A stretch of 64,000 bases of DNA, from the NCBI GenBank assembly GCA_002415345.1, contig DHXV01000001.1, forward strand, positions 484,111 through 548,110, read 5' to 3'. The position numbers were made by a program, and so were the translations under genes. Position 1 is the stretch's first letter. Every line of letters starts with the position of its first letter. Positions 1 through 64,000 of this stretch are shown here, piece after piece. The notes under the pieces are model-generated. The model searched no databases. It saw only the letters and a list, made by a program, of their open reading frames with translations, and was not told the DNA's origin. This stretch comes from Patescibacteria group bacterium UBA5147 (GTDB lineage Bacteria; Patescibacteriota; Saccharimonadia; UBA4664).

Positions 1-735
1 TTTATCTTGGTTGGAATTTTAGGAACCACGATCTCGCCGTACTTGTTCTTCTGGCAGACCAGCGAGGTTGTCGAGGACGAAATCGCGGCCCATCGCCTGG
101 CTCAGCGCGGGGGAGTGCCAAGGCTAAGCCGTCGGTACCTTAGGATCCTGCGCCTCGACACGGCCTTCGGCATGCTGTTCAGCAACGTCACGGCCTGGTT
201 TATTATCGTGGTCGGTGCCGTGGTGCTCAACGCGGGGGGTATTACCAATATCAATTCGGCGGCTGACGCGGCCAAGGCGCTCGAACCACTGGTCCAAGGC
301 TTTCCGAACGCCGGATTAATCGCCAAATTCATTTTTAGCATCGGCATCATCGGCATCGGCCTGCTGAGCGTGCCGGTCCTGGCGGGCTCGTCGTCATACG
401 CCATAACTGAAACCTTCAACTGGCGCGAGGGGTTGTTCCGTAAATTCAAGCAGGCTCGTGCCTTCTATTTGATTATCATCGCCGCCACCCTGGCCGGGCT
501 GCTGATGAACTTCGGCGGCATCGACCCGATCAAGGCCCTTATTTACACCGCCGTATTCAACGGCCTGGCGGCCGTTCCGCTCATCGCCATGGTGGCACTG
601 ATTTCCAGCCGGACGGATGTCATGGGTGAATACAAGAGCGGCCCGTGGAGCAAATGGGGACTCTGGATAGCGTTTGCGCTGATGGCGCTGGCGGCACTCG
701 GTCTGTTTTGGAGCTTCCTTCCCGGCCGCGTTTAG
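1..735 (+). CDS. mntH: NRAMP/MntH-family divalent metal transporter, C-terminal part (5' end outside window)
   Basis: Frame stays open from the window start. Multiple hydrophobic TM segments and the GTTISPYLFFWQ and Nramp-like C-terminal helices. Confidence 0.7.
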   Translation, partial: FILVGILGTTISPYLFFWQTSEVVEDEIAAHRLAQRGGVPRLSRRYLRILRLDTAFGMLFSNVTAWFIIVVGAVVLNAGGITNINSAADAAKALEPLVQGFPNAGLIAKFIFSIGIIGIGLLSVPVLAGSSSYAITETFNWREGLFRKFKQARAFYLIIIAATLAGLLMNFGGIDPIKALIYTAVFNGLAAVPLIAMVALISSRTDVMGEYKSGPWSKWGLWIAFALMALAALGLFWSFLPGRV

Positions 736-906
736 GGGGTGGTCCAAAAGCTGGTACAGTGTCTTTCGGACTTGTCCCGCCAAAGACGACATCATATGTG
801 TACTGCTTATGCTCGGAATATAAATGCGCACAACGGATGACAAAATCCTCGTAGGTTTGGTATACTGGGCGCAATAGCAGGTAATGTGAGGGAATGAGGG
901 AGCGTT

Positions 907-1611
907 ATGATCGAACAATTGTTTGGTTCAAAGACTAGAGTAAAGCTTTTGAGCCTCTTCTTTAATAATCCCGGACGTCCGTTTTATGTCCGCGAAATAA
1001 CCCGCAAAATCGATGAACAAATAAACTCCGTCCGACGAGAGCTGGCGAATATGCTCTCCATCGGACTCGTCAGTTCCGACGGTGCCAACAACCGTCTCTA
1101 TTACGAAGTGAATCCGAAGTATGAGTACTATGAGCAGCTCCGCAGCATCTTCACCTCTATGCCCAATCGCAGCGCCGACCCGATTATGAAGGAAACGCAG
1201 GAAGAAGATCAGATCGTCAAGAAAATACGTTCGACAGGGAGCATCCAACTGGCATTCCTAACCGGCTCATTCGCCCGCGACAGCCGCACCAATGTCGATA
1301 TCTTCATCGTGGGAGACGTCAACAAGGCCCGCCTGGCAAAAGTTGTGAGTGAGATGGAGCAGGAGATGGGCCGCGAACTGAATTACAGCTGCCTGACATC
1401 CGCCGAATACGACTACCGTTTGGGTCTCAACGACCGGTTCCTTACCAATATCCTGGAAGCTAAGAAGATTATCGTGATTGACGGCCAGGATGAGAAGCCG
1501 CTGGTTCATTCCGACGTTACCTTCGGCGAATTCGCTGACCGTGCAGACGGGGCCACCGCTTTACCTATCTCAACTTACACCCGGGCCCGCGGCCGCAGCA
1601 GCCATTCGTAA
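907..1611 (+). CDS. Winged-helix plus nucleotidyltransferase-domain protein
   Basis: N-terminal HTH-like region and a GSFARDSRTNVDIFIVGD minimal nucleotidyltransferase motif. GAGGGAG RBS lies before the ATG. Confidence 0.5.
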   Translation: MIEQLFGSKTRVKLLSLFFNNPGRPFYVREITRKIDEQINSVRRELANMLSIGLVSSDGANNRLYYEVNPKYEYYEQLRSIFTSMPNRSADPIMKETQEEDQIVKKIRSTGSIQLAFLTGSFARDSRTNVDIFIVGDVNKARLAKVVSEMEQEMGRELNYSCLTSAEYDYRLGLNDRFLTNILEAKKIIVIDGQDEKPLVHSDVTFGEFADRADGATALPISTYTRARGRSSHS

Positions 1612-1673
1612 TTTTGGCTTGGTTCACGTACAATAAACGCTGACATTGGCCATTTATCAGATCAGGAGACAGT

Positions 1674-2294
1674 TTGGACATTACATATCTCGGCGCCGGA
1701 GCCGTGCGTTTATCAGGTAAGAATATTAACGTCGTGTGCGATCCATACGATGCGGGTGCAGGTTTAGGAAAAATCAACGTCCGCGCCGATGTGGTGACTA
1801 AAAGCGGGCCGGAAGGCTTTGGCGCAATCGAAGGCACCATGGTTATTGATGCTCCAGGCGAGTATGAGGTAAAAGGTGCCATGATAACCGGAGTACCGGC
1901 ACGTCTGCATATTGATGAAGACGGTATCCGTGCCTCAGTTTTCAGCCTGCTTATCGATGGCGTCAATGTGGTGGTTGCTGGTAACATCGCCGGCAAGCTC
2001 GACGACCGGGAAGTGGAAGCGTTAGGTAAAGTTGATGTCTTGGTCGTTCCTGTGGGCGGTCGTGGCCTTACCCTGGACGCCGAAGGCGCCGCGAGCGTCG
2101 TCGCCCAGCTCGAGCCAAGCTATGTCGTGCCGGTCCACTACGACGAGCCAAACACCACCTATGCCATGCCCCAGGCAAGCGTCGATGAGTTCCTGAAAGA
2201 AATGGGTTCAAGCCCTGAGCCAACCAGCAAGCTCAAGGTCAACGCCAAGGAATTCCCGGAAGAGACGCAGGTCGTTCTCCTGACCCGCGGGTAA
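1674..2294 (+). CDS. MBL-fold metal-dependent hydrolase (UPF0173-like)
   Basis: TTG start with AGGAGA RBS. Protein resembles the metal-dependent hydrolase / beta-lactamase fold (VVPVHYD motif). Confidence 0.6.
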   Translation: MDITYLGAGAVRLSGKNINVVCDPYDAGAGLGKINVRADVVTKSGPEGFGAIEGTMVIDAPGEYEVKGAMITGVPARLHIDEDGIRASVFSLLIDGVNVVVAGNIAGKLDDREVEALGKVDVLVVPVGGRGLTLDAEGAASVVAQLEPSYVVPVHYDEPNTTYAMPQASVDEFLKEMGSSPEPTSKLKVNAKEFPEETQVVLLTRG

Positions 2295-2319
2295 TCCGCA
2301 GCTTAATTATCAGGAACTA

Positions 2320-2347
2320 AAAAAGAGCCCTGAGGGGCTCTTTTTTA
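2320..2347. terminator. Bidirectional intrinsic terminator between the hydrolase gene and rpmB
   Basis: GAGCCC-tgag-GGGCTC hairpin flanked by an A-tract and a T-tract. Confidence 0.75.
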
Positions 2348-2358
2348 TGCGGGGCAAG

Positions 2359-2589
2359 CTAGGCGACTGCCGTCTCGGTCTGAGCAACCTTAGCGGCCGC
2401 TTCACGCTGGTATTTCGCGAGCGTTCGGATGCACTGAGTGCAAATCTTAGCCTGAATACGCGTCGAACCAATAGTGATGCGCTGGCGCTGGAGGTTGGGT
2501 TTCCAGACCTTGTTGGTCTTTTTCAGCGAGAACGGCACGTTGTGTCCGTATTGCTTGCCCTTATTGCAGATGTCGCAGGCGTATGCCAT
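2359..2589 (-). CDS. rpmB: 50S ribosomal protein L28
   Basis: MAYACDICNKG...QRQRITIGSTRIQAKICTQCIRT carries the CxxC...CxxC L28 signature. Confidence 0.85.
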   Translation of the reverse strand: MAYACDICNKGKQYGHNVPFSLKKTNKVWKPNLQRQRITIGSTRIQAKICTQCIRTLAKYQREAAAKVAQTETAVA

Positions 2590-2697
2590 GGTGTTGCGTC
2601 CAGTTATGTAACTGTCCGATAATATCAGATATGAGCCCCAGGGTCAATGTTCGCTCGCGTCGGCGACCAAATAGCCAAAATGGGCTACAATATGCTT

Positions 2698-3336
2698 ATG
2701 AACTTAGATCCGTTATCCCTTGGAGCAGTTTTTTTTGCGCTTGTCGTGGGTTTGGTCCTGCATGAATTCATGCACGCCTATGTCGGCTATCGCCTAGGGG
2801 ACGACACCGCCCACGCCCAAGGGCGCATTACGCTGAATCCGATGGCCCACATCGACCCGTTTACGACATTGATGTTGCCGTTCTTCCTGCTTCTGGCGGG
2901 CCTACCTGTGTTTGCGGCCGCCAAACCCGTACCATTCAATCCGTGGGCGCTCAGAGGCGGGAAGTGGGGAGCAGCAGCCGTTGCGGCGGCCGGCCCGCTG
3001 ACTAACCTGAGCATCGCAATCTTCTGCGGTCTTTGGCTCCACCTATTGCCCACATCGGCCCTGGCCTTTACGATTCTGGAGTCAATGGTACTGGTCAACG
3101 TCGGTCTGTTCGTGTTTAACTCTATTCCGCTGCCCCCGCTTGACGGTTCCCGGGTCTTATACGCGGTCGTGCCGGAATCCGCGAGGGAAGTGATGGACCG
3201 GATTGAGCATGCCGGGCTAATCGTAATTTTCGGCTTCGTAGCCATTATGTGGTACACCCCGCTTGGCGCCATGCTTGGCGGCCTGATCCGAGGAATCACC
3301 GCATTCCTGTTGCCCGCTGGCACGCTTGGGATATAA
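2698..3336 (+). CDS. Site-2 protease family (M50) zinc metalloprotease
   Basis: HEFMH zinc motif in a TM helix and a downstream LDG motif. Start refined to the ATG 7 nt after a TACAAT -10 box (leaderless pattern). Confidence 0.75.
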   Translation: MNLDPLSLGAVFFALVVGLVLHEFMHAYVGYRLGDDTAHAQGRITLNPMAHIDPFTTLMLPFFLLLAGLPVFAAAKPVPFNPWALRGGKWGAAAVAAAGPLTNLSIAIFCGLWLHLLPTSALAFTILESMVLVNVGLFVFNSIPLPPLDGSRVLYAVVPESAREVMDRIEHAGLIVIFGFVAIMWYTPLGAMLGGLIRGITAFLLPAGTLGI

Positions 3337-3604
3337 TAAAGGCAGCTCTGCGGTACTGGAATCTGGCTAATCATTTTTCTCTGTACGATTACCAACGGGA
3401 GTCCAAGATTGTTCTGGCCCGTGGGCTTAGTAACTGAGGACACCCACCTGCTTATAGCAGGGAAAAGTTGGACTGTCGGGACCGTATTGCGGAGTGTCAC
3501 TTATCTAAGATATGAAAAGTCCCGGAATCTCCATTTGGAGGTTCCGGGACTTTGATTTCGGGTTATAATGGTTCTCTAACTTGGATGAAGCCGAGTGGCC
3601 ATAG

Positions 3605-4087
3605 TCAGAACGGAAGTATCACGGTCAAGAGAGGCTCTGTCCGCGTATCGCTCTTGTACACGATGTCGAGGTGATTTTCGTGAGCCTCAAGGACGTCCCG
3701 CCATGCATCCAACGCTCGGCAAACTGCCACTCGTTTGATGCATTCATCAAGGAGCATGATCTTTTCAAGATCTTCCTGTGTACTATCGCGCAGATAGATT
3801 CCAAAACGATTTGGTGACAGTTTTTTGTGAGTGCTGAACGATCGTTGGTATCGACCAAGTATAAGCAGGTTGGATGTTTCAGCCTCTACGAATCCGTAAA
3901 ACCCCCCTTTTGCTTCGGTTTCCAGAACCATCCGCCAAAATTTCAGAGCTTTGCGTAGCGTGGCCACACTGTCTACGCCGAGCAGACGGCGGGCGTAATT
4001 GAAAGTTTCGTTATCTCTGTCGTAGAGTTCTAGATTCAATCTGGGCATTTCGCAGATCCAATCCTTGAGGAAGGTGAAACGGGACAA
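3605..4087 (-). CDS. Hypothetical 160-aa protein, downstream partner of an overlapping two-gene module (toxin-like position)
   Basis: Start overlaps the stop of the upstream 70-aa gene by ATGA. About 48% GC versus about 56% in flanking DNA. No recognisable catalytic motif. Confidence 0.45.
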   Translation of the reverse strand: MSRFTFLKDWICEMPRLNLELYDRDNETFNYARRLLGVDSVATLRKALKFWRMVLETEAKGGFYGFVEAETSNLLILGRYQRSFSTHKKLSPNRFGIYLRDSTQEDLEKIMLLDECIKRVAVCRALDAWRDVLEAHENHLDIVYKSDTRTEPLLTVILPF

Positions 4088-4089
4088 GT

Positions 4090-4302
4090 TCAGAAGAAAA
4101 TGACTCGTTCCGGCTCGGTGTCTGAGTCAGAAGAAAAGATGAGGGTCTTGCCTCCATTTTTCTGTGCCTCGACAACACTGCGCAAGAGCGCGAGTGCGCG
4201 GAGAGTGGTGAGGGTAAAACTACAGCCGAGTGCAGCTTTGAGATAATCAGCATTGGCTAAACCCTTATCGGAAAGGTTCATCGATATCTTTTTGACGGCC
4301 AT
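4090..4302 (-). CDS. Small RHH-like (CopG/Arc-type) DNA-binding protein, antitoxin-like position
   Basis: AAGGAG RBS 4 nt before ATG (MAVKKISMNLSD...). N-terminal beta-strand followed by two helices. Translationally coupled to the 160-aa ORF. Confidence 0.4.
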   Translation of the reverse strand: MAVKKISMNLSDKGLANADYLKAALGCSFTLTTLRALALLRSVVEAQKNGGKTLIFSSDSDTEPERVIFF

Positions 4303-4489
4303 GATGCTCCTTCGGTAGGAATTAACTAAGGTCAAGGCTCATATAGGATCTCGAATAGCTTATTATAACCTTGATATTTGTGTTGGTCAATATTTTGAGC
4401 AGCAATCTACGTCAGACTGTTTGAGAGGTGTTGCGGCAGTGAGCTAATTAATGGATAATGCGAAGGTTAATCGCGTTCAAAACGTATAT

Positions 4490-4565
4490 CGGGGTGTGGC
4501 GCAGTTGGTAGCGCGTACGGCTGGGGGCCGTGAGGTCGCAGGTTCAAGTCCTGTCACCCCGACCA
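4490..4565 (+). tRNA. tRNA-Pro (anticodon GGG)
   Basis: Cloverleaf built by hand. The 7-bp acceptor CGGGGTG/CACCCCG, D-arm GCGC-AGTTGGTA-GCGC, anticodon loop CTGGGGG, T-arm GCAGG-TTCAAGT-CCTGT and 3' CCA are encoded. Confidence 0.88.
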
Positions 4566-4577
4566 AAGGAATTATTT

Positions 4578-4967
4578 ATGAGAACGTTCATCTTCAAGAA
4601 ATTGGTTCGAGACGGCATAGTCGTGAGCATTAAACAGCTTGGTAGTACGGCTGACACGCAGCAGCTGGAAGATTCTGCCTTCGTAGCTAAGCTCCTCGAA
4701 AAATTCCAAGAGGAACTGGCCGAAGTTGCGGAAGCCTCAGCCACGGATATTTCCGGGGAGATGGGTGACTTATACGAGTTGCTCGATTGCTTGGCTATAG
4801 CCAAAGGCACTACTCCAGAGGCAAGCCATGCGGCCCAGGCCAAGCGCAAGGCCAAGATGGGCGGGTTTGAGGAGCGCCTGTACGTTGAGAGTATAACTAT
4901 TCCCGATGATGATCCCTGGGCGCCGTACTACGCCGCGCGCCCGGAGCGTTTTCCCGAAGTTCTCTGA
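4578..4967 (+). CDS. MazG/HisE-like nucleoside triphosphate pyrophosphohydrolase (small all-alpha NTP-PPase)
   Basis: AAGGA RBS. EEL-AEVAEA...GEMGDLYELLD resembles MazG-type metal-binding helices. The listed ORF start at 4530 lies inside the tRNA, so the start was moved to 4578. Confidence 0.45.
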   Translation: MRTFIFKKLVRDGIVVSIKQLGSTADTQQLEDSAFVAKLLEKFQEELAEVAEASATDISGEMGDLYELLDCLAIAKGTTPEASHAAQAKRKAKMGGFEERLYVESITIPDDDPWAPYYAARPERFPEVL

Positions 4968-5035
4968 TTCGGTCAGGCGTTCGGCATCGAGAGAGCTTAG
5001 GCTTGCTCCTCTAGTCTGTTTAGACTATAACTTCA

Positions 5036-5956
5036 TTGTCCATCCACGTCGCTATAGCAGCGGCGCCCATGAAGGGAAGCACCATGTCTGCACAATCAAC
5101 GCCCGCAGGATCTGATCACCCGCTCATGCAGTTTCAGCCGGAATTTCCGAAAAACTGGTATTACTGGACCCAAGATTGGAAGGCGGCCGGCAATTCCCAC
5201 GTCTTACGGCAAGGACTGATCAGAACCGGCTTCGACACTGGCTTAGTGTGGGGTCACACCAATCACTCCGGCGAGCCGATCTGTTTCTATCTTGAACTGG
5301 CTGACGGCTGGTACAACGGCTTCGTGGGCATGGCGGACGACTATGTCACCTCAAACCGCAAGGAGCTCAGTCAGCTCGCCCTGAGCGTCCTGTTGGAGAA
5401 GGCTTTACGCAATACTGCACCCGACTACCGCCCTCCATCCTGGGCCGATCAACTCGATCAGGATGGGGTACTCGATAAGCTGCTCTGGTTCTTTCGTTCA
5501 GACGGGCAGTCGTCTTGGATCCCCAATCTGGGTTCGGTAAACAGCAGTCCAAGAGAGCAAGCCTTGCGGCGGTTCCTCAAGGACTTCGTCGACTACGTCT
5601 GGCTGGATCGGAGCGGGAATGCGCGATTTACTTTTAGGAATTTTCCGTCTTTCCGGCCGCAGCTTATCGCGATATTGGCCGGCACCAATCGGCTCAAGAT
5701 CCTCCTGGACCCCAAGTACATGCTCGATGAGCCTTGCTGGGAGGCACTTCGGAGCTTGGCCTATTCTGAACATCCGGATAGAGAAGGCGTATCACTTGAA
5801 GAGGCATCTTTTGAATCGAAGGGCCAGACAGCAAAGGATGCCGCCCACGTTTTGATTATGCGTGGCATTGACCGTGACCAGCAGGCTAGAGCCGATGAGC
5901 GGCACGCGCTCAAGCAGAGGCTGCGCGAAACACAGACGCGACTGGAACAGATCTAG
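5036..5956 (+). CDS. Hypothetical protein (306 aa), start uncertain (TTG 5036 or ATG 5069/5084)
   Basis: Long ORF with no recognisable motif. Lies between tRNA-Pro and rnpB. Confidence 0.4.
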   Translation: MSIHVAIAAAPMKGSTMSAQSTPAGSDHPLMQFQPEFPKNWYYWTQDWKAAGNSHVLRQGLIRTGFDTGLVWGHTNHSGEPICFYLELADGWYNGFVGMADDYVTSNRKELSQLALSVLLEKALRNTAPDYRPPSWADQLDQDGVLDKLLWFFRSDGQSSWIPNLGSVNSSPREQALRRFLKDFVDYVWLDRSGNARFTFRNFPSFRPQLIAILAGTNRLKILLDPKYMLDEPCWEALRSLAYSEHPDREGVSLEEASFESKGQTAKDAAHVLIMRGIDRDQQARADERHALKQRLRETQTRLEQI

Positions 5957-5967
5957 CCGGTTTCGAC

Positions 5968-6000
5968 AATCCCTGAGTGGCATCGCGCCACTCAGGGATT
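5968..6000 (+). terminator. Strong 14-bp hairpin after the 306-aa ORF (terminator-like, weak U-tract)
   Basis: AATCCCTGAGTGGC-atcgc-GCCACTCAGGGATT. Confidence 0.45.
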
Positions 6001-6044
6001 TATCATAAGCTTGAAAAAACGGCCTCAAAAAGGCATAATACTCT

Positions 6045-6413
6045 AGTCAGACCAGAAGATGATCGCGCTTGCCGCAAGGCAAGTGAGGAAAGTCCGGACA
6101 GCATAGAGCAGGACGATTGCTAACGGCAACCGGGGGCGACCCTAGGGAAAGTGCCACAGAAACGAGACCGCCTTCAGCAATGGAGGTAAGGGTGAAACGA
6201 GTGCGGTAAGAGCGCACAGCCAAGCCGGGTGACCGGTGAGGGAGGTAAACCCCGTTCGCTGCAAGGCTGCTCCATCACGCCGCAAGGTGGGCTGCTCGCC
6301 CGATGAAGCGTATACGCCGCTTGAGGTCGCTGGCAACAGCGACCCTAGACAGATGATCATCCCGTGCCGGCCTTGCGCCGGCCCGACAGAATCCGGCTTA
6401 CTCCTGGTCTGAC
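6045..6413 (+). ncRNA. rnpB: RNase P RNA (bacterial type A)
   Basis: P1 stem GTCAGACCAG...CTGGTCTGAC, the universally conserved P4 strands GAGGAAAGTCCGGAC and ACAGAATCCGGCTTA, and a CATAAT -10 box about 7 nt upstream. The antisense ORF 6142..6471 is spurious. Confidence 0.8.
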
Positions 6414-6463
6414 ACGTTTTTATTTCGCTTATCATGTTAGAATGAGAGCAATTATCAAAGCTT

Positions 6464-7915
6464 ATGCGCAAACGCAGTGAACTACTTTTTAGTCTAATAC
6501 TCGTCCCGCTCGACTATCTGGCGCTAGTCGCGGCTTTCGTGGCCGCCTATATCGTGCGTGTTAAAATTGACGGCCGGCCGGTCGCGCACCCCGTGGCGGC
6601 GTTGACGTTCTTGAAGCTGGCGCTCATCCTGTTGCCGATTTGGATCCTCATTTTTGCCTTGGCCGGGCTCTACAACCAGTCCAACCAACGGCGCCGTCTC
6701 GATGAGGTGGGTAAGATTTTTATCGCCGTTTCCGGCGGTGTCATGTTCATGATACTGTTGGATTTTTTACAACGGAACTCGATATTTCCGTCTAAGGCCG
6801 TGCCGATTTACGCCTACGGCTTCGGATTAATCGCCGTGTTGCTGGTGCGTACGGTGGTTCGGGCAGTCCAGCGCGCTCTGTTTCGCCTTAACATCGGCGT
6901 GCATCGCGCCCTCATCGTAGGCAGCGGGGAACTGGCGCAGCGCATTGCCGTCAGCCTGGTGCCGGCGACCGGTTACCAGATTGCCGGCTGCATCGACAGT
7001 GCCAAGGGGGCGGGCAGGCGGATGAAGGGGATACAAGTCTATAAATCCTTTGACGAAGCGCTTGATGCTCTTGGGCGCCGCGGATTCGACGAAATCATTC
7101 AGGCCGATTCTGCCTTGGGTCAGGAGGAGATTCTCAATTTGGTGACTTATGCCACCAACAACCACTTGGCTTACCGCTTTATTCCGAACCAGTTCGGTCT
7201 CTACGCCGTTAACTCCCAGATGGGTAATATGGCGGGGATTCCGGTGGTTGAAATCAAGCTCACCCCCCTTGATGGTTGGGGCCGGATCTTAAAACGTGCT
7301 TTCGACGTCATCGGTTCGGTTATCGGACTTATCCTCCTGTCGCCCGTATTCGCGGTTATTGCGCTCAGCATCAAGCTGCGTGATCCGGGTCCGGTGTTTT
7401 ATCGCCACCGCCGCCTCACTCGCATCGGCAAGGAATTGTATATGTTCAAATTCCGCTCGATGTCGCATAAATTCAGCACCAGCCCCAAATTCAAAGGCAA
7501 GACCCCGGAGGAGATATTTGAAATCCTCGGCCGACCCGAATTGGTCAAGGAGTTCAAGATTTCCCAGAAGGTGCAGAATGATCCGCGCATCAGCCAGGTT
7601 GGACGCTTCCTGCGCTCATCCAGCCTCGACGAATTGCCGCAGCTGCTGAACGTGCTCAAAGGCGACATGAGCCTGGTTGGCCCGCGCCCGGTGGTACCGG
7701 TTGAGCTTGAGCGCTACGGCGATTTTGGAGCCAGTTTCCTGGCGCTTAAACCCGGTATTACCGGCCTCTGGCAGGTCTCGGGGCGCAATGACATCAGTTA
7801 TGACGAGCGCGTTAAGCTCGATATCTTCTACGTCGAGCACTGGAGCCTGTGGCTGGATATGAAGATACTGTTCAAGACGTTACTGGTGATCCTCGGTCGC
7901 AAGGGAGCCTACTAG
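6464..7915 (+). CDS. Polyprenyl glycosylphosphotransferase (WbaP/WcaJ-like priming sugar transferase)
   Basis: N-terminal TM helices, a central Rossmann-like region, and the C-terminal bacterial sugar transferase domain with the LKGDMSLVGPRP hallmark. Confidence 0.85.
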   Translation: MRKRSELLFSLILVPLDYLALVAAFVAAYIVRVKIDGRPVAHPVAALTFLKLALILLPIWILIFALAGLYNQSNQRRRLDEVGKIFIAVSGGVMFMILLDFLQRNSIFPSKAVPIYAYGFGLIAVLLVRTVVRAVQRALFRLNIGVHRALIVGSGELAQRIAVSLVPATGYQIAGCIDSAKGAGRRMKGIQVYKSFDEALDALGRRGFDEIIQADSALGQEEILNLVTYATNNHLAYRFIPNQFGLYAVNSQMGNMAGIPVVEIKLTPLDGWGRILKRAFDVIGSVIGLILLSPVFAVIALSIKLRDPGPVFYRHRRLTRIGKELYMFKFRSMSHKFSTSPKFKGKTPEEIFEILGRPELVKEFKISQKVQNDPRISQVGRFLRSSSLDELPQLLNVLKGDMSLVGPRPVVPVELERYGDFGASFLALKPGITGLWQVSGRNDISYDERVKLDIFYVEHWSLWLDMKILFKTLLVILGRKGAY

Positions 7916-9060
7916 TGGCTGAGGGAAAAGTACGTAAGATTGCGCTGGTTCATCACTGGTTGACGTCGCCGGGCGGCGGCGAGCGGGTACTGTATGAACT
8001 TCATCTTATGTACCCTGATGCGCCCATCTACACCAGCGCCTATATCCCCGAGAAGTTTCCGGAATTTAAGGACGCTGATATCCGAACAACGTTCCTGAAC
8101 AAGATTCCCTGGTTGAAACGCAAACACCAGCTATTCCCGCTGTTTCTGGGGCTCCCGTTCAAGACCTTAAATATGGATGAATATGATCTGGTAATTTCTT
8201 CATGCGCCGCTGAGGCCAAGTACGTGCGCACTCGGCCCAGCACGCTGCATATCTGTTACTGCCATACGCCGGTCCGCTATTACTGGACCGATTATGAGTG
8301 GCGCCTCAAGAACCTGCCGTTCGGAGCGTTCAATCCGCTGGCGCGAGTCGTCTTTCCATTACTGATTGGGCCGCTGCGCCATATCGATTACGCCGCGGCG
8401 CAGGGGGTCGACGCCTTCATCGCCAATTCCAACCACATCAAAGCGCGTATAAAACAGTATTACCACCGTGATTCAACGGTAATTTATCCGCCGATTGTTA
8501 CTGAGCATTTGGAGAAGCTGCCGTCCGGATCCAGGGATTTCTACCTGATAGTCGGCCGGCAAGTGGCATCGAAACGCCTCGATATTGCGGTCGACGCCTT
8601 CAACGTGCTGGGGTTGCCGCTCAAGGTCGCTGGCAGCGGGGAGGAGATTGCCCGTCAGCGGGGCCGTGCCAAGGGTAATATCGAATTTCTAGGGCGGGTG
8701 AGTGAAGATGAGCGCGACCGGCTCTACGCTGGCGCCAAAGGTTTTATCTTCCCACCTGAGGAAGATTTCGGCATGACGCCCATCGAGTCCTTGGCCGCCG
8801 GCACGCCGGTGATCGCCTATGGCAAGGGCGGAGCGCTGGAGTACGTCGTCGAAGGCGAGACGGGAACCCTGTTTGCTGAGCAGACGCCGGAAGCGCTGGT
8901 GGAGGCCGTACGGCGGTTTGAGGGGATGACCTTTGATGTTGCAGTACTGCGGGCGGCGGCAAGGAAGTTTGACGTCAGCGTATTCCGGCAGCAGATTAGG
9001 GCGTTCGTTGAGGTTAAATGGTCTGAGTTTGAGGGTAAAAAGGGTAATTCCGGGTCATAA
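7915..9060 (+). CDS. Glycosyltransferase family 4 (GT-B)
   Basis: GTG start overlaps the previous stop (TAGTG). The KIALVHHWL N-terminus and EEDFGMTPIESLAAGTPVIA GT4 motif. Confidence 0.8.
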   Translation: MAEGKVRKIALVHHWLTSPGGGERVLYELHLMYPDAPIYTSAYIPEKFPEFKDADIRTTFLNKIPWLKRKHQLFPLFLGLPFKTLNMDEYDLVISSCAAEAKYVRTRPSTLHICYCHTPVRYYWTDYEWRLKNLPFGAFNPLARVVFPLLIGPLRHIDYAAAQGVDAFIANSNHIKARIKQYYHRDSTVIYPPIVTEHLEKLPSGSRDFYLIVGRQVASKRLDIAVDAFNVLGLPLKVAGSGEEIARQRGRAKGNIEFLGRVSEDERDRLYAGAKGFIFPPEEDFGMTPIESLAAGTPVIAYGKGGALEYVVEGETGTLFAEQTPEALVEAVRRFEGMTFDVAVLRAAARKFDVSVFRQQIRAFVEVKWSEFEGKKGNSGS

Positions 9061-9230
9061 TGTTCGCGTCCGCCTGTTGCTCGCCCCGCCGTTAGCCCGC
9101 CTAGAGCGTGGCTTTTTTGTTTGGGTATTTTCATTTAAACGGGAAATATTTTTGGTCGCTCTGATGTTTTTTACAGTCCTTCACGGCTGGAACGGTGTCC
9201 GAGCGTCCGGGAGGGGACGGTCAATTATCC

Positions 9231-9288
9231 AATAGCGGTAAAATACCGCTATTTTAAGCACTTTCAATAGCGGTATTTTACCGCTATT
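9231..9288. promoter_or_regulatory. Paired palindromic operator sites overlapping the padR promoter (likely autoregulation)
   Basis: AATAGCGGTA-aaa-TACCGCTATT at 9231-9253 and AATAGCGGTA-ttt-TACCGCTATT at 9266-9288. A TATTAT -10 box at 9285-9290 sits right before ATG 9298. Confidence 0.6.
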
Positions 9289-9297
9289 ATGGAAAGC

Positions 9298-9648
9298 ATG
9301 GCAACCTACTCTCTTATCAGTGACCAAATATCCCTTAGTCCCTTGGACGTCCACCTTTTGGTGTCCCTGCTTGATGGACGGAGCAACGGCTATGATCTGA
9401 CGCGCTCGTGCGAGATCCGCATGGCACGCACCACACCCCTGAATACGAGCAATATCTATAAATCCCTCAAATCGATGCAAAAGTTGATGCTGGTAGCCTC
9501 TGTTGCCAGTAAATCCGCCGACCGCCGCCAAAAGACCATTTACCGCATTAGTTCACTCGGTAGGATGGTGCTTGAGCAGGAGATTGCGGAGCAGGCTCGA
9601 TTTGTCGGCATAGCTCAAGCCTTGCTCGGCGAGACTAAGAAGAACTAA
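9298..9648 (+). CDS. PadR-family transcriptional regulator
   Basis: Winged-helix PadR-like sequence (LLVSLLDGRSNGYDL...). Leaderless-type start. Confidence 0.75.
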   Translation: MATYSLISDQISLSPLDVHLLVSLLDGRSNGYDLTRSCEIRMARTTPLNTSNIYKSLKSMQKLMLVASVASKSADRRQKTIYRISSLGRMVLEQEIAEQARFVGIAQALLGETKKN

Positions 9649-9676
9649 ACCCAGACCCCGCTAATCGAACAAATCT

Positions 9677-9705
9677 AAAAGACCACCTTTCGGGGGCGGT
9701 CTTTT
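9677..9705. terminator. Bidirectional terminator between padR and rplT
   Basis: AAAAGACCACC-tttcg-GGGGCGGTCTTTT, an imperfect hairpin with A/T tracts on both sides. Confidence 0.5.
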
Positions 9706-9727
9706 AGATAATAGGGGGACGCGGAGC

Positions 9728-10078
9728 CTATTTGGAGGCTTTGGCTGCCTTAACCACGGCCTCAAAGGCCTTGGGCTCATTTACGGCCAATTCAGCTAGG
9801 ATCTTGCGGTCCAAGGTGATGCTGGCTTTCTTGAGGCTGCCGATGAAGGCGGAATAGGACATTCCGAACTGGCTGACGCCGGCGTTGATGCGGGTAATCC
9901 ATAGGGCGCGGAAGTCGCGCTTCTTGTTACGGCGGTCACGATACTGGTATGACAGCGCCTTGATGATGGCCTGACGGGCCATTTTGATGCTTGAGCGGCG
10001 GACCAGGCTGTAGCCTTTGGTCTGCTCACGCAGTCGCTTGTGCTTCTTGTGGGTGGTAACCCCTCGCTTAACGCGCAT
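9728..10078 (-). CDS. rplT: 50S ribosomal protein L20
   Basis: [16 protein letters not shown]...[20 protein letters not shown] is canonical L20. Confidence 0.9.
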
Positions 10079-10274
10079 TGTAGTTTCCTAACATCTTCTT
10101 AACATTGGCGTGGTCGCCGGCTGAAATCTCAAACTCTTTAACGTAGGTACGCTTAAGGGTGTTCGACTTGTGGCCGAGCAGGTGATTGCGGTTGGCTTTA
10201 CGGTGCAGCAGTTTGCCGGTACCGGAAATCTTAATCCGCTTGGCCATTCCTTTGTGGGTCTTAATCTTTGGCAT
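10068..10274 (-). CDS. rpmI: 50S ribosomal protein L35
   Basis: [21 protein letters not shown]. The supplied track labels this ORF '+', but the peptide is only obtained from the minus strand (ATG is the reverse complement of 10272-10274, TAA of 10068-10070). Confidence 0.85.
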
Positions 10275-10764
10275 CTTTTCGTGTCCCTATAATCATATTT
10301 AGATCGCGGCCCGTCATAATGGGGGCCTGTTCTTGAACGGCGACGTCGCTCATGGTTTCCATGACGCGGTCAATAATGGCTCGGCCAAGTTGCGGCCTGG
10401 AGATTTCACGCCCGCGGAAGCGCAGGCTGATCTTTACTTTGTCGCCTTGAGCCAAGAATTTACGAGCTCGGTTGAGCTTAACGTCCAAGTCGTGCTGGCC
10501 GATTTTGAGGCCGATCCGCACTTCTTTGATTTCAACCTGCTTTTGGTTCTTGCGGCTCTTAGCCAGCTGCTTGCCCTGCTCGTAGCGGTACTTACCCCAA
10601 TCGAGAATCTTAGCTACCGGCGGCTCGGCGTTAGGAGCGATCTCGGCCAAATCCAAACCCGCTTCAGCTGCAGCATCGAGGGCCTCACTGAGGCTGACGA
10701 CACCAAGTTGAGAACCGTCGGCACCAACCAATCGCACGGACTGGGCAGTAATTTCGCGGTTCAA
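10261..10764 (-). CDS. infC: Translation initiation factor IF-3
   Basis: [14 protein letters not shown]...[24 protein letters not shown]. Sits in the classic infC-rpmI-rplT operon order. Confidence 0.85.
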
Positions 10765-10842
10765 ACGGATTTTATTGATTCTGACGTCTCCTTACAAAAG
10801 CTCCCAAGTAATATACCAGTAATTTTACCCTCGGTCAACGAT

Positions 10843-11715
10843 TTATCCGCGCAGCGCCGTTGAGGCTTTTTCGGTGATGAAGCGGACGCGACGATTGGTC
10901 AAGCGGATGGCGATCGGCGTGCGCCCAGTGACCTTACCGTCCACCATGATACCCGTGGGAGGCGTCGTTTCAATGACGATGTGCTTCGCCAGGAAGCGGC
11001 TGGTGGCGGTTTCTTCGAGCGGGGAGGTGCCGTAACGCAGTAGTTGCCAGAGGTAACTGCCGAGCTGGCGGGTACCAGGTCGGTCGCTAAGGCTGATTAC
11101 GAGCCGGTCATCAGCCAACGGGTTAAGGAACTTCTGGTTGGCGATGGAAAGGGAAAACAGGTCGCAGTCAACCTTCATCGTGCCGTCGATGATCAGCTTG
11201 GCGCGCAGGGTAGTAAAGCCGCGGGCATAGCCCAGACTTTGCCGCAGCTGAATCAGGCGCGCCCTGATCCCTGGCTTACTGGTATCGACGGTCTTATCCA
11301 GGTCGGTTTCAAAGCCCATGGTGAGTGTGGACAGGAAAAACTTTTGGCCGGCGGCAATCAGACCGTATGAAGTCAAACGTCGGGCCGCCAGTACCTCGCA
11401 GCCCTGTTGCCAGCTGGTAATACCCAGTTGTCCGGCCAGACGGTTAACATCGCCGGTCGGGATGATCCCGACGGCCACGGCGCTGTTACCGAGCCCGTTG
11501 ATAACCTCATTAACCGTGTCATCGCCGCCGACCGCCACGATGGTGGTGTGGCCGCTGGCCACGGCGGCGGCAGTCATGTTGGTGGCTTCGCCCGGACCGG
11601 TTGTCTTGGCCCATTCGCCGCGAATGCCCAGCTCATCGAGCTTCAGGCGGATCTTGTCCTGCAGGGCCTTGTTATAACCGCGCCCGGCCGCTGGATTTAC
11701 GATGTAATAATACAT
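10843..11715 (-). CDS. Diacylglycerol kinase-family lipid kinase (DAGK_cat, YegS/BmrU-like)
   Basis: MYYYIVNPAAGRG...TIVAVGGDDTVNEV...GIIPTGDVN. Confidence 0.8.
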   Translation of the reverse strand: MYYYIVNPAAGRGYNKALQDKIRLKLDELGIRGEWAKTTGPGEATNMTAAAVASGHTTIVAVGGDDTVNEVINGLGNSAVAVGIIPTGDVNRLAGQLGITSWQQGCEVLAARRLTSYGLIAAGQKFFLSTLTMGFETDLDKTVDTSKPGIRARLIQLRQSLGYARGFTTLRAKLIIDGTMKVDCDLFSLSIANQKFLNPLADDRLVISLSDRPGTRQLGSYLWQLLRYGTSPLEETATSRFLAKHIVIETTPPTGIMVDGKVTGRTPIAIRLTNRRVRFITEKASTALRG

Positions 11716-11736
11716 GCTGCTATGCCTTTGCTGACG

Positions 11737-12126
11737 CTATTTGGCGTCGGTTTCCTCAATTGGCGGGCCGAGCTTGGGCGGTACCTCCATGCGGCTGCGG
11801 CCTAAAAAGATTCCCCCGGAGGTAATCGCCAAACTGAAGGCCGAAATGTCGCCGACGACCCGTCCGGTTTCGCGGATTACGGCCTCGCCGATGGCGGTGA
11901 TATTGCCCTCGAGAACTCCGGCCACCGTCACGTTATGACCGCCGATCTTACCTTTGACGACCGCGTTGGCACCCAACGTAACGTCGCCGGCCGCTTTGAC
12001 GTCGCCGGTAAGCGTGCCGTCGATGATGACGTCACCTTCGCTTGAGAGGTTGCCTTCGGCCACTACCCCGGATCCGATGATGGTATCGGCTCCCATAACC
12101 CCCAGAACATCATCGCGTCGTGCCAT
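11737..12126 (-). CDS. Bactofilin (DUF583) cytoskeletal protein
   Basis: Repetitive beta-helix pattern GDV.IDGTLTGDVKAAGDVTLGANAVVKGKI. Confidence 0.75.
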   Translation of the reverse strand: MARRDDVLGVMGADTIIGSGVVAEGNLSSEGDVIIDGTLTGDVKAAGDVTLGANAVVKGKIGGHNVTVAGVLEGNITAIGEAVIRETGRVVGDISAFSLAITSGGIFLGRSRMEVPPKLGPPIEETDAK

Positions 12127-12127
12127 C

Positions 12128-12625
12128 TTATGCCTCCTCGGTTAATTGCGGAACGCGCTTTTCGGCCAAGCCTAAGGCCTGCTTCTCTTCAACTGACAGG
12201 GTGTGCTTGCTCTTGCCGAAGTCGATTGGCTTTACATACACCCGCGTGCCTTCGCGGCCGTGGATGCTGGTCAGAACGTAGCCGGAGTTGTGGGCGTCCA
12301 ACACGGCCAGCACAAAGCTTTGGTCGCCGCCGGTGTCGCCGAACGGGTTGAATCGCACGATGGCGATTTTTTGTGAGGCCAGGCTGTTTGAAACGGCCAG
12401 CCGCTCGTAGTCGGCATCGAGCTCCCCAAGCCGCTTGTCGACCGTCTCGACCCGCGCCAGGTGTTTAACCAACGTCATTTCGAGCGAATCGGCACTGGTT
12501 CCTCCTAAAGCTGCTTCAAACCTTTGGCTTAAGCGTCGGAATAATATCAGGGCGATGGTGGCCGTAGCGACGGCCAAGACTGCAATAACAAGCGAAATTA
12601 TTTCCACGTCACATCCTTTAAACAA
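12128..12625 (-). CDS. DUF4446-like membrane-anchored protein
   Basis: N-terminal TM followed by RFNPFGDTGGDQSFVLAVLD. Stop/start adjacent to the bactofilin gene. Confidence 0.55.
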   Translation of the reverse strand: MFKGCDVEIISLVIAVLAVATATIALILFRRLSQRFEAALGGTSADSLEMTLVKHLARVETVDKRLGELDADYERLAVSNSLASQKIAIVRFNPFGDTGGDQSFVLAVLDAHNSGYVLTSIHGREGTRVYVKPIDFGKSKHTLSVEEKQALGLAEKRVPQLTEEA

Positions 12626-12717
12626 TTGAGTTCAAGTATAGGGTGGATAGGCGCTTTGAGGCAAACGCCCGAGGTCGGTGAGGCTGAACGCTGGTGCCTT
12701 ATGCTACAATATCGGCA

Positions 12718-12999
12718 ATGACAAAGAAGAAGCATCAACCAAAGAAGCATACGTTCAAACACGCTGCACCAGCGGCCGCTCCGGTGACGGGCAGCGCGAC
12801 AGCGGCTCCCCAGACCTCGGCAACAGCAACGAGCCGTTCTGCGGCGGTCATCGATACGCGTGATTTCAGTTATGTGAACCATGATTTGAGACGCGTCATG
12901 ATCTTCGCCGCCAGCCTGATTATTCTTGAGCTCGCGTTGTGGCTTGCTATGGACTACACCGTTCTCGGCAGCATCGTTTACGGTCTCATCAAACTGTAA
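12718..12999 (+). CDS. Small membrane protein (93 aa)
   Basis: TGCTACAAT extended -10 box lies 7 nt before the ATG (leaderless). C-terminal hydrophobic helix. Confidence 0.4.
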   Translation: MTKKKHQPKKHTFKHAAPAAAPVTGSATAAPQTSATATSRSAAVIDTRDFSYVNHDLRRVMIFAASLIILELALWLAMDYTVLGSIVYGLIKL

Positions 13000-14511
13000 T
13001 CAGCCCCTGGCCCGATATTGGAGCGCCTCGGTGAAGTGTTGCCGGCTTATCTTTTGTACGCCCGCCAAATCGGCGATGGTGCGGGCTACCTTCAGGGTCC
13101 GACTATATCCTCGCGCCGACAGCCCCAAATTATTCATCGCCGTCCTGGCCAAAATCTTGGTTGCCGGGTCGAGTTGGCAATATTGATCGATATGGTGCGG
13201 CGTGAGCTGGCAATTGAGTTGGATATCAGGCTCCGAGCTGTAGCGACGGCGTTGCACGTCACGGGCGCGCCCGACCCGCTCCGCCACGAGGACAGTCGGT
13301 TCAGCGGCCGGCTTATCTATTAGCAAGTCGGTTCGAACGCGGGCAACCTCGACCACTAGGTCGATCCGGTCTAAAAACGGCCCTGATAAGCGGTGCTGGT
13401 AACGCGAGATTTCTCCGGAGGTGCAGCTGCATTTCTTGTGCGAATCGCCGGCATAGCCGCAGGGGCAGGGGTTTCTGGTTCCCACCAGCATGAACTGCGC
13501 CGGGAAGGTGGAGGCATGACTGGCGCGGGACACCGTCACGCTGCCGTCTTCCAGCGGCTGCCGCAGCACCTCGAGTACCGCCCGGGGAAACTCGGGCAGC
13601 TCATCAAGAAACAGGATGCCGCGGTGGCTCAAGCTGATTTCGCCGGGTTTTGGATGGGTACCCCCGCCGATCAGGGCGACACTCGAGGCAGTGTGGTGCG
13701 GGGAGCGAAAGGGGCGTCTGGATATGATTCCATCAAAATTGAGGCCAGCCAAGCTATAGATACGTGTGACTTCAACCATCTCGTCGAACTCCAAGGGCGG
13801 CAATAACCCGACCATGGCCTTGGCCAGCAAAGATTTACCCGCTCCGGGTGGGCCTGACAATATCAGGTTATGACCCCCGGCAGCAGCTATCTCCGCGGCC
13901 CGCTTAGGCATGTCCTGGCCGGAAATACTGCTCATATCAACCATAGCTTCAGGGGCGATAAGTGGCACTATTGTAGTTTTACTTACAACGGTTATGCTTA
14001 ACCCTCCGCTCAAATGCCGGTAAAGTTCGGCCAGGCTTGCTACCGGATACACCAGGGTATCCCCGACCAAGGCGGCCTCCATAGAATTTTCAGCGGGTAC
14101 GAAGATACGCTTGAACGCGGAGGATTGGGCCAGCTGGGCGGCCAGCAGGGCGCCCCGCACCGGCCTGACCGTGCCATCCAGCGCCAGTTCGCCCAGAAAC
14201 AGGCAGCTGCGGATTGACTCCGCGCTCAGCTGGCCGCTGGCCACCAGCACCGCCACGGCCAGCCCTAAGTCGTAGCCAGTGCCGTCTTTGGGGAGATCGG
14301 CCGGGGCGAGGTTGAGCGTCAGTCGTTTTTGGGGCAGGATGAGACCGCTGTTACGAATGGCGCTGCGCACGCGTTCCCGGGCTTCCTCGACCGCTTTGTC
14401 GGCTAGCCCCACTACGACGAAGCCGGGGAGACCGTTGGCCATATCGCACTCAATCTCAATCAGCCGGCCGTCCAGGCTGAAGAGGGCAGGGGCATAAACT
14501 TTCGAAAGCAT
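13000..14511 (-). CDS. comM: YifB/ComM-family Mg-chelatase-like AAA+ ATPase
   Basis: MLSKVYAPALFSLDG start with AGGA RBS. Lon-like N-domain, Walker A ILSGPPGAGKS, and a C-terminal ChlI-like domain. Confidence 0.85.
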   Translation of the reverse strand: MLSKVYAPALFSLDGRLIEIECDMANGLPGFVVVGLADKAVEEARERVRSAIRNSGLILPQKRLTLNLAPADLPKDGTGYDLGLAVAVLVASGQLSAESIRSCLFLGELALDGTVRPVRGALLAAQLAQSSAFKRIFVPAENSMEAALVGDTLVYPVASLAELYRHLSGGLSITVVSKTTIVPLIAPEAMVDMSSISGQDMPKRAAEIAAAGGHNLILSGPPGAGKSLLAKAMVGLLPPLEFDEMVEVTRIYSLAGLNFDGIISRRPFRSPHHTASSVALIGGGTHPKPGEISLSHRGILFLDELPEFPRAVLEVLRQPLEDGSVTVSRASHASTFPAQFMLVGTRNPCPCGYAGDSHKKCSCTSGEISRYQHRLSGPFLDRIDLVVEVARVRTDLLIDKPAAEPTVLVAERVGRARDVQRRRYSSEPDIQLNCQLTPHHIDQYCQLDPATKILARTAMNNLGLSARGYSRTLKVARTIADLAGVQKISRQHFTEALQYRARG

Positions 14512-14609
14512 GACAACGCATCCTGTTAGGTACCTAGTGATAATACCGAACATAGACCGAATGTCAAAGTTCCGCCATATTTTTTGCACTTTTTTGTTGT
14601 CAATGGTTA

Positions 14610-14647
14610 TTGACTTACTTACCTAACTAATCTATACTGCCCCCATG
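14610..14647 (+). promoter_or_regulatory. Sigma70-type promoter of the trmB-like gene, leaderless
   Basis: TTGACT, a 17-nt spacer, TATACT, then 6 nt to ATG 14645. Confidence 0.6.
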
Positions 14648-15433
14648 AACGAACAAGAACTTATCTCCCATATCGAAGAAATCGGCCTCAGCAACAAAGA
14701 GGCCAAGGTTTACGTTGCCTGCCTCAAGACCGGTCCATCACCCGTCCAGCGTATTGCCGACCAGTCTGGAATTAAGCGCGTAACCACCTATGTGATTTTA
14801 GAGTCACTAGTTGGGTTGGGCCTGGTATCCCAAAGCGTAAAAGGCAAGAAGACCTACTTCATCGCCGAAGAGCCTTCTAACTTAAGCCGTCTGCTGGAAA
14901 AGCGTGAGCTGGAACTTAACGATCAAAAAGCTAACTTCGAGCAGGTCTTGCCTGAGCTTTTGAGCTTGAAAACTCTGCCAAAAGAGAGTCCTAACGTTAA
15001 GTATTATGATGGTGCCGATGGTATCAAATCGGTTATGAGTACGTTTTTAGCTGCGCATAAAAATGAAGTCGCCGACGGTATTTACGGAATCAGCAATTTA
15101 GATCAGCTGTATGCATTCTTCCCCGAGTTTCGTACAAGCTCATCTAACCCGACGCGCGTGCGTCAAGGCGTGAAGAGCAAGATTATATACAACTTCAAAG
15201 ATGGTCCGGTGTTTCGAGACTCGGATGCCGAAAAGAATCGTGAATCTCGATGGGTCCCCGATGATCTCTTTCCCTTGAACGGTGATATTAACATAGTAGG
15301 GGATCACATTATCCTACTCTCCTTGACCGGCTCGAGCCCGATCGCTGTAACAATCGACAGTCATGAGCTAGCAACTGGACTGATCGGGTTCTTTAAGTTA
15401 GCTTGGGTAGCTGCCCAGCCCTATAATAAGTAG
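14645..15433 (+). CDS. TrmB-family transcriptional regulator
   Basis: N-terminal HTH (LSNKEAKVYVACLKTGPSPVQRIADQSGIKRVTTYVILESL) plus a C-terminal sugar-binding-like domain. Confidence 0.7.
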   Translation: MNEQELISHIEEIGLSNKEAKVYVACLKTGPSPVQRIADQSGIKRVTTYVILESLVGLGLVSQSVKGKKTYFIAEEPSNLSRLLEKRELELNDQKANFEQVLPELLSLKTLPKESPNVKYYDGADGIKSVMSTFLAAHKNEVADGIYGISNLDQLYAFFPEFRTSSSNPTRVRQGVKSKIIYNFKDGPVFRDSDAEKNRESRWVPDDLFPLNGDINIVGDHIILLSLTGSSPIAVTIDSHELATGLIGFFKLAWVAAQPYNK

Positions 15434-16006
15434 CCATTAGTGGTCATTTGGCAATTATAGTGTTGACTTAGAGTGTATAAGGTGTTAAGTTTGTTAGGCT
15501 TTGGTACCCGATGTGCCTTAGCCTGGCCTCGACTACTTCAGACGAGGGTTCAGTTCCAGCTAGGCAGTGCGTTAGGAGAAGGCGATGTCCACATGACTTC
15601 CATGCAGACACCAACTTCCGGATCCCTGCCAGAGAAGGTGTAGCTGATAGGCTCACCTCTGGTACAGGGACCCGGTCAATCAGTCTCCGTCGCCTCTGAC
15701 CGGGTCGCTCGGAGATAACCGGGGCAATGGTTTAGCGACCATAGTCCCAGCGGCGGCGTCGGCTCAGCTTGGCCTCGGTCGGTTGAGCCGGCACCGTTTG
15801 CATCCCACCTACAACATATTTATTTCATCGCAATCGCGGGAATAAATCGCACCTTGTACAACCGTTCATAACCATCCCACGGGATTCCATATCCCGAACC
15901 ATTCCCCAGTATCACCCTCAGTCTACGGACCAAGATGTGAACTGGGGTTTTCGCTTGTTCATTACCAAGCTCAGCTCTGATTAATGGTGTAGCAATTATC
16001 CGACAT

Positions 16007-16033
16007 CCCCTAAGTATGCTAGAAGGGGTTTTT
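16007..16033 (+). terminator. Intrinsic terminator (plus-strand oriented) overlapping the stop codon of the convergent GT4 gene
   Basis: CCCC-taagtatgctagaa-GGGG followed by TTTTT. Confidence 0.55.
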
Positions 16034-17317
16034 GATTCCAAGTAGCGGCAAACGCTGACGCGGACGTGGCTTGTGGTGTTTAACTGTGTCCTCGTAGAGG
16101 GCGATTAGCTGCTCAGCCTGGTTCTTTACGCCGTAGCCGTCGGCCAGCTTGATGCTCTGCTGACCCATGCGCTGGCGGCGGGCCGGGTCTCCCAGGACTT
16201 CCAGAATCTGATTAGCCAAACCGCGGGCGCTGTTGCGGGCGAAGATGCCGTTTTTTCCATTACGGACCACTTCTGTGACATCGCGGTCAATCATGACGAT
16301 TGGCAGGCCGGCTCTGGCCGCTTCATTTAAGACCAGGCCTTGAGTCTCACTGAGAGAAGGGAAGGCAAAGACCGTCGCGAGGGCGTAGATTGCGCCAAGA
16401 GCCAGATGGTCGATAAATCCGGTGAAAATAATACGATCTGCGTAAGGACTGGCAGCACCTTGCCGCACAAAATCATCGATGTCTTCGCCGATACCTACAA
16501 GTATTAGCTTGGCGTGCTCGTCGCGCTGGGCGATGATATCGAACGAGCTGATTAAGAGGCCGACGTTCTTTTCGGTGCCCATACGACCCACGAACAACAC
16601 CACGTGGTCATCTATTGTAATGCCATATTGCTGGCGCCGCTTGGTGATATTCTCCTCAGTTGTAGTAATCTTGTCTACACCTGTAGGCAAAACGACAATC
16701 TTCGTCTTTGTTTTCCAGCCTGTCAGTTGTTGTTTGATTTTTTTAGACGGTGATATGACGACGTCGCAGTGGTTATGGATCATCGTTACGCTGCGGGCGA
16801 CGATCTTCTGGTTCCATTTGTCGATGCTGCTCTCAGGCTTGATTGAGCTCAGACCCGTGCGGAATTCGTCCATGCCGCCGCCGGTTATGGCCGGAACCAG
16901 CATCGACAGCGCGATGGTGCCCGGCAAGACGGCCGGGTAGTGTTTAACGTATTCAAATAAGTCGGTGTGGTAGGTTGTGACTAGTGGAATATCGTGACGT
17001 AGGGCAAAAAACGCCCCCAGCAAGCCTAATTGGCCCGGGGTGTGGTAATGAATGATGTCCAGTTTAAGCTTTTCGAGCTTTCGTTCTGCTTGAGGCGGAA
17101 AAAAGATGCTTGTCAGGTAGTCGTCAAAGAAGAGGCCCTTAACCGCCGGGAACCGGATGATTCGCTTAGATGGCTCTTTGAACCTAAGATTCGGCCGCGC
17201 CGTAATCACGTACACTTCATGACCCATTGCTTCAAGTTCGGTGCGGAAACTCTCAATGGAAAAAGCGATGCCGTCCGCCCGGGGTAAGTAGTTGTCGCTG
17301 AAAAATCCTATTCTCAT
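16019..17317 (-). CDS. Glycosyltransferase family 4
   Basis: GT-B fold with the MRIGFFSDNYLPRADG N-terminus and an EG..VLEA.A.G.P motif. ATGA overlap with the upstream GT4. Confidence 0.8.
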   Translation of the reverse strand: MRIGFFSDNYLPRADGIAFSIESFRTELEAMGHEVYVITARPNLRFKEPSKRIIRFPAVKGLFFDDYLTSIFFPPQAERKLEKLKLDIIHYHTPGQLGLLGAFFALRHDIPLVTTYHTDLFEYVKHYPAVLPGTIALSMLVPAITGGGMDEFRTGLSSIKPESSIDKWNQKIVARSVTMIHNHCDVVISPSKKIKQQLTGWKTKTKIVVLPTGVDKITTTEENITKRRQQYGITIDDHVVLFVGRMGTEKNVGLLISSFDIIAQRDEHAKLILVGIGEDIDDFVRQGAASPYADRIIFTGFIDHLALGAIYALATVFAFPSLSETQGLVLNEAARAGLPIVMIDRDVTEVVRNGKNGIFARNSARGLANQILEVLGDPARRQRMGQQSIKLADGYGVKNQAEQLIALYEDTVKHHKPRPRQRLPLLGIKNPF

Positions 17318-18498
17318 GCTGTCTTTCCGGCTTCGAGAATGGTGCGTTTGTAGGCGGTTTCGTAAGCCTCAAACATGTGATTAGTGCTGTGAGACGACTG
17401 AACAATAGAAATACTCTTGGCACCAAAACGTTTCTGCAAAGCCTTATCCTCCAAAATAATCATTAATTTCTGAGCCATAACCTTAAAATCGTCCTTCGGG
17501 AACAAGTAACCGTTCCTGCCGTCATGACAGAGCTCCGCCAGGGCGGCCACATCAACTGCCACCACCGGCAGGCCGCTCGCCATGGCTTCCAATGTCACGA
17601 TGCTCTGTAACTCGGCCGGTGACGAGATGGCAAAAACCGTGGCGGTGTTGTAAATAAGTGGTTTGTCGGCCTCGTCGATGAAGCCGGTAAAGACAACGTC
17701 TCCGGCTATGCCCAAACGTTTGGCCTGGGCCTTGAGCGCGCCGGTCGCTTTGCCATACCCAACCAGTACGAGCTGCGCCGACACGCCGGCTTGCTTAATC
17801 TGACCCATGGCCGCAACCAGCAGATCTAAGCGCTTTTCACCGTCAAGACGACCGACATACAACACCACGGGGCGGTCGGTGGCTACGCCATATTTGGCAG
17901 CCACGGCGTCAGCATCCTGGCCGGGTATGAACACCGCGGTATCAATGCCGTTGGTAATCGCTTCCGACGGTACCTTGAGGCCGTGATCCAATAGCAGTTT
18001 CACCGCCGTGGGCGTCGGCGAAGTCACATAGTCGGCGCGGTTATGGAACCATACCAAAAAGCTCCAGGTCAACCGTTCCAGCGGGGTGTTGATTATTTCC
18101 GGCAGTTTGAGGTTGAGCGTGAGGTTCTCGGGCATGAAATGATTAGTGGCGATTACCGGTATCTGCATGCGATGCGCCCAGAACATTGTTGCAAGCCCCA
18201 TCCAGTAGCAGTTATGGATATGTATGACCTCCGGCCGGTCGCGCAAAATTACCTGCCTGGCCTTCAGGAAAGGGAACAGGCTCACTTTGTACTTGGTATT
18301 CGCCCATAGGGTCACGCCGCGCTCCCGGTGGATGAGGCTGCCTGCGTCCTGCTCGTCGTAGCTGGCAAAGCGGGGAGCTGGCGCCCACACCGTCACCTTA
18401 TGGCCACGACCGATGAGGCCATGAACCAGGCGCCGTTCAAACAGGGCGCCGCCGTCGGCATTGGGCCAATAACTCTCGGTCACAAGAAGCACGTTCAT
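17314..18498 (-). CDS. Glycosyltransferase family 4
   Basis: MNVLLVTESYWPNADGGA start with a TATAAT -10 box 7 nt upstream (leaderless). GT4 C-terminal motifs. Confidence 0.8.
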   Translation of the reverse strand: MNVLLVTESYWPNADGGALFERRLVHGLIGRGHKVTVWAPAPRFASYDEQDAGSLIHRERGVTLWANTKYKVSLFPFLKARQVILRDRPEVIHIHNCYWMGLATMFWAHRMQIPVIATNHFMPENLTLNLKLPEIINTPLERLTWSFLVWFHNRADYVTSPTPTAVKLLLDHGLKVPSEAITNGIDTAVFIPGQDADAVAAKYGVATDRPVVLYVGRLDGEKRLDLLVAAMGQIKQAGVSAQLVLVGYGKATGALKAQAKRLGIAGDVVFTGFIDEADKPLIYNTATVFAISSPAELQSIVTLEAMASGLPVVAVDVAALAELCHDGRNGYLFPKDDFKVMAQKLMIILEDKALQKRFGAKSISIVQSSHSTNHMFEAYETAYKRTILEAGKTA

Positions 18499-18584
18499 TA
18501 AGCCGATTATACCGCATACGCTCAAAGCAAACAAAAGCAGGCAGCCTGACCCTCCTCATGCTGCCTGCTTACCGTCAAATCAAG

Positions 18585-18950
18585 TTACTGTTCGGGCGCT
18601 TCATCCTCGTTGAGGTTGTTGTATTTCTCTCTGATTTTCTCACCCGTGGTCATATCTTCTCCCGAGGCTGACTTGTCTTCAAAGTCGCTGCCGGGATCGT
18701 CCATGCCGGCCGGTTCAGTCATGGGATCAGCCTCATCCAGGGTCTCTCGGAAGTCTTCGTCGGGGGCGGCCTCGACAACTGGCTCCAAATCATCTTCATC
18801 CTCATCGGCTTCGTCTGAGACCACATCGGCGTCCGTATCCGCCATCACCGGTTCGTCCTCATCATCACGCGATATCTTCTCTCCGAATGAATCGCGGTAG
18901 AATGACTGGTCATCATCACGGTCTAATTTATTGTCTAGTTCTTCATCCAT
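18585..18950 (-). CDS. Small, extremely acidic (D/E-rich) protein, predicted disordered
   Basis: AAGGAGG RBS 6 nt before ATG (MDEELDNK...). More than 40% Asp+Glu residues. Confidence 0.5.
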   Translation of the reverse strand: MDEELDNKLDRDDDQSFYRDSFGEKISRDDEDEPVMADTDADVVSDEADEDEDDLEPVVEAAPDEDFRETLDEADPMTEPAGMDDPGSDFEDKSASGEDMTTGEKIREKYNNLNEDEAPEQ

Positions 18951-19109
18951 GATATCCTCCTTGGCTACATTATCGATGCTACGCCCCACTCCAGGTGGCT
19001 GATACCGCCAACATTACAATTACGCCCCATGGCATTTATCCAATTTTGGGTAAATCGTCGTGTTTATTACAACAATTCTTATGCTTATGGCCTTAAAAGA
19101 CCCCTCCAA

Positions 19110-19138
19110 TTGATGCCCCAGGCGACAAATGATATAAT
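19110..19138 (+). promoter_or_regulatory. ssrA promoter
   Basis: TTGATG, a 17-nt spacer, TATAAT. The predicted TSS is about 10 nt before the mature tmRNA 5' end, implying a processed leader. Confidence 0.55.
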
Positions 19139-19154
19139 GCGGAGGTACGTATAT

Positions 19155-19532
19155 GGGGCTGATCAGCTTCGACGTTGGGAACTTTACAAGTCATGTGCGC
19201 AGGTCGCAGGTACGCGTTACCATCCAAAAGTTACCTTAACTGGCAACATTTTAAGTCGGGTGAAGGCTGCTTTTGCAGTACCTTCATTCGCTCCCGTTTA
19301 CGCTTAATCACGTAAACTATCGGCACCAGACACCTCATATGGGTTCGCCGGTATCAAATTATGAGGTTGCTCTTTGCAGCGTGTCTCCGCTGCTTAGCTA
19401 AGATCAGAGGCCGCTCCCGCCGTCAGTTTGTCTGAGAAGATGACTTCGGGCTAAGATTGAAATCAGACTAAACCTGTAGTGCACTGGCGAGTAACTCGAC
19501 GGACTGGGGTGCAATTCCCCACAGCTCCACCA
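19155..19532 (+). ncRNA. ssrA: tmRNA (SsrA); tag ORF about 19266..19307 encoding AAFAVPSFAPVYA*
   Basis: 5' GGGGCTGATCAGCTTCGACG matches the tmRNA 5' consensus. 3' end TGGGG-TGCAATT-CCCCA-CAGCTCCACCA is a T-arm plus acceptor plus CCA. The G3:U acceptor pair is the Ala identity element. Confidence 0.85.
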
Positions 19533-19587
19533 AAAACGCCTCAGTTGTTCTGGGGCTTTTTTGTATAGGTAGGAGTAAAATGAGGCC

Positions 19588-19899
19588 ATGAATAAACAAT
19601 TACTCACTACGACTTTCAGAAACACTGCCCTCGCTGCGGTGTACATATTTCTTGTTTCGCAAATCATGCAGCACGGCAGCCAATGGTTTGGCCAGAAAGA
19701 TAACTTCGTAACACCGTTCGTTGTACTCATGCTATTTTCGTTGTCAGCGGCTATGGTCGGTGGGTTGGTGCTGGGTCAAGCAGTTATCCTGGTTCTGGAG
19801 AAGAAGACTGCCGAGGGTGTGAAGTCGGCGATTTACAGCATAGGATGGCTGGCCGTGTATACGCTACTTGGGATCGTGGCGTTGGCTGCCCTGAGGTGA
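19588..19899 (+). CDS. Small membrane protein (103 aa, about 3 TM)
   Basis: Hydrophobic helices. Lies between ssrA and its partial 3' duplicate. Confidence 0.4.
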   Translation: MNKQLLTTTFRNTALAAVYIFLVSQIMQHGSQWFGQKDNFVTPFVVLMLFSLSAAMVGGLVLGQAVILVLEKKTAEGVKSAIYSIGWLAVYTLLGIVALAALR

Positions 19900-19928
19900 A
19901 CTTTTTATACTAGTGATAGATTGAAAAC

Positions 19929-20321
19929 ATGAAAGACTTGAAGAAAATTCAGAATCTGGCGGGGGATGAGTTCTGGCCAACGATGCCGGTAGTGACGGTT
20001 TCCGGTGATGATTCAGCGCCAGCTATACCGATGGACGCGACTCAGCCGGAAGGTGAGGAAGTTGTCCAGGCTTGGCAGCGTGTGGCTGTACTTGAAGTTG
20101 TGCCTGTTTCTGAGGCTTACTGGGGTTTCATGGCCGGTGACCATGTTCAGTTTATGAATGTGCCGGTCCAGCTTCTAGAGGGCAAATTTGGGGTGCGAGT
20201 AGGAGATGGGGAAGTAAAGTTCTTCGTAATTCCCGTGGATATGAAATCGCGGTTGGAATTAAAGTTAGTCGAGGTGACTGACATGAATGACGCTAAATAT
20301 TCAGATTTGCCCTTGTATTAG
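19929..20321 (+). CDS. Hypothetical protein (130 aa)
   Basis: ORF with no recognisable domain. Lies between ssrA and the duplicated ssrA 3' fragment. Confidence 0.4.
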   Translation: MKDLKKIQNLAGDEFWPTMPVVTVSGDDSAPAIPMDATQPEGEEVVQAWQRVAVLEVVPVSEAYWGFMAGDHVQFMNVPVQLLEGKFGVRVGDGEVKFFVIPVDMKSRLELKLVEVTDMNDAKYSDLPLY

Positions 20322-20359
20322 CAGCCGGTAAGCGGCTATGTCCTGCGCCACTGAGTGCA

Positions 20360-20405
20360 AAGAATCACCCCGCAGCTCCACCAAAAACGCCTCAGTTTTC
20401 TGGGT
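20360..20405 (+). repeat. Partial direct repeat of the ssrA 3' end plus about 25 nt of downstream sequence (attR-like)
   Basis: CAGCTCCACCAAAAACGCCTCAGTT(-)TTCTGGG matches 19522-19554 with one indel. Flanks are also loosely similar. Confidence 0.7.
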
Positions 20406-20707
20406 GTGATTGATAATTGGTAGGGTCGGCATTACCCCCAATGTATATAGCCGATTAATAGCTTTTATTTTCGTGATAGTCTCATCGCATGTGCGGAAGA
20501 TTCACCCCAGTCGGAGACGGCCAAGTGATCACTGAGTATTACAGTGAGCAGGGAATCGGTTGTTATCGTGGTTACAGTTACAACGATGTGCCCACATATG
20601 TTGAGACACAGTGGGGAAACATGTTTATGATTCTCCGGTACGGACTACCATCCAGATTCAACCTCTAAGTGGAGTTTTTATTGGTACTAAAGTTTTAGAA
20701 ATACTAA

Positions 20708-21520
20708 TTACAAACAAGAAACGTCGTAGTCGAGCGTGCCGGAGACGTATTGCGTAATGGTGACTTTGCCGCCAGATGTAAGAGGGGTTAGGGAGCAGTT
20801 TGATTGGGCCCCCGAGTGATTGCGGGCGCCGGGACGCCAATTGTTCAGGCCATTCAGGTTGCTGGTCGGGCTGACTGTTCCGACAATGGACTGCCACTGT
20901 GCGGTTGTCGAGTAGATGCCAGCGGTGGTTCCGATGGCTTCAAATTCGGCAATCATGCCCTCGAGGTCAGCTACGTTGCGTGCCTGTCCCCCTGTCGTAG
21001 TATCCCAGCTGTTGCCGGTCTCGACATCTAGCCACCAAGCGTAGGTGCTAGGGTCGGTAACTCCACGGTTGGTTGCGTCCTCGACGGCACGGTTCCAGCC
21101 ATACTGCCAAGCGCATGCCAAACTATTGCTGTGGTCGCAATCGCCATAAGGGTTTGCGGCCAAGTTACCTGAAGGGTCAACATTACTGGACGGCCAGGAG
21201 AGAGTGTTGAGCCCGCCAGGATTTGCAGTATTGACGTAGAGCTGAGCTTTTGGCTGAGCAGTTGCGCCAGTTGAACCCTGAGCCCAGGCTAGTTCAGCGC
21301 TGAGACAAGGATTGGTTGTGTTAGCGAGGCCATCATTGACGCCCACGATCCCAAACGCCTGGCCGGAGGGTAGGGTCTTGTTGCATTGCGGATAGGAGAC
21401 GTCATTACCAAGCAGGTAAGCTGTACCGCCGCCAGTAGGCCTAGCAGCTAGCGCTGGGCTGCCGACGATAGTGGCGGCTAGGGCGCCAATTAGTAGGGTT
21501 TGAGATAATCGCAATAACAT
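20708..21520 (-). CDS. Secreted protein with signal peptide; possible glycoside-hydrolase-like (GH25/Rv2525c-like) domain
   Basis: N-terminal signal peptide. The domain call is a weak recollection-based match on the DVSYPQC...GIVGVNDG segment. Cys-containing. Confidence 0.4.
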   Translation of the reverse strand: MLLRLSQTLLIGALAATIVGSPALAARPTGGGTAYLLGNDVSYPQCNKTLPSGQAFGIVGVNDGLANTTNPCLSAELAWAQGSTGATAQPKAQLYVNTANPGGLNTLSWPSSNVDPSGNLAANPYGDCDHSNSLACAWQYGWNRAVEDATNRGVTDPSTYAWWLDVETGNSWDTTTGGQARNVADLEGMIAEFEAIGTTAGIYSTTAQWQSIVGTVSPTSNLNGLNNWRPGARNHSGAQSNCSLTPLTSGGKVTITQYVSGTLDYDVSCL

Positions 21521-22026
21521 GGGTAAATTGTATCATGAAGCATGAATGTTACGTATGTATTTATGCCGTACGATTGAGGCTGTTTTTGTGTCGAGCGTCC
21601 TTTGTGCCTAGATAGCACCTTCAGTCTTGCACCTCGGCTATGATGGGGTGTGATGATTCAGGAGAGCATGCGGACTCCTGTGTTTTGATTGCTGATGATT
21701 TAGCGACAGTGTTTTTGTGCCATGGTGACGAGCCTCTGGATTATTCGGTTGCTTTTGAGGCGGCTAGTTTAAGAGCAAGGCTGACCGGGGAGAGGTAGGT
21801 TGCTGACTTTTCTACTCAGTTTTCTTACAGGCTAGATTATCAAACGGCATTATTTAACAGTTAGACAGGGGTTATCTATTTTGCCAATTACTCCACCCAA
21901 AATATAATGATGCATCGATGATTCAGCCTCAATTCTGAACTTGGGAACGTGGACATTGCCTTGACGAAGTGCCCATAAAATGGTATATTTCAGACTATCG
22001 TCATCCCATCTACGGAAGAAGCTAGC

Positions 22027-22263
22027 ATGTCTTCGACGCGTACATTACCGTCAGACCTTTTCCGCTGGTGGCTAAAGCCACTTCGCGCAGGAACGGCCCA
22101 ATACCAGACCTACCTCAGGCTACTCCGCAAGAAACTAGAGCAGGAGGGCTTCACACTGGAAGACATTGGCACGAGCGAGGAGGAGCTCTCCATGCTCCGC
22201 TCCAGAGGCGCTGCCAAGGCCGCCAGCCTCATGCTCGCGGATCAAGTACGCAGCCAGAATTAA
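22027..22263 (+). CDS. Hypothetical small protein (78 aa)
   Basis: TTGACG-17-TATATT promoter and GGAAGAAG RBS lie upstream. Confidence 0.35.
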   Translation: MSSTRTLPSDLFRWWLKPLRAGTAQYQTYLRLLRKKLEQEGFTLEDIGTSEEELSMLRSRGAAKAASLMLADQVRSQN

Positions 22264-22292
22264 CCCACAGCCCCGACGACCTGAGGAGACAA

Positions 22293-22607
22293 ATGGCTCG
22301 CAAACCCAGGGAGAATAAGCTGAGAGTCAACTTCAATGACCTCATTAACGTTGAGGCCGGTGCCGTTCTCCGAATCCATTTCAAAGGCTCCTCAACCGAT
22401 GGAGCTCTCAGCCTGATCGGCATGATCAGGTCCGGAATGCTAACCTCGGACAACGAAGCGCGGCTCTCCATTATTGCCGTGCTTCGGAACTGGGGAGACC
22501 GATCTAACCAGATTGTCGAAGCCGTCACGACCGAGACTTTTGACCGGACCTGGTTTGAGAGCCAGCTGGCAGACGAGATTACCCGGCTTGATGTCAAACC
22601 GCGCTAG
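22293..22607 (+). CDS. Hypothetical protein (104 aa)
   Basis: GAGGAG RBS before ATG 22293. The listed ORF 22068..22607 has a non-protein-like Arg-rich N-terminus that overlaps the previous gene, so it was trimmed. Confidence 0.4.
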   Translation: MARKPRENKLRVNFNDLINVEAGAVLRIHFKGSSTDGALSLIGMIRSGMLTSDNEARLSIIAVLRNWGDRSNQIVEAVTTETFDRTWFESQLADEITRLDVKPR

Positions 22608-22711
22608 CGGCCACACGGCTCCGTTCTTAACTGAACACCCGCCCCTACGAAACGGCAATTGCCCTCCTCGTGGGGGCATTTGCTTTGGATGGGTTGTGAA
22701 AGCTAACGCGG

Positions 22712-23518
22712 CTACTTGAGCTCGAATTCAACCGTGAACGAGTAAGTGACATCGTTGGTGCCGGGTTGGATGGTGGGGCCGCCGCTGGACTTGGTAGATT
22801 GGGGCATCGTGACGCCGCCGGATGAATCGGTAGCGTAGATCCAAGGCGAGGTGATGTCGCTGATTTTGACGACCCTGCCGACGCGGGCATCGAGCTGTTT
22901 GGCGGTGGCGGTGGCCTTGGCTTTGGCATCGTCGCTAGCTTTTGAGCGTGCAGATAGGTCTAATTTGGTCTGAGTATCTTTTGTGAACACGGCATTGGGA
23001 GTGACTTGGCCCGTAGCTTTTGTGGTGGCGAGGTAGTCGCTAACCCCTTGGGCAAGGGCTTTGTCGGTAACGGTGGCCGTGATGGTGTAGGTGGAGTCGT
23101 TCGGAATTGGGTAGGGCATGCCGTTAGGCTCACTGACGGCAATCTGCGGACTAGTCGCGCCCAGAGGTATAGGTTTGGGGTCGGAGGAAGCGAATATCGT
23201 TGTTTTTATATCAACGTCTTTGACGCCGAGCTTCTTTAATTGGGCGACAGCTTCATTACCAACAGCGGTTACCGCTTTGATATCCGTGCCAGAAAATATC
23301 GGCTGGAACTGGTACTTATCGGGGACGGCGCTCACCGTAGCTTGGCCTTGAACGGAGATGGTTCGGACGGTGCCGGACTGTTCCCATGGTTTCCAGAAGT
23401 ATGTCATGGCAGCGATAACGACTAGCAGCAGGAGCGCCAGCGTACGCCAACTGAGGCTTATACGGATTGCTGGTTTTTCCTTTGGGACAGGCGGTTGAGT
23501 GGGTGAGGTGTCATTCAT
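22712..23518 (-). CDS. SIMPL-domain (DUF541) secreted/periplasmic protein
   Basis: TATAAT -10 box 6 nt before ATG (MNDTSP...). N-terminal TM, and a C-terminal TYSFTVEFEL typical of SIMPL. Confidence 0.7.
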   Translation of the reverse strand: MNDTSPTQPPVPKEKPAIRISLSWRTLALLLLVVIAAMTYFWKPWEQSGTVRTISVQGQATVSAVPDKYQFQPIFSGTDIKAVTAVGNEAVAQLKKLGVKDVDIKTTIFASSDPKPIPLGATSPQIAVSEPNGMPYPIPNDSTYTITATVTDKALAQGVSDYLATTKATGQVTPNAVFTKDTQTKLDLSARSKASDDAKAKATATAKQLDARVGRVVKISDITSPWIYATDSSGGVTMPQSTKSSGGPTIQPGTNDVTYSFTVEFELK

Positions 23519-23597
23519 AGGCAAATTATACCAATATTGCATGAGCGTACTCAAATCAATCTGCTAAGATAACGGTAATGTTTGAAGGGAGCGGATA

Positions 23598-23759
23598 ATG
23601 GTTGGTTTAGCTGCAATTAATAATTCAGGACTAGCTCAGGCAAATTCAACAGCCTCGCCGGTGTTGTCGCCAGCGTCGGTGGGGGCATTGGGCATAGTAT
23701 TTTTGGTGATATTCGGAGGGTTCATGGTCTGGTATATGATTATGCGCCGCCGACCTTGA
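23598..23759 (+). CDS. Possible small protein (53 aa) with a hydrophobic C-terminal helix and RRRP tail (not in ORF track)
   Basis: GAAGGGAG RBS 6 nt before ATG. Ends 18 nt before the FKBP gene start. Confidence 0.25.
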   Translation: MVGLAAINNSGLAQANSTASPVLSPASVGALGIVFLVIFGGFMVWYMIMRRRP

Positions 23760-23776
23760 AGGTCAAGGTGATCAAA

Positions 23777-24403
23777 ATGGGGTCAGTGGCGGTAGGGACC
23801 GGCATCGTGGTCGGGCTGGGCGTGGTCGGCTGGATGTATCTGCACCGGCCTGAGGCGCCTTCGGCCCGTTATTCGGGAGGTCCGATGGTTCTGGATACCA
23901 GCACCACCCCAGCGCCGGCGCCGGAGGGAGCGCTGCAGGTAGCGGGGCCCGCTTCGGTAGCGGCTAATGGCGGAAACCCTGGAACGCTGCTTGGCGGGAC
24001 CACAGGCAAGGCACAGGACTCGGCGTCAAACTCGCTGCCCGGACCGAACGACTTCCGGCAGTATGAGGAACACCGTGATAAACCGACGGCGCTGTTCATC
24101 GACGTCGTCGTGGGTCAGGGTAAAGACGTTGGTGTCGGGAACCAGGTGAGCGTTATGTACCGCGGCTGGCTCACGGATGGAACGTTGTTCGATGAAAACT
24201 ACTCACGCAATCAGGTGTTTACCTTCAAAGAAGGGGATCATCGGGTGATTCCGGGCTGGGAACAAGGCTTGTTCGGCATGAAAGAAGGGGGTAAGCGCCG
24301 GCTAATTATTCCCGCATCGCAGGCTTACGGATCCGAGGTCCACGGTCCGCTTCCTGCCAACTCGATGCTCATATTCGATATCGAACTGAACAAGGTAGAG
24401 TGA
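23777..24403 (+). CDS. FKBP-type peptidyl-prolyl cis-trans isomerase, membrane-anchored
   Basis: AGGTGA RBS. N-terminal TM, and a C-terminal FKBP domain (VSVMYRGWLTDGTLFD...LIFDIELNKV). Confidence 0.8.
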   Translation: MGSVAVGTGIVVGLGVVGWMYLHRPEAPSARYSGGPMVLDTSTTPAPAPEGALQVAGPASVAANGGNPGTLLGGTTGKAQDSASNSLPGPNDFRQYEEHRDKPTALFIDVVVGQGKDVGVGNQVSVMYRGWLTDGTLFDENYSRNQVFTFKEGDHRVIPGWEQGLFGMKEGGKRRLIIPASQAYGSEVHGPLPANSMLIFDIELNKVE

Positions 24404-24463
24404 CTCGTTCAGACAAAGTCACCGCCAAAGGTTTATACTGGAAGGTATAACGAGGCTAGAGCA

Positions 24464-24727
24464 ATGGAAGAGCCTGAGATTATTCCGCCGTCGAGGAAGT
24501 CTACACACCATAAGGGTTGGGCGGCCGCCTATTTTGAATTCATCCGCAGTCCCCATGAGAACCGGATTCTTAAAATGATGCCGCTGGTACTCATGGGGGT
24601 CATCCCGATAAGCCTGTTAGATAACTTCTTTATTCCGGTCCTTGGGGTTATTGATGATATTCCTACAACGCTTTTGACGATTATAGTGGTGGTTATCACC
24701 CTCATACGAGTACGAACGTACCGTTAG
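24464..24727 (+). CDS. DUF1232 (YkvA-like) membrane protein
   Basis: FIPVLGVIDDIPTTLL motif. Confidence 0.55.
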   Translation: MEEPEIIPPSRKSTHHKGWAAAYFEFIRSPHENRILKMMPLVLMGVIPISLLDNFFIPVLGVIDDIPTTLLTIIVVVITLIRVRTYR

Positions 24728-24730
24728 GAC

Positions 24731-24765
24731 AACAAAAACCCCGCCAATGTGAATTGACGGGGCTG
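24731..24765 (-). terminator. Intrinsic terminator for the minus-strand membrane protein gene
   Basis: CCCCGcCAAT-gtga-ATTGaCGGGG hairpin, followed on the minus strand by TTTTTGTT. Confidence 0.55.
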
Positions 24766-24771
24766 CCTCAG

Positions 24772-25221
24772 TTACTTGTCCAGTAGCTGAGGGTTGTCTT
24801 TGAACATTTGCCTCAAGAAGCGCACGTCGCGCCGGAATGTGAACCGCTCCCATATCATCAAGGCGATAATGACGATCGTGGCCGCAAATTCCGCGATGGT
24901 GTAGTAGGCGAAGAACTTCATGGCAATGACGGCAGCCTGGATATGGAGTTGGCCGGCGGCGATGGCTTCGACGGGTGCCACTACCGGATCGAGCAGCGAT
25001 GGAACGTCGAAGTTGAGCGGGGTTTGCTGATCGGGCGGCAGCCACCATAGCTCGGTAACATTGAATACGATAGCCACCATGACGGCGAACGAGCCAATGG
25101 CTACTCCAGCAGCCGTGCCCATGAGACTACTGCGCCAGCCGCCTCGCCAAAATATGGCCCCAAGGAGTAGGGCTAGTATTACTACGAACGGCAGCCGGTG
25201 GATGGCGATGAACTGGAGCAT
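24772..25221 (-). CDS. Hypothetical membrane protein (149 aa)
   Basis: Four predicted TM helices. Confidence 0.45.
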   Translation of the reverse strand: MLQFIAIHRLPFVVILALLLGAIFWRGGWRSSLMGTAAGVAIGSFAVMVAIVFNVTELWWLPPDQQTPLNFDVPSLLDPVVAPVEAIAAGQLHIQAAVIAMKFFAYYTIAEFAATIVIIALMIWERFTFRRDVRFLRQMFKDNPQLLDK

Positions 25222-25321
25222 TGCTGACCCCTTTGCCTAAGGTACTGTTGGGAGCGGATTTAGTGTACTCTACCCGGCTCTAACTCGTCTAGATAGAATA
25301 TTCTAAAGACAAGTAGATGTT

Positions 25322-26038
25322 TTATACCTTGCGACAGACAAAATACACGCGTCCCGCCCGGTCGGACGGCGGGGTATCGTCCGAGGTGAAGGTATCGATG
25401 ATCTCAAAATACGGTTTTAGGGCTGCTTCAACGTCTACAAGTGGGAAGGCGGCCTCGTGGAGCTCTTCCTCAAAAACCTGAATCAGACCGTCGGGCTGGG
25501 TCTCCTGGAAGACGATATCATTTGACACTTCATTGTCGTTGATGCCGGTGGTCGTTATCTCAAGCGATCCGTTGGTGTAAGTTTCCGTATAAGTTGGCAT
25601 CACCGTTTCGGCGCGGAGACGGCCGGTGGTAAGGGTATCGAACAGGAACAGGCCGCCGTCGTTAAGGTGAGCGGCAGCCATACGGAATGTGTTATCCCAT
25701 AGCTTGAGGGTGAGCAAGTGATTGATGGTGTCGAATATGCAAATGACGACGTCGAAACGCTTGTTTAGGTCAAATTCCGCGATATCGCCCTGATGAAGAG
25801 CTATATTTGGCAGTTTTTGTTGTGCTATTTTCAACATTTCGGGCGATATATCCACGCCTTCTACTTCGAAGAAACCTGCAAGTCCCTGGAGAATGCTACC
25901 AGTACCGCATCCAAGCTCAAGCAGAGTTAGTGCATCGGGTGAATGGTGATGAAGGTGGCGATTAACCAGACGGATAACATCCGACCGGTCGCCCATGACC
26001 GCATCGTAGAAGTGCGAAAAGCTGTGGTAGTTACTCAT
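25322..26038 (-). CDS. Class I SAM-dependent methyltransferase
   Basis: LLELGCGTGS motif I and DVVICIFD motif. Start moved to MSNYHS. Confidence 0.75.
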   Translation of the reverse strand: MSNYHSFSHFYDAVMGDRSDVIRLVNRHLHHHSPDALTLLELGCGTGSILQGLAGFFEVEGVDISPEMLKIAQQKLPNIALHQGDIAEFDLNKRFDVVICIFDTINHLLTLKLWDNTFRMAAAHLNDGGLFLFDTLTTGRLRAETVMPTYTETYTNGSLEITTTGINDNEVSNDIVFQETQPDGLIQVFEEELHEAAFPLVDVEAALKPYFEIIDTFTSDDTPPSDRAGRVYFVCRKV

Positions 26039-26146
26039 AGGACTAATTCTATACCTTTTACAGCTCGGACGCCTGAGATGGTGGTACACTCACTAAGGCA
26101 GTCCATATTTAAGCACCGATCGCCGTATTAATACTGATAATGGGCT

Positions 26147-26599
26147 ATGGATTCGAAGCGATTAATCATAAATCTTATAATGTTGACAGAAAGTGAGGCT
26201 ATAGTGGCCAATGAATCGACAAATTCTAGCAATAATTCAATTGCGGATTTCGCAAAATATGAAGAGTCAAAAAATGCTGAAAAGGTACTTATCGAGGATA
26301 TCGTCGTTGGAACGGGCCCGGAGGTTAAGGTGGGCAGCCAGGTCAGCGTCCATTATCGCGGTTGGCTGACAAACGGCCAAGTGTTCGATGAGTCTTACGG
26401 GCGGGGGGAGCCATTTAGCTTTATCCCCGGTGAGCGCCGGGTGATTACCGGTTGGGAAGAAGGTACGATCGGGATGCAACCCGGCGGGAAGCGTCGCCTG
26501 GTAGTGCCGCCAGTCGCCGGATACGGCAGCAGACCTGTTGGTACGATCCCGGCCAACTCCGTCTTGGTGTTTGATATCGAGTTACTCGAAGTCCGATAA
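26147..26599 (+). CDS. FKBP-type peptidyl-prolyl cis-trans isomerase (second paralog)
   Basis: GATAAT -10 box 5 nt before the ATG. VSVHYRGWLTNGQVFDESY...LVFDIELLEV. Confidence 0.8.
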   Translation: MDSKRLIINLIMLTESEAIVANESTNSSNNSIADFAKYEESKNAEKVLIEDIVVGTGPEVKVGSQVSVHYRGWLTNGQVFDESYGRGEPFSFIPGERRVITGWEEGTIGMQPGGKRRLVVPPVAGYGSRPVGTIPANSVLVFDIELLEVR

Positions 26600-26609
26600 C
26601 AACGGGTAA

Positions 26610-26645
26610 AAAAGAACAGCGCCCCGACAAATCGTCGGGGCGCTT
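26610..26645. terminator. Terminator with an 11-bp perfect stem, mainly for the minus-strand lipoprotein gene
   Basis: AGCGCCCCGAC-aaatc-GTCGGGGCGCT with an A-tract on the plus side (T-tract on the minus strand). Confidence 0.7.
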
Positions 26646-26660
26646 GGCCGTAACTGGATG

Positions 26661-27467
26661 TTACGGGCAGAGATCAATTGTTCGGCAGCTGCCGGCAATG
26701 ATGGCCGAGTACCAGGTATCCCTGAATACCAGCCATTGCTTATCGCGGGTGGCTCGTTGCAGGTCGGCACCGGGATGCGCCAAATGGAAGCTGTTGAGCC
26801 GGTCGGTTTGGCGGAAGAAGTCGTCGATTGCGAACGAGTCCCCGTTGTCAAAACTGGCTTGCTGCAAGAAGAATGCAGCAAAGGTTCCGTTTTGGTAGGT
26901 GTGGAAAGCCGTATTGGTGTACTGCTGGTAGACCAGCTTGGAATCCGTCCACCAAACCAGAGCCGAAGTAGGGTCTGTGACTGCTCTGAATAGTTCATGC
27001 CCAGTGGGGTCCTTGTAACTGAAATTGCGCGGACCATTGTCAATCACCGTGCGGCAGAGGCTTTGGGACCGCCAGGCGGATCCGCTCCATCTGTACAAGC
27101 AACCACGACTGTTCCAGGCAAGCCTTCCCACAGCGATGCTGGGGAAATGCTTGGTGGGAGCCGCCTTCGGCGCCGCCGACGGGGCGGAAGGAGCAGGCGT
27201 TAACACCCTCGCCGTCGGCTTGGGCGTAGCTTTGGGCGTGACCTTGGGCTTGGGCGTGACCTTGGGTTTGGGGGTTGCCGTCGAAGTCGGAGCGGCAGTA
27301 GCTGGGCTAGTGGCTGCCGGAGCCGACGTAACAGTGGCGAACGGGTGCGGGTTGATGGTATGTCCGCTGCTCGCCTTTGGTGCATTATCCACGTGACAGG
27401 CGCTAAGAAGAACGCCAAGCACAGTAACAAACAACAGGCTCTTTACGAGCCGCTTGAACAGGGGCAT
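26661..27467 (-). CDS. Predicted lipoprotein with a Pro/Thr/Lys-rich repetitive linker and a C-terminal Trp/Cys-containing domain
   Basis: Signal peptide with LLSAC lipobox. Peptide repeats TPKPKVTPKPKVTPKATPKPT. Confidence 0.55.
   Translation of the reverse strand: MPLFKRLVKSLLFVTVLGVLLSACHVDNAPKASSGHTINPHPFATVTSAPAATSPATAAPTSTATPKPKVTPKPKVTPKATPKPTARVLTPAPSAPSAAPKAAPTKHFPSIAVGRLAWNSRGCLYRWSGSAWRSQSLCRTVIDNGPRNFSYKDPTGHELFRAVTDPTSALVWWTDSKLVYQQYTNTAFHTYQNGTFAAFFLQQASFDNGDSFAIDDFFRQTDRLNSFHLAHPGADLQRATRDKQWLVFRDTWYSAIIAGSCRTIDLCP
27215..27290. repeat. Imperfect tandem nucleotide repeats encoding the (TPKPKV)n linker
   Basis: gtgaccttgggcttgggc repeated units. Confidence 0.6.
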
Positions 27468-27573
27468 GGCGTCTCCAGAGGTCGAAAAAGTGAATGAACG
27501 ATTGAACTGCGCATATAATACCAGTTTTTAGAAATATGTCAATATAATTCGTAGCATAAGGTATAATGCAGGC

Positions 27574-27777
27574 ATGGATTTTTTTGGCCCCAGCGATCGA
27601 GACAGGCAGCGACGTGTAACCGGTTGTCTGAGTAAACTAACCTGGCAATCCAGGGAAGAGGCGATAGCAGCCCGCGCTTACGCCGACTGGCAGCATGGAG
27701 GCTCGGGCGGACGACCGCAGCCGTACGAGTGCCGGTACTGCCATAAATGGCATCTAGCCCGCCATGTGGAACAATAA
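27574..27777 (+). CDS. Small Cys/His-containing protein (67 aa, C-terminal ECRYCHKWH zinc-ribbon-like motif)
   Basis: TATAAT -10 box 6 nt before the ATG (leaderless). Stop lies 3 nt before the LCP gene TTG start. Confidence 0.4.
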   Translation: MDFFGPSDRDRQRRVTGCLSKLTWQSREEAIAARAYADWQHGGSGGRPQPYECRYCHKWHLARHVEQ

Positions 27778-27780
27778 GAT

Positions 27781-28878
27781 TTGTCGGAGCAGGCTGGATA
27801 CGCCTACAATAAGCCCAAGATGACAGACAATGAACGCCGCCCATATATGCCCACACCCGACGAGTACGTAACCGCGCTCGGCGGAAATCAGCCGTTGCCG
27901 ACTCAGCCACCCCTGCGGGCACCCCGCCGCAAACGCGGGCGCCGAATTGTTGTGGCAATTCTGCTGGTCATACTAGTTGGATTCCTGTGTTACGCGCTGT
28001 ATATCGCGTCAATCGTTGCGAAAATTTCAACACAACCGTTCGATATAACGCCGTTGTCACGTGATTCTAACGGCCGCACCAACGTCCTGATATTGGGAAT
28101 GGGGGATCCGGGTCATGCGGGTGAAGGTCTGACCGATACGATGATGATTCTGAGTTACGACATCCCCGGCCACCGGGTCGCCCAAATCAGTATTCCTCGA
28201 GATTTGAGGGTGAAAATACCTGATTTCGGTTACGCCAAAATTAATTCGGCCAACGTTTATGGCGGAACCAAAGTAGCCGAACAGACGGTGAGCAATACCT
28301 TGGGAATCCCGGTACATTATTTTGTTCAGACTGATTTCTCGGGACTGGTCGGTTTGGTCGATGCCGTCGGTGGCATCGAGGTGAACGTTAAGGACCGCCT
28401 GGTCGACAGTGAATATCCCTGCGATGACAATCAGTACAAGTCCTGCGGGCTGGACATAAAGCCGGGCCAGCAGCACATGGACGGTGCCTTGGCGCTCAAG
28501 TACGTCCGCTGCCGAAAGGGCACCTGCGGGGATGATTTCGGCCGCGCGGCGCGCCAACAGGAGGTTATCGGCCTAGTGCGGGATAAGATGGTGAAATGGC
28601 AGAACCTGGTGAACCCGGTGGTGCTGGTTCCCTTGGTCGACGCCCTGCGTCACAGTCTGAAGACCGATATGGGTTCCATTCAGCTCCTGCAACTGGCTCA
28701 AGGCTGGCAGAAGGCCAAGGGAAATAACCCCGTGAACTTGGTGCTCTCGACGGCTGCGGGCGGTTATCTGCGGAACGCCGGCGGGTCAAGCGACCTGATA
28801 CCGCTGGACGGAACCTTCGCAGCCATTCAGGAGCGGGTGAAGAATATCTTTACCCAACCGGATGACGCGGCCAAGTAA
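27781..28878 (+). CDS. LCP-family (LytR-CpsA-Psr) cell-wall polymer ligase
   Basis: N-terminal TM, then NVLILGMGD...TDTMMILS and the LCP core. TTG 27781 or ATG 27820 start. Confidence 0.8.
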   Translation: MSEQAGYAYNKPKMTDNERRPYMPTPDEYVTALGGNQPLPTQPPLRAPRRKRGRRIVVAILLVILVGFLCYALYIASIVAKISTQPFDITPLSRDSNGRTNVLILGMGDPGHAGEGLTDTMMILSYDIPGHRVAQISIPRDLRVKIPDFGYAKINSANVYGGTKVAEQTVSNTLGIPVHYFVQTDFSGLVGLVDAVGGIEVNVKDRLVDSEYPCDDNQYKSCGLDIKPGQQHMDGALALKYVRCRKGTCGDDFGRAARQQEVIGLVRDKMVKWQNLVNPVVLVPLVDALRHSLKTDMGSIQLLQLAQGWQKAKGNNPVNLVLSTAAGGYLRNAGGSSDLIPLDGTFAAIQERVKNIFTQPDDAAK

Positions 28879-28898
28879 CCATATATTGCTCCCACCGC

Positions 28899-28941
28899 AA
28901 ACACCCGGCTCGCCACCAAAGCGAAGCCGGGTGTTTTGTTG
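28899..28941 (+). terminator. Intrinsic terminator after the LCP gene
   Basis: AACACCCGGCT...AGCCGGGTGTT followed by TTTGTT. Confidence 0.65.
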
Positions 28942-29051
28942 GTTGTAGTTTGGGCTGTTCTACACCGCCATAGACTAGCTTGCTGTAGGCATATTATGAA
29001 ACTTATCCGAGTCGAAAGGAGGGCTATCTGTAGCATTGCTGGGAAAACTTA

Positions 29052-29102
29052 TGTCATAAAGCTTATGACAAGTTTGACACAATCAAAATCGTGGTTTATA
29101 AA
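29052..29102 (+). promoter_or_regulatory. Palindromic operator plus near-consensus sigma70 promoter
   Basis: TGTCATAA-agc-TTATGACA at 29052-29070. TTGACA at 29074-29079, a 17-nt spacer, then TATAAA at 29097-29102. Confidence 0.55.
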
Positions 29103-29140
29103 GGAACGTATACCCTAAATTAGCATAAGTAGTTTAGTCT

Positions 29141-29160
29141 GCCGGCACAGCCGGTTTTTT
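29141..29160 (+). terminator. Intrinsic terminator about 50 nt downstream of the promoter above (attenuator or small RNA end)
   Basis: GCCGGC-aca-GCCGG followed by TTTTTT. Confidence 0.55.
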
Positions 29161-29220
29161 GTATCTTTACAGGTAAGAGTAGCCAGCATATGCTTGAAGC
29201 ATAACCGCTAAGAAACTCCT

Positions 29221-30555
29221 ATGCGCCTCTCGCAGCTCGGCCCCCAATTTACACCTCACCAGACCGCTCCGGCTATCGAATATGTTGATGCTTACTGGCG
29301 GCAGCTGGAGCGCTTGCACCCCAGAGATGAAGGAACGCTAGTCGGGGTGCCACGGCCGTACTTTGTGCCCAGTGCCGCGAACGTCTCGGGGTTTGCCTTC
29401 GAGGAACTCTACTATTGGGATACTTATTTCATAGCTCGGGGGTTAATTGGTACATCCCGGGAACGGTTGGTGAAAGGTCTGGCCGACGACCTGATTTCCC
29501 TCATGAAACGCTATCACATGATTCCGAACGCGGGGCGCACTTATTTCACGAGCCGCTCACAGCCGCCATTCCTGACGAGCCTGATCCTGGAAGTTTATGC
29601 CCTGGAAGGCGATAAGCGGTGGTTGGAGCATGCTATGGACGTGGCCAAGGACGAATACCGCACCGTCTGGATGGGGACGAACCAGCCCAACTGGCGGCAG
29701 GTCTTTAACGGCTTGTCGCGTTATTACGATATCAACGTCCTCGACGATCTGGCCGAGGCCGAGAGCGGCTGGGACATGACAACGCGCTTTAACCGCGAAT
29801 GTCTCAGCTACATTCCGGTGGACCTGAACGCCTTGCTCTACAAGTATGAAGCCGATTTTGCCGCCGCCGCACTGGTGCTGGGTGAACCCGAGGAAGCACG
29901 CGAATGGAAAAAGCGGGCCGCACGGCGAAAAGCCATGATGCGCAAATACCTGTGGAACGAAGATAAGGGGTATTATTTCGACTATAACTTCATGACCGGC
30001 CGGCAAAGCGAAATTTGGTCGTTGGCTGGTTTTTATCCAATGTGGGCCGGAATGGACAGTCAAAATACGGCCGCCCGTGTCTACGAGCACCTGGACCGCT
30101 TTGAAGCGCCCGGGGGTCTGACTACCACCGCCAAGCAGCGCCTCCCGCACAGCACGTTCCCGACCCAATGGGCCTACCCTAACGGCTGGGCGCCCTTGCA
30201 GCTCATCGTCACCGAAGGGCTGGAGCGCAGCGGCTATCACACGGCAGCCGAGCGCCTGGCCCGTAAATGGCTGCGCTCAAACCTGACCAAGTTCGAACAA
30301 GGGGGGCAATTCTACGAAAAGTACAACGTCATTGATCCGACAGGGGAGCCGTCGCCTGGTGTGTACCCGGCTCAGGTGGGCTTTGGCTGGACTAACGCCG
30401 TGTTCTCGCAGCTGGTAAGGCGGTATCTCCGACCGGAAGAGTATCCGGTTACCCGGCACACTCCGGCAGCGCGTTTGAGGGCGTTTGTTTGGCCGAACAA
30501 ATCGTTTATACCGATCCCGACACTGAAACTTATTGCCAAACGCGTCAAAACGTAG
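29221..30555 (+). CDS. treA: Alpha,alpha-trehalase (GH37)
   Basis: YYWDTYF, QPPFLTSLI and WAYPNGWAPLQ trehalase signature regions. Confidence 0.75.
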   Translation: MRLSQLGPQFTPHQTAPAIEYVDAYWRQLERLHPRDEGTLVGVPRPYFVPSAANVSGFAFEELYYWDTYFIARGLIGTSRERLVKGLADDLISLMKRYHMIPNAGRTYFTSRSQPPFLTSLILEVYALEGDKRWLEHAMDVAKDEYRTVWMGTNQPNWRQVFNGLSRYYDINVLDDLAEAESGWDMTTRFNRECLSYIPVDLNALLYKYEADFAAAALVLGEPEEAREWKKRAARRKAMMRKYLWNEDKGYYFDYNFMTGRQSEIWSLAGFYPMWAGMDSQNTAARVYEHLDRFEAPGGLTTTAKQRLPHSTFPTQWAYPNGWAPLQLIVTEGLERSGYHTAAERLARKWLRSNLTKFEQGGQFYEKYNVIDPTGEPSPGVYPAQVGFGWTNAVFSQLVRRYLRPEEYPVTRHTPAARLRAFVWPNKSFIPIPTLKLIAKRVKT

Positions 30556-30558
30556 TGA

Positions 30559-32214
30559 TTGATACAACGAATGCTATCAAATAATCTTCCCGAACCCTGG
30601 TATCGCAAAGCGGTGATCTACCAGATCTATCCCTTGAGCTTCGCCGATTCCAACGCCGACGGTTACGGTGACATCCGCGGGATTATCGAGCACCTGGATT
30701 ACCTGAACGACGGTACTGCCAAGTCGCTGGGCGTTACTGCGCTGTGGATATCGCCGATATATGCCTCGCCAATGGCGGATTTTGGTTACGACGTGTCCGA
30801 TTACGAGAGCGTAAATCCGGTGTTCGGAACCTTAAACGACTTCGATGAACTCCTGAGGGAGGCACACAAGCGGGGCATGAAATTGATGATGGATTTCGTG
30901 CCTAATCATACCTCGGATAAGCACGACTGGTTCAGGGAGGCGAGAAGGAGTAAGACGAGCGATAAGCGCGATTGGTATATTTGGGCCGATCCGGCGCCGG
31001 ATGGCGGAGCGCCGAACAACTGGCTGGCGCAATTTGGCGGGTCGGCCTGGAGTCTGGACGAAGGCACAGGCCAATATTACCTGCATACCTTCTTGCCGGA
31101 GCAGCCGGACCTTAACTGGCGCAACCCCCTGGTTCGCGACGCCATGCTCGGGGTGTTGAAGTTCTGGTTGGCGCGTGGAGTTGACGGCTTCCGCACCGAT
31201 GCTGCCTGGTCGCTCCTTAAAGATGAGCAATTACGGGATAACCCGCCGAATCCCAGCTACGTGCCGGGCGTAAGCGATCCCTCCGATGCTTTACTGCGAG
31301 TTTACAGTGCCGTTGCGGCTGACGTGGGAGAGATTCTCGGTTCGTTCTGTGAAGTGTTGACGCAGTCAGGCGGCGACCAGCTATTAGTGAGCGAGGTAAC
31401 CTTGGGCATTCCAAGCCTGACTGCGCTCTACCGGGCGTGTGACGCCCACCCGGTCCATGCGCCGTTGAATTTCAATTTGTTCACCCTGCCATGGGATGCG
31501 CCCGCCTACCGGTCGTTCATCGACGAGTATGAGGCCTCCCTCAGACCGCAGGATTGGCCGAATTATGTCTTGGGTAATCACGACAAGAAACGGCTTGCGA
31601 GTCGCTTAGAACCGCTCCAGGCGCGTCTGGCGGCCATGCTGCAGCTGACGCTGCGCGGACTTCCGGTGGTGTACTACGGAGACGAGTTGGGACTCCCGGA
31701 TGCCGAGGTCACCCCGGACCAGTTGCGAGACCCGTGGGAAAAGCGGGTTCCAGGCCTTGGATTGGGTCGTGACCCCGAACGAAGTCCCATGCCCTGGGAT
31801 ACTACCGCCGGCTACGGGTTCACTCAGGCCAGTCCCTGGCTGCCGTTCGTAACCGGAGCGGCCGGGCTGAGTGTCGCCGCTCAGGAGAGGCAACCTGATT
31901 CCTCCTGGCAGCTCTATCGGCATTTAATTCATCTGCGACAGACGATGCCCGCCCTGATGGAGGGAGAGTACCGATCGCTGGATGCCGGCAGTGCACAGAT
32001 CTTTGCCTTCATGCGTGAAACCGGAGCGCATCGGGTCTGTGTGGTCCTGAACTTCTCTAATCAACCGCAATCAGCCCGCCTCGGAAAGCTTGGGACCTGG
32101 ATTGCGGGGACGATAGCCGTCGACGGCGACGGGCGCGGCCATGACGGAGGTGACATAGAATTGGCTGGTTATGAAGGCCGGGTTTACGAATTACGGCGAG
32201 GAGCTGAGAAATGA
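30559..32214 (+). CDS. GH13 alpha-glucosidase / trehalose-synthase-like enzyme
   Basis: AVIYQIYPLSFADSNADGYGDIRGI, DFVPNHTSDKHDWF and GVDGFRTDAA catalytic regions of the alpha-amylase family. Confidence 0.8.
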   Translation: MIQRMLSNNLPEPWYRKAVIYQIYPLSFADSNADGYGDIRGIIEHLDYLNDGTAKSLGVTALWISPIYASPMADFGYDVSDYESVNPVFGTLNDFDELLREAHKRGMKLMMDFVPNHTSDKHDWFREARRSKTSDKRDWYIWADPAPDGGAPNNWLAQFGGSAWSLDEGTGQYYLHTFLPEQPDLNWRNPLVRDAMLGVLKFWLARGVDGFRTDAAWSLLKDEQLRDNPPNPSYVPGVSDPSDALLRVYSAVAADVGEILGSFCEVLTQSGGDQLLVSEVTLGIPSLTALYRACDAHPVHAPLNFNLFTLPWDAPAYRSFIDEYEASLRPQDWPNYVLGNHDKKRLASRLEPLQARLAAMLQLTLRGLPVVYYGDELGLPDAEVTPDQLRDPWEKRVPGLGLGRDPERSPMPWDTTAGYGFTQASPWLPFVTGAAGLSVAAQERQPDSSWQLYRHLIHLRQTMPALMEGEYRSLDAGSAQIFAFMRETGAHRVCVVLNFSNQPQSARLGKLGTWIAGTIAVDGDGRGHDGGDIELAGYEGRVYELRRGAEK

Positions 32215-33014
32215 AATTAGTATTTGACATCGGAGCAACGACAACGCGATTGGCACTCACGGATGGCAAATCGTTGCAAAATATACAACGTTTCGAGACT
32301 GAAACTGGTGCCAAAGGAGTCGAAATGTTGCTTGAACAGGTCGAAGAATACCTTGACGGCCAAAAAATTTCCGAAGCCGCCGGCGGGATGCCGGGACAAC
32401 TCGACAGTGACTCCGGCCGTCTGGTTCACACTCCTAATTTACCAGGCTGGGCGGGCCAGCGGGTGGGGCGCCAAATTTCCCAACACCTGGATGTGCCGGT
32501 CACGATTCGCAATGATACCGAGGTCGTCGGCTTAGGCGAAGCGATCCATGGGGCCGGTCAAGGGCATCGCATCGTGGTGTATATTACGGTGAGTACCGGG
32601 GTCAACGGTGCGCGCATCGTGGACGGCACCATCGAATCGAGCTCACGCGGATTCGAGATGGGCGCGCAGCTGATTATCGGCAGCGACGGCAAAATGCATC
32701 AGTTGGAAGAGCTGACCGGCGGAGCGGCGCTCGAGCGCAAGTTCGGCAAACCCCCGCAAGACCTACATGATGCCCGCCTGTGGCGAAATGAAACGCTGTA
32801 TTTGGCCAACGGGCTATACAACACCATCCTGCACTGGTCGCCGGATATCGTCGTGATGGGCGGCAGCATGATGCTTGATATCGACATATCGGAAATTGCC
32901 ACGCGGCTGCGCCGGCTACCTAAAGTATATGAGTCGTGGCCGCCGCTTGTCAGGAGCCGCCTGGGTGACGACGGCGGTTTATACGGTGCTATGGCACTGC
33001 TAAAACAAAAATAG
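32211..33014 (+). CDS. ROK-family sugar kinase (glucokinase-like)
   Basis: ATGA overlap with the GH13 gene. MKLVFDIGATTTRLAL N-terminus and GGGM...G ROK motifs. Confidence 0.75.
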   Translation: MKLVFDIGATTTRLALTDGKSLQNIQRFETETGAKGVEMLLEQVEEYLDGQKISEAAGGMPGQLDSDSGRLVHTPNLPGWAGQRVGRQISQHLDVPVTIRNDTEVVGLGEAIHGAGQGHRIVVYITVSTGVNGARIVDGTIESSSRGFEMGAQLIIGSDGKMHQLEELTGGAALERKFGKPPQDLHDARLWRNETLYLANGLYNTILHWSPDIVVMGGSMMLDIDISEIATRLRRLPKVYESWPPLVRSRLGDDGGLYGAMALLKQK

Positions 33015-33040
33015 CCGGCAGCTGCCGGCTATTTTTATTG
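33005..33040. terminator. Bidirectional terminator between the ROK kinase and pilB
   Basis: ATAGCCGGCAGCTGCCGGCTAT palindrome with A/T tracts on both sides. Confidence 0.75.
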
Positions 33041-33047
33041 CGTCTGA

Positions 33048-34625
33048 TTATTCGCCGACGGCCGTGTAGACCTCTTCGAGAGTGGTCTTGCCGGCCAGAA
33101 CCTTCCCAATGCCGTCTTGGAGCAGGGTTTCCATCCCGTCCTTGATGGCGGCCTGTTCGATAGCCTGGGTTGTGGTGGCGGCGCTGCTGCGGCTGATAAG
33201 CGCTTCCATGGCGGGGGTAACTACGAGTTGTTCCAGAATGCTGATGCGGCCCCGGAATCCGAACCGATGGCACTTGTCGCAGCCGACGGCTTTGTAGAGC
33301 TTGAGCGAATCATAGTTGGGCTGCGATACTTCCGGCAGGCCGCTCAGGGCCGTCTTAATTTCCAACAGCTCGTGTTTGTCGGGCTTATATGGTTTTTTGC
33401 AATCGTCGCAGAGCTGTCTGACCAGGCGCTGAGCCATGATCAGCCGGATGGAAGAGGCGAGCAGCGGGTTCTCCCCGATCATATCCATCAGCCTCGTTAC
33501 GGCGGCCGAGCTGGAAGAGGCGTGGAAGGTCGACAGGACCAGGTGCCCGGTCAGGGAGGCCTGTAAAGCGGTCTTGGCCGTATCGGCATCACGGATCTCG
33601 CCGATCATGATGATGTTGGGATCTTCCCGCAGCACGGCGCGGAGCTTCTCCATGAACATCTGTTGGTCCTCCGAGTGGACGGGAATCTGGGAAACGTCGT
33701 CCAGCTCGTATTCCACCGGGTCTTCCAGGGTGACGATTTTGACCTGATCGTTGTTGAGGTGGTTCAGGAGGGAATACAAGGTTGATGTTTTACCGGACCC
33801 GGTCGGGCCGACGGTTAGAACCATGCCGCGCGGGTGCGCGACGGCGCGGGATAGAGCTTCGGCTTGCTTGGGTGAAAGGTGCAAGTTATCCAGGTTCAAA
33901 TACTGCATACTCAGGTTGAATATCCGGATCACCACGTCCTGGCCATGGAGCGAAGGTATGGTCTCAAGGCGCATGTTGACGTCGATTTCGTCGCCCTCGG
34001 CGTTAATGGCGTGGATATTGATGCGCCCGCCCTGGGGGGTATCAGAGCCCCATTTGACCCCGGCCCGCATCTGCAGGTCGCTGGTGAACAAGTCGTAGCG
34101 GTCCTTGGGAATGGTGATGATGGGGTGCAGGGTGCCGTCCAGCCGGAACCGGATGCGCGCGTCATCCGCCGAGGGTTCGATATGGATGTCCGACGCCCCA
34201 AGCTGATAGGCGAGTTGGGCGACCGGTTCGAACATATATTTGGGCTCCAGGGTAGCAACCTGTTCGGCAAAGGCCTCAAAATCGCCCGATTCCAGTATGT
34301 CCTGGTTGGCCGCGATCGTGAATCGGTTAAAGATCCGCTGCCAGCCGATATCAGAGGTCAGGACGAAGGTCACCTCATATCCGCTGAGCCGCTGGCGCAG
34401 CGGCTCCAACAGGCTGCGGTTGGATTGGGAGTTGATGCCGATGAGCAGTTTGTTGTCCTCTATGGACACTGGCACGATGCCGTACGCCCGCATACCTTCG
34501 ACGGTGAGCTTGCCGATCAGCGGGGTGATATCGATTTTGGGCCGGGTATCAAAATAGCCTACGCTGAGCTGCTGGGCGAATTCCTGTGAGGCTGTTTCGA
34601 TTTGGTCGCGTTCTTGTGTTGTCAT
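33048..34625 (-). CDS. pilB: Type II/IV secretion ATPase GspE/PilB family (type IV pilus assembly ATPase)
   Basis: N-terminal GSPII-like domain. Walker A VGPTGSGKTST, Asp/His boxes and a tetra-Cys motif (CDDCKK...CDKC). Confidence 0.85.
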   Translation of the reverse strand: MTTQERDQIETASQEFAQQLSVGYFDTRPKIDITPLIGKLTVEGMRAYGIVPVSIEDNKLLIGINSQSNRSLLEPLRQRLSGYEVTFVLTSDIGWQRIFNRFTIAANQDILESGDFEAFAEQVATLEPKYMFEPVAQLAYQLGASDIHIEPSADDARIRFRLDGTLHPIITIPKDRYDLFTSDLQMRAGVKWGSDTPQGGRINIHAINAEGDEIDVNMRLETIPSLHGQDVVIRIFNLSMQYLNLDNLHLSPKQAEALSRAVAHPRGMVLTVGPTGSGKTSTLYSLLNHLNNDQVKIVTLEDPVEYELDDVSQIPVHSEDQQMFMEKLRAVLREDPNIIMIGEIRDADTAKTALQASLTGHLVLSTFHASSSSAAVTRLMDMIGENPLLASSIRLIMAQRLVRQLCDDCKKPYKPDKHELLEIKTALSGLPEVSQPNYDSLKLYKAVGCDKCHRFGFRGRISILEQLVVTPAMEALISRSSAATTTQAIEQAAIKDGMETLLQDGIGKVLAGKTTLEEVYTAVGE

Positions 34626-34664
34626 ATTTCTTATGTTAGCCGATTTTGCGGCTAGATTCCATCG

Positions 34665-36056
34665 TTAGCGCCAGCTCCGCAACCACATCCGCTCGGCCAG
34701 TCCCGATGGGCTGAGAAGGGTGCCGTAAGTAAGAGGAGCAAAGTAGAGGAAAGCCAGCAGCATGATAATCAGAACCCCGGAGTATACGACCCGGGAAGCC
34801 CCTGTTTCGAGCTGATGCCTGCCATCCCGATCGGCGCTCAGGTCGTTCCACAGGAGGACCACGAAAGCCAAGCTGAAAATAAAGGAAAAGAAGTAGTGGT
34901 ACAGGAACATCACCCGGGGTACCCCGGCGAAGGGCAGGAAGTTAACCAGGTAGGCTACGCCCAGCAAAGAAAGGGCGGCAATCGTGGTGGGGCGCAGTTC
35001 GATGCGACGGGCACGGGCGTAGACGAGGCCGACGATGCCGGCCAGCAGGACTCCCCACCACACGGCCGGGTTACCGAGCAGGTAGATATTGCCTTGGCGG
35101 CCGTCGTCCTGGGTTTGACCTTGCCAGTAGTAGATCGGCCGGAGCTCCAACGGCCAGGTGTACCAGCGGGAGCCGTAGGGGTGGGTTGCGGTCAAGGTCT
35201 GGTTTCGATCGTACATTTCCTGATTGAGTTCGACGAATTTGTCCAGGAAAGTCATATGGACGCTTGGGTCAGAATAGTTGCTGCCGCGAAGACTGGCCTG
35301 GAAGTTGGGTGTCATGTACGCGTCGCCCTCGCCCGACAGCGGCAGCAGCTGGAAATGCACCCAGAAGGCGCCTGTGTAGAGGGATAGCGGCACTAGCACC
35401 AGTATCGCCAGGCTGCCGAGCGCCCGCCGGAGGCGGAAGCGGTGGTAGCGAAGATCGACCAGCCACATGAGCCCCACCAGGCCAAGCGCGGTAGCCCCGG
35501 TCCACTTGGTGCTTAAGGCCGCGCCCCCGGCGACTGCCGCCAACACCATCCAGAGCCAATACCAGCGCGTCGCGCTGCGACGTGCTACCAGGTAGAAGTA
35601 GATACTGGAAAGACCGAATAAGATCAGGAGTGAATCCATGACGATGAGGCGCGACTCAACGATAAGCGCGTTTTCGACCACGAGGGCGAATGCCCCCAGG
35701 AACGCAAACGCCCGGCTGGCGCCGAACCGTCGCAATAACGCCCAAAACACGGGGATAATCAATATCCCGGCAACGGCGGGTAAGACCCGCAGCCCTACCG
35801 TTGGCGTAGTTTTAGTTACCAGATCAATGGCGGGAATATTGAGCAGGGACGACCATCCGGCCATGAGGAGCTTGACGAGCGGGGGATGGATGTCAAAAAA
35901 ATAGTGATGATCCAGGTAATGCCCGGCAAATTCTTTGAAATATACCTCGTCAAAAATGACGGCGCTCGGAGTAAACAGGTTCCAGAGCCTGGTAGCGGCG
36001 GCCGCCAGGATAAGCAAGATAAGTTCAGGACGGACACGGCCGATTAGCTTTTCCAT
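34665..36056 (-). CDS. GT39/PMT-like (ArnT-like) integral membrane glycosyltransferase
   Basis: The AVIFDEVYF DE motif in the first loop and more than 10 TM helices. Confidence 0.7.
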   Translation of the reverse strand: MEKLIGRVRPELILLILAAAATRLWNLFTPSAVIFDEVYFKEFAGHYLDHHYFFDIHPPLVKLLMAGWSSLLNIPAIDLVTKTTPTVGLRVLPAVAGILIIPVFWALLRRFGASRAFAFLGAFALVVENALIVESRLIVMDSLLILFGLSSIYFYLVARRSATRWYWLWMVLAAVAGGAALSTKWTGATALGLVGLMWLVDLRYHRFRLRRALGSLAILVLVPLSLYTGAFWVHFQLLPLSGEGDAYMTPNFQASLRGSNYSDPSVHMTFLDKFVELNQEMYDRNQTLTATHPYGSRWYTWPLELRPIYYWQGQTQDDGRQGNIYLLGNPAVWWGVLLAGIVGLVYARARRIELRPTTIAALSLLGVAYLVNFLPFAGVPRVMFLYHYFFSFIFSLAFVVLLWNDLSADRDGRHQLETGASRVVYSGVLIIMLLAFLYFAPLTYGTLLSPSGLAERMWLRSWR

Positions 36057-36082
36057 GCCATAAGCATAATGGTTTAGGAAAT

Positions 36083-36724
36083 TTAGTAAATATACTTGAA
36101 GCTTGAGGCGGCCACCCAGCGATGATCCATTCGGTAGGCACCAAGATAATTCATTTCTGATATCTGGATGGTGGAGCCTTCGATAGCCTCTACTAACGCC
36201 ACGTGGCCATAGTATCCGCTAGGGGTCCAAGCGACGGCTCCGATTGCCGGCGCCGTGCCGGTGGGCCATCCGGCCGCAACTGCGCGAGAGTACCAAGTCC
36301 TGGCATTGCCCCAACCACGGGGTATTTGCCGACGGCCGGCGACATACCAAGTACACTGACCGCCGCTGTAAGTGTTGTTAAAGGTGTAGGGAGCGGCCAT
36401 GGCTCCCGGAGGCAGTAATTGGCCGGTTGGGCCACCTGGAAGCGTAGGGGCGGCGACAGCGGTTGTGAGGCGTGCCGCTGCGGAAGCTTCACGCTTGTTG
36501 GCCGCGTAGAGGCTGCTCGTCGGCGACAACAGCGTGCTCGTACTGAGCGAGCCGGTAATAATAAAGGCCAGGACGACCCAAGATCCAAGCTGAAAGTTGG
36601 TTTTGGCGCTCGGGCGCGGGAGCAGCCAGAGCAGTAGGATAAATCGCCGCCGCCACAGCTGTCGGTGTCGTGGGGAGGCCGGTTTCGGCACAAGATATGG
36701 TGATAGGGTGGAGTGTCGCGTCAT
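36083..36724 (-). CDS. CHAP-domain amidase/peptidase, membrane-anchored
   Basis: GQCTWYVAGRR (catalytic Cys) ... YGHVALVE (His). Confidence 0.65.
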   Translation of the reverse strand: MTRHSTLSPYLVPKPASPRHRQLWRRRFILLLWLLPRPSAKTNFQLGSWVVLAFIITGSLSTSTLLSPTSSLYAANKREASAAARLTTAVAAPTLPGGPTGQLLPPGAMAAPYTFNNTYSGGQCTWYVAGRRQIPRGWGNARTWYSRAVAAGWPTGTAPAIGAVAWTPSGYYGHVALVEAIEGSTIQISEMNYLGAYRMDHRWVAASSFKYIY

Positions 36725-36844
36725 AAGATTGGAGAGGCTTATTATTGAGCCAATGAAACATCGTACTACCGCCCAAGACTATTGCAAGCATAAGCTGTGC
36801 CAAGGCTTGTTAGTAAGCGGGCCGTAACGTAAAGTGAGCGCATA

Positions 36845-37747
36845 ATGACACGGACATCATCAGTAATCAGCACAACCGTTAAACTGGCATTTATGGCCGG
36901 CATAGTTGCGGCGGCGTTGAACTATCAGCAGCTGTTGGATCAGTATGCTTTGGCGACTTATCACCCGGCGCCCGATGTCGCCAGTATCGAGTCGCGGATA
37001 GGGCTAACGGACTACGCCCGCGGTGTTTTTTACCGTACCGACCCCCAGGTCGCATCAAAGTCCGCCTTCAACACCGACTGTGAAACCACTAGGGGTGAGC
37101 TGGAGCTGGGCTGTTATTACCGCAATAGTATCTATATCCTGCATATCGATAACCAAAGCTTGGCGCCCGAGATGGATGTCGTCACCGCGCACGAACTGCT
37201 GCATGCAGCCTGGGCGCGCCTGTCGTCGGATGAAAAGACCAAACTGACCTCCCAGCTGGAGCAGGCCTTTACAAGTCTGGCCGATGCCGATTTGCGTGAC
37301 CGGATGGCCCAGTACGCCCAGAGCGAGCCCGGACAACAAGCCAACGAGCTCCATTCCATTCTCGGCACCGAATACGTCACCCTGCCTCCGGAGCTCGAGG
37401 CCTATTATGCCCGTTACTTTACCAGCCGCGCTCAGATCGTCGCCGCCCATGAGAAGTATCAAACTGTCTTCACTACGCGAAAGGCGGAATTGGAAAATCA
37501 ACTGGCCACCATCCGCAATCTTAAAGCGCAACTTAACGTCGTAAACCGGCAGCTCGAGTCGTATCGATCCAGCGGAAATATTCCGGCATATAATTCGTTG
37601 GTTCCCAAACAAAACAGTTTGGTCGACGGCATTAATACGAGGATCGATAATTACCAATCCGGCGTCGACGAATACAACGCCTTGTCCAAGTCTTTGGACT
37701 CCCAGTTGATTACCGATACGGAAGCCGGAGTCGGCGCATCGCACTAG
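36845..37747 (+). CDS. Hypothetical HExxH (zincin-like) protein with a coiled-coil C-terminus
   Basis: VVTAHELLHAAW motif, an N-terminal TM, and a C-terminal heptad-like region. Confidence 0.4.
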   Translation: MTRTSSVISTTVKLAFMAGIVAAALNYQQLLDQYALATYHPAPDVASIESRIGLTDYARGVFYRTDPQVASKSAFNTDCETTRGELELGCYYRNSIYILHIDNQSLAPEMDVVTAHELLHAAWARLSSDEKTKLTSQLEQAFTSLADADLRDRMAQYAQSEPGQQANELHSILGTEYVTLPPELEAYYARYFTSRAQIVAAHEKYQTVFTTRKAELENQLATIRNLKAQLNVVNRQLESYRSSGNIPAYNSLVPKQNSLVDGINTRIDNYQSGVDEYNALSKSLDSQLITDTEAGVGASH

Positions 37748-37989
37748 CTTGCGCCCTTCTTAATCCGATGGTCTAGTTATACACAGGCCGCTTAAATATC
37801 TGTATTCTGGGTCAGCGGCTGGAAAATTATGCCTACAAAAAGAAGAAAGGGCTTTGGCAAGCCCTTTCTAAGGTAATGGAGTATGTTCTTTTTTGTGTTG
37901 AGTACTTTTTGTGTGCAGGTACCTGTAAGTAGAATAACGCTCACGCTTACACTCGTCAAGCAGTTTTACCCACCTTTTTGTGCTTATGC

Positions 37990-38430
37990 TTATCGGCGGA
38001 CAGTGCGGGCCAAATCGCGATCGTTTTCACGACGTTTTATGGTCTCCCGTTTGTCGTATTGTTTCTTGCCGCGGCCGATGCCGATTTCCAATTTTAAGAG
38101 CCCTCGCTCCAGAAGCAGGGCCGTCGGAACAACGCTGTATCCATCCTTTTTTTGTTCCACCAAATGGCTTAATTGTTTGCGATGGAGCAGCAGTTTGCGA
38201 TTGCGCAGCGGGTCGATATCGGCTTTGTTATATGCGTTGGCATATGGGGTAATGTGGGCGTTGGTTAAGAAAGCTTCGCCGTCCCTCAGGAAAACGAAGG
38301 AGCCTTTAAGGCTGGCATGGCCCGCTTTGACGCTTTTGACTTCGTCGCCGCTCAGCACTAAGCCGGCCACGAGCCGCTCGATGAGCTCGTAGTCGTAAGT
38401 GGCCCGCTTATTTTTGGCGAGTAGTTTCAT
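37990..38430 (-). CDS. smpB: SsrA-binding protein SmpB
   Basis: NKRATYDYELIERLVAGLVLSGDEVKS...C-terminal KRRENDRDLAR tail. TAGGAT -10 box 6 nt before the ATG. Confidence 0.9.
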   Translation of the reverse strand: MKLLAKNKRATYDYELIERLVAGLVLSGDEVKSVKAGHASLKGSFVFLRDGEAFLTNAHITPYANAYNKADIDPLRNRKLLLHRKQLSHLVEQKKDGYSVVPTALLLERGLLKLEIGIGRGKKQYDKRETIKRRENDRDLARTVRR

Positions 38431-38492
38431 GCTGTTATCCTAGCAGATTGGCGAGGGAAGCGGCTAAAATTGGTTCACCCCTGCGAAAGCGC

Positions 38493-38507
38493 TATAATAA
38501 GCCAATG
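38493..38507 (+). promoter_or_regulatory. Leaderless promoter of argS (TATAAT, 6 nt, ATG)
   Basis: gcTATAATaagccaATG. Confidence 0.55.
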
Positions 38508-40334
38508 ACTACCAACCCCAGCCAACCCAGTTTCATAGGTTACTCCGGCCTCACAGCCCAACTGGAAGCCTGGCGGGGCACAAACCTCCCACAAACGGCG
38601 CCGCAGTGGCAAACCCCGCCGGACCTGATCCGCGGCATCTTGACCTCGAATCTCGCCTTTCGGGCGGCCAAGGACAGCGGCAAAAATCCCGTTACACTGG
38701 CAACCGAACTTGCGGCCGACCTCGGCGCCTTTATTGCCCAATCCAAACTGCCTGTGACGGCCGAAGCGGTAGGACCGTATCTGAATATCCGGCTGGAAGC
38801 AGAATTTTACCCCGCTCTCCTTACGGCGGAACTGACAACAAACCTGATGGAAACCGATTCCCGGTCCGTCATGCTGGAATACATCGGCGCCAACGTAGCC
38901 AAGCGGCTCCATGCCGGCCACATGCGCAACCTCAATATCGGTGACGCTCTGCGACGTATCCTGGAGCTGAAATACCCGAATCTCATCACCGACAACCACT
39001 GGGGCGACTGGGGGGTTCAGTTCGGCGTGCTGTTATGGGCCTACCGGCAGAATGTCGATCAGGCGGCGTATAAGGCCAGTCCTCTCGATGAACTCCAACG
39101 GCTCTATGTCTGGGGAAACGCCCAGGAAGATACTGTCCCGAACTGGGCGCAACTGGTACGCGCTGAATTCGTGAAACTGGAGCAGGGCGACGCGGGGAGC
39201 CGGGCGCTGTGGGAAGAATTCGTTACCATATCCAAGCGGGAGCTGGCCCACGACCTGGAGCTCTTCGGAGTCCCTCCAACCGACCTGGAGCAAGGTGAAA
39301 GCTTTTATGAGTCCGACATGCAAAGCCTGCGCGAGTTCATGGATACTCGTAATTTGTGGCATTCGGAAGGGGAAGCCCGGTATGTCGATTTTGAGGAACT
39401 GGCGGATTTATGGGAAGGCATCGATAAGCCCCTTCAGGCGAGCGTCGCGACTTTTGGCCGGTGCTACCTTATCAGCTCCAACGGGTACACGACCTATGCC
39501 TTCCGTGACGTGGCCGCCAGGCTCCAATGGGCGCGCGATCACAAAATAGATTTGGCCATCACTGTCACCGATAAGACCCAGGCCCATAACTTCAATCAGG
39601 CGTTTGCGATAATCTGTTATCTGGCAACCTTGCCGGCCTTCGCCGAGCGCTATGGTGCAGTAACGGCCGCACGGCTGAAGTGGGACCGGCTGGTCCATAT
39701 CGGCTACGGGTTCCTCCAATTAGCTAGTGGCAAGATGAGTACCCGGCTTGGCAACGTTCTGGGACTTCCCGAACTGGTGGGTGAGGTCAGCCAAGCCGCC
39801 GCCGCCGCCATCAGTACCCGTTCTCCGGAGCTTCCGGCAAGCCAACGCGACCAGCGTGCGCACGCGGTAGCATTGGCCTCTCTCAAATGGGCCGATCTTA
39901 ACCGGGATCCGCTCACCGACGTAACCTTAGACCCTGAGGCCATAACCCGCTTCGAGGGTAATACCGGGACTTATGAGCTCTATACCTACGCTCGTCTGCG
40001 GAATGTCCTGCGTCGCGCCGGATTCGCACCCAATCTTAAACTGACAGGGGAGAATCAACTGAGCGCTGATCAATACCATCTGTTGGATATCCTATACACA
40101 TTCCCGGGTGTCATCAAGGTTGCCGCGGCCGAATACCGACCCAATCTTATCGCCGCATACGTCTACAATCTGTCGGATGTTGCCAACCGCTGGTACGTGG
40201 CTTCGCCGAAGATCCTGGAATTGGGCCAAGACGATAGCCGGCGTGCGGCTTCATTGCTCCTAATCGATCAAGTCACGACACAATTGGCATTCGGTTTGTC
40301 GCTTCTAGGCATCAACACGGTTGAAGAGCTGTAG
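38505..40334 (+). CDS. argS: Arginine--tRNA ligase
   Basis: HAGH (HIGH variant), GDWGVQFG, and a C-terminal anticodon-binding domain. Start moved to MTTNPS. Confidence 0.85.
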   Translation: MTTNPSQPSFIGYSGLTAQLEAWRGTNLPQTAPQWQTPPDLIRGILTSNLAFRAAKDSGKNPVTLATELAADLGAFIAQSKLPVTAEAVGPYLNIRLEAEFYPALLTAELTTNLMETDSRSVMLEYIGANVAKRLHAGHMRNLNIGDALRRILELKYPNLITDNHWGDWGVQFGVLLWAYRQNVDQAAYKASPLDELQRLYVWGNAQEDTVPNWAQLVRAEFVKLEQGDAGSRALWEEFVTISKRELAHDLELFGVPPTDLEQGESFYESDMQSLREFMDTRNLWHSEGEARYVDFEELADLWEGIDKPLQASVATFGRCYLISSNGYTTYAFRDVAARLQWARDHKIDLAITVTDKTQAHNFNQAFAIICYLATLPAFAERYGAVTAARLKWDRLVHIGYGFLQLASGKMSTRLGNVLGLPELVGEVSQAAAAAISTRSPELPASQRDQRAHAVALASLKWADLNRDPLTDVTLDPEAITRFEGNTGTYELYTYARLRNVLRRAGFAPNLKLTGENQLSADQYHLLDILYTFPGVIKVAAAEYRPNLIAAYVYNLSDVANRWYVASPKILELGQDDSRRAASLLLIDQVTTQLAFGLSLLGINTVEEL

Positions 40335-40384
40335 AACCCGAAAAATGATGTAGGTCGCACAACGTAATCATCAGACGATGAGTA

Positions 40385-42427
40385 TTACTCTGTTTTAAAG
40401 CTGACCAGCCGACCGTCCACCAAGGCATACCCGGTTTGGAGTGCGCTATCATAGGCGGCATCGTATACTTCCTTGGTGCCGTTGAACGCGTACTGGCGGA
40501 TGAACAACAGACCGCTGGCGGTTGACCAGGTGCCGACATGCTTGGTTGATGGGGATACGGCAATGATAGAGTTCCCATCGGCGGATAGCTTGAGGATAGT
40601 ACTGCCGGATAATCCCGGAGGAACAACGACAGTCGTCTTGAGTACTCCTGCCAAGTATTGGGTCAGCTCCTTGTCCTTGAGTGTGTAGACATTGCCGTCG
40701 ATGGCCATTGCTTTGGAGTCCGCCAGGGTACGCGACTGGGCCACGGACAAGTAAACGATCTTTGGAGAAAACCCACTTAATGTTTTGACATGCTTATATA
40801 TTCCGTCGGAGGAGAGGATGTATAAGTTGCCCACATACGAGGCGATGGCCGACCCGCTTTCCCATTGATTGAGAGCCACCGCTTGAGCCGTCAGGGAATC
40901 GTCGGAGAAGCGGTAATACCAAACGGACGGTTCAGATGTGAGGAGGTACATGCCCAGGTTGTCACTGGATAGCGTTGTAGCTACAACAGCGCCTAATTTA
41001 GAAGTGTCTGCTAGGCTTTTTTTGATAGATTTTGTAGTAATGTTAACAACATAAATCATGGAATCGTTGTTTTTATCGATGAGGTAGGCATGGCCGCCAG
41101 ATACCTCCATGTGGGTCGGGTTAGCATTCTTTTGGCTTGATAGAGATATTATCGTTGAGACTTCGACTCGGTTCAACCCATCGAAACGATCGGCCAAGTC
41201 GCTCATTTGGGCGATTAGCGCTTCAACGGTCGAAGGCTCGCCGGCACTGAGGGTTGCGTGCTTAAGCCGGGTATTAAGACGTGACTTATCGCGGCCTGAT
41301 AACCCCGATATATCTTGTTGGGCCTGCTGCAGACTGGACTTGGCCGACACTGCGTCGGAACTGATAGCCGCCGCCTCGTACGTCTTATAGGCAGCCTCAT
41401 ATCGGGTCAGCAGCTTGGCACTCGCCGCCGAATCCAATGATTGTGAGGCCAGGACACTGCCGACAGCCAGCAGGGTTATCATGACGATGGCGGTTACACG
41501 CCGCCGGCGGGTAGTCGACAGGCTGCTACGCAACGTACCGGCGGCCGCGTATCCGGCGTGCTGCAAGTGCGGCTTGGTCTTGTTCCATCCGGCTTTAGCG
41601 GTGCTGCCGACAAGCTTGGTTGAGGCGATGGTCGCATCTTTAATCGGCACGGCGGCAAAACGGGCAGCTTCCAAGGTGGTTTCAGGAGTTCCCAGCTGGA
41701 TTTCACTTGGTTCGTCGCTGCGTACCTGAAGTGCGGCCTGTTCCGGCGTGGTCAGACCGATTATAAGGGCGGCAACCCGTTCGGTCGAAGCGTCCTTTAG
41801 CAGGTCGGTCAGTTCATTGATTGCGCGGGTCGGACTGTTGGTTGAGACGACCTCCTGGAGCCGCTTCAGTGGCAGCTGGTGGAACAGGGCGGGAGTCGCG
41901 ATGAGCAAACGGTCATCATCCTCCAGATTGCCGCTGGCGATGGAGCCGAAAGTCTTGGCGGGCCCACCGCTGCGTTCGGACGGATGAGCGGTGATGCGGG
42001 TACCGGATTTGCCGCGGTAAAGATATGCCTCTGAGGAACCGGTATGGCTGATATGAAGCTCCGACTCGTGCTGGACGGCGATGACGGCGCTCAGTTTGCC
42101 TATCCAGGCGGCGTTGCCCTGATTTATGTACTCCAGAAGTTCTCGGTTGACTATCTTGGTGGCCGTCTCGAAACGCGATAGGGGGTCGGCCGCCTGATTC
42201 TCCTCGTTGTAATACTGCTGGCCGAAGGACTCGATGATAAGATCCGCCACTTCTTCACTCTGGCGGCCGCCGGCAACCACTTCGATAACGACATAAAAAT
42301 TGCCGTAGGCGGCGGCCCGTTCGTCGCTCAGGGGTTCATAGGCATAGGCAGTAACAAAACTCGGCACTTGCTTCGGCCGTTTGGCGTAGGGGACGAGCTT
42401 AGCTGTTCGGGTAATAAGGTCTGCCAA
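40385..42427 (-). CDS. Large membrane-anchored protein: N-terminal cytoplasmic PP2C/SpoIIE-like domain (tentative), one TM, and an extracytoplasmic beta-rich region
   Basis: 680 aa with a central TM (VTAIVMITLLAVGSVLA). The N-terminal about 250 aa has Asp-rich motifs reminiscent of PPM phosphatases. Confidence 0.45.
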   Translation of the reverse strand: MADLITRTAKLVPYAKRPKQVPSFVTAYAYEPLSDERAAAYGNFYVVIEVVAGGRQSEEVADLIIESFGQQYYNEENQAADPLSRFETATKIVNRELLEYINQGNAAWIGKLSAVIAVQHESELHISHTGSSEAYLYRGKSGTRITAHPSERSGGPAKTFGSIASGNLEDDDRLLIATPALFHQLPLKRLQEVVSTNSPTRAINELTDLLKDASTERVAALIIGLTTPEQAALQVRSDEPSEIQLGTPETTLEAARFAAVPIKDATIASTKLVGSTAKAGWNKTKPHLQHAGYAAAGTLRSSLSTTRRRRVTAIVMITLLAVGSVLASQSLDSAASAKLLTRYEAAYKTYEAAAISSDAVSAKSSLQQAQQDISGLSGRDKSRLNTRLKHATLSAGEPSTVEALIAQMSDLADRFDGLNRVEVSTIISLSSQKNANPTHMEVSGGHAYLIDKNNDSMIYVVNITTKSIKKSLADTSKLGAVVATTLSSDNLGMYLLTSEPSVWYYRFSDDSLTAQAVALNQWESGSAIASYVGNLYILSSDGIYKHVKTLSGFSPKIVYLSVAQSRTLADSKAMAIDGNVYTLKDKELTQYLAGVLKTTVVVPPGLSGSTILKLSADGNSIIAVSPSTKHVGTWSTASGLLFIRQYAFNGTKEVYDAAYDSALQTGYALVDGRLVSFKTE

Positions 42428-42506
42428 GTCATAATTCTCTTTTCCATATTATACCACTTATGGTTGGTTTCCGTGCAAACATTCTGACGGCTGGTACAAT
42501 ACGGGT

Positions 42507-45425
42507 ATGGATATCACCCAAGCCCTTAATCAGCAGCAGAAAACCGCCGTGGAGCATGTTGATGGGCCTCAGTTGGTCGTTGCCGGGGCCGGCACGGGCA
42601 AGACTGCCGTCATTACCCAGCGGATAGCGAATTTGATTGCTCGGGGGAATGCCAAACCCACGCAAATTCTGGCCCTCACTTTCACGGAGAAGGCGGCACG
42701 GGAAATGGCCGACCGGTTGTACAGTCTGATAGGCTGGCAATCATTCAGTGTCGCAGTCATGACGTTCAATGCCTTCGGAAGTGCGGTCTTGAGTGAGTAT
42801 GCGGGGCATATTGGACGGAGCACCCGTGGTGGATTAATCAACGATACGCAAAAAGCGTTGTTCCTACAACAACGGTTTCACGAACTTGACCTGAAATATT
42901 ATGGCCTGCACAGCGATGTATTTGAATTCATGACAAAAATAGTCGGTTATATCGGCCGGTTGCAGAATGCAGGCATCACAACGGAGAAGTACCGCAGCTA
43001 CGTTGACGGGCTCGCGACCGACCCGGGAGAGCTGCATGCCACCGACGTATTGGAGCAACAGGATCTGGCCGCCATTTATGAGTTATATGAGACGATAAAA
43101 CGCGACACGGCTACCTTTGACTATTACGACCAATTGGCGCTGCCCCTGCATATATTGCAGGAGCGGCCGAACATCGCGGCGCGGCTGTCGTCCCGGTACA
43201 AGTTCGTCTTGGTTGATGAATATCAGGACACTAGCCCCGTTCAGGATGCACTGCTAAGGTGCATGGTACCACCGGATGGCAATCTGTTCGCGGTCGGCGA
43301 TGACGATCAAGCGATATACGGCTTTCGCGGGGCGGACATCGCCAACATCCTGCGCTTCACCGAGCACTTCAACGTGGAACGCCCGCTGGCGCTGATTCAG
43401 AACTACCGTAGCGGCCAGCCGATTCTGGACGCCGCTTATCGCCTGATCAAGGGCAATGACCCGGAGCGGCTTGAGGCCAAGCTGCATATCGACAAGCGGC
43501 TTATCGCCCAAACACCGGAGGCGACGGTGTTATTTCGGCCCTACGGTTCGCCGGCAGAGGAACAAACTGGCGTGGTGGGGGATATTGCGGCACGTATCGC
43601 CTCGGGCCAAAAGCCTGGCCAGCTGGCGGTTCTGGCACGTAGCAATGCTACCCTGCGGACCTATGCCAAGGCCCTGCGCGGCCGTGATGTGCCCTTTGCC
43701 ATCTCGACGGAGGTCAATATCTTTGAACAGCGCGAACTCATCAACCTGTGGTATCTCATGGAATGGATTGGTCACCGGGCTAGTGAAGAGGCCATCGCTC
43801 ACGTTGTGATGGGTCCGTTTGTCGGCTGGAAGGCCGCGAAGTGGCGGGAGGTTGTCGAGCAATCGGCCGCCGACCTATCATCCAGCGAGTCAACGCTGCG
43901 CTCACTGGCAGCGGCGGGTGACGAGGCCGCCGCCGGACTGCTGGCCAAGCTTGATACTTGGCGGGAATGGAGCGCCGCCGACAATGTCAGCAAGCTTGCC
44001 TACAACCTGGTCTTTGAACCGACCGCCGACGAGCGGACTTTGGCCGGGCGGCTGCAGGACTTGGCGAAAGCCTCCGAGGAAACGGGCAGCGAAGTTCGTG
44101 TCATGAGGGTCTTTGACGACCTGGCCCGCTTTTACGGCCAGATCGAAGATTACGTTATGGTGCAGGAACTGGCCGGTGGCGACCAATCGCTGGCCGGATA
44201 CCTAGTTCGCTTTCCTAAGCCGCCCACGTTGGAGGTGTCCGAGACCCTCGGCGACGAGGACGGGGTACAACTGCTGACGGTGCACGCCTCGAAGGGCCTG
44301 GAATTCGATACGGTGTACGTGGTTAACTCGACCGCCAAGTCATGGAGCGAGCCGCCCGGTATGGGCGGGCTGGAAGTGCCGGCCGAACTGACCTCCGGTG
44401 TCGACTTGCCGCCGGCGCATGAGCAGCGCCGCCTGATGTATGTTGCGGTTACCCGCGCCCGTAAAGAGCTCCTGTTGAGCGCACCCGTGGCTTCGCCAGG
44501 CGGTCAGCGCCAGGCGGTCAGCCCGCTTATCGAGGAGTTGCTGGGGCAGGCGCCCGATCTGGCCATTGACCGCCCTGAGGTCGACAAAGCCGACAAAATG
44601 ATGCAAAAATTACAACGATTTTACCCTCTGAAAACCGAATTGCCGGACCGATTGCCCTTTGAACGGGCCGATGGCTGGATTGAATTGGGGGTGGGCGCCC
44701 TGGAACGCTACGATACGAACCCTCACGACTTTTACCTGCAGAACGTGCTGAAAATCAGCCAACCATTCGGGCCGCAGCTGGCGTTCGGGTCGGCGATTCA
44801 CGGGACCATCCAAATGTTTTACGACGGCCAGCTCCACAGTGAAGCGGTCACGGTGGACGAGCTGTTGGCCCGGCTCGGTGAACTTTGGAGCGACCGCGGT
44901 TACGACAGCCGCGCGCAGGCAGACCTGGCACGCCGTCGTGCCGACGATACAATCCGTCGTTTCGTTGTACGCGAATCTACAACCGAGCGAACCATACGCT
45001 CCAGCGAGCAACCCATCACCTTGGAAATACCCGAGGCCAAGCTGCGGCTGCGCGGCCGGATGGATGCCACCTTTGGCGTCGGCGACGGCCTGGAAGTCCG
45101 CGATTTCAAAACCGGCTCCCTGCATGATGCCGAGAAGCTGGCCGAAAAAGCCAAGAAAAGCTTCCAATTGCGCACCTACGCCCTGGCCGTACAGGCGCTC
45201 ACCGGCACGGCGCCGGATTCAGTTACCCTGGACTACGTTGTTACGGGCGTTGAGGGCACCGCCAAACTGACACCGGCAATCCTCAAGAACCATCACGCCA
45301 AGCTTATAGACTTAGCCGCCCGCCTGCGCGCCCGCGACTTCGCCCCCAGAGCCCCGTCTGCCTTCAACCAGCCCGCCGCCTACAAGTACTACGGCAGCGA
45401 AGACGACGGAGACAGCGCGCTATGA
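42507..45425 (+). CDS. UvrD/PcrA-family helicase fused to a C-terminal PD-(D/E)xK (RecB-like) nuclease
   Basis: Walker A AGAGTGKT, motif II VLVDEYQDTS, and C-terminal GRMDA...EVRDFKTG. Confidence 0.85.
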   Translation: MDITQALNQQQKTAVEHVDGPQLVVAGAGTGKTAVITQRIANLIARGNAKPTQILALTFTEKAAREMADRLYSLIGWQSFSVAVMTFNAFGSAVLSEYAGHIGRSTRGGLINDTQKALFLQQRFHELDLKYYGLHSDVFEFMTKIVGYIGRLQNAGITTEKYRSYVDGLATDPGELHATDVLEQQDLAAIYELYETIKRDTATFDYYDQLALPLHILQERPNIAARLSSRYKFVLVDEYQDTSPVQDALLRCMVPPDGNLFAVGDDDQAIYGFRGADIANILRFTEHFNVERPLALIQNYRSGQPILDAAYRLIKGNDPERLEAKLHIDKRLIAQTPEATVLFRPYGSPAEEQTGVVGDIAARIASGQKPGQLAVLARSNATLRTYAKALRGRDVPFAISTEVNIFEQRELINLWYLMEWIGHRASEEAIAHVVMGPFVGWKAAKWREVVEQSAADLSSSESTLRSLAAAGDEAAAGLLAKLDTWREWSAADNVSKLAYNLVFEPTADERTLAGRLQDLAKASEETGSEVRVMRVFDDLARFYGQIEDYVMVQELAGGDQSLAGYLVRFPKPPTLEVSETLGDEDGVQLLTVHASKGLEFDTVYVVNSTAKSWSEPPGMGGLEVPAELTSGVDLPPAHEQRRLMYVAVTRARKELLLSAPVASPGGQRQAVSPLIEELLGQAPDLAIDRPEVDKADKMMQKLQRFYPLKTELPDRLPFERADGWIELGVGALERYDTNPHDFYLQNVLKISQPFGPQLAFGSAIHGTIQMFYDGQLHSEAVTVDELLARLGELWSDRGYDSRAQADLARRRADDTIRRFVVRESTTERTIRSSEQPITLEIPEAKLRLRGRMDATFGVGDGLEVRDFKTGSLHDAEKLAEKAKKSFQLRTYALAVQALTGTAPDSVTLDYVVTGVEGTAKLTPAILKNHHAKLIDLAARLRARDFAPRAPSAFNQPAAYKYYGSEDDGDSAL

Positions 45426-45907
45426 TCCGCGACGAAGCCTGGCTGCAGCAGCTGCTCGACGATACCTGGGATGAGCACTTCAGCGACGTGCTGCAGGAGA
45501 ATGACGTGCGGATAGTCTATGGCCGACGGGCGAAGCGCCGCCTGGGCAGCATCTCGCTGGATCCGAACGACCGGTCAACCAGCATCATCACCATGAACGG
45601 AATCTTCAAAGACGAGCGCATTCCGGAATTCGTGGTGGTGGCGACACTGGTACATGAGCTGACCCACTACGCCCACGGATTTAACTCGCCGCTGGCCCAG
45701 GCACAGACCCACCCCCACGCCGGAGGCGTTATGAGGCGGGAATACGACGAGCGCGGCCTCCTGCAGCTGTATCTGGACCAGAAAAAGTGGCTCAAGCTCA
45801 ACTGGCCGGAAGTAGTGGCCCGCGAATTCGCTCCGCGCCGGCGGACTTCTCCCGGGGTAGCGCGGATCGTCAAAGTCCCGAAGCCGTTCTGGTACATCGG
45901 CAGCTAA
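45422..45907 (+). CDS. SprT-like / DUF45-type HExxH zinc metallopeptidase-like protein
   Basis: HELTHYAH motif. ATGA overlap with the helicase gene. Confidence 0.55.
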   Translation: MIRDEAWLQQLLDDTWDEHFSDVLQENDVRIVYGRRAKRRLGSISLDPNDRSTSIITMNGIFKDERIPEFVVVATLVHELTHYAHGFNSPLAQAQTHPHAGGVMRREYDERGLLQLYLDQKKWLKLNWPEVVAREFAPRRRTSPGVARIVKVPKPFWYIGS

Positions 45908-45953
45908 GCTTGCCAGCCATGTAAGTTATCGGCTAAACTTAGTTCTGTCCTTA

Positions 45954-46029
45954 CGGGGTGTGGCGCAGTTGGTAGCGTGCTGTGTTCGGAACGCAGAGGT
46001 CGCAGGTTCAAGTCCTGTCACCCCGACCA
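45954..46029 (+). tRNA. tRNA-Pro (anticodon CGG)
   Basis: Same acceptor and T-arms as the GGG isoacceptor. Anticodon loop TTCGGAA. CCA encoded. Confidence 0.88.
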
Positions 46030-46045
46030 ATGTCTTAATACCAAT

Positions 46046-46085
46046 AAAATGCCTCTTCCCAGACTTTCGGGAAGAGGCATTTTAT
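46046..46085 (+). terminator. Terminator hairpin 1 after tRNA-Pro(CGG)
   Basis: AATGCCTCTTCCC...GGGAAGAGGCATT, a 13-bp stem. Confidence 0.6.
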
Positions 46086-46094
46086 ATAAGTAAC

Positions 46095-46125
46095 AAAAAA
46101 GACCGGTACTCATCGGTCTTTTTTC
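46095..46125. terminator. Terminator hairpin 2 (bidirectional)
   Basis: AAAAAAGACCG-gtactcat-CGGTCTTTTTT. Confidence 0.7.
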
Positions 46126-46278
46126 ACGGCCTGCACTTATCCTAGATAATAGCGGTAAATGTGATAAAACGCCAGCCCCCATTCTACGGGAAAATCCAGA
46201 AAAATATCAAAAAAACTACTCAATAAGCATAAGTAATATCGCTTTTATTGCATAAATTAGTTCTTCTAAAACTCTAAA

Positions 46279-47010
46279 TTACCGCAAACCGTTGGCGAAC
46301 TTCAGGGCGGTCAGGCGCTGCCAACGGAGTTCTTGCGGGGTTTTGGCGAACAGCGACAGCTCAGTGGGGCGGAAATCAAAGGACAGGGCCTCATCGATGA
46401 GCCGGCGTTCAAACTGCGTGGCTTCAGCGTCGGTGAGATGGTTGGAAACGGTTAGATGAGGCATGAATTGGCGATTGAGCCCGGTGAACGTATCCTGCCA
46501 CGACTCGGCTTCAACTCTTAGCAGTTGATGCACCTCGGCCAGCCAGTCGGTCTGGGACGGTTCAAGGTACAACACGTTCTGCTTGCGGGCGTGGAAGCGG
46601 CTGACACCGGAGAGCTGGATGGCAGCAGGCGCCTGGGGAAGCTCAAGCGATTGGAACAGTTCGACGGCCCGATCGTGACCGACAACCGCGGGACCCGGCG
46701 AGATGATAGTGATGTGGGGTTCTATCGTAATATGCCAGCGCTTATTTCGGTAAGTCTGCTGCAGATCCGCCAGTTTCGTGGCCAGTGGTTCGGGCATTGG
46801 AATCGCGACCATGTAGCGGGTTTCGTCCAACGGAGATGGCGCGGTCCTGATATTGGAGGAATTTAGCGCCGCCATGGTTTGTCGGATGGACTGCGGAATC
46901 GGCCGGCAGCCGCAAACGGCGGCGTGGCGGGTATGCCAGTCGATGCGCTGGGCAAGCGTCGGGCTTTTGGGCATGGGGTTGGCTTGGTGCCAGGAACGGT
47001 TGATATCCAT
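46279..47010 (-). CDS. 2H phosphoesterase superfamily protein (LigT/2'-5' RNA ligase-like), possibly starting at M67
   Basis: Two H-x-T/S-x motifs (HITIISP and HLTVSN). Confidence 0.6.
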   Translation of the reverse strand: MDINRSWHQANPMPKSPTLAQRIDWHTRHAAVCGCRPIPQSIRQTMAALNSSNIRTAPSPLDETRYMVAIPMPEPLATKLADLQQTYRNKRWHITIEPHITIISPGPAVVGHDRAVELFQSLELPQAPAAIQLSGVSRFHARKQNVLYLEPSQTDWLAEVHQLLRVEAESWQDTFTGLNRQFMPHLTVSNHLTDAEATQFERRLIDEALSFDFRPTELSLFAKTPQELRWQRLTALKFANGLR

Positions 47011-47341
47011 CGGTGATATTTTACGACATTAGGTTTAATTAGTGCCGGCTGATGTTTGAAAGGGCAGGGTGCGTACTTTCAGCAGTCTCAATTGTAATGA
47101 TAACGCCTCATGGTTGTTTTTGCGACAAGTGTTCGGGTCAGGGGAATGTCAGATGCCAGTGACAGCTGTTCGGTGCGTATGGCTGTGGATAACTAGGTGG
47201 AAAGGTTTGCTGCGCCGCAGATTCGATCAATAAAGGGGCAATATAGGGTCAGTTAGCCAGGCACAGCGGTATTAGATATTTATAAAGTGTGCTTATGCTA
47301 AGCCAAAATAGGGGATACCATAAGAATTTTAATAAAAACTG

Positions 47342-47370
47342 TTGACCCCTAAATCGTTTAGGGGTATATT
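47342..47370 (+). promoter_or_regulatory. marR promoter with an embedded perfect palindrome operator
   Basis: TTGACC, then CCCCTAAA-tcg-TTTAGGGG, then TATATT. The palindrome exactly fills the 17-nt spacer. Confidence 0.6.
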
Positions 47371-47394
47371 GTTAATGGAGTTAGTGAGTCAAAT

Positions 47395-47835
47395 GTGCAG
47401 GTAAGGAATTCTCAATTCGAGAAATCTCTTCTCAACAAAATCGCCCGGGTCACAAACGGTCTCGAGCGCGAGGTGGAAATAGAGTTAAAGGTCAGCTTTT
47501 CGCTGACCTTTTCTCAATTCAGAGTGCTGGACGCTCTGGCCGCCACTGGTGAGGTGAGTCAAAAAGATCTGGCGACCCGCCTTGAGGTCACGCCGGCTGT
47601 GGTAACACGCCAGGCGGAAGTCTTGAGCGCCAAAGGGCTGCTGGTACAGCGCGCCAATCCCCGGAGCAAGCGCGAGAATGTCTTGGTGCTGACGCCCAAG
47701 GGGGAAGCGGCCGCTATGGACGCCGCCAAAGCCGTCCAGGAGTGTCAAACGCGCTTCCTGGCACCACTCAAGGTCCAGGATGAGACGGCGCTGGAGCGGG
47801 CCATGGAAACGCTCTCCCAGGCGCTGGATAGTTAG
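47395..47835 (+). CDS. MarR-family transcriptional regulator
   Basis: wHTH LTFSQFRVLDALAATGEVSQKDLATRLEVTPAVVTRQAEVLSAKGLL. GTG start. Confidence 0.8.
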   Translation: MQVRNSQFEKSLLNKIARVTNGLEREVEIELKVSFSLTFSQFRVLDALAATGEVSQKDLATRLEVTPAVVTRQAEVLSAKGLLVQRANPRSKRENVLVLTPKGEAAAMDAAKAVQECQTRFLAPLKVQDETALERAMETLSQALDS

Positions 47836-47840
47836 ACTAT

Positions 47841-47870
47841 AAAGACCGGGCATGGTTGCCCGGTCTTTTG
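47841..47870 (+). terminator. Intrinsic terminator after marR
   Basis: GACCGGGCA-tggt-TGCCCGGTC followed by TTTT. Confidence 0.7.
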
Positions 47871-47937
47871 TTGCCGAAACGCGCAATTTGAGGGTATGAT
47901 TGCGGGGTTAATCGTACCTTCTAGCTAGGAGCGTCGC

Positions 47938-48339
47938 ATGACTGGGAGTTCACAGCCTCAACGTACGTTTTGGAGAACCGAAAAGGTACTGGTATCCGGT
48001 CGCTACGACTCCTGGACCGAGGAGAAGCGGGAACAGGTACCCGAAGACCGGGCAAACGTCATCAGTTCTTTGACCGATGATGGCCGGCATATGCCCGTGT
48101 TGGATATCGATAGACCTGCTCGTTACGTGCCATCGAGCACCCCAGGGCACGGGCATCTCTATATCGACGTCCCTATGAGCTGGTGGCGCTACCGCATGCT
48201 CCTGCGTCAGCTCTACAAGGCGGGGATCATCGAAAAAGGCTTTTATGACCTGGCCCTTCGCCGTAAACAGACCTTCCTGCGCCGACCGGGCGTTACCAAG
48301 CAGAATGAAGCGGCGTTCCACAAGGCTTCGCACCTTTAG
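47938..48339 (+). CDS. Hypothetical protein (133 aa)
   Basis: AGGAG RBS 6 nt upstream. No recognisable motif. Confidence 0.4.
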   Translation: MTGSSQPQRTFWRTEKVLVSGRYDSWTEEKREQVPEDRANVISSLTDDGRHMPVLDIDRPARYVPSSTPGHGHLYIDVPMSWWRYRMLLRQLYKAGIIEKGFYDLALRRKQTFLRRPGVTKQNEAAFHKASHL

Positions 48340-48430
48340 GCGAGATAACTGCCATTATCTCGCCCTTTTCTTGTCCTAACCGCGCCCAAGATAAAGGCCC
48401 GCTACGCAATTGCTGCGTAGCGGGCCTTGT
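48339..48430. terminator. Two convergent terminator hairpins (48339-48372 and 48393-48430) between the hypothetical gene and the PBP gene
   Basis: GGCGAGATAA...TTATCTCGCC with CTTTTCTT. GGCCCGCTACGCA-attgc-TGCGTAGCGGGCC is a 13-bp stem. Confidence 0.65.
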
Positions 48431-48431
48431 G

Positions 48432-50588
48432 TCAGTCTGTGACTGTCGAAGTGGGTAAGGGAGTCTCCGAGGGTGGAGCTTGATTCCCTGGTTCCTGGGT
48501 GGGGGTAGTTTCAGGCGGCACCGTGGTCGGTTCCGCCGTTACGGTTGGGTCCGGGGTCGTAATCGTGTCCGGAGGCTGGTCCGGGGTCGGAGTGTCGGCC
48601 GGCGTCGTCGGCGCGGGGGGAGGTGGCGCCAACATATTGGTGCCGTTTGAACTCGGAGCGCTGAAATAGTGGACCGCTATGTTGCGATGGGCCACTTCCA
48701 TGAAATCGCGCCACATGATGGCGGCCGAGCTGCCACCGAATACCTGTCGCCCGCTCACCGTTAGGTTGCGGTTGTCCAGGTAGCCGGTCCAGGCTGCCGC
48801 CACGTAATCGGGCGTGTAACCGGCGAACCAGGCGTCAAACAGGGTGGTGCCGGTTTTGCCGGCCGCCGGCCGTCCGAAGTCGGCGCGGTTGGCCGTACCT
48901 GACGGGCTGTGAATGACCGACTGCATCACTTTGGTGAGCTGGGCAGTCGCTTCGGCATCCATGACCGGCGTTGTCTGAACCTGATGCTGGTACAGAACGG
49001 TACCGTCGGCTGCGGTGATGCTGCTGACGATGAAGCTTTCGGCATGGTTTCCGTTGTTAGCCCAAGTGCCGTAGGCCGAAGCCATCTGCAAGGGGGTAAT
49101 GGAACTGGTTCCCAGGGCCAGTTCCGGAACAGCGTCGAGATGAGGCGGCGCGTCACCGCTCATCAATTCAGCTGTACCGTAAAGAGTGTCGTCGATGCCC
49201 AGTTTATGAGCCAGATCGGCGACGCTCTGCGGGCTTACCGGGTCATTCGGGATAGGGAAGGTGTTGCTCGGGCTCCCGGGATCTGCCTGGGTACCGTTGA
49301 TGAGCTGCATGTGCCACGGGTTGTTGGACGTTGCCAGGGCGCGTGTCATATCCAGATAGCCGTGAGCCGTGCGGTCATCATTGTAGACCTTGGTCCCGCC
49401 GATGAGCGCGTAGGCCGGAGCCGGCAAGACGGCGTCGGTAGAAACGCCCTTGGAAATGGCGTCAGCTAACACGAACGGTTTCATGGCCGAGCCGACTTGC
49501 CTGGTGCCCTGAACGGCAATATCGAACTGCAGTTTGGCGTGGGACGTGGAGTTGGCCAAAGCCACCACGGCTCCGGTCTTGGGACTGATTACCGCCATGG
49601 CCGCAACCAGCTTGGGGCTGGAAAGGTTGGATACGAGTGACCGTTTGGCTGCCTGTTGGAGCTTCCAATTGATCGTGGTGTATATCCGGAACCCGCCCTG
49701 CGCCACGGCAGCTTCGCCCCTGGTTTTGACCAGGTATTGCCGGACGAGGTCGGTGATGTACGGTTCCAACGGCATTGAAGCCTTGGCTGCCGCTTTTTCC
49801 TTGATGAATCCCAGCGGCTGTTTGGCCACAAGGGCTGCTTCTTCGGGCGCGATGTTGCCGAGCTCTTGCATCGTGGCAAGAACGTGGGAGTTGCGCCGTC
49901 TGAGCAGATTGGGAGCGTACTTGGCCATGGCATAGTTGCAGGGCTGTTGCACCATGGCGGCCAACGTGGCCGCTTCCGCAACGGATAGCTTAGTTGCGCC
50001 GTGGCCGAAATAGGCCCGTGCGGCCGCATCTATTCCGTAGGCATTGCGGCAGAAGAACACCGTGTTCAGGTACAGGCCAAGGACTTGGTCCTTGGTGTAC
50101 TCTCTGTCCAGGTGTTGGGCCATGCCCATATCCTTGAATTTGCGGCCACCTGTCTGATCGAGCGTGAGCAGGGCGTTTTTGGCGTATTGCTGCTCCAAGG
50201 TTGAACCGCTAGCGAGCTGAAGGCTGCCATGGGTCAACGATTTCGCAATCGTAAGGAATGAACGGTACATCCCGGTATATGACACGCCGTTTTCAGCGTA
50301 AAAGTCCTTATCTTCCGAGGCGATGATGGCCTGCTTCATAACCATGGGTATTTCAGTTTTGGGATCCAGGTCATGGCGGTTTTCCGAAGCCGGAATCACA
50401 CCAATAACCGTTGTGCGGTCGCTGGCATACACGATGGAGTCTTGCGGATTCGGTGGTATGGGCGGCAGGGCAACGATACTCTGGGCAGCGTAGGCAAGGG
50501 CAGGCGGACCGGCCCCAACGACGATAACTCCGAGAACAATCATCCAGCCGACGAATTTTCGAAAACCATGTCTTTGTTGTACGCTCAC
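48432..50588 (-). CDS. Class A penicillin-binding protein (transglycosylase plus transpeptidase) with a Pro/Thr-rich C-terminal tail
   Basis: GGAGGTG RBS before the GTG start. GT51 motif ASEDKDFY and the TPase SxxK (SAMKPF). Confidence 0.85.
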   Translation of the reverse strand: MSVQQRHGFRKFVGWMIVLGVIVVGAGPPALAYAAQSIVALPPIPPNPQDSIVYASDRTTVIGVIPASENRHDLDPKTEIPMVMKQAIIASEDKDFYAENGVSYTGMYRSFLTIAKSLTHGSLQLASGSTLEQQYAKNALLTLDQTGGRKFKDMGMAQHLDREYTKDQVLGLYLNTVFFCRNAYGIDAAARAYFGHGATKLSVAEAATLAAMVQQPCNYAMAKYAPNLLRRRNSHVLATMQELGNIAPEEAALVAKQPLGFIKEKAAAKASMPLEPYITDLVRQYLVKTRGEAAVAQGGFRIYTTINWKLQQAAKRSLVSNLSSPKLVAAMAVISPKTGAVVALANSTSHAKLQFDIAVQGTRQVGSAMKPFVLADAISKGVSTDAVLPAPAYALIGGTKVYNDDRTAHGYLDMTRALATSNNPWHMQLINGTQADPGSPSNTFPIPNDPVSPQSVADLAHKLGIDDTLYGTAELMSGDAPPHLDAVPELALGTSSITPLQMASAYGTWANNGNHAESFIVSSITAADGTVLYQHQVQTTPVMDAEATAQLTKVMQSVIHSPSGTANRADFGRPAAGKTGTTLFDAWFAGYTPDYVAAAWTGYLDNRNLTVSGRQVFGGSSAAIMWRDFMEVAHRNIAVHYFSAPSSNGTNMLAPPPPAPTTPADTPTPDQPPDTITTPDPTVTAEPTTVPPETTPTQEPGNQAPPSETPLPTSTVTD

Positions 50589-50749
50589 GGCGCACCTCCA
50601 AGAGTAGGAATGTGAAAGAACGAAATATTCTACATCACGCTATCACTTTTGGCTGATTTTTCAAGCTTGAGCGGTATCGCTTGACCCCCTTAGTAGGCAG
50701 TTCATGTTCGTACCTTGTTCGGTTATGGTTAGCCTGATATACTATTGCT

Positions 50750-51817
50750 ATGGATATAACACTTCTCATTCTCGTGCTCGCAGCCGTTCTCATTGGGTTC
50801 GGGGTCATGGTTCTGTTGCTTAACAGGCAGCTCTCCAGCCTCAAAACCGGGATGAAGGACGATACGGCATTCGGCCTGATCAAGCAGGACCTGCAGGGGA
50901 TTCATCAAACCCTGAACGACCGCTTGGATAAAAATAGCACGAGCATGAATGAGGCCATGCAGCGTCAGTTCGCCGCTTCGAGCCGCCTCATCGGCGAAGT
51001 GACCCGTGACCTCACTGAGCTCAAAGAGAGCAATAAGCAGGTGTTGTCGATAACGGATGACCTGAAGCTGTTACAGAACACGCTTCAAAACCCGAAACAG
51101 CGAGGAGTGCTCGGCGAATATTTCCTGCAGAACGTCTTGGAGAACGTGTTGCCGCCTGACAGGTTCGAACTGCAGTATAAGTTTGCCGACGGCGACATCG
51201 TCGACGCTATCATTCGACTCGACCGGGGCTTGATCCTGCCGGTCGATTCCAAATTCAGCTTGGAAAACTATAACCGCCTCATGGATGAGAAGGATAAGAC
51301 CAGACAGGACGCCCTCATCAAGGCAATCAAGGTTGACCTCAAAGCCCGCATCGATGAAACCTCCAAATACATCCGCCCGGGCGAGGATACGATGGACTTC
51401 GCCTTTATGTTCATCCCCAGCGAGGCAATTTACTACGACCTGCTGATCAACAAGGTCGGTACGCTGCAATCGAACTCGCGCGACTTGATTGAGTACGCTT
51501 TCCGCGACAAACACGTCATTATCGTGAGCCCGACTTCGTTCATGGCATACCTCCAGACCGTAATGCAGGGGCTGCGCAGCCTGCAGATCGAAGAGAAGGC
51601 CAAGGACATTCAAAAGCGGGTGGGGGAGCTGGGGCGGCATATCACTGCCCATGAAATCTACATGCAGAAAATGGGGTCGTCGCTCGGTACGACGGTGAGC
51701 CACTATAACAACGCCCATAAATCGCTGGCCCATGTCGATAAGGATGTCGTGCGCATCGCCGATGTTTCGCCGGGAGTAGAGGCTATCTTGCTCGACAAAC
51801 CTACGGCCGAGGACTAA
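50750..51817 (+). CDS. rmuC: DNA recombination protein RmuC
   Basis: TATACT -10 box 6 nt before the ATG. N-terminal TM plus coiled coil, and the RmuC C-terminal domain. Confidence 0.85.
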   Translation: MDITLLILVLAAVLIGFGVMVLLLNRQLSSLKTGMKDDTAFGLIKQDLQGIHQTLNDRLDKNSTSMNEAMQRQFAASSRLIGEVTRDLTELKESNKQVLSITDDLKLLQNTLQNPKQRGVLGEYFLQNVLENVLPPDRFELQYKFADGDIVDAIIRLDRGLILPVDSKFSLENYNRLMDEKDKTRQDALIKAIKVDLKARIDETSKYIRPGEDTMDFAFMFIPSEAIYYDLLINKVGTLQSNSRDLIEYAFRDKHVIIVSPTSFMAYLQTVMQGLRSLQIEEKAKDIQKRVGELGRHITAHEIYMQKMGSSLGTTVSHYNNAHKSLAHVDKDVVRIADVSPGVEAILLDKPTAED

Positions 51818-52110
51818 GCTTGGGCGGTTGCCAGGGCAACGGCCGCAAGCAAAGGAATTATTATCGGCTGCGCCAGCTCGTAGGTTGGTGTCCGTCCTGT
51901 CGGCTGAACTAGTAAAAGACCTTCATCTCGGAGCACAATCAAATGCCGGTGAAGGTCTTGCTTTGATACCGCGATTACGGCGTTGAACTGCCCGGCGTGC
52001 ATGGGGCCGTTATCAGCGGCCAGCTGGAGTATTTCCAGGCGAACTGGGTGAGCCAGTGCTTTGAGGGTGGCGGCTAGGGTTTGGTGGTCGTTCAGCTGGG
52101 GATGTTTCAT
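51814..52110 (-). CDS. ArsR/SmtB-family transcriptional regulator
   Basis: LAHPVRLEILQLAADNGPMHAGQ...DLHRHLIVLRDEGLL wHTH. Confidence 0.75.
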   Translation of the reverse strand: MKHPQLNDHQTLAATLKALAHPVRLEILQLAADNGPMHAGQFNAVIAVSKQDLHRHLIVLRDEGLLLVQPTGRTPTYELAQPIIIPLLAAVALATAQA

Positions 52111-52401
52111 GGTGGTGGCTGGTCCTGGAGGTTCGTTAGGGGGTTTGGGTTGTTCTTCTAAGGGGGAATGGGTTTTTATTGTCTGGTGTGGGCCTCATCT
52201 ATTACGATGGGGTTGTGAAATCGGGTGGCTGGGCGCGCGAGTTGATGTGGTCGGCTGGCTCTGGGTGTCTGCATCTAAAGGGGAGTGTAGTCCTTTAAAT
52301 GTTCCAAGTAAACATTTTCGTTTACTTACGTAGTAGGCTTTTAAATGACAGTTTTATGGCTTCGTGGAGGCATAATAATTGATAAATTTGACTAATGCAT
52401 T

Positions 52402-52423
52402 TAGTAAACAAAAATGTTTACTA
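52402..52423. promoter_or_regulatory. Perfect 9-bp inverted repeat (candidate operator) in the 610-bp arsR-trpS intergenic region
   Basis: TAGTAAACA-aaaa-TGTTTACTA. Confidence 0.35.
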
Positions 52424-52723
52424 CCTAGTTTTAAACAACTAACCTGTTCCTTATTTAGTGGGTACATGAGGGCTACCTAAACTAGCAGATCACGTGTCAG
52501 CAAAGGAAGATGCCGCTCTATAAGCGAGCATAGGCCATTAATCGACGGAAAAAACAACTGGAGACGGTAACAATATAAGCTAAGTGTCAAATGGAAGGCA
52601 CCTAAGCTTAAGGGAAAGTTCAAAACCTCCTAACAATCATCTAAAGCCCCATATGCTACACTGAACACAAGAACTAAGCAGCAAAATTACTGCTAAAATA
52701 AACACCATGAAGAAAGGTCTGCA

Positions 52724-53716
52724 ATGAAACGAGTGCTCTCAGGCGTAAAGCCAACCGGTGATCTGACCCTAGGTAATTATATTGGCGCCATGAAGCGTTG
52801 GGCTACTATGAGCCGCCAGGAAGGCGTTGAGCACTTCTGGTTCGTACCAAACCTCCACGCCCTGACTATTCGCCCCAACCCCGCAGAGCTTAAGCACAAC
52901 ACGCGCAGCGCGGTCGCTTGGCTGATGGCCGCCGGCATTGACCCGGCAACGTCGTATATCTTTGTGCAGAGTCAGATTCCGGCGCACTCGGAGCTCACTT
53001 GGATCCTCAACAACTACGCTACCTTAGGGGAGCTGAACCGGATGACCACGTTCAAGGACAAGTCGTCCAAAATGGGGAGCGAGGGCCAACTCGTGGGTCT
53101 GTTCGATTACCCCGTGCTGATGGCGGCGGATATCCTGTTGTACGACGCGGACGAAGTACCGATTGGAGAAGACCAGAAACAGCATGTGGAACTTACGCGT
53201 GACATTGCGACCCGCTTTAACAACCTTCACGGTGAGACGTTCAGGGTACCCGAGCCAACGATTCAGGCTGCCGGCGCACGTATCATGGACTTGCAGGATC
53301 CGACGAAGAAGATGAGTAAGAGTGATGAGGATACCGGCGGTTGTATCCTCTTGAGTGACGAGCCGGCCGTGATTGTGAAAAAGATCATGCGGGCCGTTAC
53401 CGACAGCGGCAGTCAGATAAGCGGAGGCGCCGATAAGCCGGCGCTCAGCAACCTGCTGGTAATTTACTCGACGCTGTCCGGCAAGACGGTAGCTTCCATT
53501 GAGGAAGACTATGCCGGGCGTGGTTACGGCGAATTCAAGAAGGACCTTGCCAAGGTCGTAGCCGACGAGCTGGCTCCACTCCAGGCCAAGCACGCCCAGC
53601 TTATGAAACCGGGTAACGATAAGATCGACCAGGCTCTGGAGCACGGCTGGTGGAGGGCGAGCGAGCTCGCGAACGCCAAGCTGGCCCAAGTAAAGGAGTT
53701 GCTCGGGCTATTGTAA
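52724..53716 (+). CDS. trpS: Tryptophan--tRNA ligase
   Basis: VLSGVKPTGDLTLGNYIGA (HIGH-like TLGN) and KMSKS. Confidence 0.9.
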   Translation: MKRVLSGVKPTGDLTLGNYIGAMKRWATMSRQEGVEHFWFVPNLHALTIRPNPAELKHNTRSAVAWLMAAGIDPATSYIFVQSQIPAHSELTWILNNYATLGELNRMTTFKDKSSKMGSEGQLVGLFDYPVLMAADILLYDADEVPIGEDQKQHVELTRDIATRFNNLHGETFRVPEPTIQAAGARIMDLQDPTKKMSKSDEDTGGCILLSDEPAVIVKKIMRAVTDSGSQISGGADKPALSNLLVIYSTLSGKTVASIEEDYAGRGYGEFKKDLAKVVADELAPLQAKHAQLMKPGNDKIDQALEHGWWRASELANAKLAQVKELLGLL

Positions 53717-53737
53717 AAGCTCCTGAAACTGTGATGA

Positions 53738-53758
53738 AACCGCCTTCGGGCGGTTTTT
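53738..53758 (+). terminator. Intrinsic terminator after trpS
   Basis: AAACCGCCTTCGGGCGGTTTTT. Confidence 0.8.
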
Positions 53759-53973
53759 AGTTATCGGCTGGCTCAGGCAATAATTGACTTATATCAATAC
53801 CATCGTATAACCGAGCATATTGTAGCTTTTACAACGATAAACTTTGTGCATAACCGTTGATTTTATCACAACACCACGTCAATGTGAGCTGGTCGATGAT
53901 AGGGCAGTAGTACTCACATAATACCTTTGTAAAGGCAATAACAGCAATATCACAATCAGTTAACATAAGGGTA

Positions 53974-54002
53974 TTGACATATCAAAGCGCTTGTGCTAAA
54001 TT
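53974..54002 (+). promoter_or_regulatory. Sigma70-type promoter with no ORF for about 500 nt downstream
   Basis: TTGACA, a 17-nt spacer, TAAATT. Confidence 0.5.
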
Positions 54003-54008
54003 ATAGAC

Positions 54009-54523
54009 AGTTCACACAGACCGAAGTCCATTCACAACCCGACCACCGATTGACACCCCATAAAGCCGACAAGGTTAGACGGTAGGGCAAATCCCGGTTA
54101 GAAGTACCCCCTTACTATCTAACCTGGGTTCGCCCTACGGTCACCAGGAGCTCCAAGTAAGGTCCAAACTTGCTTGCCACGCCTGCTCCGCCATGAAGTT
54201 TCTGGAAGGCACTCGGCTACGACTTATGTCGTGGTCGGTTGCCTTCCAGAAATACGATTCTGGTAGGGAATGTCACATCAACTAAGAGCCTCAGGCTCAA
54301 TTCACCGAGCACAAGCCAACCTACGCCAGTCGCACCAAGCACCGGCCAAACCAAGGCCAAGCTCACACTCCCATCATATCTCTTACCTCTGGTAGGAAAT
54401 ATATACGGGGCGACAAGCGCCAATTTACATACATTGGGCGGGTTTGTTCGCCCCGTAACTCTTTGGAATTATTCCGTAGCCGCCACCGGCCGTCGCGAGA
54501 CGCCCCGCAGGCGGCTTTTTAAA
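54009..54523 (+). ncRNA. Candidate roughly 0.5-kb structured noncoding RNA or long leader upstream of the pheST operon (unclassified)
   Basis: Bounded by the promoter above and an intrinsic terminator at 54481-54523. Contains several long hairpins (for example ACGGGGCGACAA...TTGTTCGCCCCGT). Only short low-complexity ORFs overlap it. Confidence 0.3.
54481..54523 (+). terminator. Intrinsic terminator before the pheST operon
   Basis: GCCGCC...GGCGGC followed by TTTTT. Confidence 0.55.
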
Positions 54524-54589
54524 TTCTCCCGTTTGCCTGATATGTCGTATGAGTGGCATAATGGTGACAAGTAAGCGTGAGAAGTTTAA

Positions 54590-54964
54590 GTGACGACCAA
54601 GCGATATATTATAGCGCTGAGTGTGTGGGCCTCCGGTACGGGAGTGGCGCTTATTGCGTCGCTAATTTTTACCACTCCCGTGGCGATTGGGCCGGTGGGA
54701 GTGACGATTTGGTTCGTCGTCCTGTTAACTGAGGCTGCCGCGGCCGCTACCTTGGCATTATATGGCATCAAGACCTACCTGCACCTTCACGCCACGGAGG
54801 CGCTACGTCTGCGGTATTCATGGCGCCAGGGCTGGCTGATCGGCGGCTGGGCGGCCGGTCTGCTGGCGCTCAATTCGTTGCAGCAGCTTGGCATAAAAGA
54901 CGCTATCCTGCTAGGATTACTATTATCGATTGTTGAGGTGTATGTGAGGCTGCGATGGCCATGA
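54590..54964 (+). CDS. Small membrane protein (124 aa, 4 TM) translationally coupled to pheS
   Basis: GTG start. CATAAT -10 box about 30 nt upstream. Overlaps the pheS start by 10 nt. Confidence 0.45.
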   Translation: MTTKRYIIALSVWASGTGVALIASLIFTTPVAIGPVGVTIWFVVLLTEAAAAATLALYGIKTYLHLHATEALRLRYSWRQGWLIGGWAAGLLALNSLQQLGIKDAILLGLLLSIVEVYVRLRWP

Positions 54965-55983
54965 GTCAAACCGAATATGTCGCTCGTATCAAGGCCGCCA
55001 AGACTCTGGCGGAGCTTGAGGCTGTGCGCGTGGAATTGCTGGGCCGCCAAGGCGAGTTGACCAAGGAGCTCAAAAGCATCGGTTCGCTGCCGGCGGACGA
55101 GCGGGCAGGGAAGGGTGCCAGCCTGAACGCACTGCGAACTGTCATTGAGCAGGGTCTGACGGAGCGACAAAGGGCGCTGGCGGTCAGCGCGGCCAAGGAT
55201 GAATTATCGACGCCTCTGGATGTTACGGCACCTGGCGTGATACCGCCGCTGGGCCATCGTCATCCGGTCAGCATGGTGCTTGATGAGTTGGTCGAACTGT
55301 TCTGGCAAATGGGCTACCAGGTAGCCGACGGTCCGGAAGTCGAGACGGAATGGCATATTTTTGAAGCGCTCAATATCCCGGCTGATCATCCGGCTCGTGA
55401 CATGCAGGACACGTTCTATCTGGAAAACGGCCTGGTTCCGCGTACCCATACCTCGGGAATTCAGATCCGCCATATGTTGGAGAATCGCGACAACCTCCCG
55501 ATCCGCATTGTGGCACCCGGCAAAGTCTACCGTAATGAAGATGAGGATTCGCGCCATTCCTGGAGTTTCTATCAGATAGAAGGTCTGGTCGTTGACGAGG
55601 GGATCAGCCTGGGCGATCTCAAGGGGACGCTCGAGATTATGCTTCGGGGGCTGCTCGGCGAAGAAACCAAAATCCGCCTGCGGTCCAATTACTTTCCGTA
55701 TACCGAGCCGAGCGTGGAAATGGACGCGACCTGCGTAGTGTGCGGCGGGAGTGGCCAATTTGAAGCCAAAACCTGTCACTTGTGTGGCGGTACGGGTTGG
55801 TTGGAGCTCGGCGGAGCGGGAATGGTTCATCCGCAGGTCCTGCGCAATGTCGGAATAGATCCGGAGCGATACAGCGGATTTGCCTTTGGGTTTGGGCCCG
55901 AGCGGATTGCGGCAATTAAATACGGCGTTGATGACGTCCGTGAATTCTGGCGTCCGGATTTCAAATTTCTCGAGCAGTTTTAA
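54955..55983 (+). CDS. pheS: Phenylalanine--tRNA ligase alpha subunit
   Basis: Class II motifs and FPYTEPS...GWLELGGAGMVHP. Confidence 0.9.
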   Translation: MAMSQTEYVARIKAAKTLAELEAVRVELLGRQGELTKELKSIGSLPADERAGKGASLNALRTVIEQGLTERQRALAVSAAKDELSTPLDVTAPGVIPPLGHRHPVSMVLDELVELFWQMGYQVADGPEVETEWHIFEALNIPADHPARDMQDTFYLENGLVPRTHTSGIQIRHMLENRDNLPIRIVAPGKVYRNEDEDSRHSWSFYQIEGLVVDEGISLGDLKGTLEIMLRGLLGEETKIRLRSNYFPYTEPSVEMDATCVVCGGSGQFEAKTCHLCGGTGWLELGGAGMVHPQVLRNVGIDPERYSGFAFGFGPERIAAIKYGVDDVREFWRPDFKFLEQF

Positions 55984-56130
55984 AATGAAACATAGGAATG
56001 TTGTAGAAATAACACTTTTGCTCGATGGCGTCGAAGAGGCATGGACTTCTTCGAAGCCGCTAAGTATAGCAGGGGGTTGGATTAGTACGTTAGTCCCCGT
56101 TGGTCAGAGTTGGAATAAAGAGGTCTTATC

Positions 56131-59010
56131 ATGAGGGTTTCCACGTCTTGGATTAAAGAATGGCTATGTCGCACAATGTCTGATAAAGATATTGTTCAGG
56201 CAATGGAGCAGGCCGGTATCGAAGTTGAACAATATATTGCGTCAACGCAGCTAGACAAAAAAGTTGTTGTAGGGCTGGTTAAAAAAGTTATTCAACATCC
56301 CGGAGCGGATAGGCTGCATATCGTTGACGTCACGACCGGCGAGACTGAACTATCGATAGTCTGCGGTGCGCCGAATGTTCGAGCAGGTTTGAAAGTGGCG
56401 GTCGCCCAGGTTGGGTCCACTCTTCCGGACGGTACGGTAATTAAAAAGTCCAAACTGAGAGGCGAGGTGAGTGAGGGGATGCTTTGCAGCGCCAGCGAGC
56501 TGGGATTGGGCAACGATCACGACGGCTTGATTGAGCTCGACGAGGAAGCGGGACTCGGGACATCATTGTGCGACATGTACGAAAACCACGGCATCGTGGA
56601 CGTGAAGACGGCTGCCAACCGGTCTGATTTGCAGTCGGTTGTCGGTTTGAGCCGCGAAGTCGCGGCAATCGCCAATATCGATCTAAAGGATATGGTGGAA
56701 GCGGCAGAATCTAAAGGCAGTGGCCCGGCCGTCGAGATTGAGGCCTCCCCCTCTTTGGTCAGCCAGTTGGTGTTGGCAGAGTTTAAGCTGGGGGCGTCCG
56801 GTAAGATTGACCCCAAGTTGCTACAACTTATGGCCGAGCGTTTGCGGGCTAGCGGGATACGTCCGATTTCCCCTGTCGTTGACGTGACGAATTACGTCAT
56901 GCTGGAGTACGGCCAGCCATTGCACGCTTATGATGCGGATAAGGTTACTTTGCCGCTGGGCTCAAGGCTCGCCAAGGCCGGCGAAACCCTGGTGACACTT
57001 GATGGCGTAAAGTGTGTCTTAACCGTCGATGATCTGGTAATAACCGATAAGACCGGCGTAATCGGCCTGGCGGGAGTCATGGGCGGCGCCCAAACCGAAA
57101 TTACGGCCGGCACGAACCGGATATATCTGGAAGCGGCAACTTTTGACGGCGGTCGAATAAGGAAGACCGCTAAACGGTTCGGGCTCAGAAGCGAGGCCAG
57201 CGCCAGGTTTGAACGCGGGCTTCCGGTGCAGTTGGCTCCGCTGGGCTTGGCTCGGGCGGCTGAGCTGTTGAACCGTGCGGCCGGGGCCGAACTCCAGGGC
57301 GGCGTTACTGATGTGCTGAGGATTTGGCCGTGGACGCAACGAATCGGCTTGAAGATACCGGTACTCAATCAGCTGTTGGGCTACGAGCTGACCGCCAAAG
57401 AAGCCTGCCAGGCTCTGTCCCGGTTTGGCATTTCGGCAGTACCCTTTGACATCGCCCGTGAGGCGCGGAGCCACTTGGGAAAGCCCTACGTCTGGGGCGC
57501 ATCATTTAAGAAGAACGGCACAAACGACTTTGATTGCAGTTATTTTACCGACTACCTCTATTCTCTTATCGGCCTGCGTATCGGTTATACTTCGTTGGCT
57601 CAATTCGAAATTGGAACGCCGGTTGAGGTGGATGATCTGAAGCCCGGTGATATTTTGTTCTACAATGGTCATCACGACCATGTATCCAAAGATTATGGCT
57701 TGTCAGAGGTACAAAACGGCGATCAGCACCACTCGATCGAGGGTTATTACTTCCTGTGGAGCGACGCCGACAACAAGTACGTCAGGGTGGAAAGCAAGCT
57801 CGGCCAACATGTCGGGCATAACGGTTTGTACGTGGGCGACGGACGCGTGGTGCATGCCGTGAAAATGGAGGCTGACGGCGAGACATGGCGGGAGCGCGAG
57901 GCAACCGGTGTCGTTGAAGAAGACGTTGAAACCTTCACGAAAAATGCCGGCTTCCTAGGAGCCCGCCGCTTTGATGACAATCTTGATACATATGTCTCAG
58001 TCGCCGCAGTTCCCTGGTGGCGGACCGATCTGAAGCTGGCCGTGGACTTGGTAGAGGAGATTGTCCGGGTCCTTGGGTATGACCGGGTGCCATCAACGAT
58101 CCCGGTTTGGCGTCCTACTACCCTGAAGTTTGACAAGACCCACCGACTCAACAGCCGTGTTAAGAATCTGCTCAGCGGCGCCGGATTGTTTGAAATTATG
58201 ACATATTCGTTCGTGGGCGAAGACCAGCTGGCAGCGGTTGGTTTGAAGCCCGAAAATCACTTGAAGCTGCAGAACCCGCTGTCGAGCGAGCAGGCGTTCT
58301 TGCGCACTTCGTTGCTGCCGAGTCACCTGCAGGTATTGGTCCGCAATCGCACCTATGCCAAAGCCATTGGCTTTTACGAATTGAGCAAGGTGTTTGTTCC
58401 GGTCGAGGGCGACGGACAACCCGACGAGCCCCTACGGCTGGCGATCTTGGTCGCCCGCCCCCAAGACTCGTACCGTCATCTCAAAGGCCTGCTGGACGCA
58501 CTGAATTTGGAATTTAACGTAGCATTTGCGCTCACCCCCGTTGACGAACCCAATGCTTTTGCCCCCGGGCGTGTCGCTCAAATCAGCTTGGCAAAGAAGG
58601 TCATCGGCACCGTCGGGCAGCTTAATCCGGCCCTTCTGAGAGCCAACAAAATAGGCGGCGAAGCCGCCTATTTGGAACTCGATATCGAGCCGATTCTGGC
58701 GGCGGCTGCCCCTAAGAAGTTCGCCGGCCTCAACCGCTTCCCCGGTACGAGCCGTGACATTTCTTTTGTTGCCGGCAGCGATGTCAGCTGGTCGGAGGTA
58801 TTGGCAGCGCTCAAAGGTTTGCATCATGCAACCGTCACTTACGTGGGTGAATATGCCGGAGCAAACGTGCCCGTTGGAAATCGTAGCCTGAGCTTGCGTC
58901 TGACTCTGAGCTATCCCGACCGTACGCCAACCGAGGAAGAGGCCGGGCGGATGGAAGCTCAAGCCTGGTCCGTGTTGGAACGAAAATTCGGTATCAAGCC
59001 TAACCTGTGA
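56131..59010 (+). CDS. pheT: Phenylalanine--tRNA ligase beta subunit carrying an NlpC/P60-like domain insertion (about 57451-57975) inside the B5 region
   Basis: N-terminal MRVSTSWIKEWL, tRNA-binding OB (EGMLCSASELGL), B5 halves (SRFGISAVPFD ... AAVPWWRTDLKLAVDLVEEIVRVLGYDRVP), and a C-terminal FDX-ACB. The insert has GKPYVWGA...FDCSYF...PGDILFY...HVGHNGLYVGDGRVVHA. Confidence 0.85.
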   Translation: MRVSTSWIKEWLCRTMSDKDIVQAMEQAGIEVEQYIASTQLDKKVVVGLVKKVIQHPGADRLHIVDVTTGETELSIVCGAPNVRAGLKVAVAQVGSTLPDGTVIKKSKLRGEVSEGMLCSASELGLGNDHDGLIELDEEAGLGTSLCDMYENHGIVDVKTAANRSDLQSVVGLSREVAAIANIDLKDMVEAAESKGSGPAVEIEASPSLVSQLVLAEFKLGASGKIDPKLLQLMAERLRASGIRPISPVVDVTNYVMLEYGQPLHAYDADKVTLPLGSRLAKAGETLVTLDGVKCVLTVDDLVITDKTGVIGLAGVMGGAQTEITAGTNRIYLEAATFDGGRIRKTAKRFGLRSEASARFERGLPVQLAPLGLARAAELLNRAAGAELQGGVTDVLRIWPWTQRIGLKIPVLNQLLGYELTAKEACQALSRFGISAVPFDIAREARSHLGKPYVWGASFKKNGTNDFDCSYFTDYLYSLIGLRIGYTSLAQFEIGTPVEVDDLKPGDILFYNGHHDHVSKDYGLSEVQNGDQHHSIEGYYFLWSDADNKYVRVESKLGQHVGHNGLYVGDGRVVHAVKMEADGETWREREATGVVEEDVETFTKNAGFLGARRFDDNLDTYVSVAAVPWWRTDLKLAVDLVEEIVRVLGYDRVPSTIPVWRPTTLKFDKTHRLNSRVKNLLSGAGLFEIMTYSFVGEDQLAAVGLKPENHLKLQNPLSSEQAFLRTSLLPSHLQVLVRNRTYAKAIGFYELSKVFVPVEGDGQPDEPLRLAILVARPQDSYRHLKGLLDALNLEFNVAFALTPVDEPNAFAPGRVAQISLAKKVIGTVGQLNPALLRANKIGGEAAYLELDIEPILAAAAPKKFAGLNRFPGTSRDISFVAGSDVSWSEVLAALKGLHHATVTYVGEYAGANVPVGNRSLSLRLTLSYPDRTPTEEEAGRMEAQAWSVLERKFGIKPNL

Positions 59011-59072
59011 GCTTGGGCCAGCAAGGCAAAACCAGCTATTTTATGTAAAGCATTAGCGGTATAATAGTCCAC

Positions 59073-60509
59073 ATGGTAGGAGTTACAAACCTAAGCGTCT
59101 TCCGAACCGGCATCTGGGCGTCGGTTGGTCGCGGCGTGGTATTCATTGCCGGGATCGGCACGGTGATAGTGCTAGGTGCTCAGCTGGTCCTGCAAGGATA
59201 TTACGCGGACAAGATACTGCCGGGGGTTACAGTCGCCGGGAAAGACATCGGGTCCCTGACTTTGGCTCAGGCACGCGAAAAAATCACCGGAATTACTCGC
59301 AACTATACGCTGAAGCTAAGCATCGACGATAAGCAGTTTTCCGCAACGCCAGCCGATATCGGATTAAAATATTCTGTTGAAACAACCATCAAGACGGCCT
59401 ACGATGCCCGCCGTGATCTACTGCTTCCTACCCCTGAAGCCCGCCTGCCTTTGACTTATTCCTTAGATAATAACCGGCTTAAATCTTACGTGGCATCGAT
59501 TGCGGCCCGTATCGGCACCGAGGCAACCGACGCGACCCTGGTCGTCAAAGGCACGGACGTCCAAGTAGTACCCGACAAGGATGGATGGTCGATTGATCCG
59601 GTACGTCTGGCCGGGCTGATCAGGGCGGATGCATCCGTGCCTTCGGCGACCGCCGTGAGGCTTGCTGCGACCCAGCAGCCGGCCCGCATCCTGGCCTCAA
59701 GCGTTACCCCAGCTATTGAGCAGGCCAACCACTTTATGGCCGTACCTATAACGCTGACCTATCAGGACCGGGCTTTCGTGCCGTCGGCCGCGGAAATAGG
59801 CAGTTGGCTCACTTTCAACGGACGGGTCGAGGGTGACAAATCGAGGCTGGTGGCCGGTGTGGATATCGCCAAGATTCGCGGCTATGTCCAACTGGTGGCG
59901 GGCAAGGTTAACGTGCCGCCGGTCGACAAGAAAATAATCATCGAAAACGGCGTCACACGAGTGGAGCGTGAAGGCACCGACGGTATGGCAATCGATCAGG
60001 ATCCCGCCGTGGCGGCCGTGCAGCAAGCAGTGACCGATCAACAGCCGCTGGTTTTCCCGGTCACGACGCACGTGGTGCCGTTCAAGACCCTCTCAACTTC
60101 GCTGGTCAGCCTGGACTACGGGCGATACATTGAAATCAACCTGTCTAAGCAGCACCTGTGGGTGTGGCAGGATCATGCCGTAATTTATGACGCGCCGATT
60201 ACCAGCGGTGCGACCGGAGCCGGGTTCCCGACCGTAACCGGGCTGTTCAGCGTCTACTACAAGGCGACCAATACCCATTTGCGCGGGTACGCCTACGGGC
60301 CGCAATACAACTATGACGTCCAGGTGGATTATTGGATGCCCTTTTACTCAGGCTTCGGCATGCACGACGCCAGTTGGCGCAACGGCAATTTCGGCGGTCA
60401 GGATTATTACTACGGCGGCTCCCATGGATGCGTTAATCTTCCCGATGACGCGGCGGCGTTCATCTATAATTGGGTTGAAGTCGGCACGCCGGTCTGGGTG
60501 CATAAATAA
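59073..60509 (+). CDS. L,D-transpeptidase (YkuD domain) with an N-terminal VanW/YoaR-like region
   Basis: C-terminal GGSHGCVNL catalytic motif. N-terminal TM. Confidence 0.8.
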   Translation: MVGVTNLSVFRTGIWASVGRGVVFIAGIGTVIVLGAQLVLQGYYADKILPGVTVAGKDIGSLTLAQAREKITGITRNYTLKLSIDDKQFSATPADIGLKYSVETTIKTAYDARRDLLLPTPEARLPLTYSLDNNRLKSYVASIAARIGTEATDATLVVKGTDVQVVPDKDGWSIDPVRLAGLIRADASVPSATAVRLAATQQPARILASSVTPAIEQANHFMAVPITLTYQDRAFVPSAAEIGSWLTFNGRVEGDKSRLVAGVDIAKIRGYVQLVAGKVNVPPVDKKIIIENGVTRVEREGTDGMAIDQDPAVAAVQQAVTDQQPLVFPVTTHVVPFKTLSTSLVSLDYGRYIEINLSKQHLWVWQDHAVIYDAPITSGATGAGFPTVTGLFSVYYKATNTHLRGYAYGPQYNYDVQVDYWMPFYSGFGMHDASWRNGNFGGQDYYYGGSHGCVNLPDDAAAFIYNWVEVGTPVWVHK

Positions 60510-60565
60510 ACGTTAGCAGTTTTATTACCAAGCTTTGAGCACAAGTGGTATAATTTAAGGTAATT

Positions 60566-60970
60566 ATGAACCCGCAAACCCCCCAATCACCCCAACCAAG
60601 TTCCGAGCAGCTGCCAGTACAGTCTCCCGAGCAGACCGTAACTGCCGCCGGAGTTGAGCTACCGGCTCAAACCGTTCCGGCCGCGGACGGTGCGCCGGCT
60701 GCTTCTTCACCGAAATTGAATGCCAGCGACGTTGCCGCGGCCATCGCTTCCATGCCCGCGCCCAACGCTGCCGTCACCCCGACCTTGCCCCTTCCGGCCA
60801 TCGCGGCGGACGAGGATCTTATCGAGCCGGAGTGGGTTGATAAAACAGAAGAAGTAATAGCCCAAACATCGGGCAATCCGTATGCTGAGGAAGAAGCCAT
60901 TGAGGATTTACAGGTCGATTACCTGCAGAAGAGGTATGGCCACCAGGTAAAGAAGCCGGAAGATAAATAA
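60566..60970 (+). CDS. Hypothetical Pro/Ala/Gln-rich protein (134 aa)
   Basis: Low-complexity N-terminus and an acidic C-terminus. Confidence 0.35.
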   Translation: MNPQTPQSPQPSSEQLPVQSPEQTVTAAGVELPAQTVPAADGAPAASSPKLNASDVAAAIASMPAPNAAVTPTLPLPAIAADEDLIEPEWVDKTEEVIAQTSGNPYAEEEAIEDLQVDYLQKRYGHQVKKPEDK

Positions 60971-60999
60971 ACAAATTCGCGTGGTCGGAGGGTGTTAAA

Positions 61000-63900
61000 G
61001 TGAACGGAATTCTGGTCGTAGTCATGGTCTTCCTGCTGCTTGCAGCGAGTCTCGGCGTGGTCGCGTACCTGGTGTACCAGCGGAAGTTGAGACGTGCCAA
61101 GGCCATTGAGCGCGGCCTGAAAATGGTACCCATCCAAATCCACTTGCCGCCGCCCAGCGCCGATACGGTCGCGGGCAGCCGTGACATCCGCGACGTGATG
61201 CGCGAAAAGACCGCTCAGGCCGAAGTTCTTTATAACCTACTCGCCGGGACTGCCAGCGAAGGCTTTAAGAGTAAGTTTTATGGCCAGCGGCATATCGCTC
61301 TGGAAATCGTGGCCTCCGACGGCCTGGTCCATTTTTACGCGGCAGTGCCAGTGGCGATGGTGAGCGTGGTTGAAAAGTCGATTCAGACCGCCTACCCCGG
61401 TGCCCTGCTCGAGGAGGTTGAGGATCATAATATTTTCAACCAGGAAGGTCGACTGGCCGCCACGATGGGCGGGGAGATTGTCCTGAAAGCCGACAGTTCA
61501 TACCCGATTTCAACTTACGAGGAGCTCGACCGGGATCCCCTGGAAGCAATAATTACGACTCTCTCCAGCATGGGCAAGGACGATGGTGCGGCCATTCAGG
61601 TGATGGTGCGTCCGGCGACGTCCGGTTGGGTGAAGCGCTCGACCAGCCTAGTCGAGCACCTGCGCAAGGGCAAGAGCAAGGGCTTGGGCTTTAATGCCAT
61701 GGACGTCGCGCGCGCGGTCGTTACTCCCCCTACTACCGCCGCCGCGGACGCTGCCAAACAGGCCCCCGGACAATCCCTGACGAACTTGCAGCTAGGTACA
61801 ATCGAACGCATTGAAAACAAGACCAAACAGCCAGGTTTCGAAGTGCTCGTGCGGCTGGTGGTATCGACCCAGACCGTGGCGACGTCGCAGCAGTTGTTGC
61901 GGGATCTGGCCACCGCTTTCGCGCTGTTTGAAGCACCAGGTCTGAACGGGTTTAAATTTTTGCCGGCCATCGACGTTCAAGGGCTGGTAACGGCTTTTAT
62001 CCTGAGGTTTTTCCCCCCCGAGATGCATTCGAGCATTTTAAACAGCGCGGAACTGGCGACTTTGTTCCACTTGCCGGATTCCCAGTTCGTACCCACGGCC
62101 AACGTCGAACGCCAGGCCTCCAAGGAAGTTGACGGTCCGGTCAGCCTGCCATCAAGCGGGCTGCTCTTCGGCTTTAATGAGTTTCGCGGGGTCAAGAAAG
62201 AAATCCGCCTGAGCACCGAAGACCGGCGCCGTCACACCTATGTTTTGGGGCAGACAGGGACGGGTAAGTCGACATTGCTGGAGAATCTGGCCGTCCAGGA
62301 CATGCTCGCTGGCAACGGCTTCGCTTTTATTGACCCTCACGGCGATACCGCCGAGAAGTTGCTCAGTCTGGTGCCCAAGGAACGGGCCGAAGACGTCATT
62401 TATTTTAATCCGGCCGATACCGAGTACCCGTTGGGCCTCAACTTGTTTGAGTTTAACGATCCGGCACAAAAGGACTTCCTGATCCAGGAAACCATCAGCA
62501 TGCTCTATAAGCTGTACGACCCCAACGGTACCGGCGTCATCGGTCCCCGGTTCGAGCAATGGTACCGAAACGCGGCTCTGACGCTGATGAGCGACCCTGC
62601 GGGGGCCACCTTCCTGGAAATTCCCAAGGTCTTTACCGATACTGAGTATCTGAAGCAGAAGTTCCGCTATTTGAAGGACCCGACCGTAATTGATTTCTGG
62701 ACCAAGGAAATGGGCCAGACCAGCGATTATCACAAAAGTGAGATGCTGGGGTATTTCGTGAGCAAGTTCGGCGCCTTCCAGCAGAATGAGATCATGCGCA
62801 ATATCATTGGTCAGACCAAGAGTGCCTTCGACCTACGCGATATCATGGACAATAAGAAAATTCTCATCGTTAACTTGAGTAAGGGCCAGATTGGTGAGCT
62901 CAACTCCAAATTGCTTGGTATGATGTTCGTCATCAAGTTCCAGGCCGCCGCCATGAGCCGGGCCGACATGCCGGAGGCGGACCGTACAGATTTCTCCCTG
63001 TACGTGGATGAGTTTCAAAACTTCTCGACCGACAGTTTCGCCAGCATTCTCAGTGAGGCGCGCAAGTATCGTCTCAACCTCATCGTCGCCAACCAGTTCA
63101 TCGGCCAGCTCACGAACGAGATTCGCGACGCGGTGTTCGGCAACATCGGGACGATTCTCGGCATGCGCATGGGACCAGAGGACGCTGAATTCATGGTCAA
63201 GCAATTCACCCCGATCTTTGACGCCAGAGATCTAGTGAACCTGCCTAATGGTCATGCGGCCATCCGGATGATGCTGGGTGGAGTGCCGAGCCAACCCTTT
63301 ACCATCCGTGGGCTGCCGCCGCTAAGTACGACTAATCCCGAATTGGGGCTGGCTATCAAGCAATTGAGCGCGGCCAAATTCGGTGCCTCGAAGGCGGTTA
63401 TAGAGGCTGATATCACCGCCCGACTGTCGGGCCGCATGGCATCCGTTGCGCCGCCTGCCCCTGTGGAACCGGCGCCCGCCACGGTCGCGATTCCAGTCAC
63501 TCTGCCGACTGATCCGGTTAACGTCTCGGCTCCGGCGGTCACCCCTGCGGTTATGTCTCAGCCGTCCGCCCCGGCTCCTGCACCCGCGGTAGAAGTCCCG
63601 ATGCCGACTGAGCCTCAGCAGGTTGCCCCCGCCGCCGCGTTTATCACGAGCCCGCCACCCATTGGCGCACCCCCGGTCGATGGGCTTTCGGCCCCGGCGC
63701 CGGTTGAGCAGATTGCACCTCAGGCCGCGCCCCCCATGGTACCGGTCGCACCTATTATCCCCGAACCTACCGATGAGCCCATGTCTCGAGCGGACGTACA
63801 GCCGGCGGCGGCATCCGAGCCGGGCGGCCTTTCAATTACCGACATTACGGGTGGGCGTAAGCTCCCGACCGCTCCGGCCTCTCCGCCCGCGGTAGGTATC

Positions 63901-64000
63901 CCGCCTATCGGTGCCCCTCCCATTGATCTGCCCTTTGCTCCGTCACCGGTGCTATCGGTCAATGAAGCTCCTGGGCAACAGTTACAAGCTCCGGCAACTG
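61000..64000 (+). CDS. Membrane-anchored P-loop ATPase of the type IV coupling protein (VirD4/TraD/TraG-D_C-like) family with a long Pro/Ala-rich C-terminal tail; 3' end outside window
   Basis: Hand translation gives an uninterrupted frame from GTG 61000 (GGAGGG RBS) to the window end. It is absent from the ORF track because there is no stop. N-terminal TM, Walker A GQTGTGKST, Walker B LYVDEFQNF, and an LIVANQFIGQL TraG-D_C-like motif. Confidence 0.6.
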   Translation, partial: MNGILVVVMVFLLLAASLGVVAYLVYQRKLRRAKAIERGLKMVPIQIHLPPPSADTVAGSRDIRDVMREKTAQAEVLYNLLAGTASEGFKSKFYGQRHIALEIVASDGLVHFYAAVPVAMVSVVEKSIQTAYPGALLEEVEDHNIFNQEGRLAATMGGEIVLKADSSYPISTYEELDRDPLEAIITTLSSMGKDDGAAIQVMVRPATSGWVKRSTSLVEHLRKGKSKGLGFNAMDVARAVVTPPTTAAADAAKQAPGQSLTNLQLGTIERIENKTKQPGFEVLVRLVVSTQTVATSQQLLRDLATAFALFEAPGLNGFKFLPAIDVQGLVTAFILRFFPPEMHSSILNSAELATLFHLPDSQFVPTANVERQASKEVDGPVSLPSSGLLFGFNEFRGVKKEIRLSTEDRRRHTYVLGQTGTGKSTLLENLAVQDMLAGNGFAFIDPHGDTAEKLLSLVPKERAEDVIYFNPADTEYPLGLNLFEFNDPAQKDFLIQETISMLYKLYDPNGTGVIGPRFEQWYRNAALTLMSDPAGATFLEIPKVFTDTEYLKQKFRYLKDPTVIDFWTKEMGQTSDYHKSEMLGYFVSKFGAFQQNEIMRNIIGQTKSAFDLRDIMDNKKILIVNLSKGQIGELNSKLLGMMFVIKFQAAAMSRADMPEADRTDFSLYVDEFQNFSTDSFASILSEARKYRLNLIVANQFIGQLTNEIRDAVFGNIGTILGMRMGPEDAEFMVKQFTPIFDARDLVNLPNGHAAIRMMLGGVPSQPFTIRGLPPLSTTNPELGLAIKQLSAAKFGASKAVIEADITARLSGRMASVAPPAPVEPAPATVAIPVTLPTDPVNVSAPAVTPAVMSQPSAPAPAPAVEVPMPTEPQQVAPAAAFITSPPPIGAPPVDGLSAPAPVEQIAPQAAPPMVPVAPIIPEPTDEPMSRADVQPAAASEPGGLSITDITGGRKLPTAPASPPAVGIPPIGAPPIDLPFAPSPVLSVNEAPGQQLQAPAT

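Follow-up and report, generated by a model that had tools for sequence, protein, structure and literature searches.

An NlpC/P60 (C40) domain inserted in the B5 domain of the phenylalanyl-tRNA synthetase beta subunit of Patescibacteria

PheRS occurs in all organisms, is essential and has been studied intensively, and the locus described here raises the question of what an NlpC/P60 (C40) domain is doing inside its beta subunit, whether it is real, how old it is and which reaction it could catalyze. The window is the whole 64-kb stretch of DNA that was analyzed, and all positions below refer to its forward (+) strand. A full-text search, mostly outside subscription journals, turned up no paper that describes PheT with a C40/NlpC-P60 domain.

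The host gene and the inserted domain

The host gene, pheT (56131..59010), is one continuous ORF coding for 959 aa. Its product passes the equivalog model for bacterial PheT (TIGR00472, pheT_bact; 605.3 bits, cut-off 402.65), and the Pfam matches follow the order tRNA_bind (45-144), B3_4 (232-385), NLPC_P60 (450-518), B5 (624-650), CLM (654-852) and FDX-ACB (869-956). The full B1/B2-B3/4-B5-CLM-B8 order of bacterial PheRS beta was recovered with Pfam, TIGR00472 and Foldseek, and the AF2 model of the full-length protein (pLDDT 91.1) matched bacterial PheRS beta chains with E values of about 1e-73 and TMt of 0.65-0.71. The B3/4 editing domain (residues 232-385; 56824..57285) aligned residue by residue to 7n8y_B, a G318W editing mutant, and the catalytic-like module together with the FDX-ACB anticodon-binding domain (654-852 and 869-956; 58090..58998) gave Pfam E values of 2.2e-43 and 2.3e-11. 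At the positions of the E. coli editing set (R244, N254, H265, G318, E334, T354, A356) the window PheT reads R244, N254, H265, G318, E334, S354 and A356; N254, H265, G318 and E334 were invariant in 84 sequences and near-invariant in 139 Parcubacteria-type ones. Directly 5' of pheT lies pheS (54955..55983), encoding the 342-aa alpha subunit (Pfam tRNA-synt_2d, E 2e-94, and Phe_tRNA-synt_N), and this order is conserved, pheS being detected at 49 of 50 related loci. Because all canonical PheT domains and the B3/4 editing residues are kept and pheS adjoins, the window pheT is regarded as the functional PheRS beta gene; a scan of the 64-kb window found no second C40 or PheT copy. Domain order, editing residues and adjoining pheS are thus like those of canonical PheRS beta (E. 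coli 3PCO, T. thermophilus 1PYS/2IY5, P. aeruginosa 4P71), but none of the 27 listed solved bacterial chains (775-836 residues) has an insert in the B5 hairpin.

The initial annotation had proposed that a C40 domain separates the two halves of B5. B5 is helix-turn-helix-like, and the insertion site was located at the tip of its beta-hairpin, the 'wing'. The first half (residues ~405-439; 57343..57447), with strand 1, two helices and strand 2, aligns with 7n8y_B ~405-436 (AF2 secondary structure E405-408, H409-416, H422-430), and the second half (57985..58086), with strand 3 (VPWWR) and helix 3, aligns from 7n8y_B 446 onward and holds the Pfam B5 match at 624-650, which covers only profile positions 41-67 of 67. 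Along the whole chain, residues 1-435 and 625-953 align with residues 1-436 and 446-789 of this 795-aa enterobacterial PheT, and ~180-190 residues of the window protein replace a ~9-residue turn; insert-less relatives have 7-10 residues at the hairpin tip.

The insert itself (residues ~440-618; 57448..57984) was identified with Pfam PF00877, NCBIfam, AF2 and Foldseek. Within the full PheT, NLPC_P60 matched residues 450-518 (E 4e-12, 46.5 bits; Pfam cut-off 23), and scanning the interval 57451-57975 alone (residues 441-615), a check suggested by the initial annotation, raised the score to 52.6 bits (E 4.9e-14). The match spans profile positions 1-68 only, because an internal loop breaks the profile, and the second half of the domain was recovered through alignment and fold. 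Partial NCBIfam matches were to RipC, p60 and RipB, with RipD weak. Modelled alone, the insert is predicted to fold as an NlpC/P60 domain (AF2, pLDDT 90.6, pTM 0.88), and its best 50 Foldseek PDB matches were all NlpC/P60 peptidoglycan hydrolases (prob 1.00, TMt up to 0.82), the identity to solved structures being 15-27%. Every C40 motif quoted in the initial annotation is present, and the motifs stand in the canonical register: GKPY at 450, FDC469SY, PGDIL at 505, VGH563NGLYVGDGRVVH575A and LGARR at 609. The internal loop of ~45 aa that it had described is also real (residues 511-556; 57661..57798); it is His-rich, lies between the PGD strand and the catalytic-His strand, has a lower pLDDT (62-77) and varies among homologues, being absent from inserts of 141-158 aa, partial in those of 168-174 aa and full in those of 186-192 aa. 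Profile, predicted fold, catalytic residues and independent assemblies support a complete papain-fold C40 domain between the B5 halves.

Recurrence, inheritance and neighbourhood

The same architecture and insertion site were found in 74 of 120 close homologues, with identities from 100% down to 39%, on independent contigs from JGI, ENA, NCBI and Logan, and in 50 GTDB species representatives (Saccharibacteria/Patescibacteria), always inside pheT. The insert is also present in Parcubacteria-type PheTs, in all of the best 120 matches; these are proteins of ~770-850 aa without the B2 domain, compared with ~910-970 aa for the Saccharimonadia type. C40-in-PheT is no one-off: it is conserved across many ultra-small members of CPR/Patescibacteria. 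The initial view of a non-standard architecture holds for model bacteria, but in large parts of CPR/Patescibacteria it is the normal state and not peculiar to this genome. A search of a 5.8-billion-protein index with the insert alone as query returned six weak matches to free NlpC/P60 proteins and missed identical and near-identical PheTs, so that it is no measure of rarity.

This recurrence also bears on whether the insert could be an intein or recent foreign DNA, or the product of a chimeric assembly or of ORFs joined by a frameshift, a reading whose probability we consider negligible. The GC content at 57450-57749 is a little lower than in the flanks (0.48 vs ~0.56-0.61), which would fit an acquired segment, but the ORF is continuous, the architecture recurs on many independent contigs and in the 50 species-level genomes, and the divergence of the insert matches that of its host. 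Recurrence and co-divergence refute a mobile element or chimera. An intein is ruled out as well, in agreement with the initial annotation: a profile search of PheT gave no match to intein/Hint families at E<=0.01, and the junctions (..PFD|IAREA.. and ..YVSV|AAVPWW..) do not have splice-junction residues.

In neighbor-joining trees, which are crude and without model-based support, 70 embedded C40 domains and the 17 closest free NlpC/P60 domains fell on opposite sides of one split (70/0/0); the 70 stayed together in 30 of 30 bootstrap replicates and the split was perfect in 12 of 30. Distribution, shared site and domain tree suggest a single insertion early in the history of CPR/Patescibacteria, which would have been inherited vertically in both Saccharimonadia-type and Parcubacteria-type PheTs, with several clean losses within Saccharimonadia. 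Several lineages of this class have pheT without the C40 domain, and its repeated loss indicates that PheRS in these lineages can work without it. Additionally, stand-alone B5+C40 mini-proteins exist, with Cys and His intact. Taken together, the identity and fold of the domain and its ancient, conserved insertion in PheT can be stated with high confidence.

The gene that follows pheT in the window encodes, as first annotated, a YkuD L,D-transpeptidase with PG_binding_4 (59073..60509; Pfam), a syntenic neighbor outside the feature. ykuD lies 3' of pheT at 35 of 50 insert-bearing loci; at least 8 of the insert-bearing pheT genes with enough downstream sequence lack it, and it also follows insert-less pheT (L051, L052). 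A functional link between the C40 insert and the transpeptidase is rejected on these grounds, and, because ykuD follows insert-less pheT too, the adjacency is lineage synteny; downstream of pheT, ykuD is found in Saccharimonadia and gyrB in other lineages.

The active site and the flanking motif

The putative triad consists of Cys469 (FDCSY; codon 57535..57537), His563 (VGHNGLY; 57817..57819), in the register of the canonical HVGIYxGxG, and His575 (VVHA; 57853..57855), all placed by sequence register. Both the Cys and the His are kept in 73 of 75 Saccharimonadia-type and in 139 of 139 Parcubacteria-type sequences, with Ser instead of Cys in 2 of the 75, and they are near-invariant over ~215 sequences with identities down to 36-40%. 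The third residue is more relaxed: in the Saccharimonadia type (n=75) it is polar in 66 (H 47, D 7, E 5, Q 4, N 3) and, in the remaining 9, M (5), T (2) or F (2), counted as non-polar; in the Parcubacteria type it is polar in 138 of 139 (H 134, N 4).

The C40 domain is conserved to the same degree as the rest of PheT: the mean pairwise identity is 52.8% in the insert core and 48.1% in the host, with 54.8% in B3/4 and 45.1% in CLM. Insert and host identities show a weak positive correlation (Pearson 0.35, Spearman 0.16), which is neither proof of strict co-phylogeny nor a sign of transfer. The active-site motifs (FDCS, H.G.Y.G.G..HA) are more conserved than the surrounding surface; the segment right after the catalytic Cys differs by PheT class (DCSY.xD vs DCSSF), which makes a strictly invariant substrate pocket less plausible. 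From this pattern the domain is likely to be catalytically competent, and of the options named in the initial annotation (moonlighting, regulatory or inactivated) the last is disfavoured by the kept Cys/His dyad and by a conservation like that of the editing domain.

Furthermore, a motif in the B4/B5 linker and B5 strand 1, L396-x-V-W399-P-W401-x-Q-R-x-G406-x-R/K408 (57316..57354), accompanies the insert. G406 is found in 100% of insert-bearing and 0% of insert-less Saccharimonadia, and W399 with W401 in 91% and 0%, respectively; G406 is also present in 127 of 139 Parcubacteria-type insert-bearing PheTs and is thus common to both classes. At the sequence level, conservation of W399-P-W401...G406 is confined to proteins that bear the insert. 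This co-evolved, apparently rigid docking on B5, together with the stand-alone B5+C40 proteins, hints at a function coupled to B5/PheRS and not at a passive ride. In addition, that a second, apparently live active site has persisted for as long as at least two of the major CPR classes have been diversifying, in a protein that minimal genomes cannot lose, implies a selected function.

Possible functions of the PheT C40 domain

The PheT domain belongs to the same Pfam family and has the same papain-like fold (TMt 0.7-0.82) as secreted C40 DL-endopeptidases such as C. difficile Acd24020 (7CFL), E. faecium SagA (6B8C) and B. subtilis LytE/CwlO; E. coli MepS/Spr and M. tuberculosis RipA/RipB/RipC are likewise secreted members of this family. 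With these enzymes it shares the Cys-His-His triad and the register G.PY.WG., FDCS, PGD, H.G.Y.G.G..HA and G.RR. However, they carry signal peptides and LysM, SH3b or coiled-coil modules, whereas the PheT domain is nested in a cytoplasmic aaRS subunit and has an extra ~10 to 45 aa between the PGD strand and the catalytic-His strand. PheT has no export leader (it aligns with 7n8y_B from residue 1, with no hydrophobic N-terminus), and the Pfam domains beside C40 are those of PheT only, with no cell-wall targeting module. For lack of both export signal and wall targeting, C40-in-PheT should not be counted as an autolysin, and, as PheRS has no signal peptide, the domain would act in the cytoplasm. 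In this regard, the C40 domain of a YkfC-type gamma-D-glutamyl-L-diamino acid endopeptidase of murein-peptide recycling (B. cereus BCE_2878, PDB 3H41) was found by both sequence and fold. YkfC acts on free stem peptides, not on the sacculus. It stands alone as a protein, and two SH3b domains at its N-terminus contribute to its specificity, whereas the PheT domain has no SH3b and its partner is B5; by analogy, a YkfC-like role could suit a C40 domain located in the cytoplasm.

On balance, we favour a C40 hydrolase of ancient origin that has been passed on vertically, is competent for catalysis and works in the cytoplasm while docked on PheRS; we hold this reading to be somewhat better than an even proposition. 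It would be a cysteine hydrolase with Cys469 as the nucleophile, His563 as the base and His575 as the orienting residue, and would be packed onto B5 via the W-P-W...G motif. By homology, its substrate could be an amide of the gamma-D-glutamyl-diamino-acid type in free peptidoglycan stem peptides or precursors, and it may serve YkfC/MpaA-like salvage or turnover in scavengers of building blocks, with PheRS as an always-expressed scaffold. This substrate is the most parsimonious and our default guess, tentative as it is. The stem-peptide specificity is extrapolated from relatives with only 15-27% identity.

The hydrolase on PheRS could instead be tRNA-linked, with the Cys-His pair hydrolyzing (mis)acylated tRNA-Phe, or a product derived from Phe-adenylate, at an ester or thioester bond, or passing the aminoacyl group to an acceptor via an acyl-enzyme, and the stand-alone B5+C40 proteins being trans-acting; we regard either form as unlikely. 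Hydrolase domains inserted in aaRSs are usually editing domains (class I CP1, ProRS INS, PheRS B3/4), typically with free-standing homologues, and the NlpC/P60 superfamily includes thioester-using acyltransferases (LRAT/PLAAT). Both facts speak for it, as do the free-standing B5+C40 proteins with intact Cys/His and the insert-specific motif, which suggests a fixed orientation on the synthetase. B5 also has a nucleic-acid-binding-like HTH fold (PMC3275996). The resemblance to CP1 of Leu/Ile/ValRS and to the YbaK-like INS of ProRS, autonomous hydrolases in a synthetase surface loop with free-standing versions elsewhere, is nevertheless architectural only: unlike CP1, B3/4, YbaK/INS, AlaX and DTD, the PheT domain has sequence and fold neighbors that are exclusively NlpC/P60, all of them peptidoglycan amidases and none LRAT-like or a deacylase, and the canonical PheRS editing site is still there. 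As that B3/4 site is fully conserved in both classes, there is no lost function to compensate, and a role of C40 in making up for a degenerate editing site is ruled out. The repeated loss of C40 from PheTs that are themselves retained also stands against a tRNA-linked module. It is doubtful that B5+C40 is a CPR-specific accessory enzyme on an aminoacyl-tRNA-linked substrate, as a second, chemically distinct proofreading/deacylase site or as a Cys469-thioester aminoacyl/peptidyl transferase; the transferase version, an equally doubtful one, would link Phe-tRNA-Phe or PheRS to cell-wall peptide chemistry, with the stand-alone B5+C40 as its trans-acting form.

A peptidase directed at a cytoplasmic protein partner or at PheRS itself, by processing, deconjugation or degradation and as a regulatory switch tying translation capacity to another process, seems a little less likely again. 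Papain-fold relatives include isopeptidases, the triad is conserved, and the variable lineage-specific loop by the active-site strands could gate access, but the domain has no homology to the isopeptidase/deubiquitinase branches, its best matches are all gamma-D-Glu-type endopeptidases, and the different genes 3' of pheT, ykuD or gyrB, leave no conserved partner in the neighbourhood. Least probable among the functional readings is a non-catalytic module, a pseudoenzyme that stabilizes B5/PheRS or holds a ligand. The co-evolved packing motif, the non-polar third residue in 9 of 75, the Cys to Ser change in 2 of 75 and the existence of inactive NlpC/P60 proteins such as RipD would fit it; against it, the Cys and His persist over deep divergence and FDCS and H.G.Y.G.G..HA are better conserved than the nearby surface.

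Whether the domain serves to salvage stem peptides, to proofread by a new chemistry or to regulate as a peptidase would bear on how metabolism is organized in ultra-reduced host-dependent bacteria. Meanwhile, C40-in-B5 together with G406 is a clean, sequence-diagnosable marker for these CPR lineages, and the insert accounts for the labels 'C40 family peptidase' and 'PheT-related protein' that the NCBI pipeline gives to these essential genes.

The NlpC/P60 domain in the B5 hairpin of PheT

The pheT gene (56131-59010) encodes a 959-aa protein, lies in tandem with pheS (54955-55983) and is directly followed by a YkuD gene, the L,D-transpeptidase that the initial annotation had named as its neighbour. 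The product scored 605 bits against the equivalog TIGR00472 (cut-off 402.65). Pfam domains were found in the order tRNA_bind (residues 45-144), B3_4 (232-385), NLPC_P60 (450-518; E 4e-12, 46.5 bits, cut-off 23), B5 (624-650), CLM (654-852) and FDX-ACB (869-956), B5 being matched in its last third only (profile positions 41-67). The initial annotation had also claimed an NlpC/P60-like domain within B5, and the interval concerned (57451-57975, residues 441-615), searched in isolation, reached 52.6 bits against NLPC_P60. In addition, the alignment with 7n8y_B, an enterobacterial PheT of 795 aa, was split, residues 1-435 pairing with 1-436 and 625-953 with 446-789, and about 190 residues within B5 replace about nine of the reference. 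These scores and this split confirm the domain far beyond chance.

The B5 hairpin of insert-less relatives reads ...LQIEAQPAD-SAEIIAVPAVPWWRPD..., and the C40 splice point is exactly the hairpin turn, ...FGISAVPFD[IAREA...NLDTYVSV]AAVPWWRTD.... Every C40 motif quoted from the sequence was recovered in canonical NlpC/P60 register: GKPY453vWGa, FDC469S, PGD and LGARR, together with the catalytic-His motif H563-x-G-x-Y-x-G-x-G-x-x-x-H575-A. A His-rich segment (residues 511-556), variable in length among homologues, separates the PGD strand from the strand of the catalytic His; by their total length, the inserts of homologues group at about 141-158, 168-174 and 186-192 residues. As the initial annotation stated, an intein is ruled out, since the Pfam scan gave no Hint/intein profile match in this PheT and the junction residues are unlike splice junctions.

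AlphaFold2, using an 84-sequence alignment, modelled the whole PheT with a mean pLDDT of 91.1; within this model the insert has values of 90-98 and its loop 62-77. The HMM search and structure prediction proposed with the original claim both support it; the insert modelled separately is also predicted to fold on its own (pLDDT 90.6, pTM 0.88), and its top 50 Foldseek neighbours in the PDB are all NlpC/P60 peptidoglycan endopeptidases (TMt up to 0.82), including Acd24020, SagA, LytE, CwlO, MepS, RipA and the YkfC-like 3h41. With bacterial PheRS beta chains, the model of the whole protein can be superposed at E ~1e-73, but an insert comparable to that of this PheT is found in none of them.

Distribution and history of the architecture

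The survey of orthologs, likewise proposed at the outset, found the insert at the same site in 74 of the best 120 PheT homologues (39-100% identity; JGI, ENA, NCBI and Logan) and its absence in 46. A motif scan limited to one genome per GTDB species gave 50 loci, titled Saccharibacteria, Saccharimonadia, Patescibacteria or unclassified 'bacterium' MAGs, with one Howlettbacteria; in all 50 the match fell within pheT, either in an ORF or in a gene cut off by the contig, and 49 of them had a pheS upstream. This recurrence, at one site in 74/120 homologues and within pheT in 50 loci, excludes an artefact as the origin of the insert-bearing gene, an explanation to which we give a very small probability. 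One GTDB representative (locus L039) has its insert-bearing pheT split into two overlapping ORFs (4689-5747 and 5635-7488) by a frameshift, which is due to an error in sequencing or marks a pseudogene.

Some 30 PheT clusters reached E<1e-50 when the insert profile was searched against 1.84 billion cluster representatives. The search also returned many proteins of 770-845 aa matched at residues ~340-490, which are PheTs without the N-terminal tRNA_bind/B2 domain and with NLPC_P60 in B5. The architecture is therefore shared by two or more major CPR classes, since all of the 120 top matches to a profile of these shorter PheTs have it; their source names include Pacebacteria, Terrybacteria, Yonathbacteria, Lloydbacteria, Zambryskibacteria, Parcubacteria group and Paceibacterota. 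Insert-bearing PheTs are already in public databases, under inconsistent automatic names (for the short ones, 'phenylalanine--tRNA ligase beta subunit-related protein' or 'C40 family peptidase' at NCBI), and full-text literature, in a coverage outside which most subscription journals lie, yielded no account of PheRS with a C40 domain. Some fragments of insert-bearing bacterial-type PheT are labelled Nanoarchaeia or Aenigmarchaeota archaeon at NCBI (P0092, P0275/P0276), probably because contigs from CPR were mis-binned into DPANN MAGs. Proteins carrying as many as nine NlpC/P60 domains in tandem also rank high against the insert profile because scores add up, as with P0128 (1183 aa, nine stretches in Pfam, 707 bits), P0151 (785 aa), P0150, P0153 and others. 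The insert alone (57400-58020) as query of a 5.8-billion-protein index gave only six weak free NlpC/P60 matches and none of the PheTs that the full-length query recovers, among them P0007 at 100% identity, which looks like a limitation of candidate selection and not biology.

The insertion site is identical in Saccharimonadia-type and Parcubacteria-type PheTs, and both share the hallmark residue G406. In a neighbour-joining (NJ) tree of C40 domains, a single split set all 70 PheT- or B5-linked domains apart from the 17 free NlpC/P60 domains nearest to them, a small and biased sample; the 70 stayed together in 30/30 bootstraps, and 12/30 reproduced the split perfectly. In the host-region tree, also distance-based (NJ), insert-less Saccharimonadia PheTs fell into three or more groups embedded among PheTs that carry the insert. 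The parsimonious scenario, in which we have moderate confidence, has a single ancient insertion and several clean losses after it. The size classes of the insert (loop at 57661-57798) are patchy on the host tree, P0025 (190 residues) being sister to P0056 (154), which could mean that the loop was gained and lost repeatedly or that pheT alleles recombined.

Furthermore, small proteins made up of nothing but the split B5 domain and its C40 insert form two clusters, with catalytic Cys and His kept in both. P0220 (219 aa; L056, 846-1505) lies upstream of a Peptidase_C39_2 (C39-like peptidase) gene and gyrB, in the position that pheT has in loci L053 and L055. P0223 (205 aa; L057/L058, 6001-6618; L059, 5405-6022) follows secD-secF and occurs on five contigs from different samples. 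Searches of these loci by tblastn with whole PheTs found B5+C40 only and no other PheT remnants, which suggests that B5+C40 is an autonomous unit.

Active-site conservation and putative coupling to the host

Cys469 and His563 are each kept in 73/75 Saccharimonadia-type and 139/139 Parcubacteria-type proteins. The third residue, His575, is polar in 66/75 of the former (H 47, D 7, E 5, Q 4, N 3) and is H in 134 and N in 4 of the 139 latter. Mean pairwise identity is 52.8% for the insert core and 48.1% for the host overall (B3/4 54.8%, CLM 45.1%, FDX-ACB 36.7%), and the insert is as conserved as its host. Together, triad and insert conservation form the pattern that would be expected from purifying selection on an active enzyme. 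Of the moonlighting, regulatory or inactivated roles offered initially, the last fares badly, as the near-invariant Cys and His argue against a decayed domain; a non-catalytic pseudoenzyme or purely structural passenger, against which the same conservation speaks, is very unlikely.

Outside the insert, the positions that best discriminate insert-bearing from insert-less Saccharimonadia PheTs form one motif in the B4/B5 linker and first B5 strand, L396-x-V-W399-P-W401-x-Q-R-x-G406. G406 occurs in 100% versus 0%, W399 and W401 in 91% versus 0%, and of the Parcubacteria-type proteins 127/139 have G406 as well. These residues may be a co-evolved packing surface for the insert. The editing residues R244, N254, H265, G318, E334, S/T354 and A356 are kept in this PheT and both classes; therefore the C40 domain does not substitute for a lost editing site.

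Putative function and genomic context

Sequence and models show a canonical, conserved C40 catalytic centre on a domain predicted to fold independently, in a cytoplasmic protein that retains every PheRS feature. Insert-bearing PheT would be a bacterial PheRS beta subunit with an extra, inserted catalytic domain, which is probably docked on B5 and active as a cysteine hydrolase. Homology tentatively points to a gamma-D-glutamyl-diamino-acid type amide as the default substrate, which in the cytoplasm would come from free stem peptides or precursors; such a YkfC/MpaA-like salvage role fits CPR organisms, which live on scavenged building blocks. The main rival, a hydrolase or transferase acting on tRNA- or adenylate-linked substrates, is suggested by the inserted editing domains with free-standing copies known in aminoacyl-tRNA synthetases and by the apparently rigid docking, but the B3/4 site is intact and the structural neighbours are purely peptidoglycan amidases, which makes it unlikely. 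A protein-directed peptidase we consider quite unlikely. The class A PBP encoded in the window (48432-50588, minus strand) means that the organism makes peptidoglycan; a second C40 domain was not found within the 64 kb.

The order small ORF-pheS-pheT-ykuD-small ORF is kept in 35/50 loci. The L,D-transpeptidase adjacency was rejected as a functional clue, since ykuD also follows insert-less pheT and is missing after several insert-bearing genes; it is lineage synteny, and other CPR lineages have gyrB instead of ykuD downstream of pheT. The small ORFs flanking pheST (60566-60970 and 54590-54964, both plus strand) match no Pfam family, yet are syntenic in most related loci.

PheS has an insert of its own, a double CxxCxGxG zinc-knuckle-like segment at residues ~254-281 (55714-55797; CVVCGGSGQFEAKTCHLCGGTG) with a faint DnaJ_CXXCXGXG match. 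It is specific to its lineage and not tied to the insert of PheT, because the strict double motif occurs in only 6/49 related pheS genes and PheS has a CxxC...CxxC version beside insert-less pheT (loci L051 and L052). RmuC and the class A PBP are encoded near pheST, a region rich in synthetase genes (class Ib Trp/Tyr-type, 52724-53716; ArgRS, 38448-40334). A 680-aa ORF (40385-42427, minus strand) has no Pfam family, and the window's RNAs are class A RNase P RNA (6047-6416), tmRNA (19155-19532) and two tRNAs (4490-4562 and 45954-46026).

Follow-up and report, generated by a model that had tools for sequence, protein, structure and literature searches.

Type IV coupling proteins (T4CPs) usually carry two transmembrane (TM) helices. 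DotL (IcmO) and TraD of the F plasmid recruit adaptors or relaxosome proteins through C-terminal extensions, tails far shorter than the one described below. FtsK, which belongs to the same superfamily and is a ring translocase anchored in the membrane, possesses a long Pro-rich low-complexity segment as a linker between its membrane domain and its motor. VirB4/TrwK (R388, PDB 7o43, 8rtd) follows a two-domain plan in about 800 aa, and the TrwB/VirD4/TraD proteins (R388 TrwB, PDB 1e9r/1gki) combine a membrane anchor with Walker A and B, RK and Q motifs and an all-alpha insertion.

Patescibacteria account for a very large part of all bacterial diversity and live off host cells. The T4SS of one of them, Southlakia epibionticum, is essential, yet according to the authors it has no recognisable coupling protein (PMC10633639); the single 'T4CP homologue' that has been considered in this species is non-essential (PMC12102498). 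Here we analysed a 64,000-nt window of a Saccharimonadia genome (UBA5147, contig DHXV01000001.1). At its 3' end begins a gene that, on good evidence, encodes a member of the VirB4/VirD4 branch within the FtsK-HerA pumping ATPases and is fixed in the chromosome throughout Patescibacteria. With its VirB4-like N-domain and VirD4-like motor, it is a candidate, open to experimental test, either for the motor that is missing or for an essential translocase of a new kind, and its architecture bears on the relationship between VirB4 and VirD4.

Reading frame and four-part architecture

The frame that begins at GTG 61000 is free of stops for 1000 codons, up to base 64000, and a GGAGGG ribosome-binding site lies 7 nt 5' of this start, both as the initial annotation had read them. 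The frame is missing from the list of ORFs because no stop is reached inside the window, which had also been the explanation given. Over these 3 kb the other frames, five in all, contain 14-58 stops, and the open frame is therefore not a chance ORF; homologs begin at the same residue (MNGIL...). Contigs from three assemblies (L087, L088 and L089), with 0 mismatches to the window over 13,435 nt, carry the gene on to its stop without any frameshift, so that the whole gene (10435-16020 on L087) has 1861 codons.

The product consists of four parts: a TM helix, a DUF8128 N-domain, a T4CP-type nucleotide-binding domain with an all-alpha insertion, and an acidic tail (Table 1). The TM helix, already proposed in the initial annotation, is a hydrophobic stretch followed by QRKLRRAK, and by the positive-inside rule most of the protein is probably cytoplasmic. 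The AF2 model of the protein, built without the tail, has a pLDDT of 87.7, and the N-domain modelled alone reaches pLDDT 89.3 and pTM 0.86. This domain is an alpha/beta fold of about 330 aa with a disordered loop at residues 226-256, and a precomputed match to PF26449 (DUF8128) is found in the identical 1861-aa product of L087 and in nearly all homologs. When the N-domain was compared with the PDB by Foldseek, all 14 matches with E <= 4e-4 were TrwK/VirB4 chains (best E 8.9e-7; next match E 3e-3), with TM scores of 0.42-0.48 that make the fold match only moderate. The predicted N-domain thus moderately resembles that of VirB4 at the level of fold only. Homology in sequence was rejected by hhalign (probability <= 0.2% against the N- and C-halves of TrwK). 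Likewise, none of the 49 family members matches a VirB4 Pfam family, the whole family aligns with TrwK at 8.5% probability in the C-domain only, and TIGR00929 (VirB4) gives 15 bits against a cut-off of 643. The VirB4-like fold of these 330 residues had no place in the initial annotation.

Table 1. Features of the ATPase locus, in positions of the window
Feature	Position	Strand	Residues	Basis or remark
Promoter-like TTACCA, 18-nt spacer, TG-TATAAT	60525-60554	+		consensus scan, 10/12 matches, extended -10
Small partner ORF	60566-60970	+	134 aa	homolog upstream of ATPase in Saccharimonadia
RBS GGAGGG	60987-60992	+		direct reading; homologs share start residue
DUF8128 / T4CP-like membrane ATPase gene	61000-64000	+	first 1000 of 1861 codons	runs off the window
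Single N-terminal TM helix	61009-61077	+	4-26	sequence reading; AF2 helix over residues 2-40
N-domain, Pfam DUF8128	61120-62109	+	~41-370	VirB4-N-domain-like predicted fold, AF2/Foldseek
T4CP-type nucleotide-binding domain	62152-63384	+	~385-795	hhalign, PDB profile search, Foldseek
Walker A GQTGTGKST	62248-62274	+	417-425	
FIDPHGD	62326-62346	+	443-449	
All-alpha insertion between Walker A and Walker B	62461-62850	+	488-617	AF2 helices only
Walker B LYVDEFQNF	62998-63024	+	667-675	
SEARKYRL	63052-63075	+		
ANQFIGQL	63088-63111	+	697-704	
Disordered Pro/Ala-rich acidic tail, part in window	63397-64000	+	800-1000	composition; runs on to residue 1861
Tail island PPIGAPPVD, copy 1	63655-63681	+		motif 1-3 times in close relatives' tails
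Tail island LSITDITGG	63829-63855	+		LS[IV]xDITGG in most close relatives
Tail island PPIGAPPID, copy 2	63901-63927	+		aligned in 10/10 relatives

The motifs on which the initial annotation had based a VirD4/TraD-like ATPase (Walker A, FIDPHGD, Walker B and ANQFIGQL) are all present in the translated frame. Among 63 sequences the catalytic residues never vary, and invariance also holds for both Walker motifs and the RK motif. The assignment of the core is confirmed by the family profile, which aligns with R388 TrwB over aa 401-701 (hhalign probability 96.9%, E 1.8e-10), by a PDB profile search (TrwB 1.1e-8, DotL 1e-6) and by Foldseek on the AF2 model, which matches TrwB, Cag-beta, DotL and HerA (TM 0.60 for TrwB, normalised to TrwB, over about 430 columns). 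DotL of the Legionella Dot/Icm system (PDB 6sz9) therefore resembles this ATPase in both sequence and fold. Searches with the coupling-protein HMMs gave a divided result: TrwB_AAD_bind (PF10412) and TraG-D_C (PF12696) are each found in 46 of the 49 family members, but the window protein itself stays below their cut-offs (18.0 vs 20.5 and 16.8 vs 22, respectively), as it does for TIGR03743 (39.6 vs 366) and NF045973 (30.9 vs 250). DUF87 narrowly exceeds its cut-off (25.1 vs 23.2 bits) over aa 409-496 only, and FtsK_SpoIIIE (PF01580) is marginal in 7 of the 49 members, with no match in the window protein. The predicted insertion at 488-617 corresponds to the all-alpha domain of coupling proteins, as the TrwB alignment spans this region.

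Compared with TrwB/VirD4, the protein shares the anchor, the motifs and the insertion, but it has one TM helix instead of the usual pair, an extra VirB4-like domain between anchor and ATPase and a long acidic disordered tail; moreover, it is a core essential chromosomal gene that is not encoded with a T4SS or relaxase. The two-domain plan is that of VirB4/TrwK, the only significant PDB neighbour of the N-domain and also the first-ranked Foldseek match of the full-length model (E 2.2e-15), whereas the ATPase domain is closer in sequence to coupling proteins and the gene does not adjoin VirB3, VirB6 or VirB8. The N-domain matches VirB4 and not the HerA barrel. Unlike FtsK, the protein has a single TM helix and a low-complexity segment that follows the motor.

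The acidic C-terminal tail

A Pro/Ala-rich tail had been predicted at more than 200 residues and judged unusual for a coupling protein. The tail is present and indeed unusual, but it is 1061 aa long. Pro and Ala account for 24% and 19% of the final 200 in-window residues, and the full tail is composed of 19% P, 14% A and 11% E with a net charge of -127. About eight short islands keep the same order among close relatives although the length of the tail varies from 780 to 1240 aa, and a C-terminal peptide, GEVFVDxxGNV, is conserved across Saccharimonadia. The tail alignment mis-registers the rows of the window and of P0121 at LS[IV]xDITGG; both sequences do have the motif. Compared with the extensions of DotL and TraD, the tail is polyanionic and Pro-rich (150-1230 aa), with its ordered islands and conserved terminal peptide. 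It is a striking case in nature of a very long disordered tether with short motifs in fixed order, in a cell just a few hundred nm wide.

Tandem repeats in the DNA were considered as the origin of the repeated PPIGAPP, and none were found. A fusion with the downstream protein of about 208 aa in other classes was likewise considered as the source of the C-terminal peptide, and neither HMM nor motif search gave any indication of it; the same two kinds of search found the peptide on no other proteins. No folded domain is evident in the C-terminal tail, which the AF2 model leaves out. Some Saccharimonadia members (812-839 aa proteins) and all those of other Patescibacteria classes are devoid of the tail, which therefore lies outside the core function.

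Distribution, gene neighbourhood and the Southlakia ortholog

Close homologs of the ATPase number more than 5853, representatives at 50% identity come to 22,060, and species-representative genomes contain at least 600 matching stretches; the 80 loci that we kept cover many Patescibacteria classes with full-length identities of about 40%. In a published survey, T4CP homologs were found in 2918 of 3035 genomes and VirB4 in 2417, indicating that the ATPase family is more widespread than the T4SS, and coupling-protein genes were often encoded apart from virB4. Among close relatives of the ATPase domain are fusions with receiver or TPR domains; one TPR-fused relative is located in a CRISPR locus, between cas6 and csx1-like genes and beside RT-cas1 and cas2; hence the clade seems to work also without a T4SS. 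Our literature search found nothing on DUF8128 or SEML1_0142.

In the annotated loci examined, the gene resides among housekeeping genes, with pheST upstream and gyrBA downstream. That it is a core chromosomal gene and not one of a transfer island is a point absent from the initial annotation, which had proposed a DNA-uptake, transfer or surface-structure system together with pilB at 33-34.6 kb. This link fails: the gene at 33048-34625 encodes a lone T2SSE ATPase 26 kb away, has trehalase, amylase, ROK and PMT genes as its neighbours, and was rejected as a partner. Genes for VirB4, VirB6, VirB8, pilins or relaxases were found neither in the window (Pfam, 36 ORFs) nor beyond it, where VirB4, VirB6 and pilin homologs had been suggested as worth seeking, nor in the annotated loci of relatives. 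In these annotated loci, VirB3, VirB6 and VirB8 genes are not adjacent to the ATPase gene and no relaxase, integrase or defence partner lies near it; the extended locus contains no nurA nearby.

Immediately upstream, a small ORF encodes a protein with a disordered, P/Q/A-rich N-terminal part and a conserved C-terminus of about 50 aa (DEDLIEPEWVDK...NPYAEEEAIEDLQVDYLQKRYG). In 34 Saccharimonadia loci its homologs precede the ATPase, on the same strand and with a median gap of 7 nt, and the 128 database homologs are all short, unnamed and without a Pfam domain. Small ORFs occupy the same position in other Patescibacteria classes, but no homology between classes was detected by hhalign (<= 0.2%). 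The promoter-like site, placed between the stop of the upstream YkuD L,D-transpeptidase gene and the small ORF, could perhaps drive both as a two-gene operon. Downstream, a convergent pair of genes for a membrane protein of about 190 aa and a surface protein with PKD, CLIPPER or DUF11 adhesin-type domains occurs in 25-26 Saccharimonadia loci, and also here beyond the window. YkuD is missing at L003 and L025, and neither YkuD nor the pair is conserved in other Patescibacteria classes, where genes for an XerC/D-like recombinase, dnaX and ribonucleotide reductase are frequent neighbours.

By synteny and gene size, with L025 as a bridge, the S. epibionticum ortholog is SEML1_0142. SEML1_0142 and the L025 gene share their synteny and both measure 3060 bp, and strain ML1 has the same order as here of a 139-aa ORF, the ATPase, an opposite-strand 193-aa ORF, an opposite-strand surface gene, gyrB and gyrA (PMC10633639, Tables S1/S2). 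SEML1_0142 encodes 1019 aa with a P-loop domain assigned to residues 381-800 and a tail of only about 220 aa, as against 1861 aa and a 1061-aa tail here. Its sole annotation is 'TraM recognition domain-containing protein', and Wang et al. 2023 (PMC10633639) do not discuss it. In the Tn-seq data of that study it is class I essential (ES/ES/ES; 114 insertions in input DNA and 11 at T0) and scored as a core, Patescibacteria-enriched family, SEML1_0141, the positional ortholog of the small ORF, has 0 insertions from T0 to T2 (GD/ES/ES), and the two genes downstream of the ATPase are non-essential. Class I also comprises T4P and information-processing genes, whereas most T4SS genes are class II (PMC10633639). 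The essentiality of the ortholog is likewise new relative to the initial annotation.

The non-essential 't4cp' of the literature is a paralog and not a member of the SEML1_0142 family. This SEML1_0293-type gene ('T4CP homologue', Quinonero-Coronel et al. 2025) is of like size, has its ATPase domain at about 361-795 and is also located away from the T4SS, but it differs in its clear Pfam T4CP match (PF10412, 3e-15) and its NE/NE/NE score; the present family is the essential one. Context and Pfam did not pick out the Saccharimonadia paralog among L058, L067, L080 and L083.

Candidate roles of the ATPase

With a T4SS that is essential yet reported without a coupling protein (PMC10633639), a phylum-wide, Patescibacteria-enriched ATPase with a class I essential ortholog provides another candidate gene. 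We tentatively favour a substrate-engaging translocase, probably hexameric, that may supply the Patescibacteria T4SS with its missing coupling ATPase. Like its relatives, it would form a membrane-attached ring on the cytoplasmic side and spend ATP on moving a polymer, be it nucleic acid or unfolded protein, into an envelope channel or out of one. The most likely channel would be the chromosomal Patescibacteria T4SS, essential and encoded in its own cluster without a recognised coupling protein, to which the VirB4-like N-domain may dock the ATPase. The tail, with its ordered motifs and terminal peptide, may serve to recruit cargo or partners on a flexible tether, by analogy with the C-terminal tails of DotL and TraD, and the small upstream protein could be an obligate cofactor. 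The AF2 architecture, the T4CP Pfam matches, conservation, essentiality and the ordered tail islands speak for coupling to the T4SS, while the lack of T4SS genes nearby, a spread wider than that of VirB4, class I instead of class II essentiality, the T4SS-free relatives, the fold-only match of the N-domain and the tail-less members speak against it.

Several of the latter points would fit a housekeeping polymer translocase that is independent of the T4SS, which we regard as somewhat less likely but as the main competitor. Here a membrane-anchored ring ATPase would act on own or imported nucleic acid, for instance in handling chromosome or DNA at the membrane or in the uptake of host RNA or DNA by another route, with the tail as an acidic regulator or nucleic-acid mimic. 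Such a role agrees with the near-universal distribution above that of VirB4, with an essentiality class common to replication and transcription genes, and with ATPase-domain relatives that work without a T4SS. The fixed chromosomal place among pheST and gyrBA and the recombinase, dnaX and ribonucleotide reductase neighbours in other classes point the same way, although this synteny with DNA genes may be merely inherited gene order. A 2026 preprint also describes a cultivated Patescibacterium that imports RNA from its host by a mechanism still unexplained, but S. epibionticum can do without comEC-dependent DNA uptake. Furthermore, both halves of the protein belong to families otherwise tied to T4SS-type machines, one TM helix per subunit is unlikely to make a channel alone, and TM7x (Saccharibacteria) has a separately annotated ftsK.

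The conserved surroundings in Saccharimonadia could instead indicate an ATPase for envelope or surface assembly that exports or anchors surface proteins together with YkuD and the downstream membrane and surface proteins. The recurrence of the downstream pair and its adhesin-type domains agree with this, but the pair lies on the opposite strand and is non-essential in S. epibionticum while the ATPase is essential, YkuD is missing at two loci and these neighbours are not conserved in other classes, which leaves such a role quite improbable. The least probable reading, in our judgement, takes the gene as left over from a conjugative element or as encoding a defence ATPase of the HerA/mad8 type. 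The best PADLOC match is mad8 (64.5 bits) with HerA weaker, the TPR-fused relative sits in a CRISPR locus and source databases label some homologs as conjugative DNA transfer proteins. The gene is, however, core, essential and inherited along class lines, its base composition is like that of the rest of the window, it has no relaxase, integrase or defence partner nearby, and relaxases are scarce in Patescibacteria (109 across the 3035 genomes of the published survey). A defence role was rejected since the PADLOC matches reflect only the shared ATPase fold.

Returning to the T4SS-coupling translocase, a bolder version of it, which we consider unlikely though less so than surface assembly, would cast the family as a second motor, essential but overlooked, in the apparatus by which Patescibacteria interact with their hosts. 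As a living VirB4-VirD4 intermediate with a retained VirB4-like docking domain, this coupling-type ATPase would pull in host RNA or DNA or push effectors out, and the giant polyanionic tail could be a tether for cargo or partners or a gate that mimics nucleic acid.

Extent and surroundings of the gene

The ATPase gene starts with a GTG behind a GGAGGG ribosome-binding site (7 nt spacing) and runs on through 1000 stop-free codons to the window's end, as the initial annotation had read it; the other five frames of 61-64 kb contain 14-58 stops each, and the frame is missing from the ORF list only because it meets no stop within the window. The small ORF directly upstream has a 100% identical database entry, found on three public contigs (L087, L088 and L089; one ENA and two JGI assemblies) that show no mismatch to the window over 13,435 nt and extend beyond its end. 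Extended in this way, as the initial annotation had proposed, the gene terminates after 1861 codons (protein end ...KLAKGEVFVDERGNVIVGE), 54% of it lying inside the window. Since the stop is reached on identical contigs, the gene contains no frameshift, and neither a frameshift nor a stop interrupts 61-64 kb.

From the window into its extension, the genes run in the order trpS, pheS, pheT, YkuD transpeptidase, small ORF, ATPase, a 186-aa ORF, a 497-aa PKD protein and gyrB, with the 186-aa ORF and the PKD gene convergent; relatives at 90%, 73% and 62% identity keep this order. Among Saccharimonadia, the small ORF is found at 34 loci (median 7 nt upstream of the ATPase), the two convergent genes at 25-26 and gyrB at 32. 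The neighbours differ in other classes, where an ORF of 120-200 aa almost always abuts the ATPase upstream and one of ~208 aa often follows it; no homology could be demonstrated among the small upstream ORFs of different classes. At 11 of the non-Saccharimonadia loci (L044-L085) a convergent gene for a XerC/D-like tyrosine recombinase lies within ~300 nt (e.g. L076, 10473-11342, minus strand), and 11 more have the same-strand ~208-aa ORF directly 3', which matches no Pfam family (e.g. L062, 10559-11200, plus strand). Genes for dnaX and ribonucleotide reductase are also frequent neighbours outside Saccharimonadia.

Scanning 36 ORFs of the window gave no match to a T4SS family, and the suggested tie to pilB at 33-34.6 kb found no support: the pilB-like gene stands alone amid sugar-metabolism genes and a mannosyltransferase gene. 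It encodes a PilB/T2SSE-type ATPase that carries an MshEN domain, with no pilus assembly genes adjoining, between a trehalase/alpha-amylase/ROK-kinase cluster and genes for PMT (protein O-mannosyltransferase) and a CHAP-domain protein. Several other features of the window are listed in the table. The NlpC/P60 peptidoglycan-endopeptidase domain in PheT (phenylalanyl-tRNA synthetase beta subunit; Pfam 4e-12) is inserted between B3_4 and B5 and keeps a catalytic-looking FDCSY cysteine and HNGLYVGDG..VVHA histidines; it occurs in L001, L005 and L087, whereas L003 has a 779-aa PheT that lacks it. It is odd to find the fold of a cell-wall hydrolase within a cytoplasmic synthetase. For seven ORFs (161-680 aa) Pfam gave no family at E <= 1e-3, and the 64 kb contain just two tRNA genes, both tRNA-Pro, with anticodons GGG and CGG.

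Features of the window and of the ATPase (nt, window positions; aa, ATPase residues unless stated)
Feature	Position	Strand	Remark
ORF	907-1611 nt	+	no Pfam family
tRNA-Pro	4490-4565 nt	+
ORF	5036-5956 nt	+	no Pfam family
ORF	20708-21520 nt	-	no Pfam family
ORF	26661-27467 nt	-	no Pfam family
PilB/T2SSE-type gene	33048-34625 nt	-
ORF	36845-37747 nt	+	no Pfam family
ORF	40385-42427 nt	-	no Pfam family; 680 aa, adjoins argS
UvrD-type helicase / PD-(D/E)XK nuclease fusion	42507-45425 nt	+	972 aa, AddA/AddB-like
ORF	45422-45907 nt	+	no Pfam family; 161 aa, follows the fusion
tRNA-Pro	45954-46029 nt	+
pheT	56131-59010 nt	+
NlpC/P60 insertion	~57424-57690 nt	+	~aa 432-520 of PheT
Small ORF	60566-60970 nt	+	134 aa
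Ribosome-binding site	60987-60992 nt	+	GGAGGG
ATPase gene	from 61000 nt	+	GTG start
DUF8128	~41-370 aa
Walker A	417-425 aa
FIDPHGD	443-449 aa
Helical insertion	488-617 aa
Walker B	667-675 aa
ANQFIGQL	697-704 aa
KQLSAAKFG	787-795 aa		conserved; tail follows

Two domains and a variable tail

The earlier assignment to VirD4/TraD proteins stands for residues ~385-795, and all motifs named in its support were confirmed. In family searches the window protein alone gives marginal matches: DUF87 barely exceeds its cut-off, and TrwB_AAD_bind, TraG-D_C and the NCBIfam TraD and CD1115 VirD4-like models fall well under theirs. At the level of the family the assignment is clear. Among 49 diverse family members, TrwB_AAD_bind and TraG-D_C are each matched by 46 and T4SS-DNA_transf by 26, and VirB4 families by none. 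A 63-member family profile found TrwB (1.1e-8) and DotL (1e-6) in the PDB, and hhalign aligned the family with R388 TrwB over aa 401-701 (probability 96.9%; 8.5% for R388 TrwK/VirB4). The AF2 model (pLDDT 87.7, pTM 0.76) has a RecA-like domain whose insertion consists of helices only, and it matches TrwB in Foldseek (TM 0.60), as well as Cag-beta, DotL and HerA. Moreover, the N-terminal membrane anchor is present, and the catalytic motifs are intact, their residues being invariant across the family alignment.

The preceding region corresponds to Pfam DUF8128 (a precomputed match that is on record for the identical L087 product). Foldseek placed VirB4/TrwK ahead of TrwB for the full-length model because ~860 columns were aligned, and the N-domain was therefore modelled separately (pLDDT 89.3, pTM 0.86). 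The 14 PDB chains that this model matched (E 8.9e-7 to 4e-4) are all TrwK/VirB4, at moderate TM (0.42-0.48), and the next match is an unrelated protein at E 3e-3. Since other RecA-type ATPases in the PDB were not matched, the N-domain seems to resemble the N-terminal part specific to VirB4; at the sequence level, neither Pfam on the 49 members nor hhalign against TrwK gave any signal linking the two. This putative VirB4-like fold, read by one method from predicted models, appears to be new within the literature searched. The ATPase thus follows the two-domain plan of VirB4, with a motor domain that is, by sequence, of the coupling-protein type.

KQLSAAKFG is followed by 1061 further residues (19% Pro, 14% Ala, 11% Glu), among them only 12 aromatic ones, and the net charge of this stretch is -127; the Pro/Ala-rich tail of the initial annotation is thereby borne out (24% Pro and 19% Ala in the final 200 residues of the window), and a search for a DNA tandem repeat coding for it found none. 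Its length is 780-1240 aa in relatives with 73-90% core identity and 150-600 aa in other Saccharimonadia, a few of which have no tail (whole protein 812-839 aa), and proteins of other classes end 16-40 residues past the core. Despite this varying length, the tails of ten close relatives contain one common set of islands in a fixed order: PPIGAPP[VI]D (1-3 copies), LS[IV]xDITGG, [LY]IHFVDP, QIDDLL, KVIQPLE, LPxAESL..DVAKAR, TGKLIMP and, at the C-terminal end, KLxxGEV[YF]VDxxGNVI[IV]GE. The full UBA5147 protein carries every island (two PPIGAPP copies and LSITDITGG lie inside the window), and the C-terminal peptide is conserved throughout Saccharimonadia. Such a pattern would suit a disordered tether with short binding motifs. 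The description of this giant acidic, motif-bearing tail appears to be new within the literature searched.

Distribution and the Southlakia epibionticum ortholog

A word-indexed search gave more than 5853 homologs (best 60-79% identical), those with a source name coming mostly from Candidatus Saccharimonadia or other Patescibacteria, and an exhaustive search of 50%-identity representatives gave 22,060 matches at E <= 1e-3 and 5634 at E <= 1e-30; outside Saccharimonadia these counts pool orthologs and paralogs. Scanning species-representative genomes yielded at least 600 matching stretches; 80 loci were retained, and these include full-length matches (~40% identity) from Berkel-, Davies-, Curtiss-, Woese-, Levy-, Doudna-, Uhr-, Magasanik-, Falkow-, Peregrini- and Staskawiczbacteria and from Paceibacterota. 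Identity clusters of these loci track Patescibacteria classes, as would be expected under vertical inheritance. The family already has a Pfam entry (DUF8128) and appears under names such as 'TraM recognition domain-containing protein'. T4CP homologs of Patescibacteria have also been surveyed before, with 5713 of the VirD4 type spread over 2918 of 3035 genomes, only 148 of them near virB4, and VirB4 present in 2417 genomes (Quinonero-Coronel et al. 2025, PMC12102498). Patescibacteria-type genes were also found in MAG records titled Gammaproteobacteria (L044, L048, L059, L070, L071 and others), Bathyarchaeia (L076), Methylomirabilota (L053), Sulfotelmatobacter (L024) and Pristimantibacillus (L017). 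Of these, L044-L076 group with Woese-, Levy-, Davies- and Curtissbacteria, L053 falls in a third group (Uhr-, Magasanik-, Falkow-, Berkelbacteria and others), and the Saccharimonadia group takes in L024 and L017; the taxonomy is probably wrong at the record level.

The ATPase of a complete oral Saccharibacteria genome (L025) shares 53% identity with the window protein, and its locus has the same gene order and near-equal gene sizes as that of S. epibionticum ML1, the ATPase gene being exactly 3060 bp in both. From this synteny and gene size we take SEML1_0142 as the ortholog. Its insertions number 114 in input DNA and 11, 11 and 9 at T0, T1 and T2, and it is among just 61 class I essential genes, a class enriched in information processing that includes most T4P genes, T4SS genes being mostly class II (Wang et al. 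2023, PMC10633639). SEML1_0141, its small partner gene directly upstream, is essential as well.

The S. epibionticum locus, with Tn-seq calls (ES, GD, NE) at T0/T1/T2 (Table S1 of Wang et al. 2023, PMC10633639)
Gene	Length	Strand	Call	Remark
SEML1_0141	420 bp	+	GD/ES/ES	0 insertions T0-T2
SEML1_0142	3060 bp	+	ES/ES/ES	'TraM recognition domain-containing protein'; core family 1; Patescibacteria-enriched 1
SEML1_0143	582 bp	-	NE
SEML1_0144	1608 bp	-	NE	DUF11
SEML1_0145				gyrB
SEML1_0146				gyrA

A second protein of like architecture, SEML1_0293, has clear Pfam T4CP matches and is non-essential. It is evidently the single 't4cp homologue' called non-essential by Quinonero-Coronel et al. (PMC12102498), a statement that suits only this gene when set against Table S1 of PMC10633639, and the T4CP-like SEML1_0142, essential at all three time points there, seems to have been overlooked. 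That the essential gene is this paralog, as against the non-essential one discussed, appears to be new within the literature searched; no paper in the indexed literature mentions DUF8128 or SEML1_0142.

Possible roles

By analogy with VirB4, VirD4, FtsK and HerA, all of them pumping ATPases that are ring-shaped, the subunits may assemble into a ring on the membrane's inner face and would then move a polymer. We tentatively favour a role with the Patescibacteria T4SS, since both halves of the protein stem from T4SS motor families, the T4SS and the ATPase gene (as positional ortholog) are both essential, coupling-protein genes often sit away from virB4, and the T4SS cluster has no coupling protein; Wang et al. 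(PMC10633639) described the S. epibionticum T4SS as having no recognisable coupling or relaxase proteins. The main rival, a translocase independent of the T4SS, is somewhat less likely, and would agree with a family more widespread than VirB4, with class I essentiality and a place among housekeeping genes, and with close motor-domain relatives that are fused to receiver or TPR domains, one of them within a type III-like CRISPR locus. It could conceivably act in import, given a 2026 preprint in which a cultivated Patescibacterium takes up host RNA by a route unknown there.

A partnership with the surface-protein genes next to it is unlikely, since they are non-essential in S. epibionticum. The PADLOC mad8 match would fit an origin in defence or a mobile element, but for a gene that is core and essential this is very unlikely.

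Homologs that are 43-46% identical in the ATPase domain differ in their N-termini, with TPR repeats in P0249 and P0240 and a response-regulator receiver domain in P0212 (L091, 614-3478). The gene for P0249 (JGI 3300072015) has cas6 on one side and a csx1-like (Cas_NE0113) gene on the other, with RT-cas1 and cas2 nearby, which suggests a CRISPR-associated T4CP-like ATPase.
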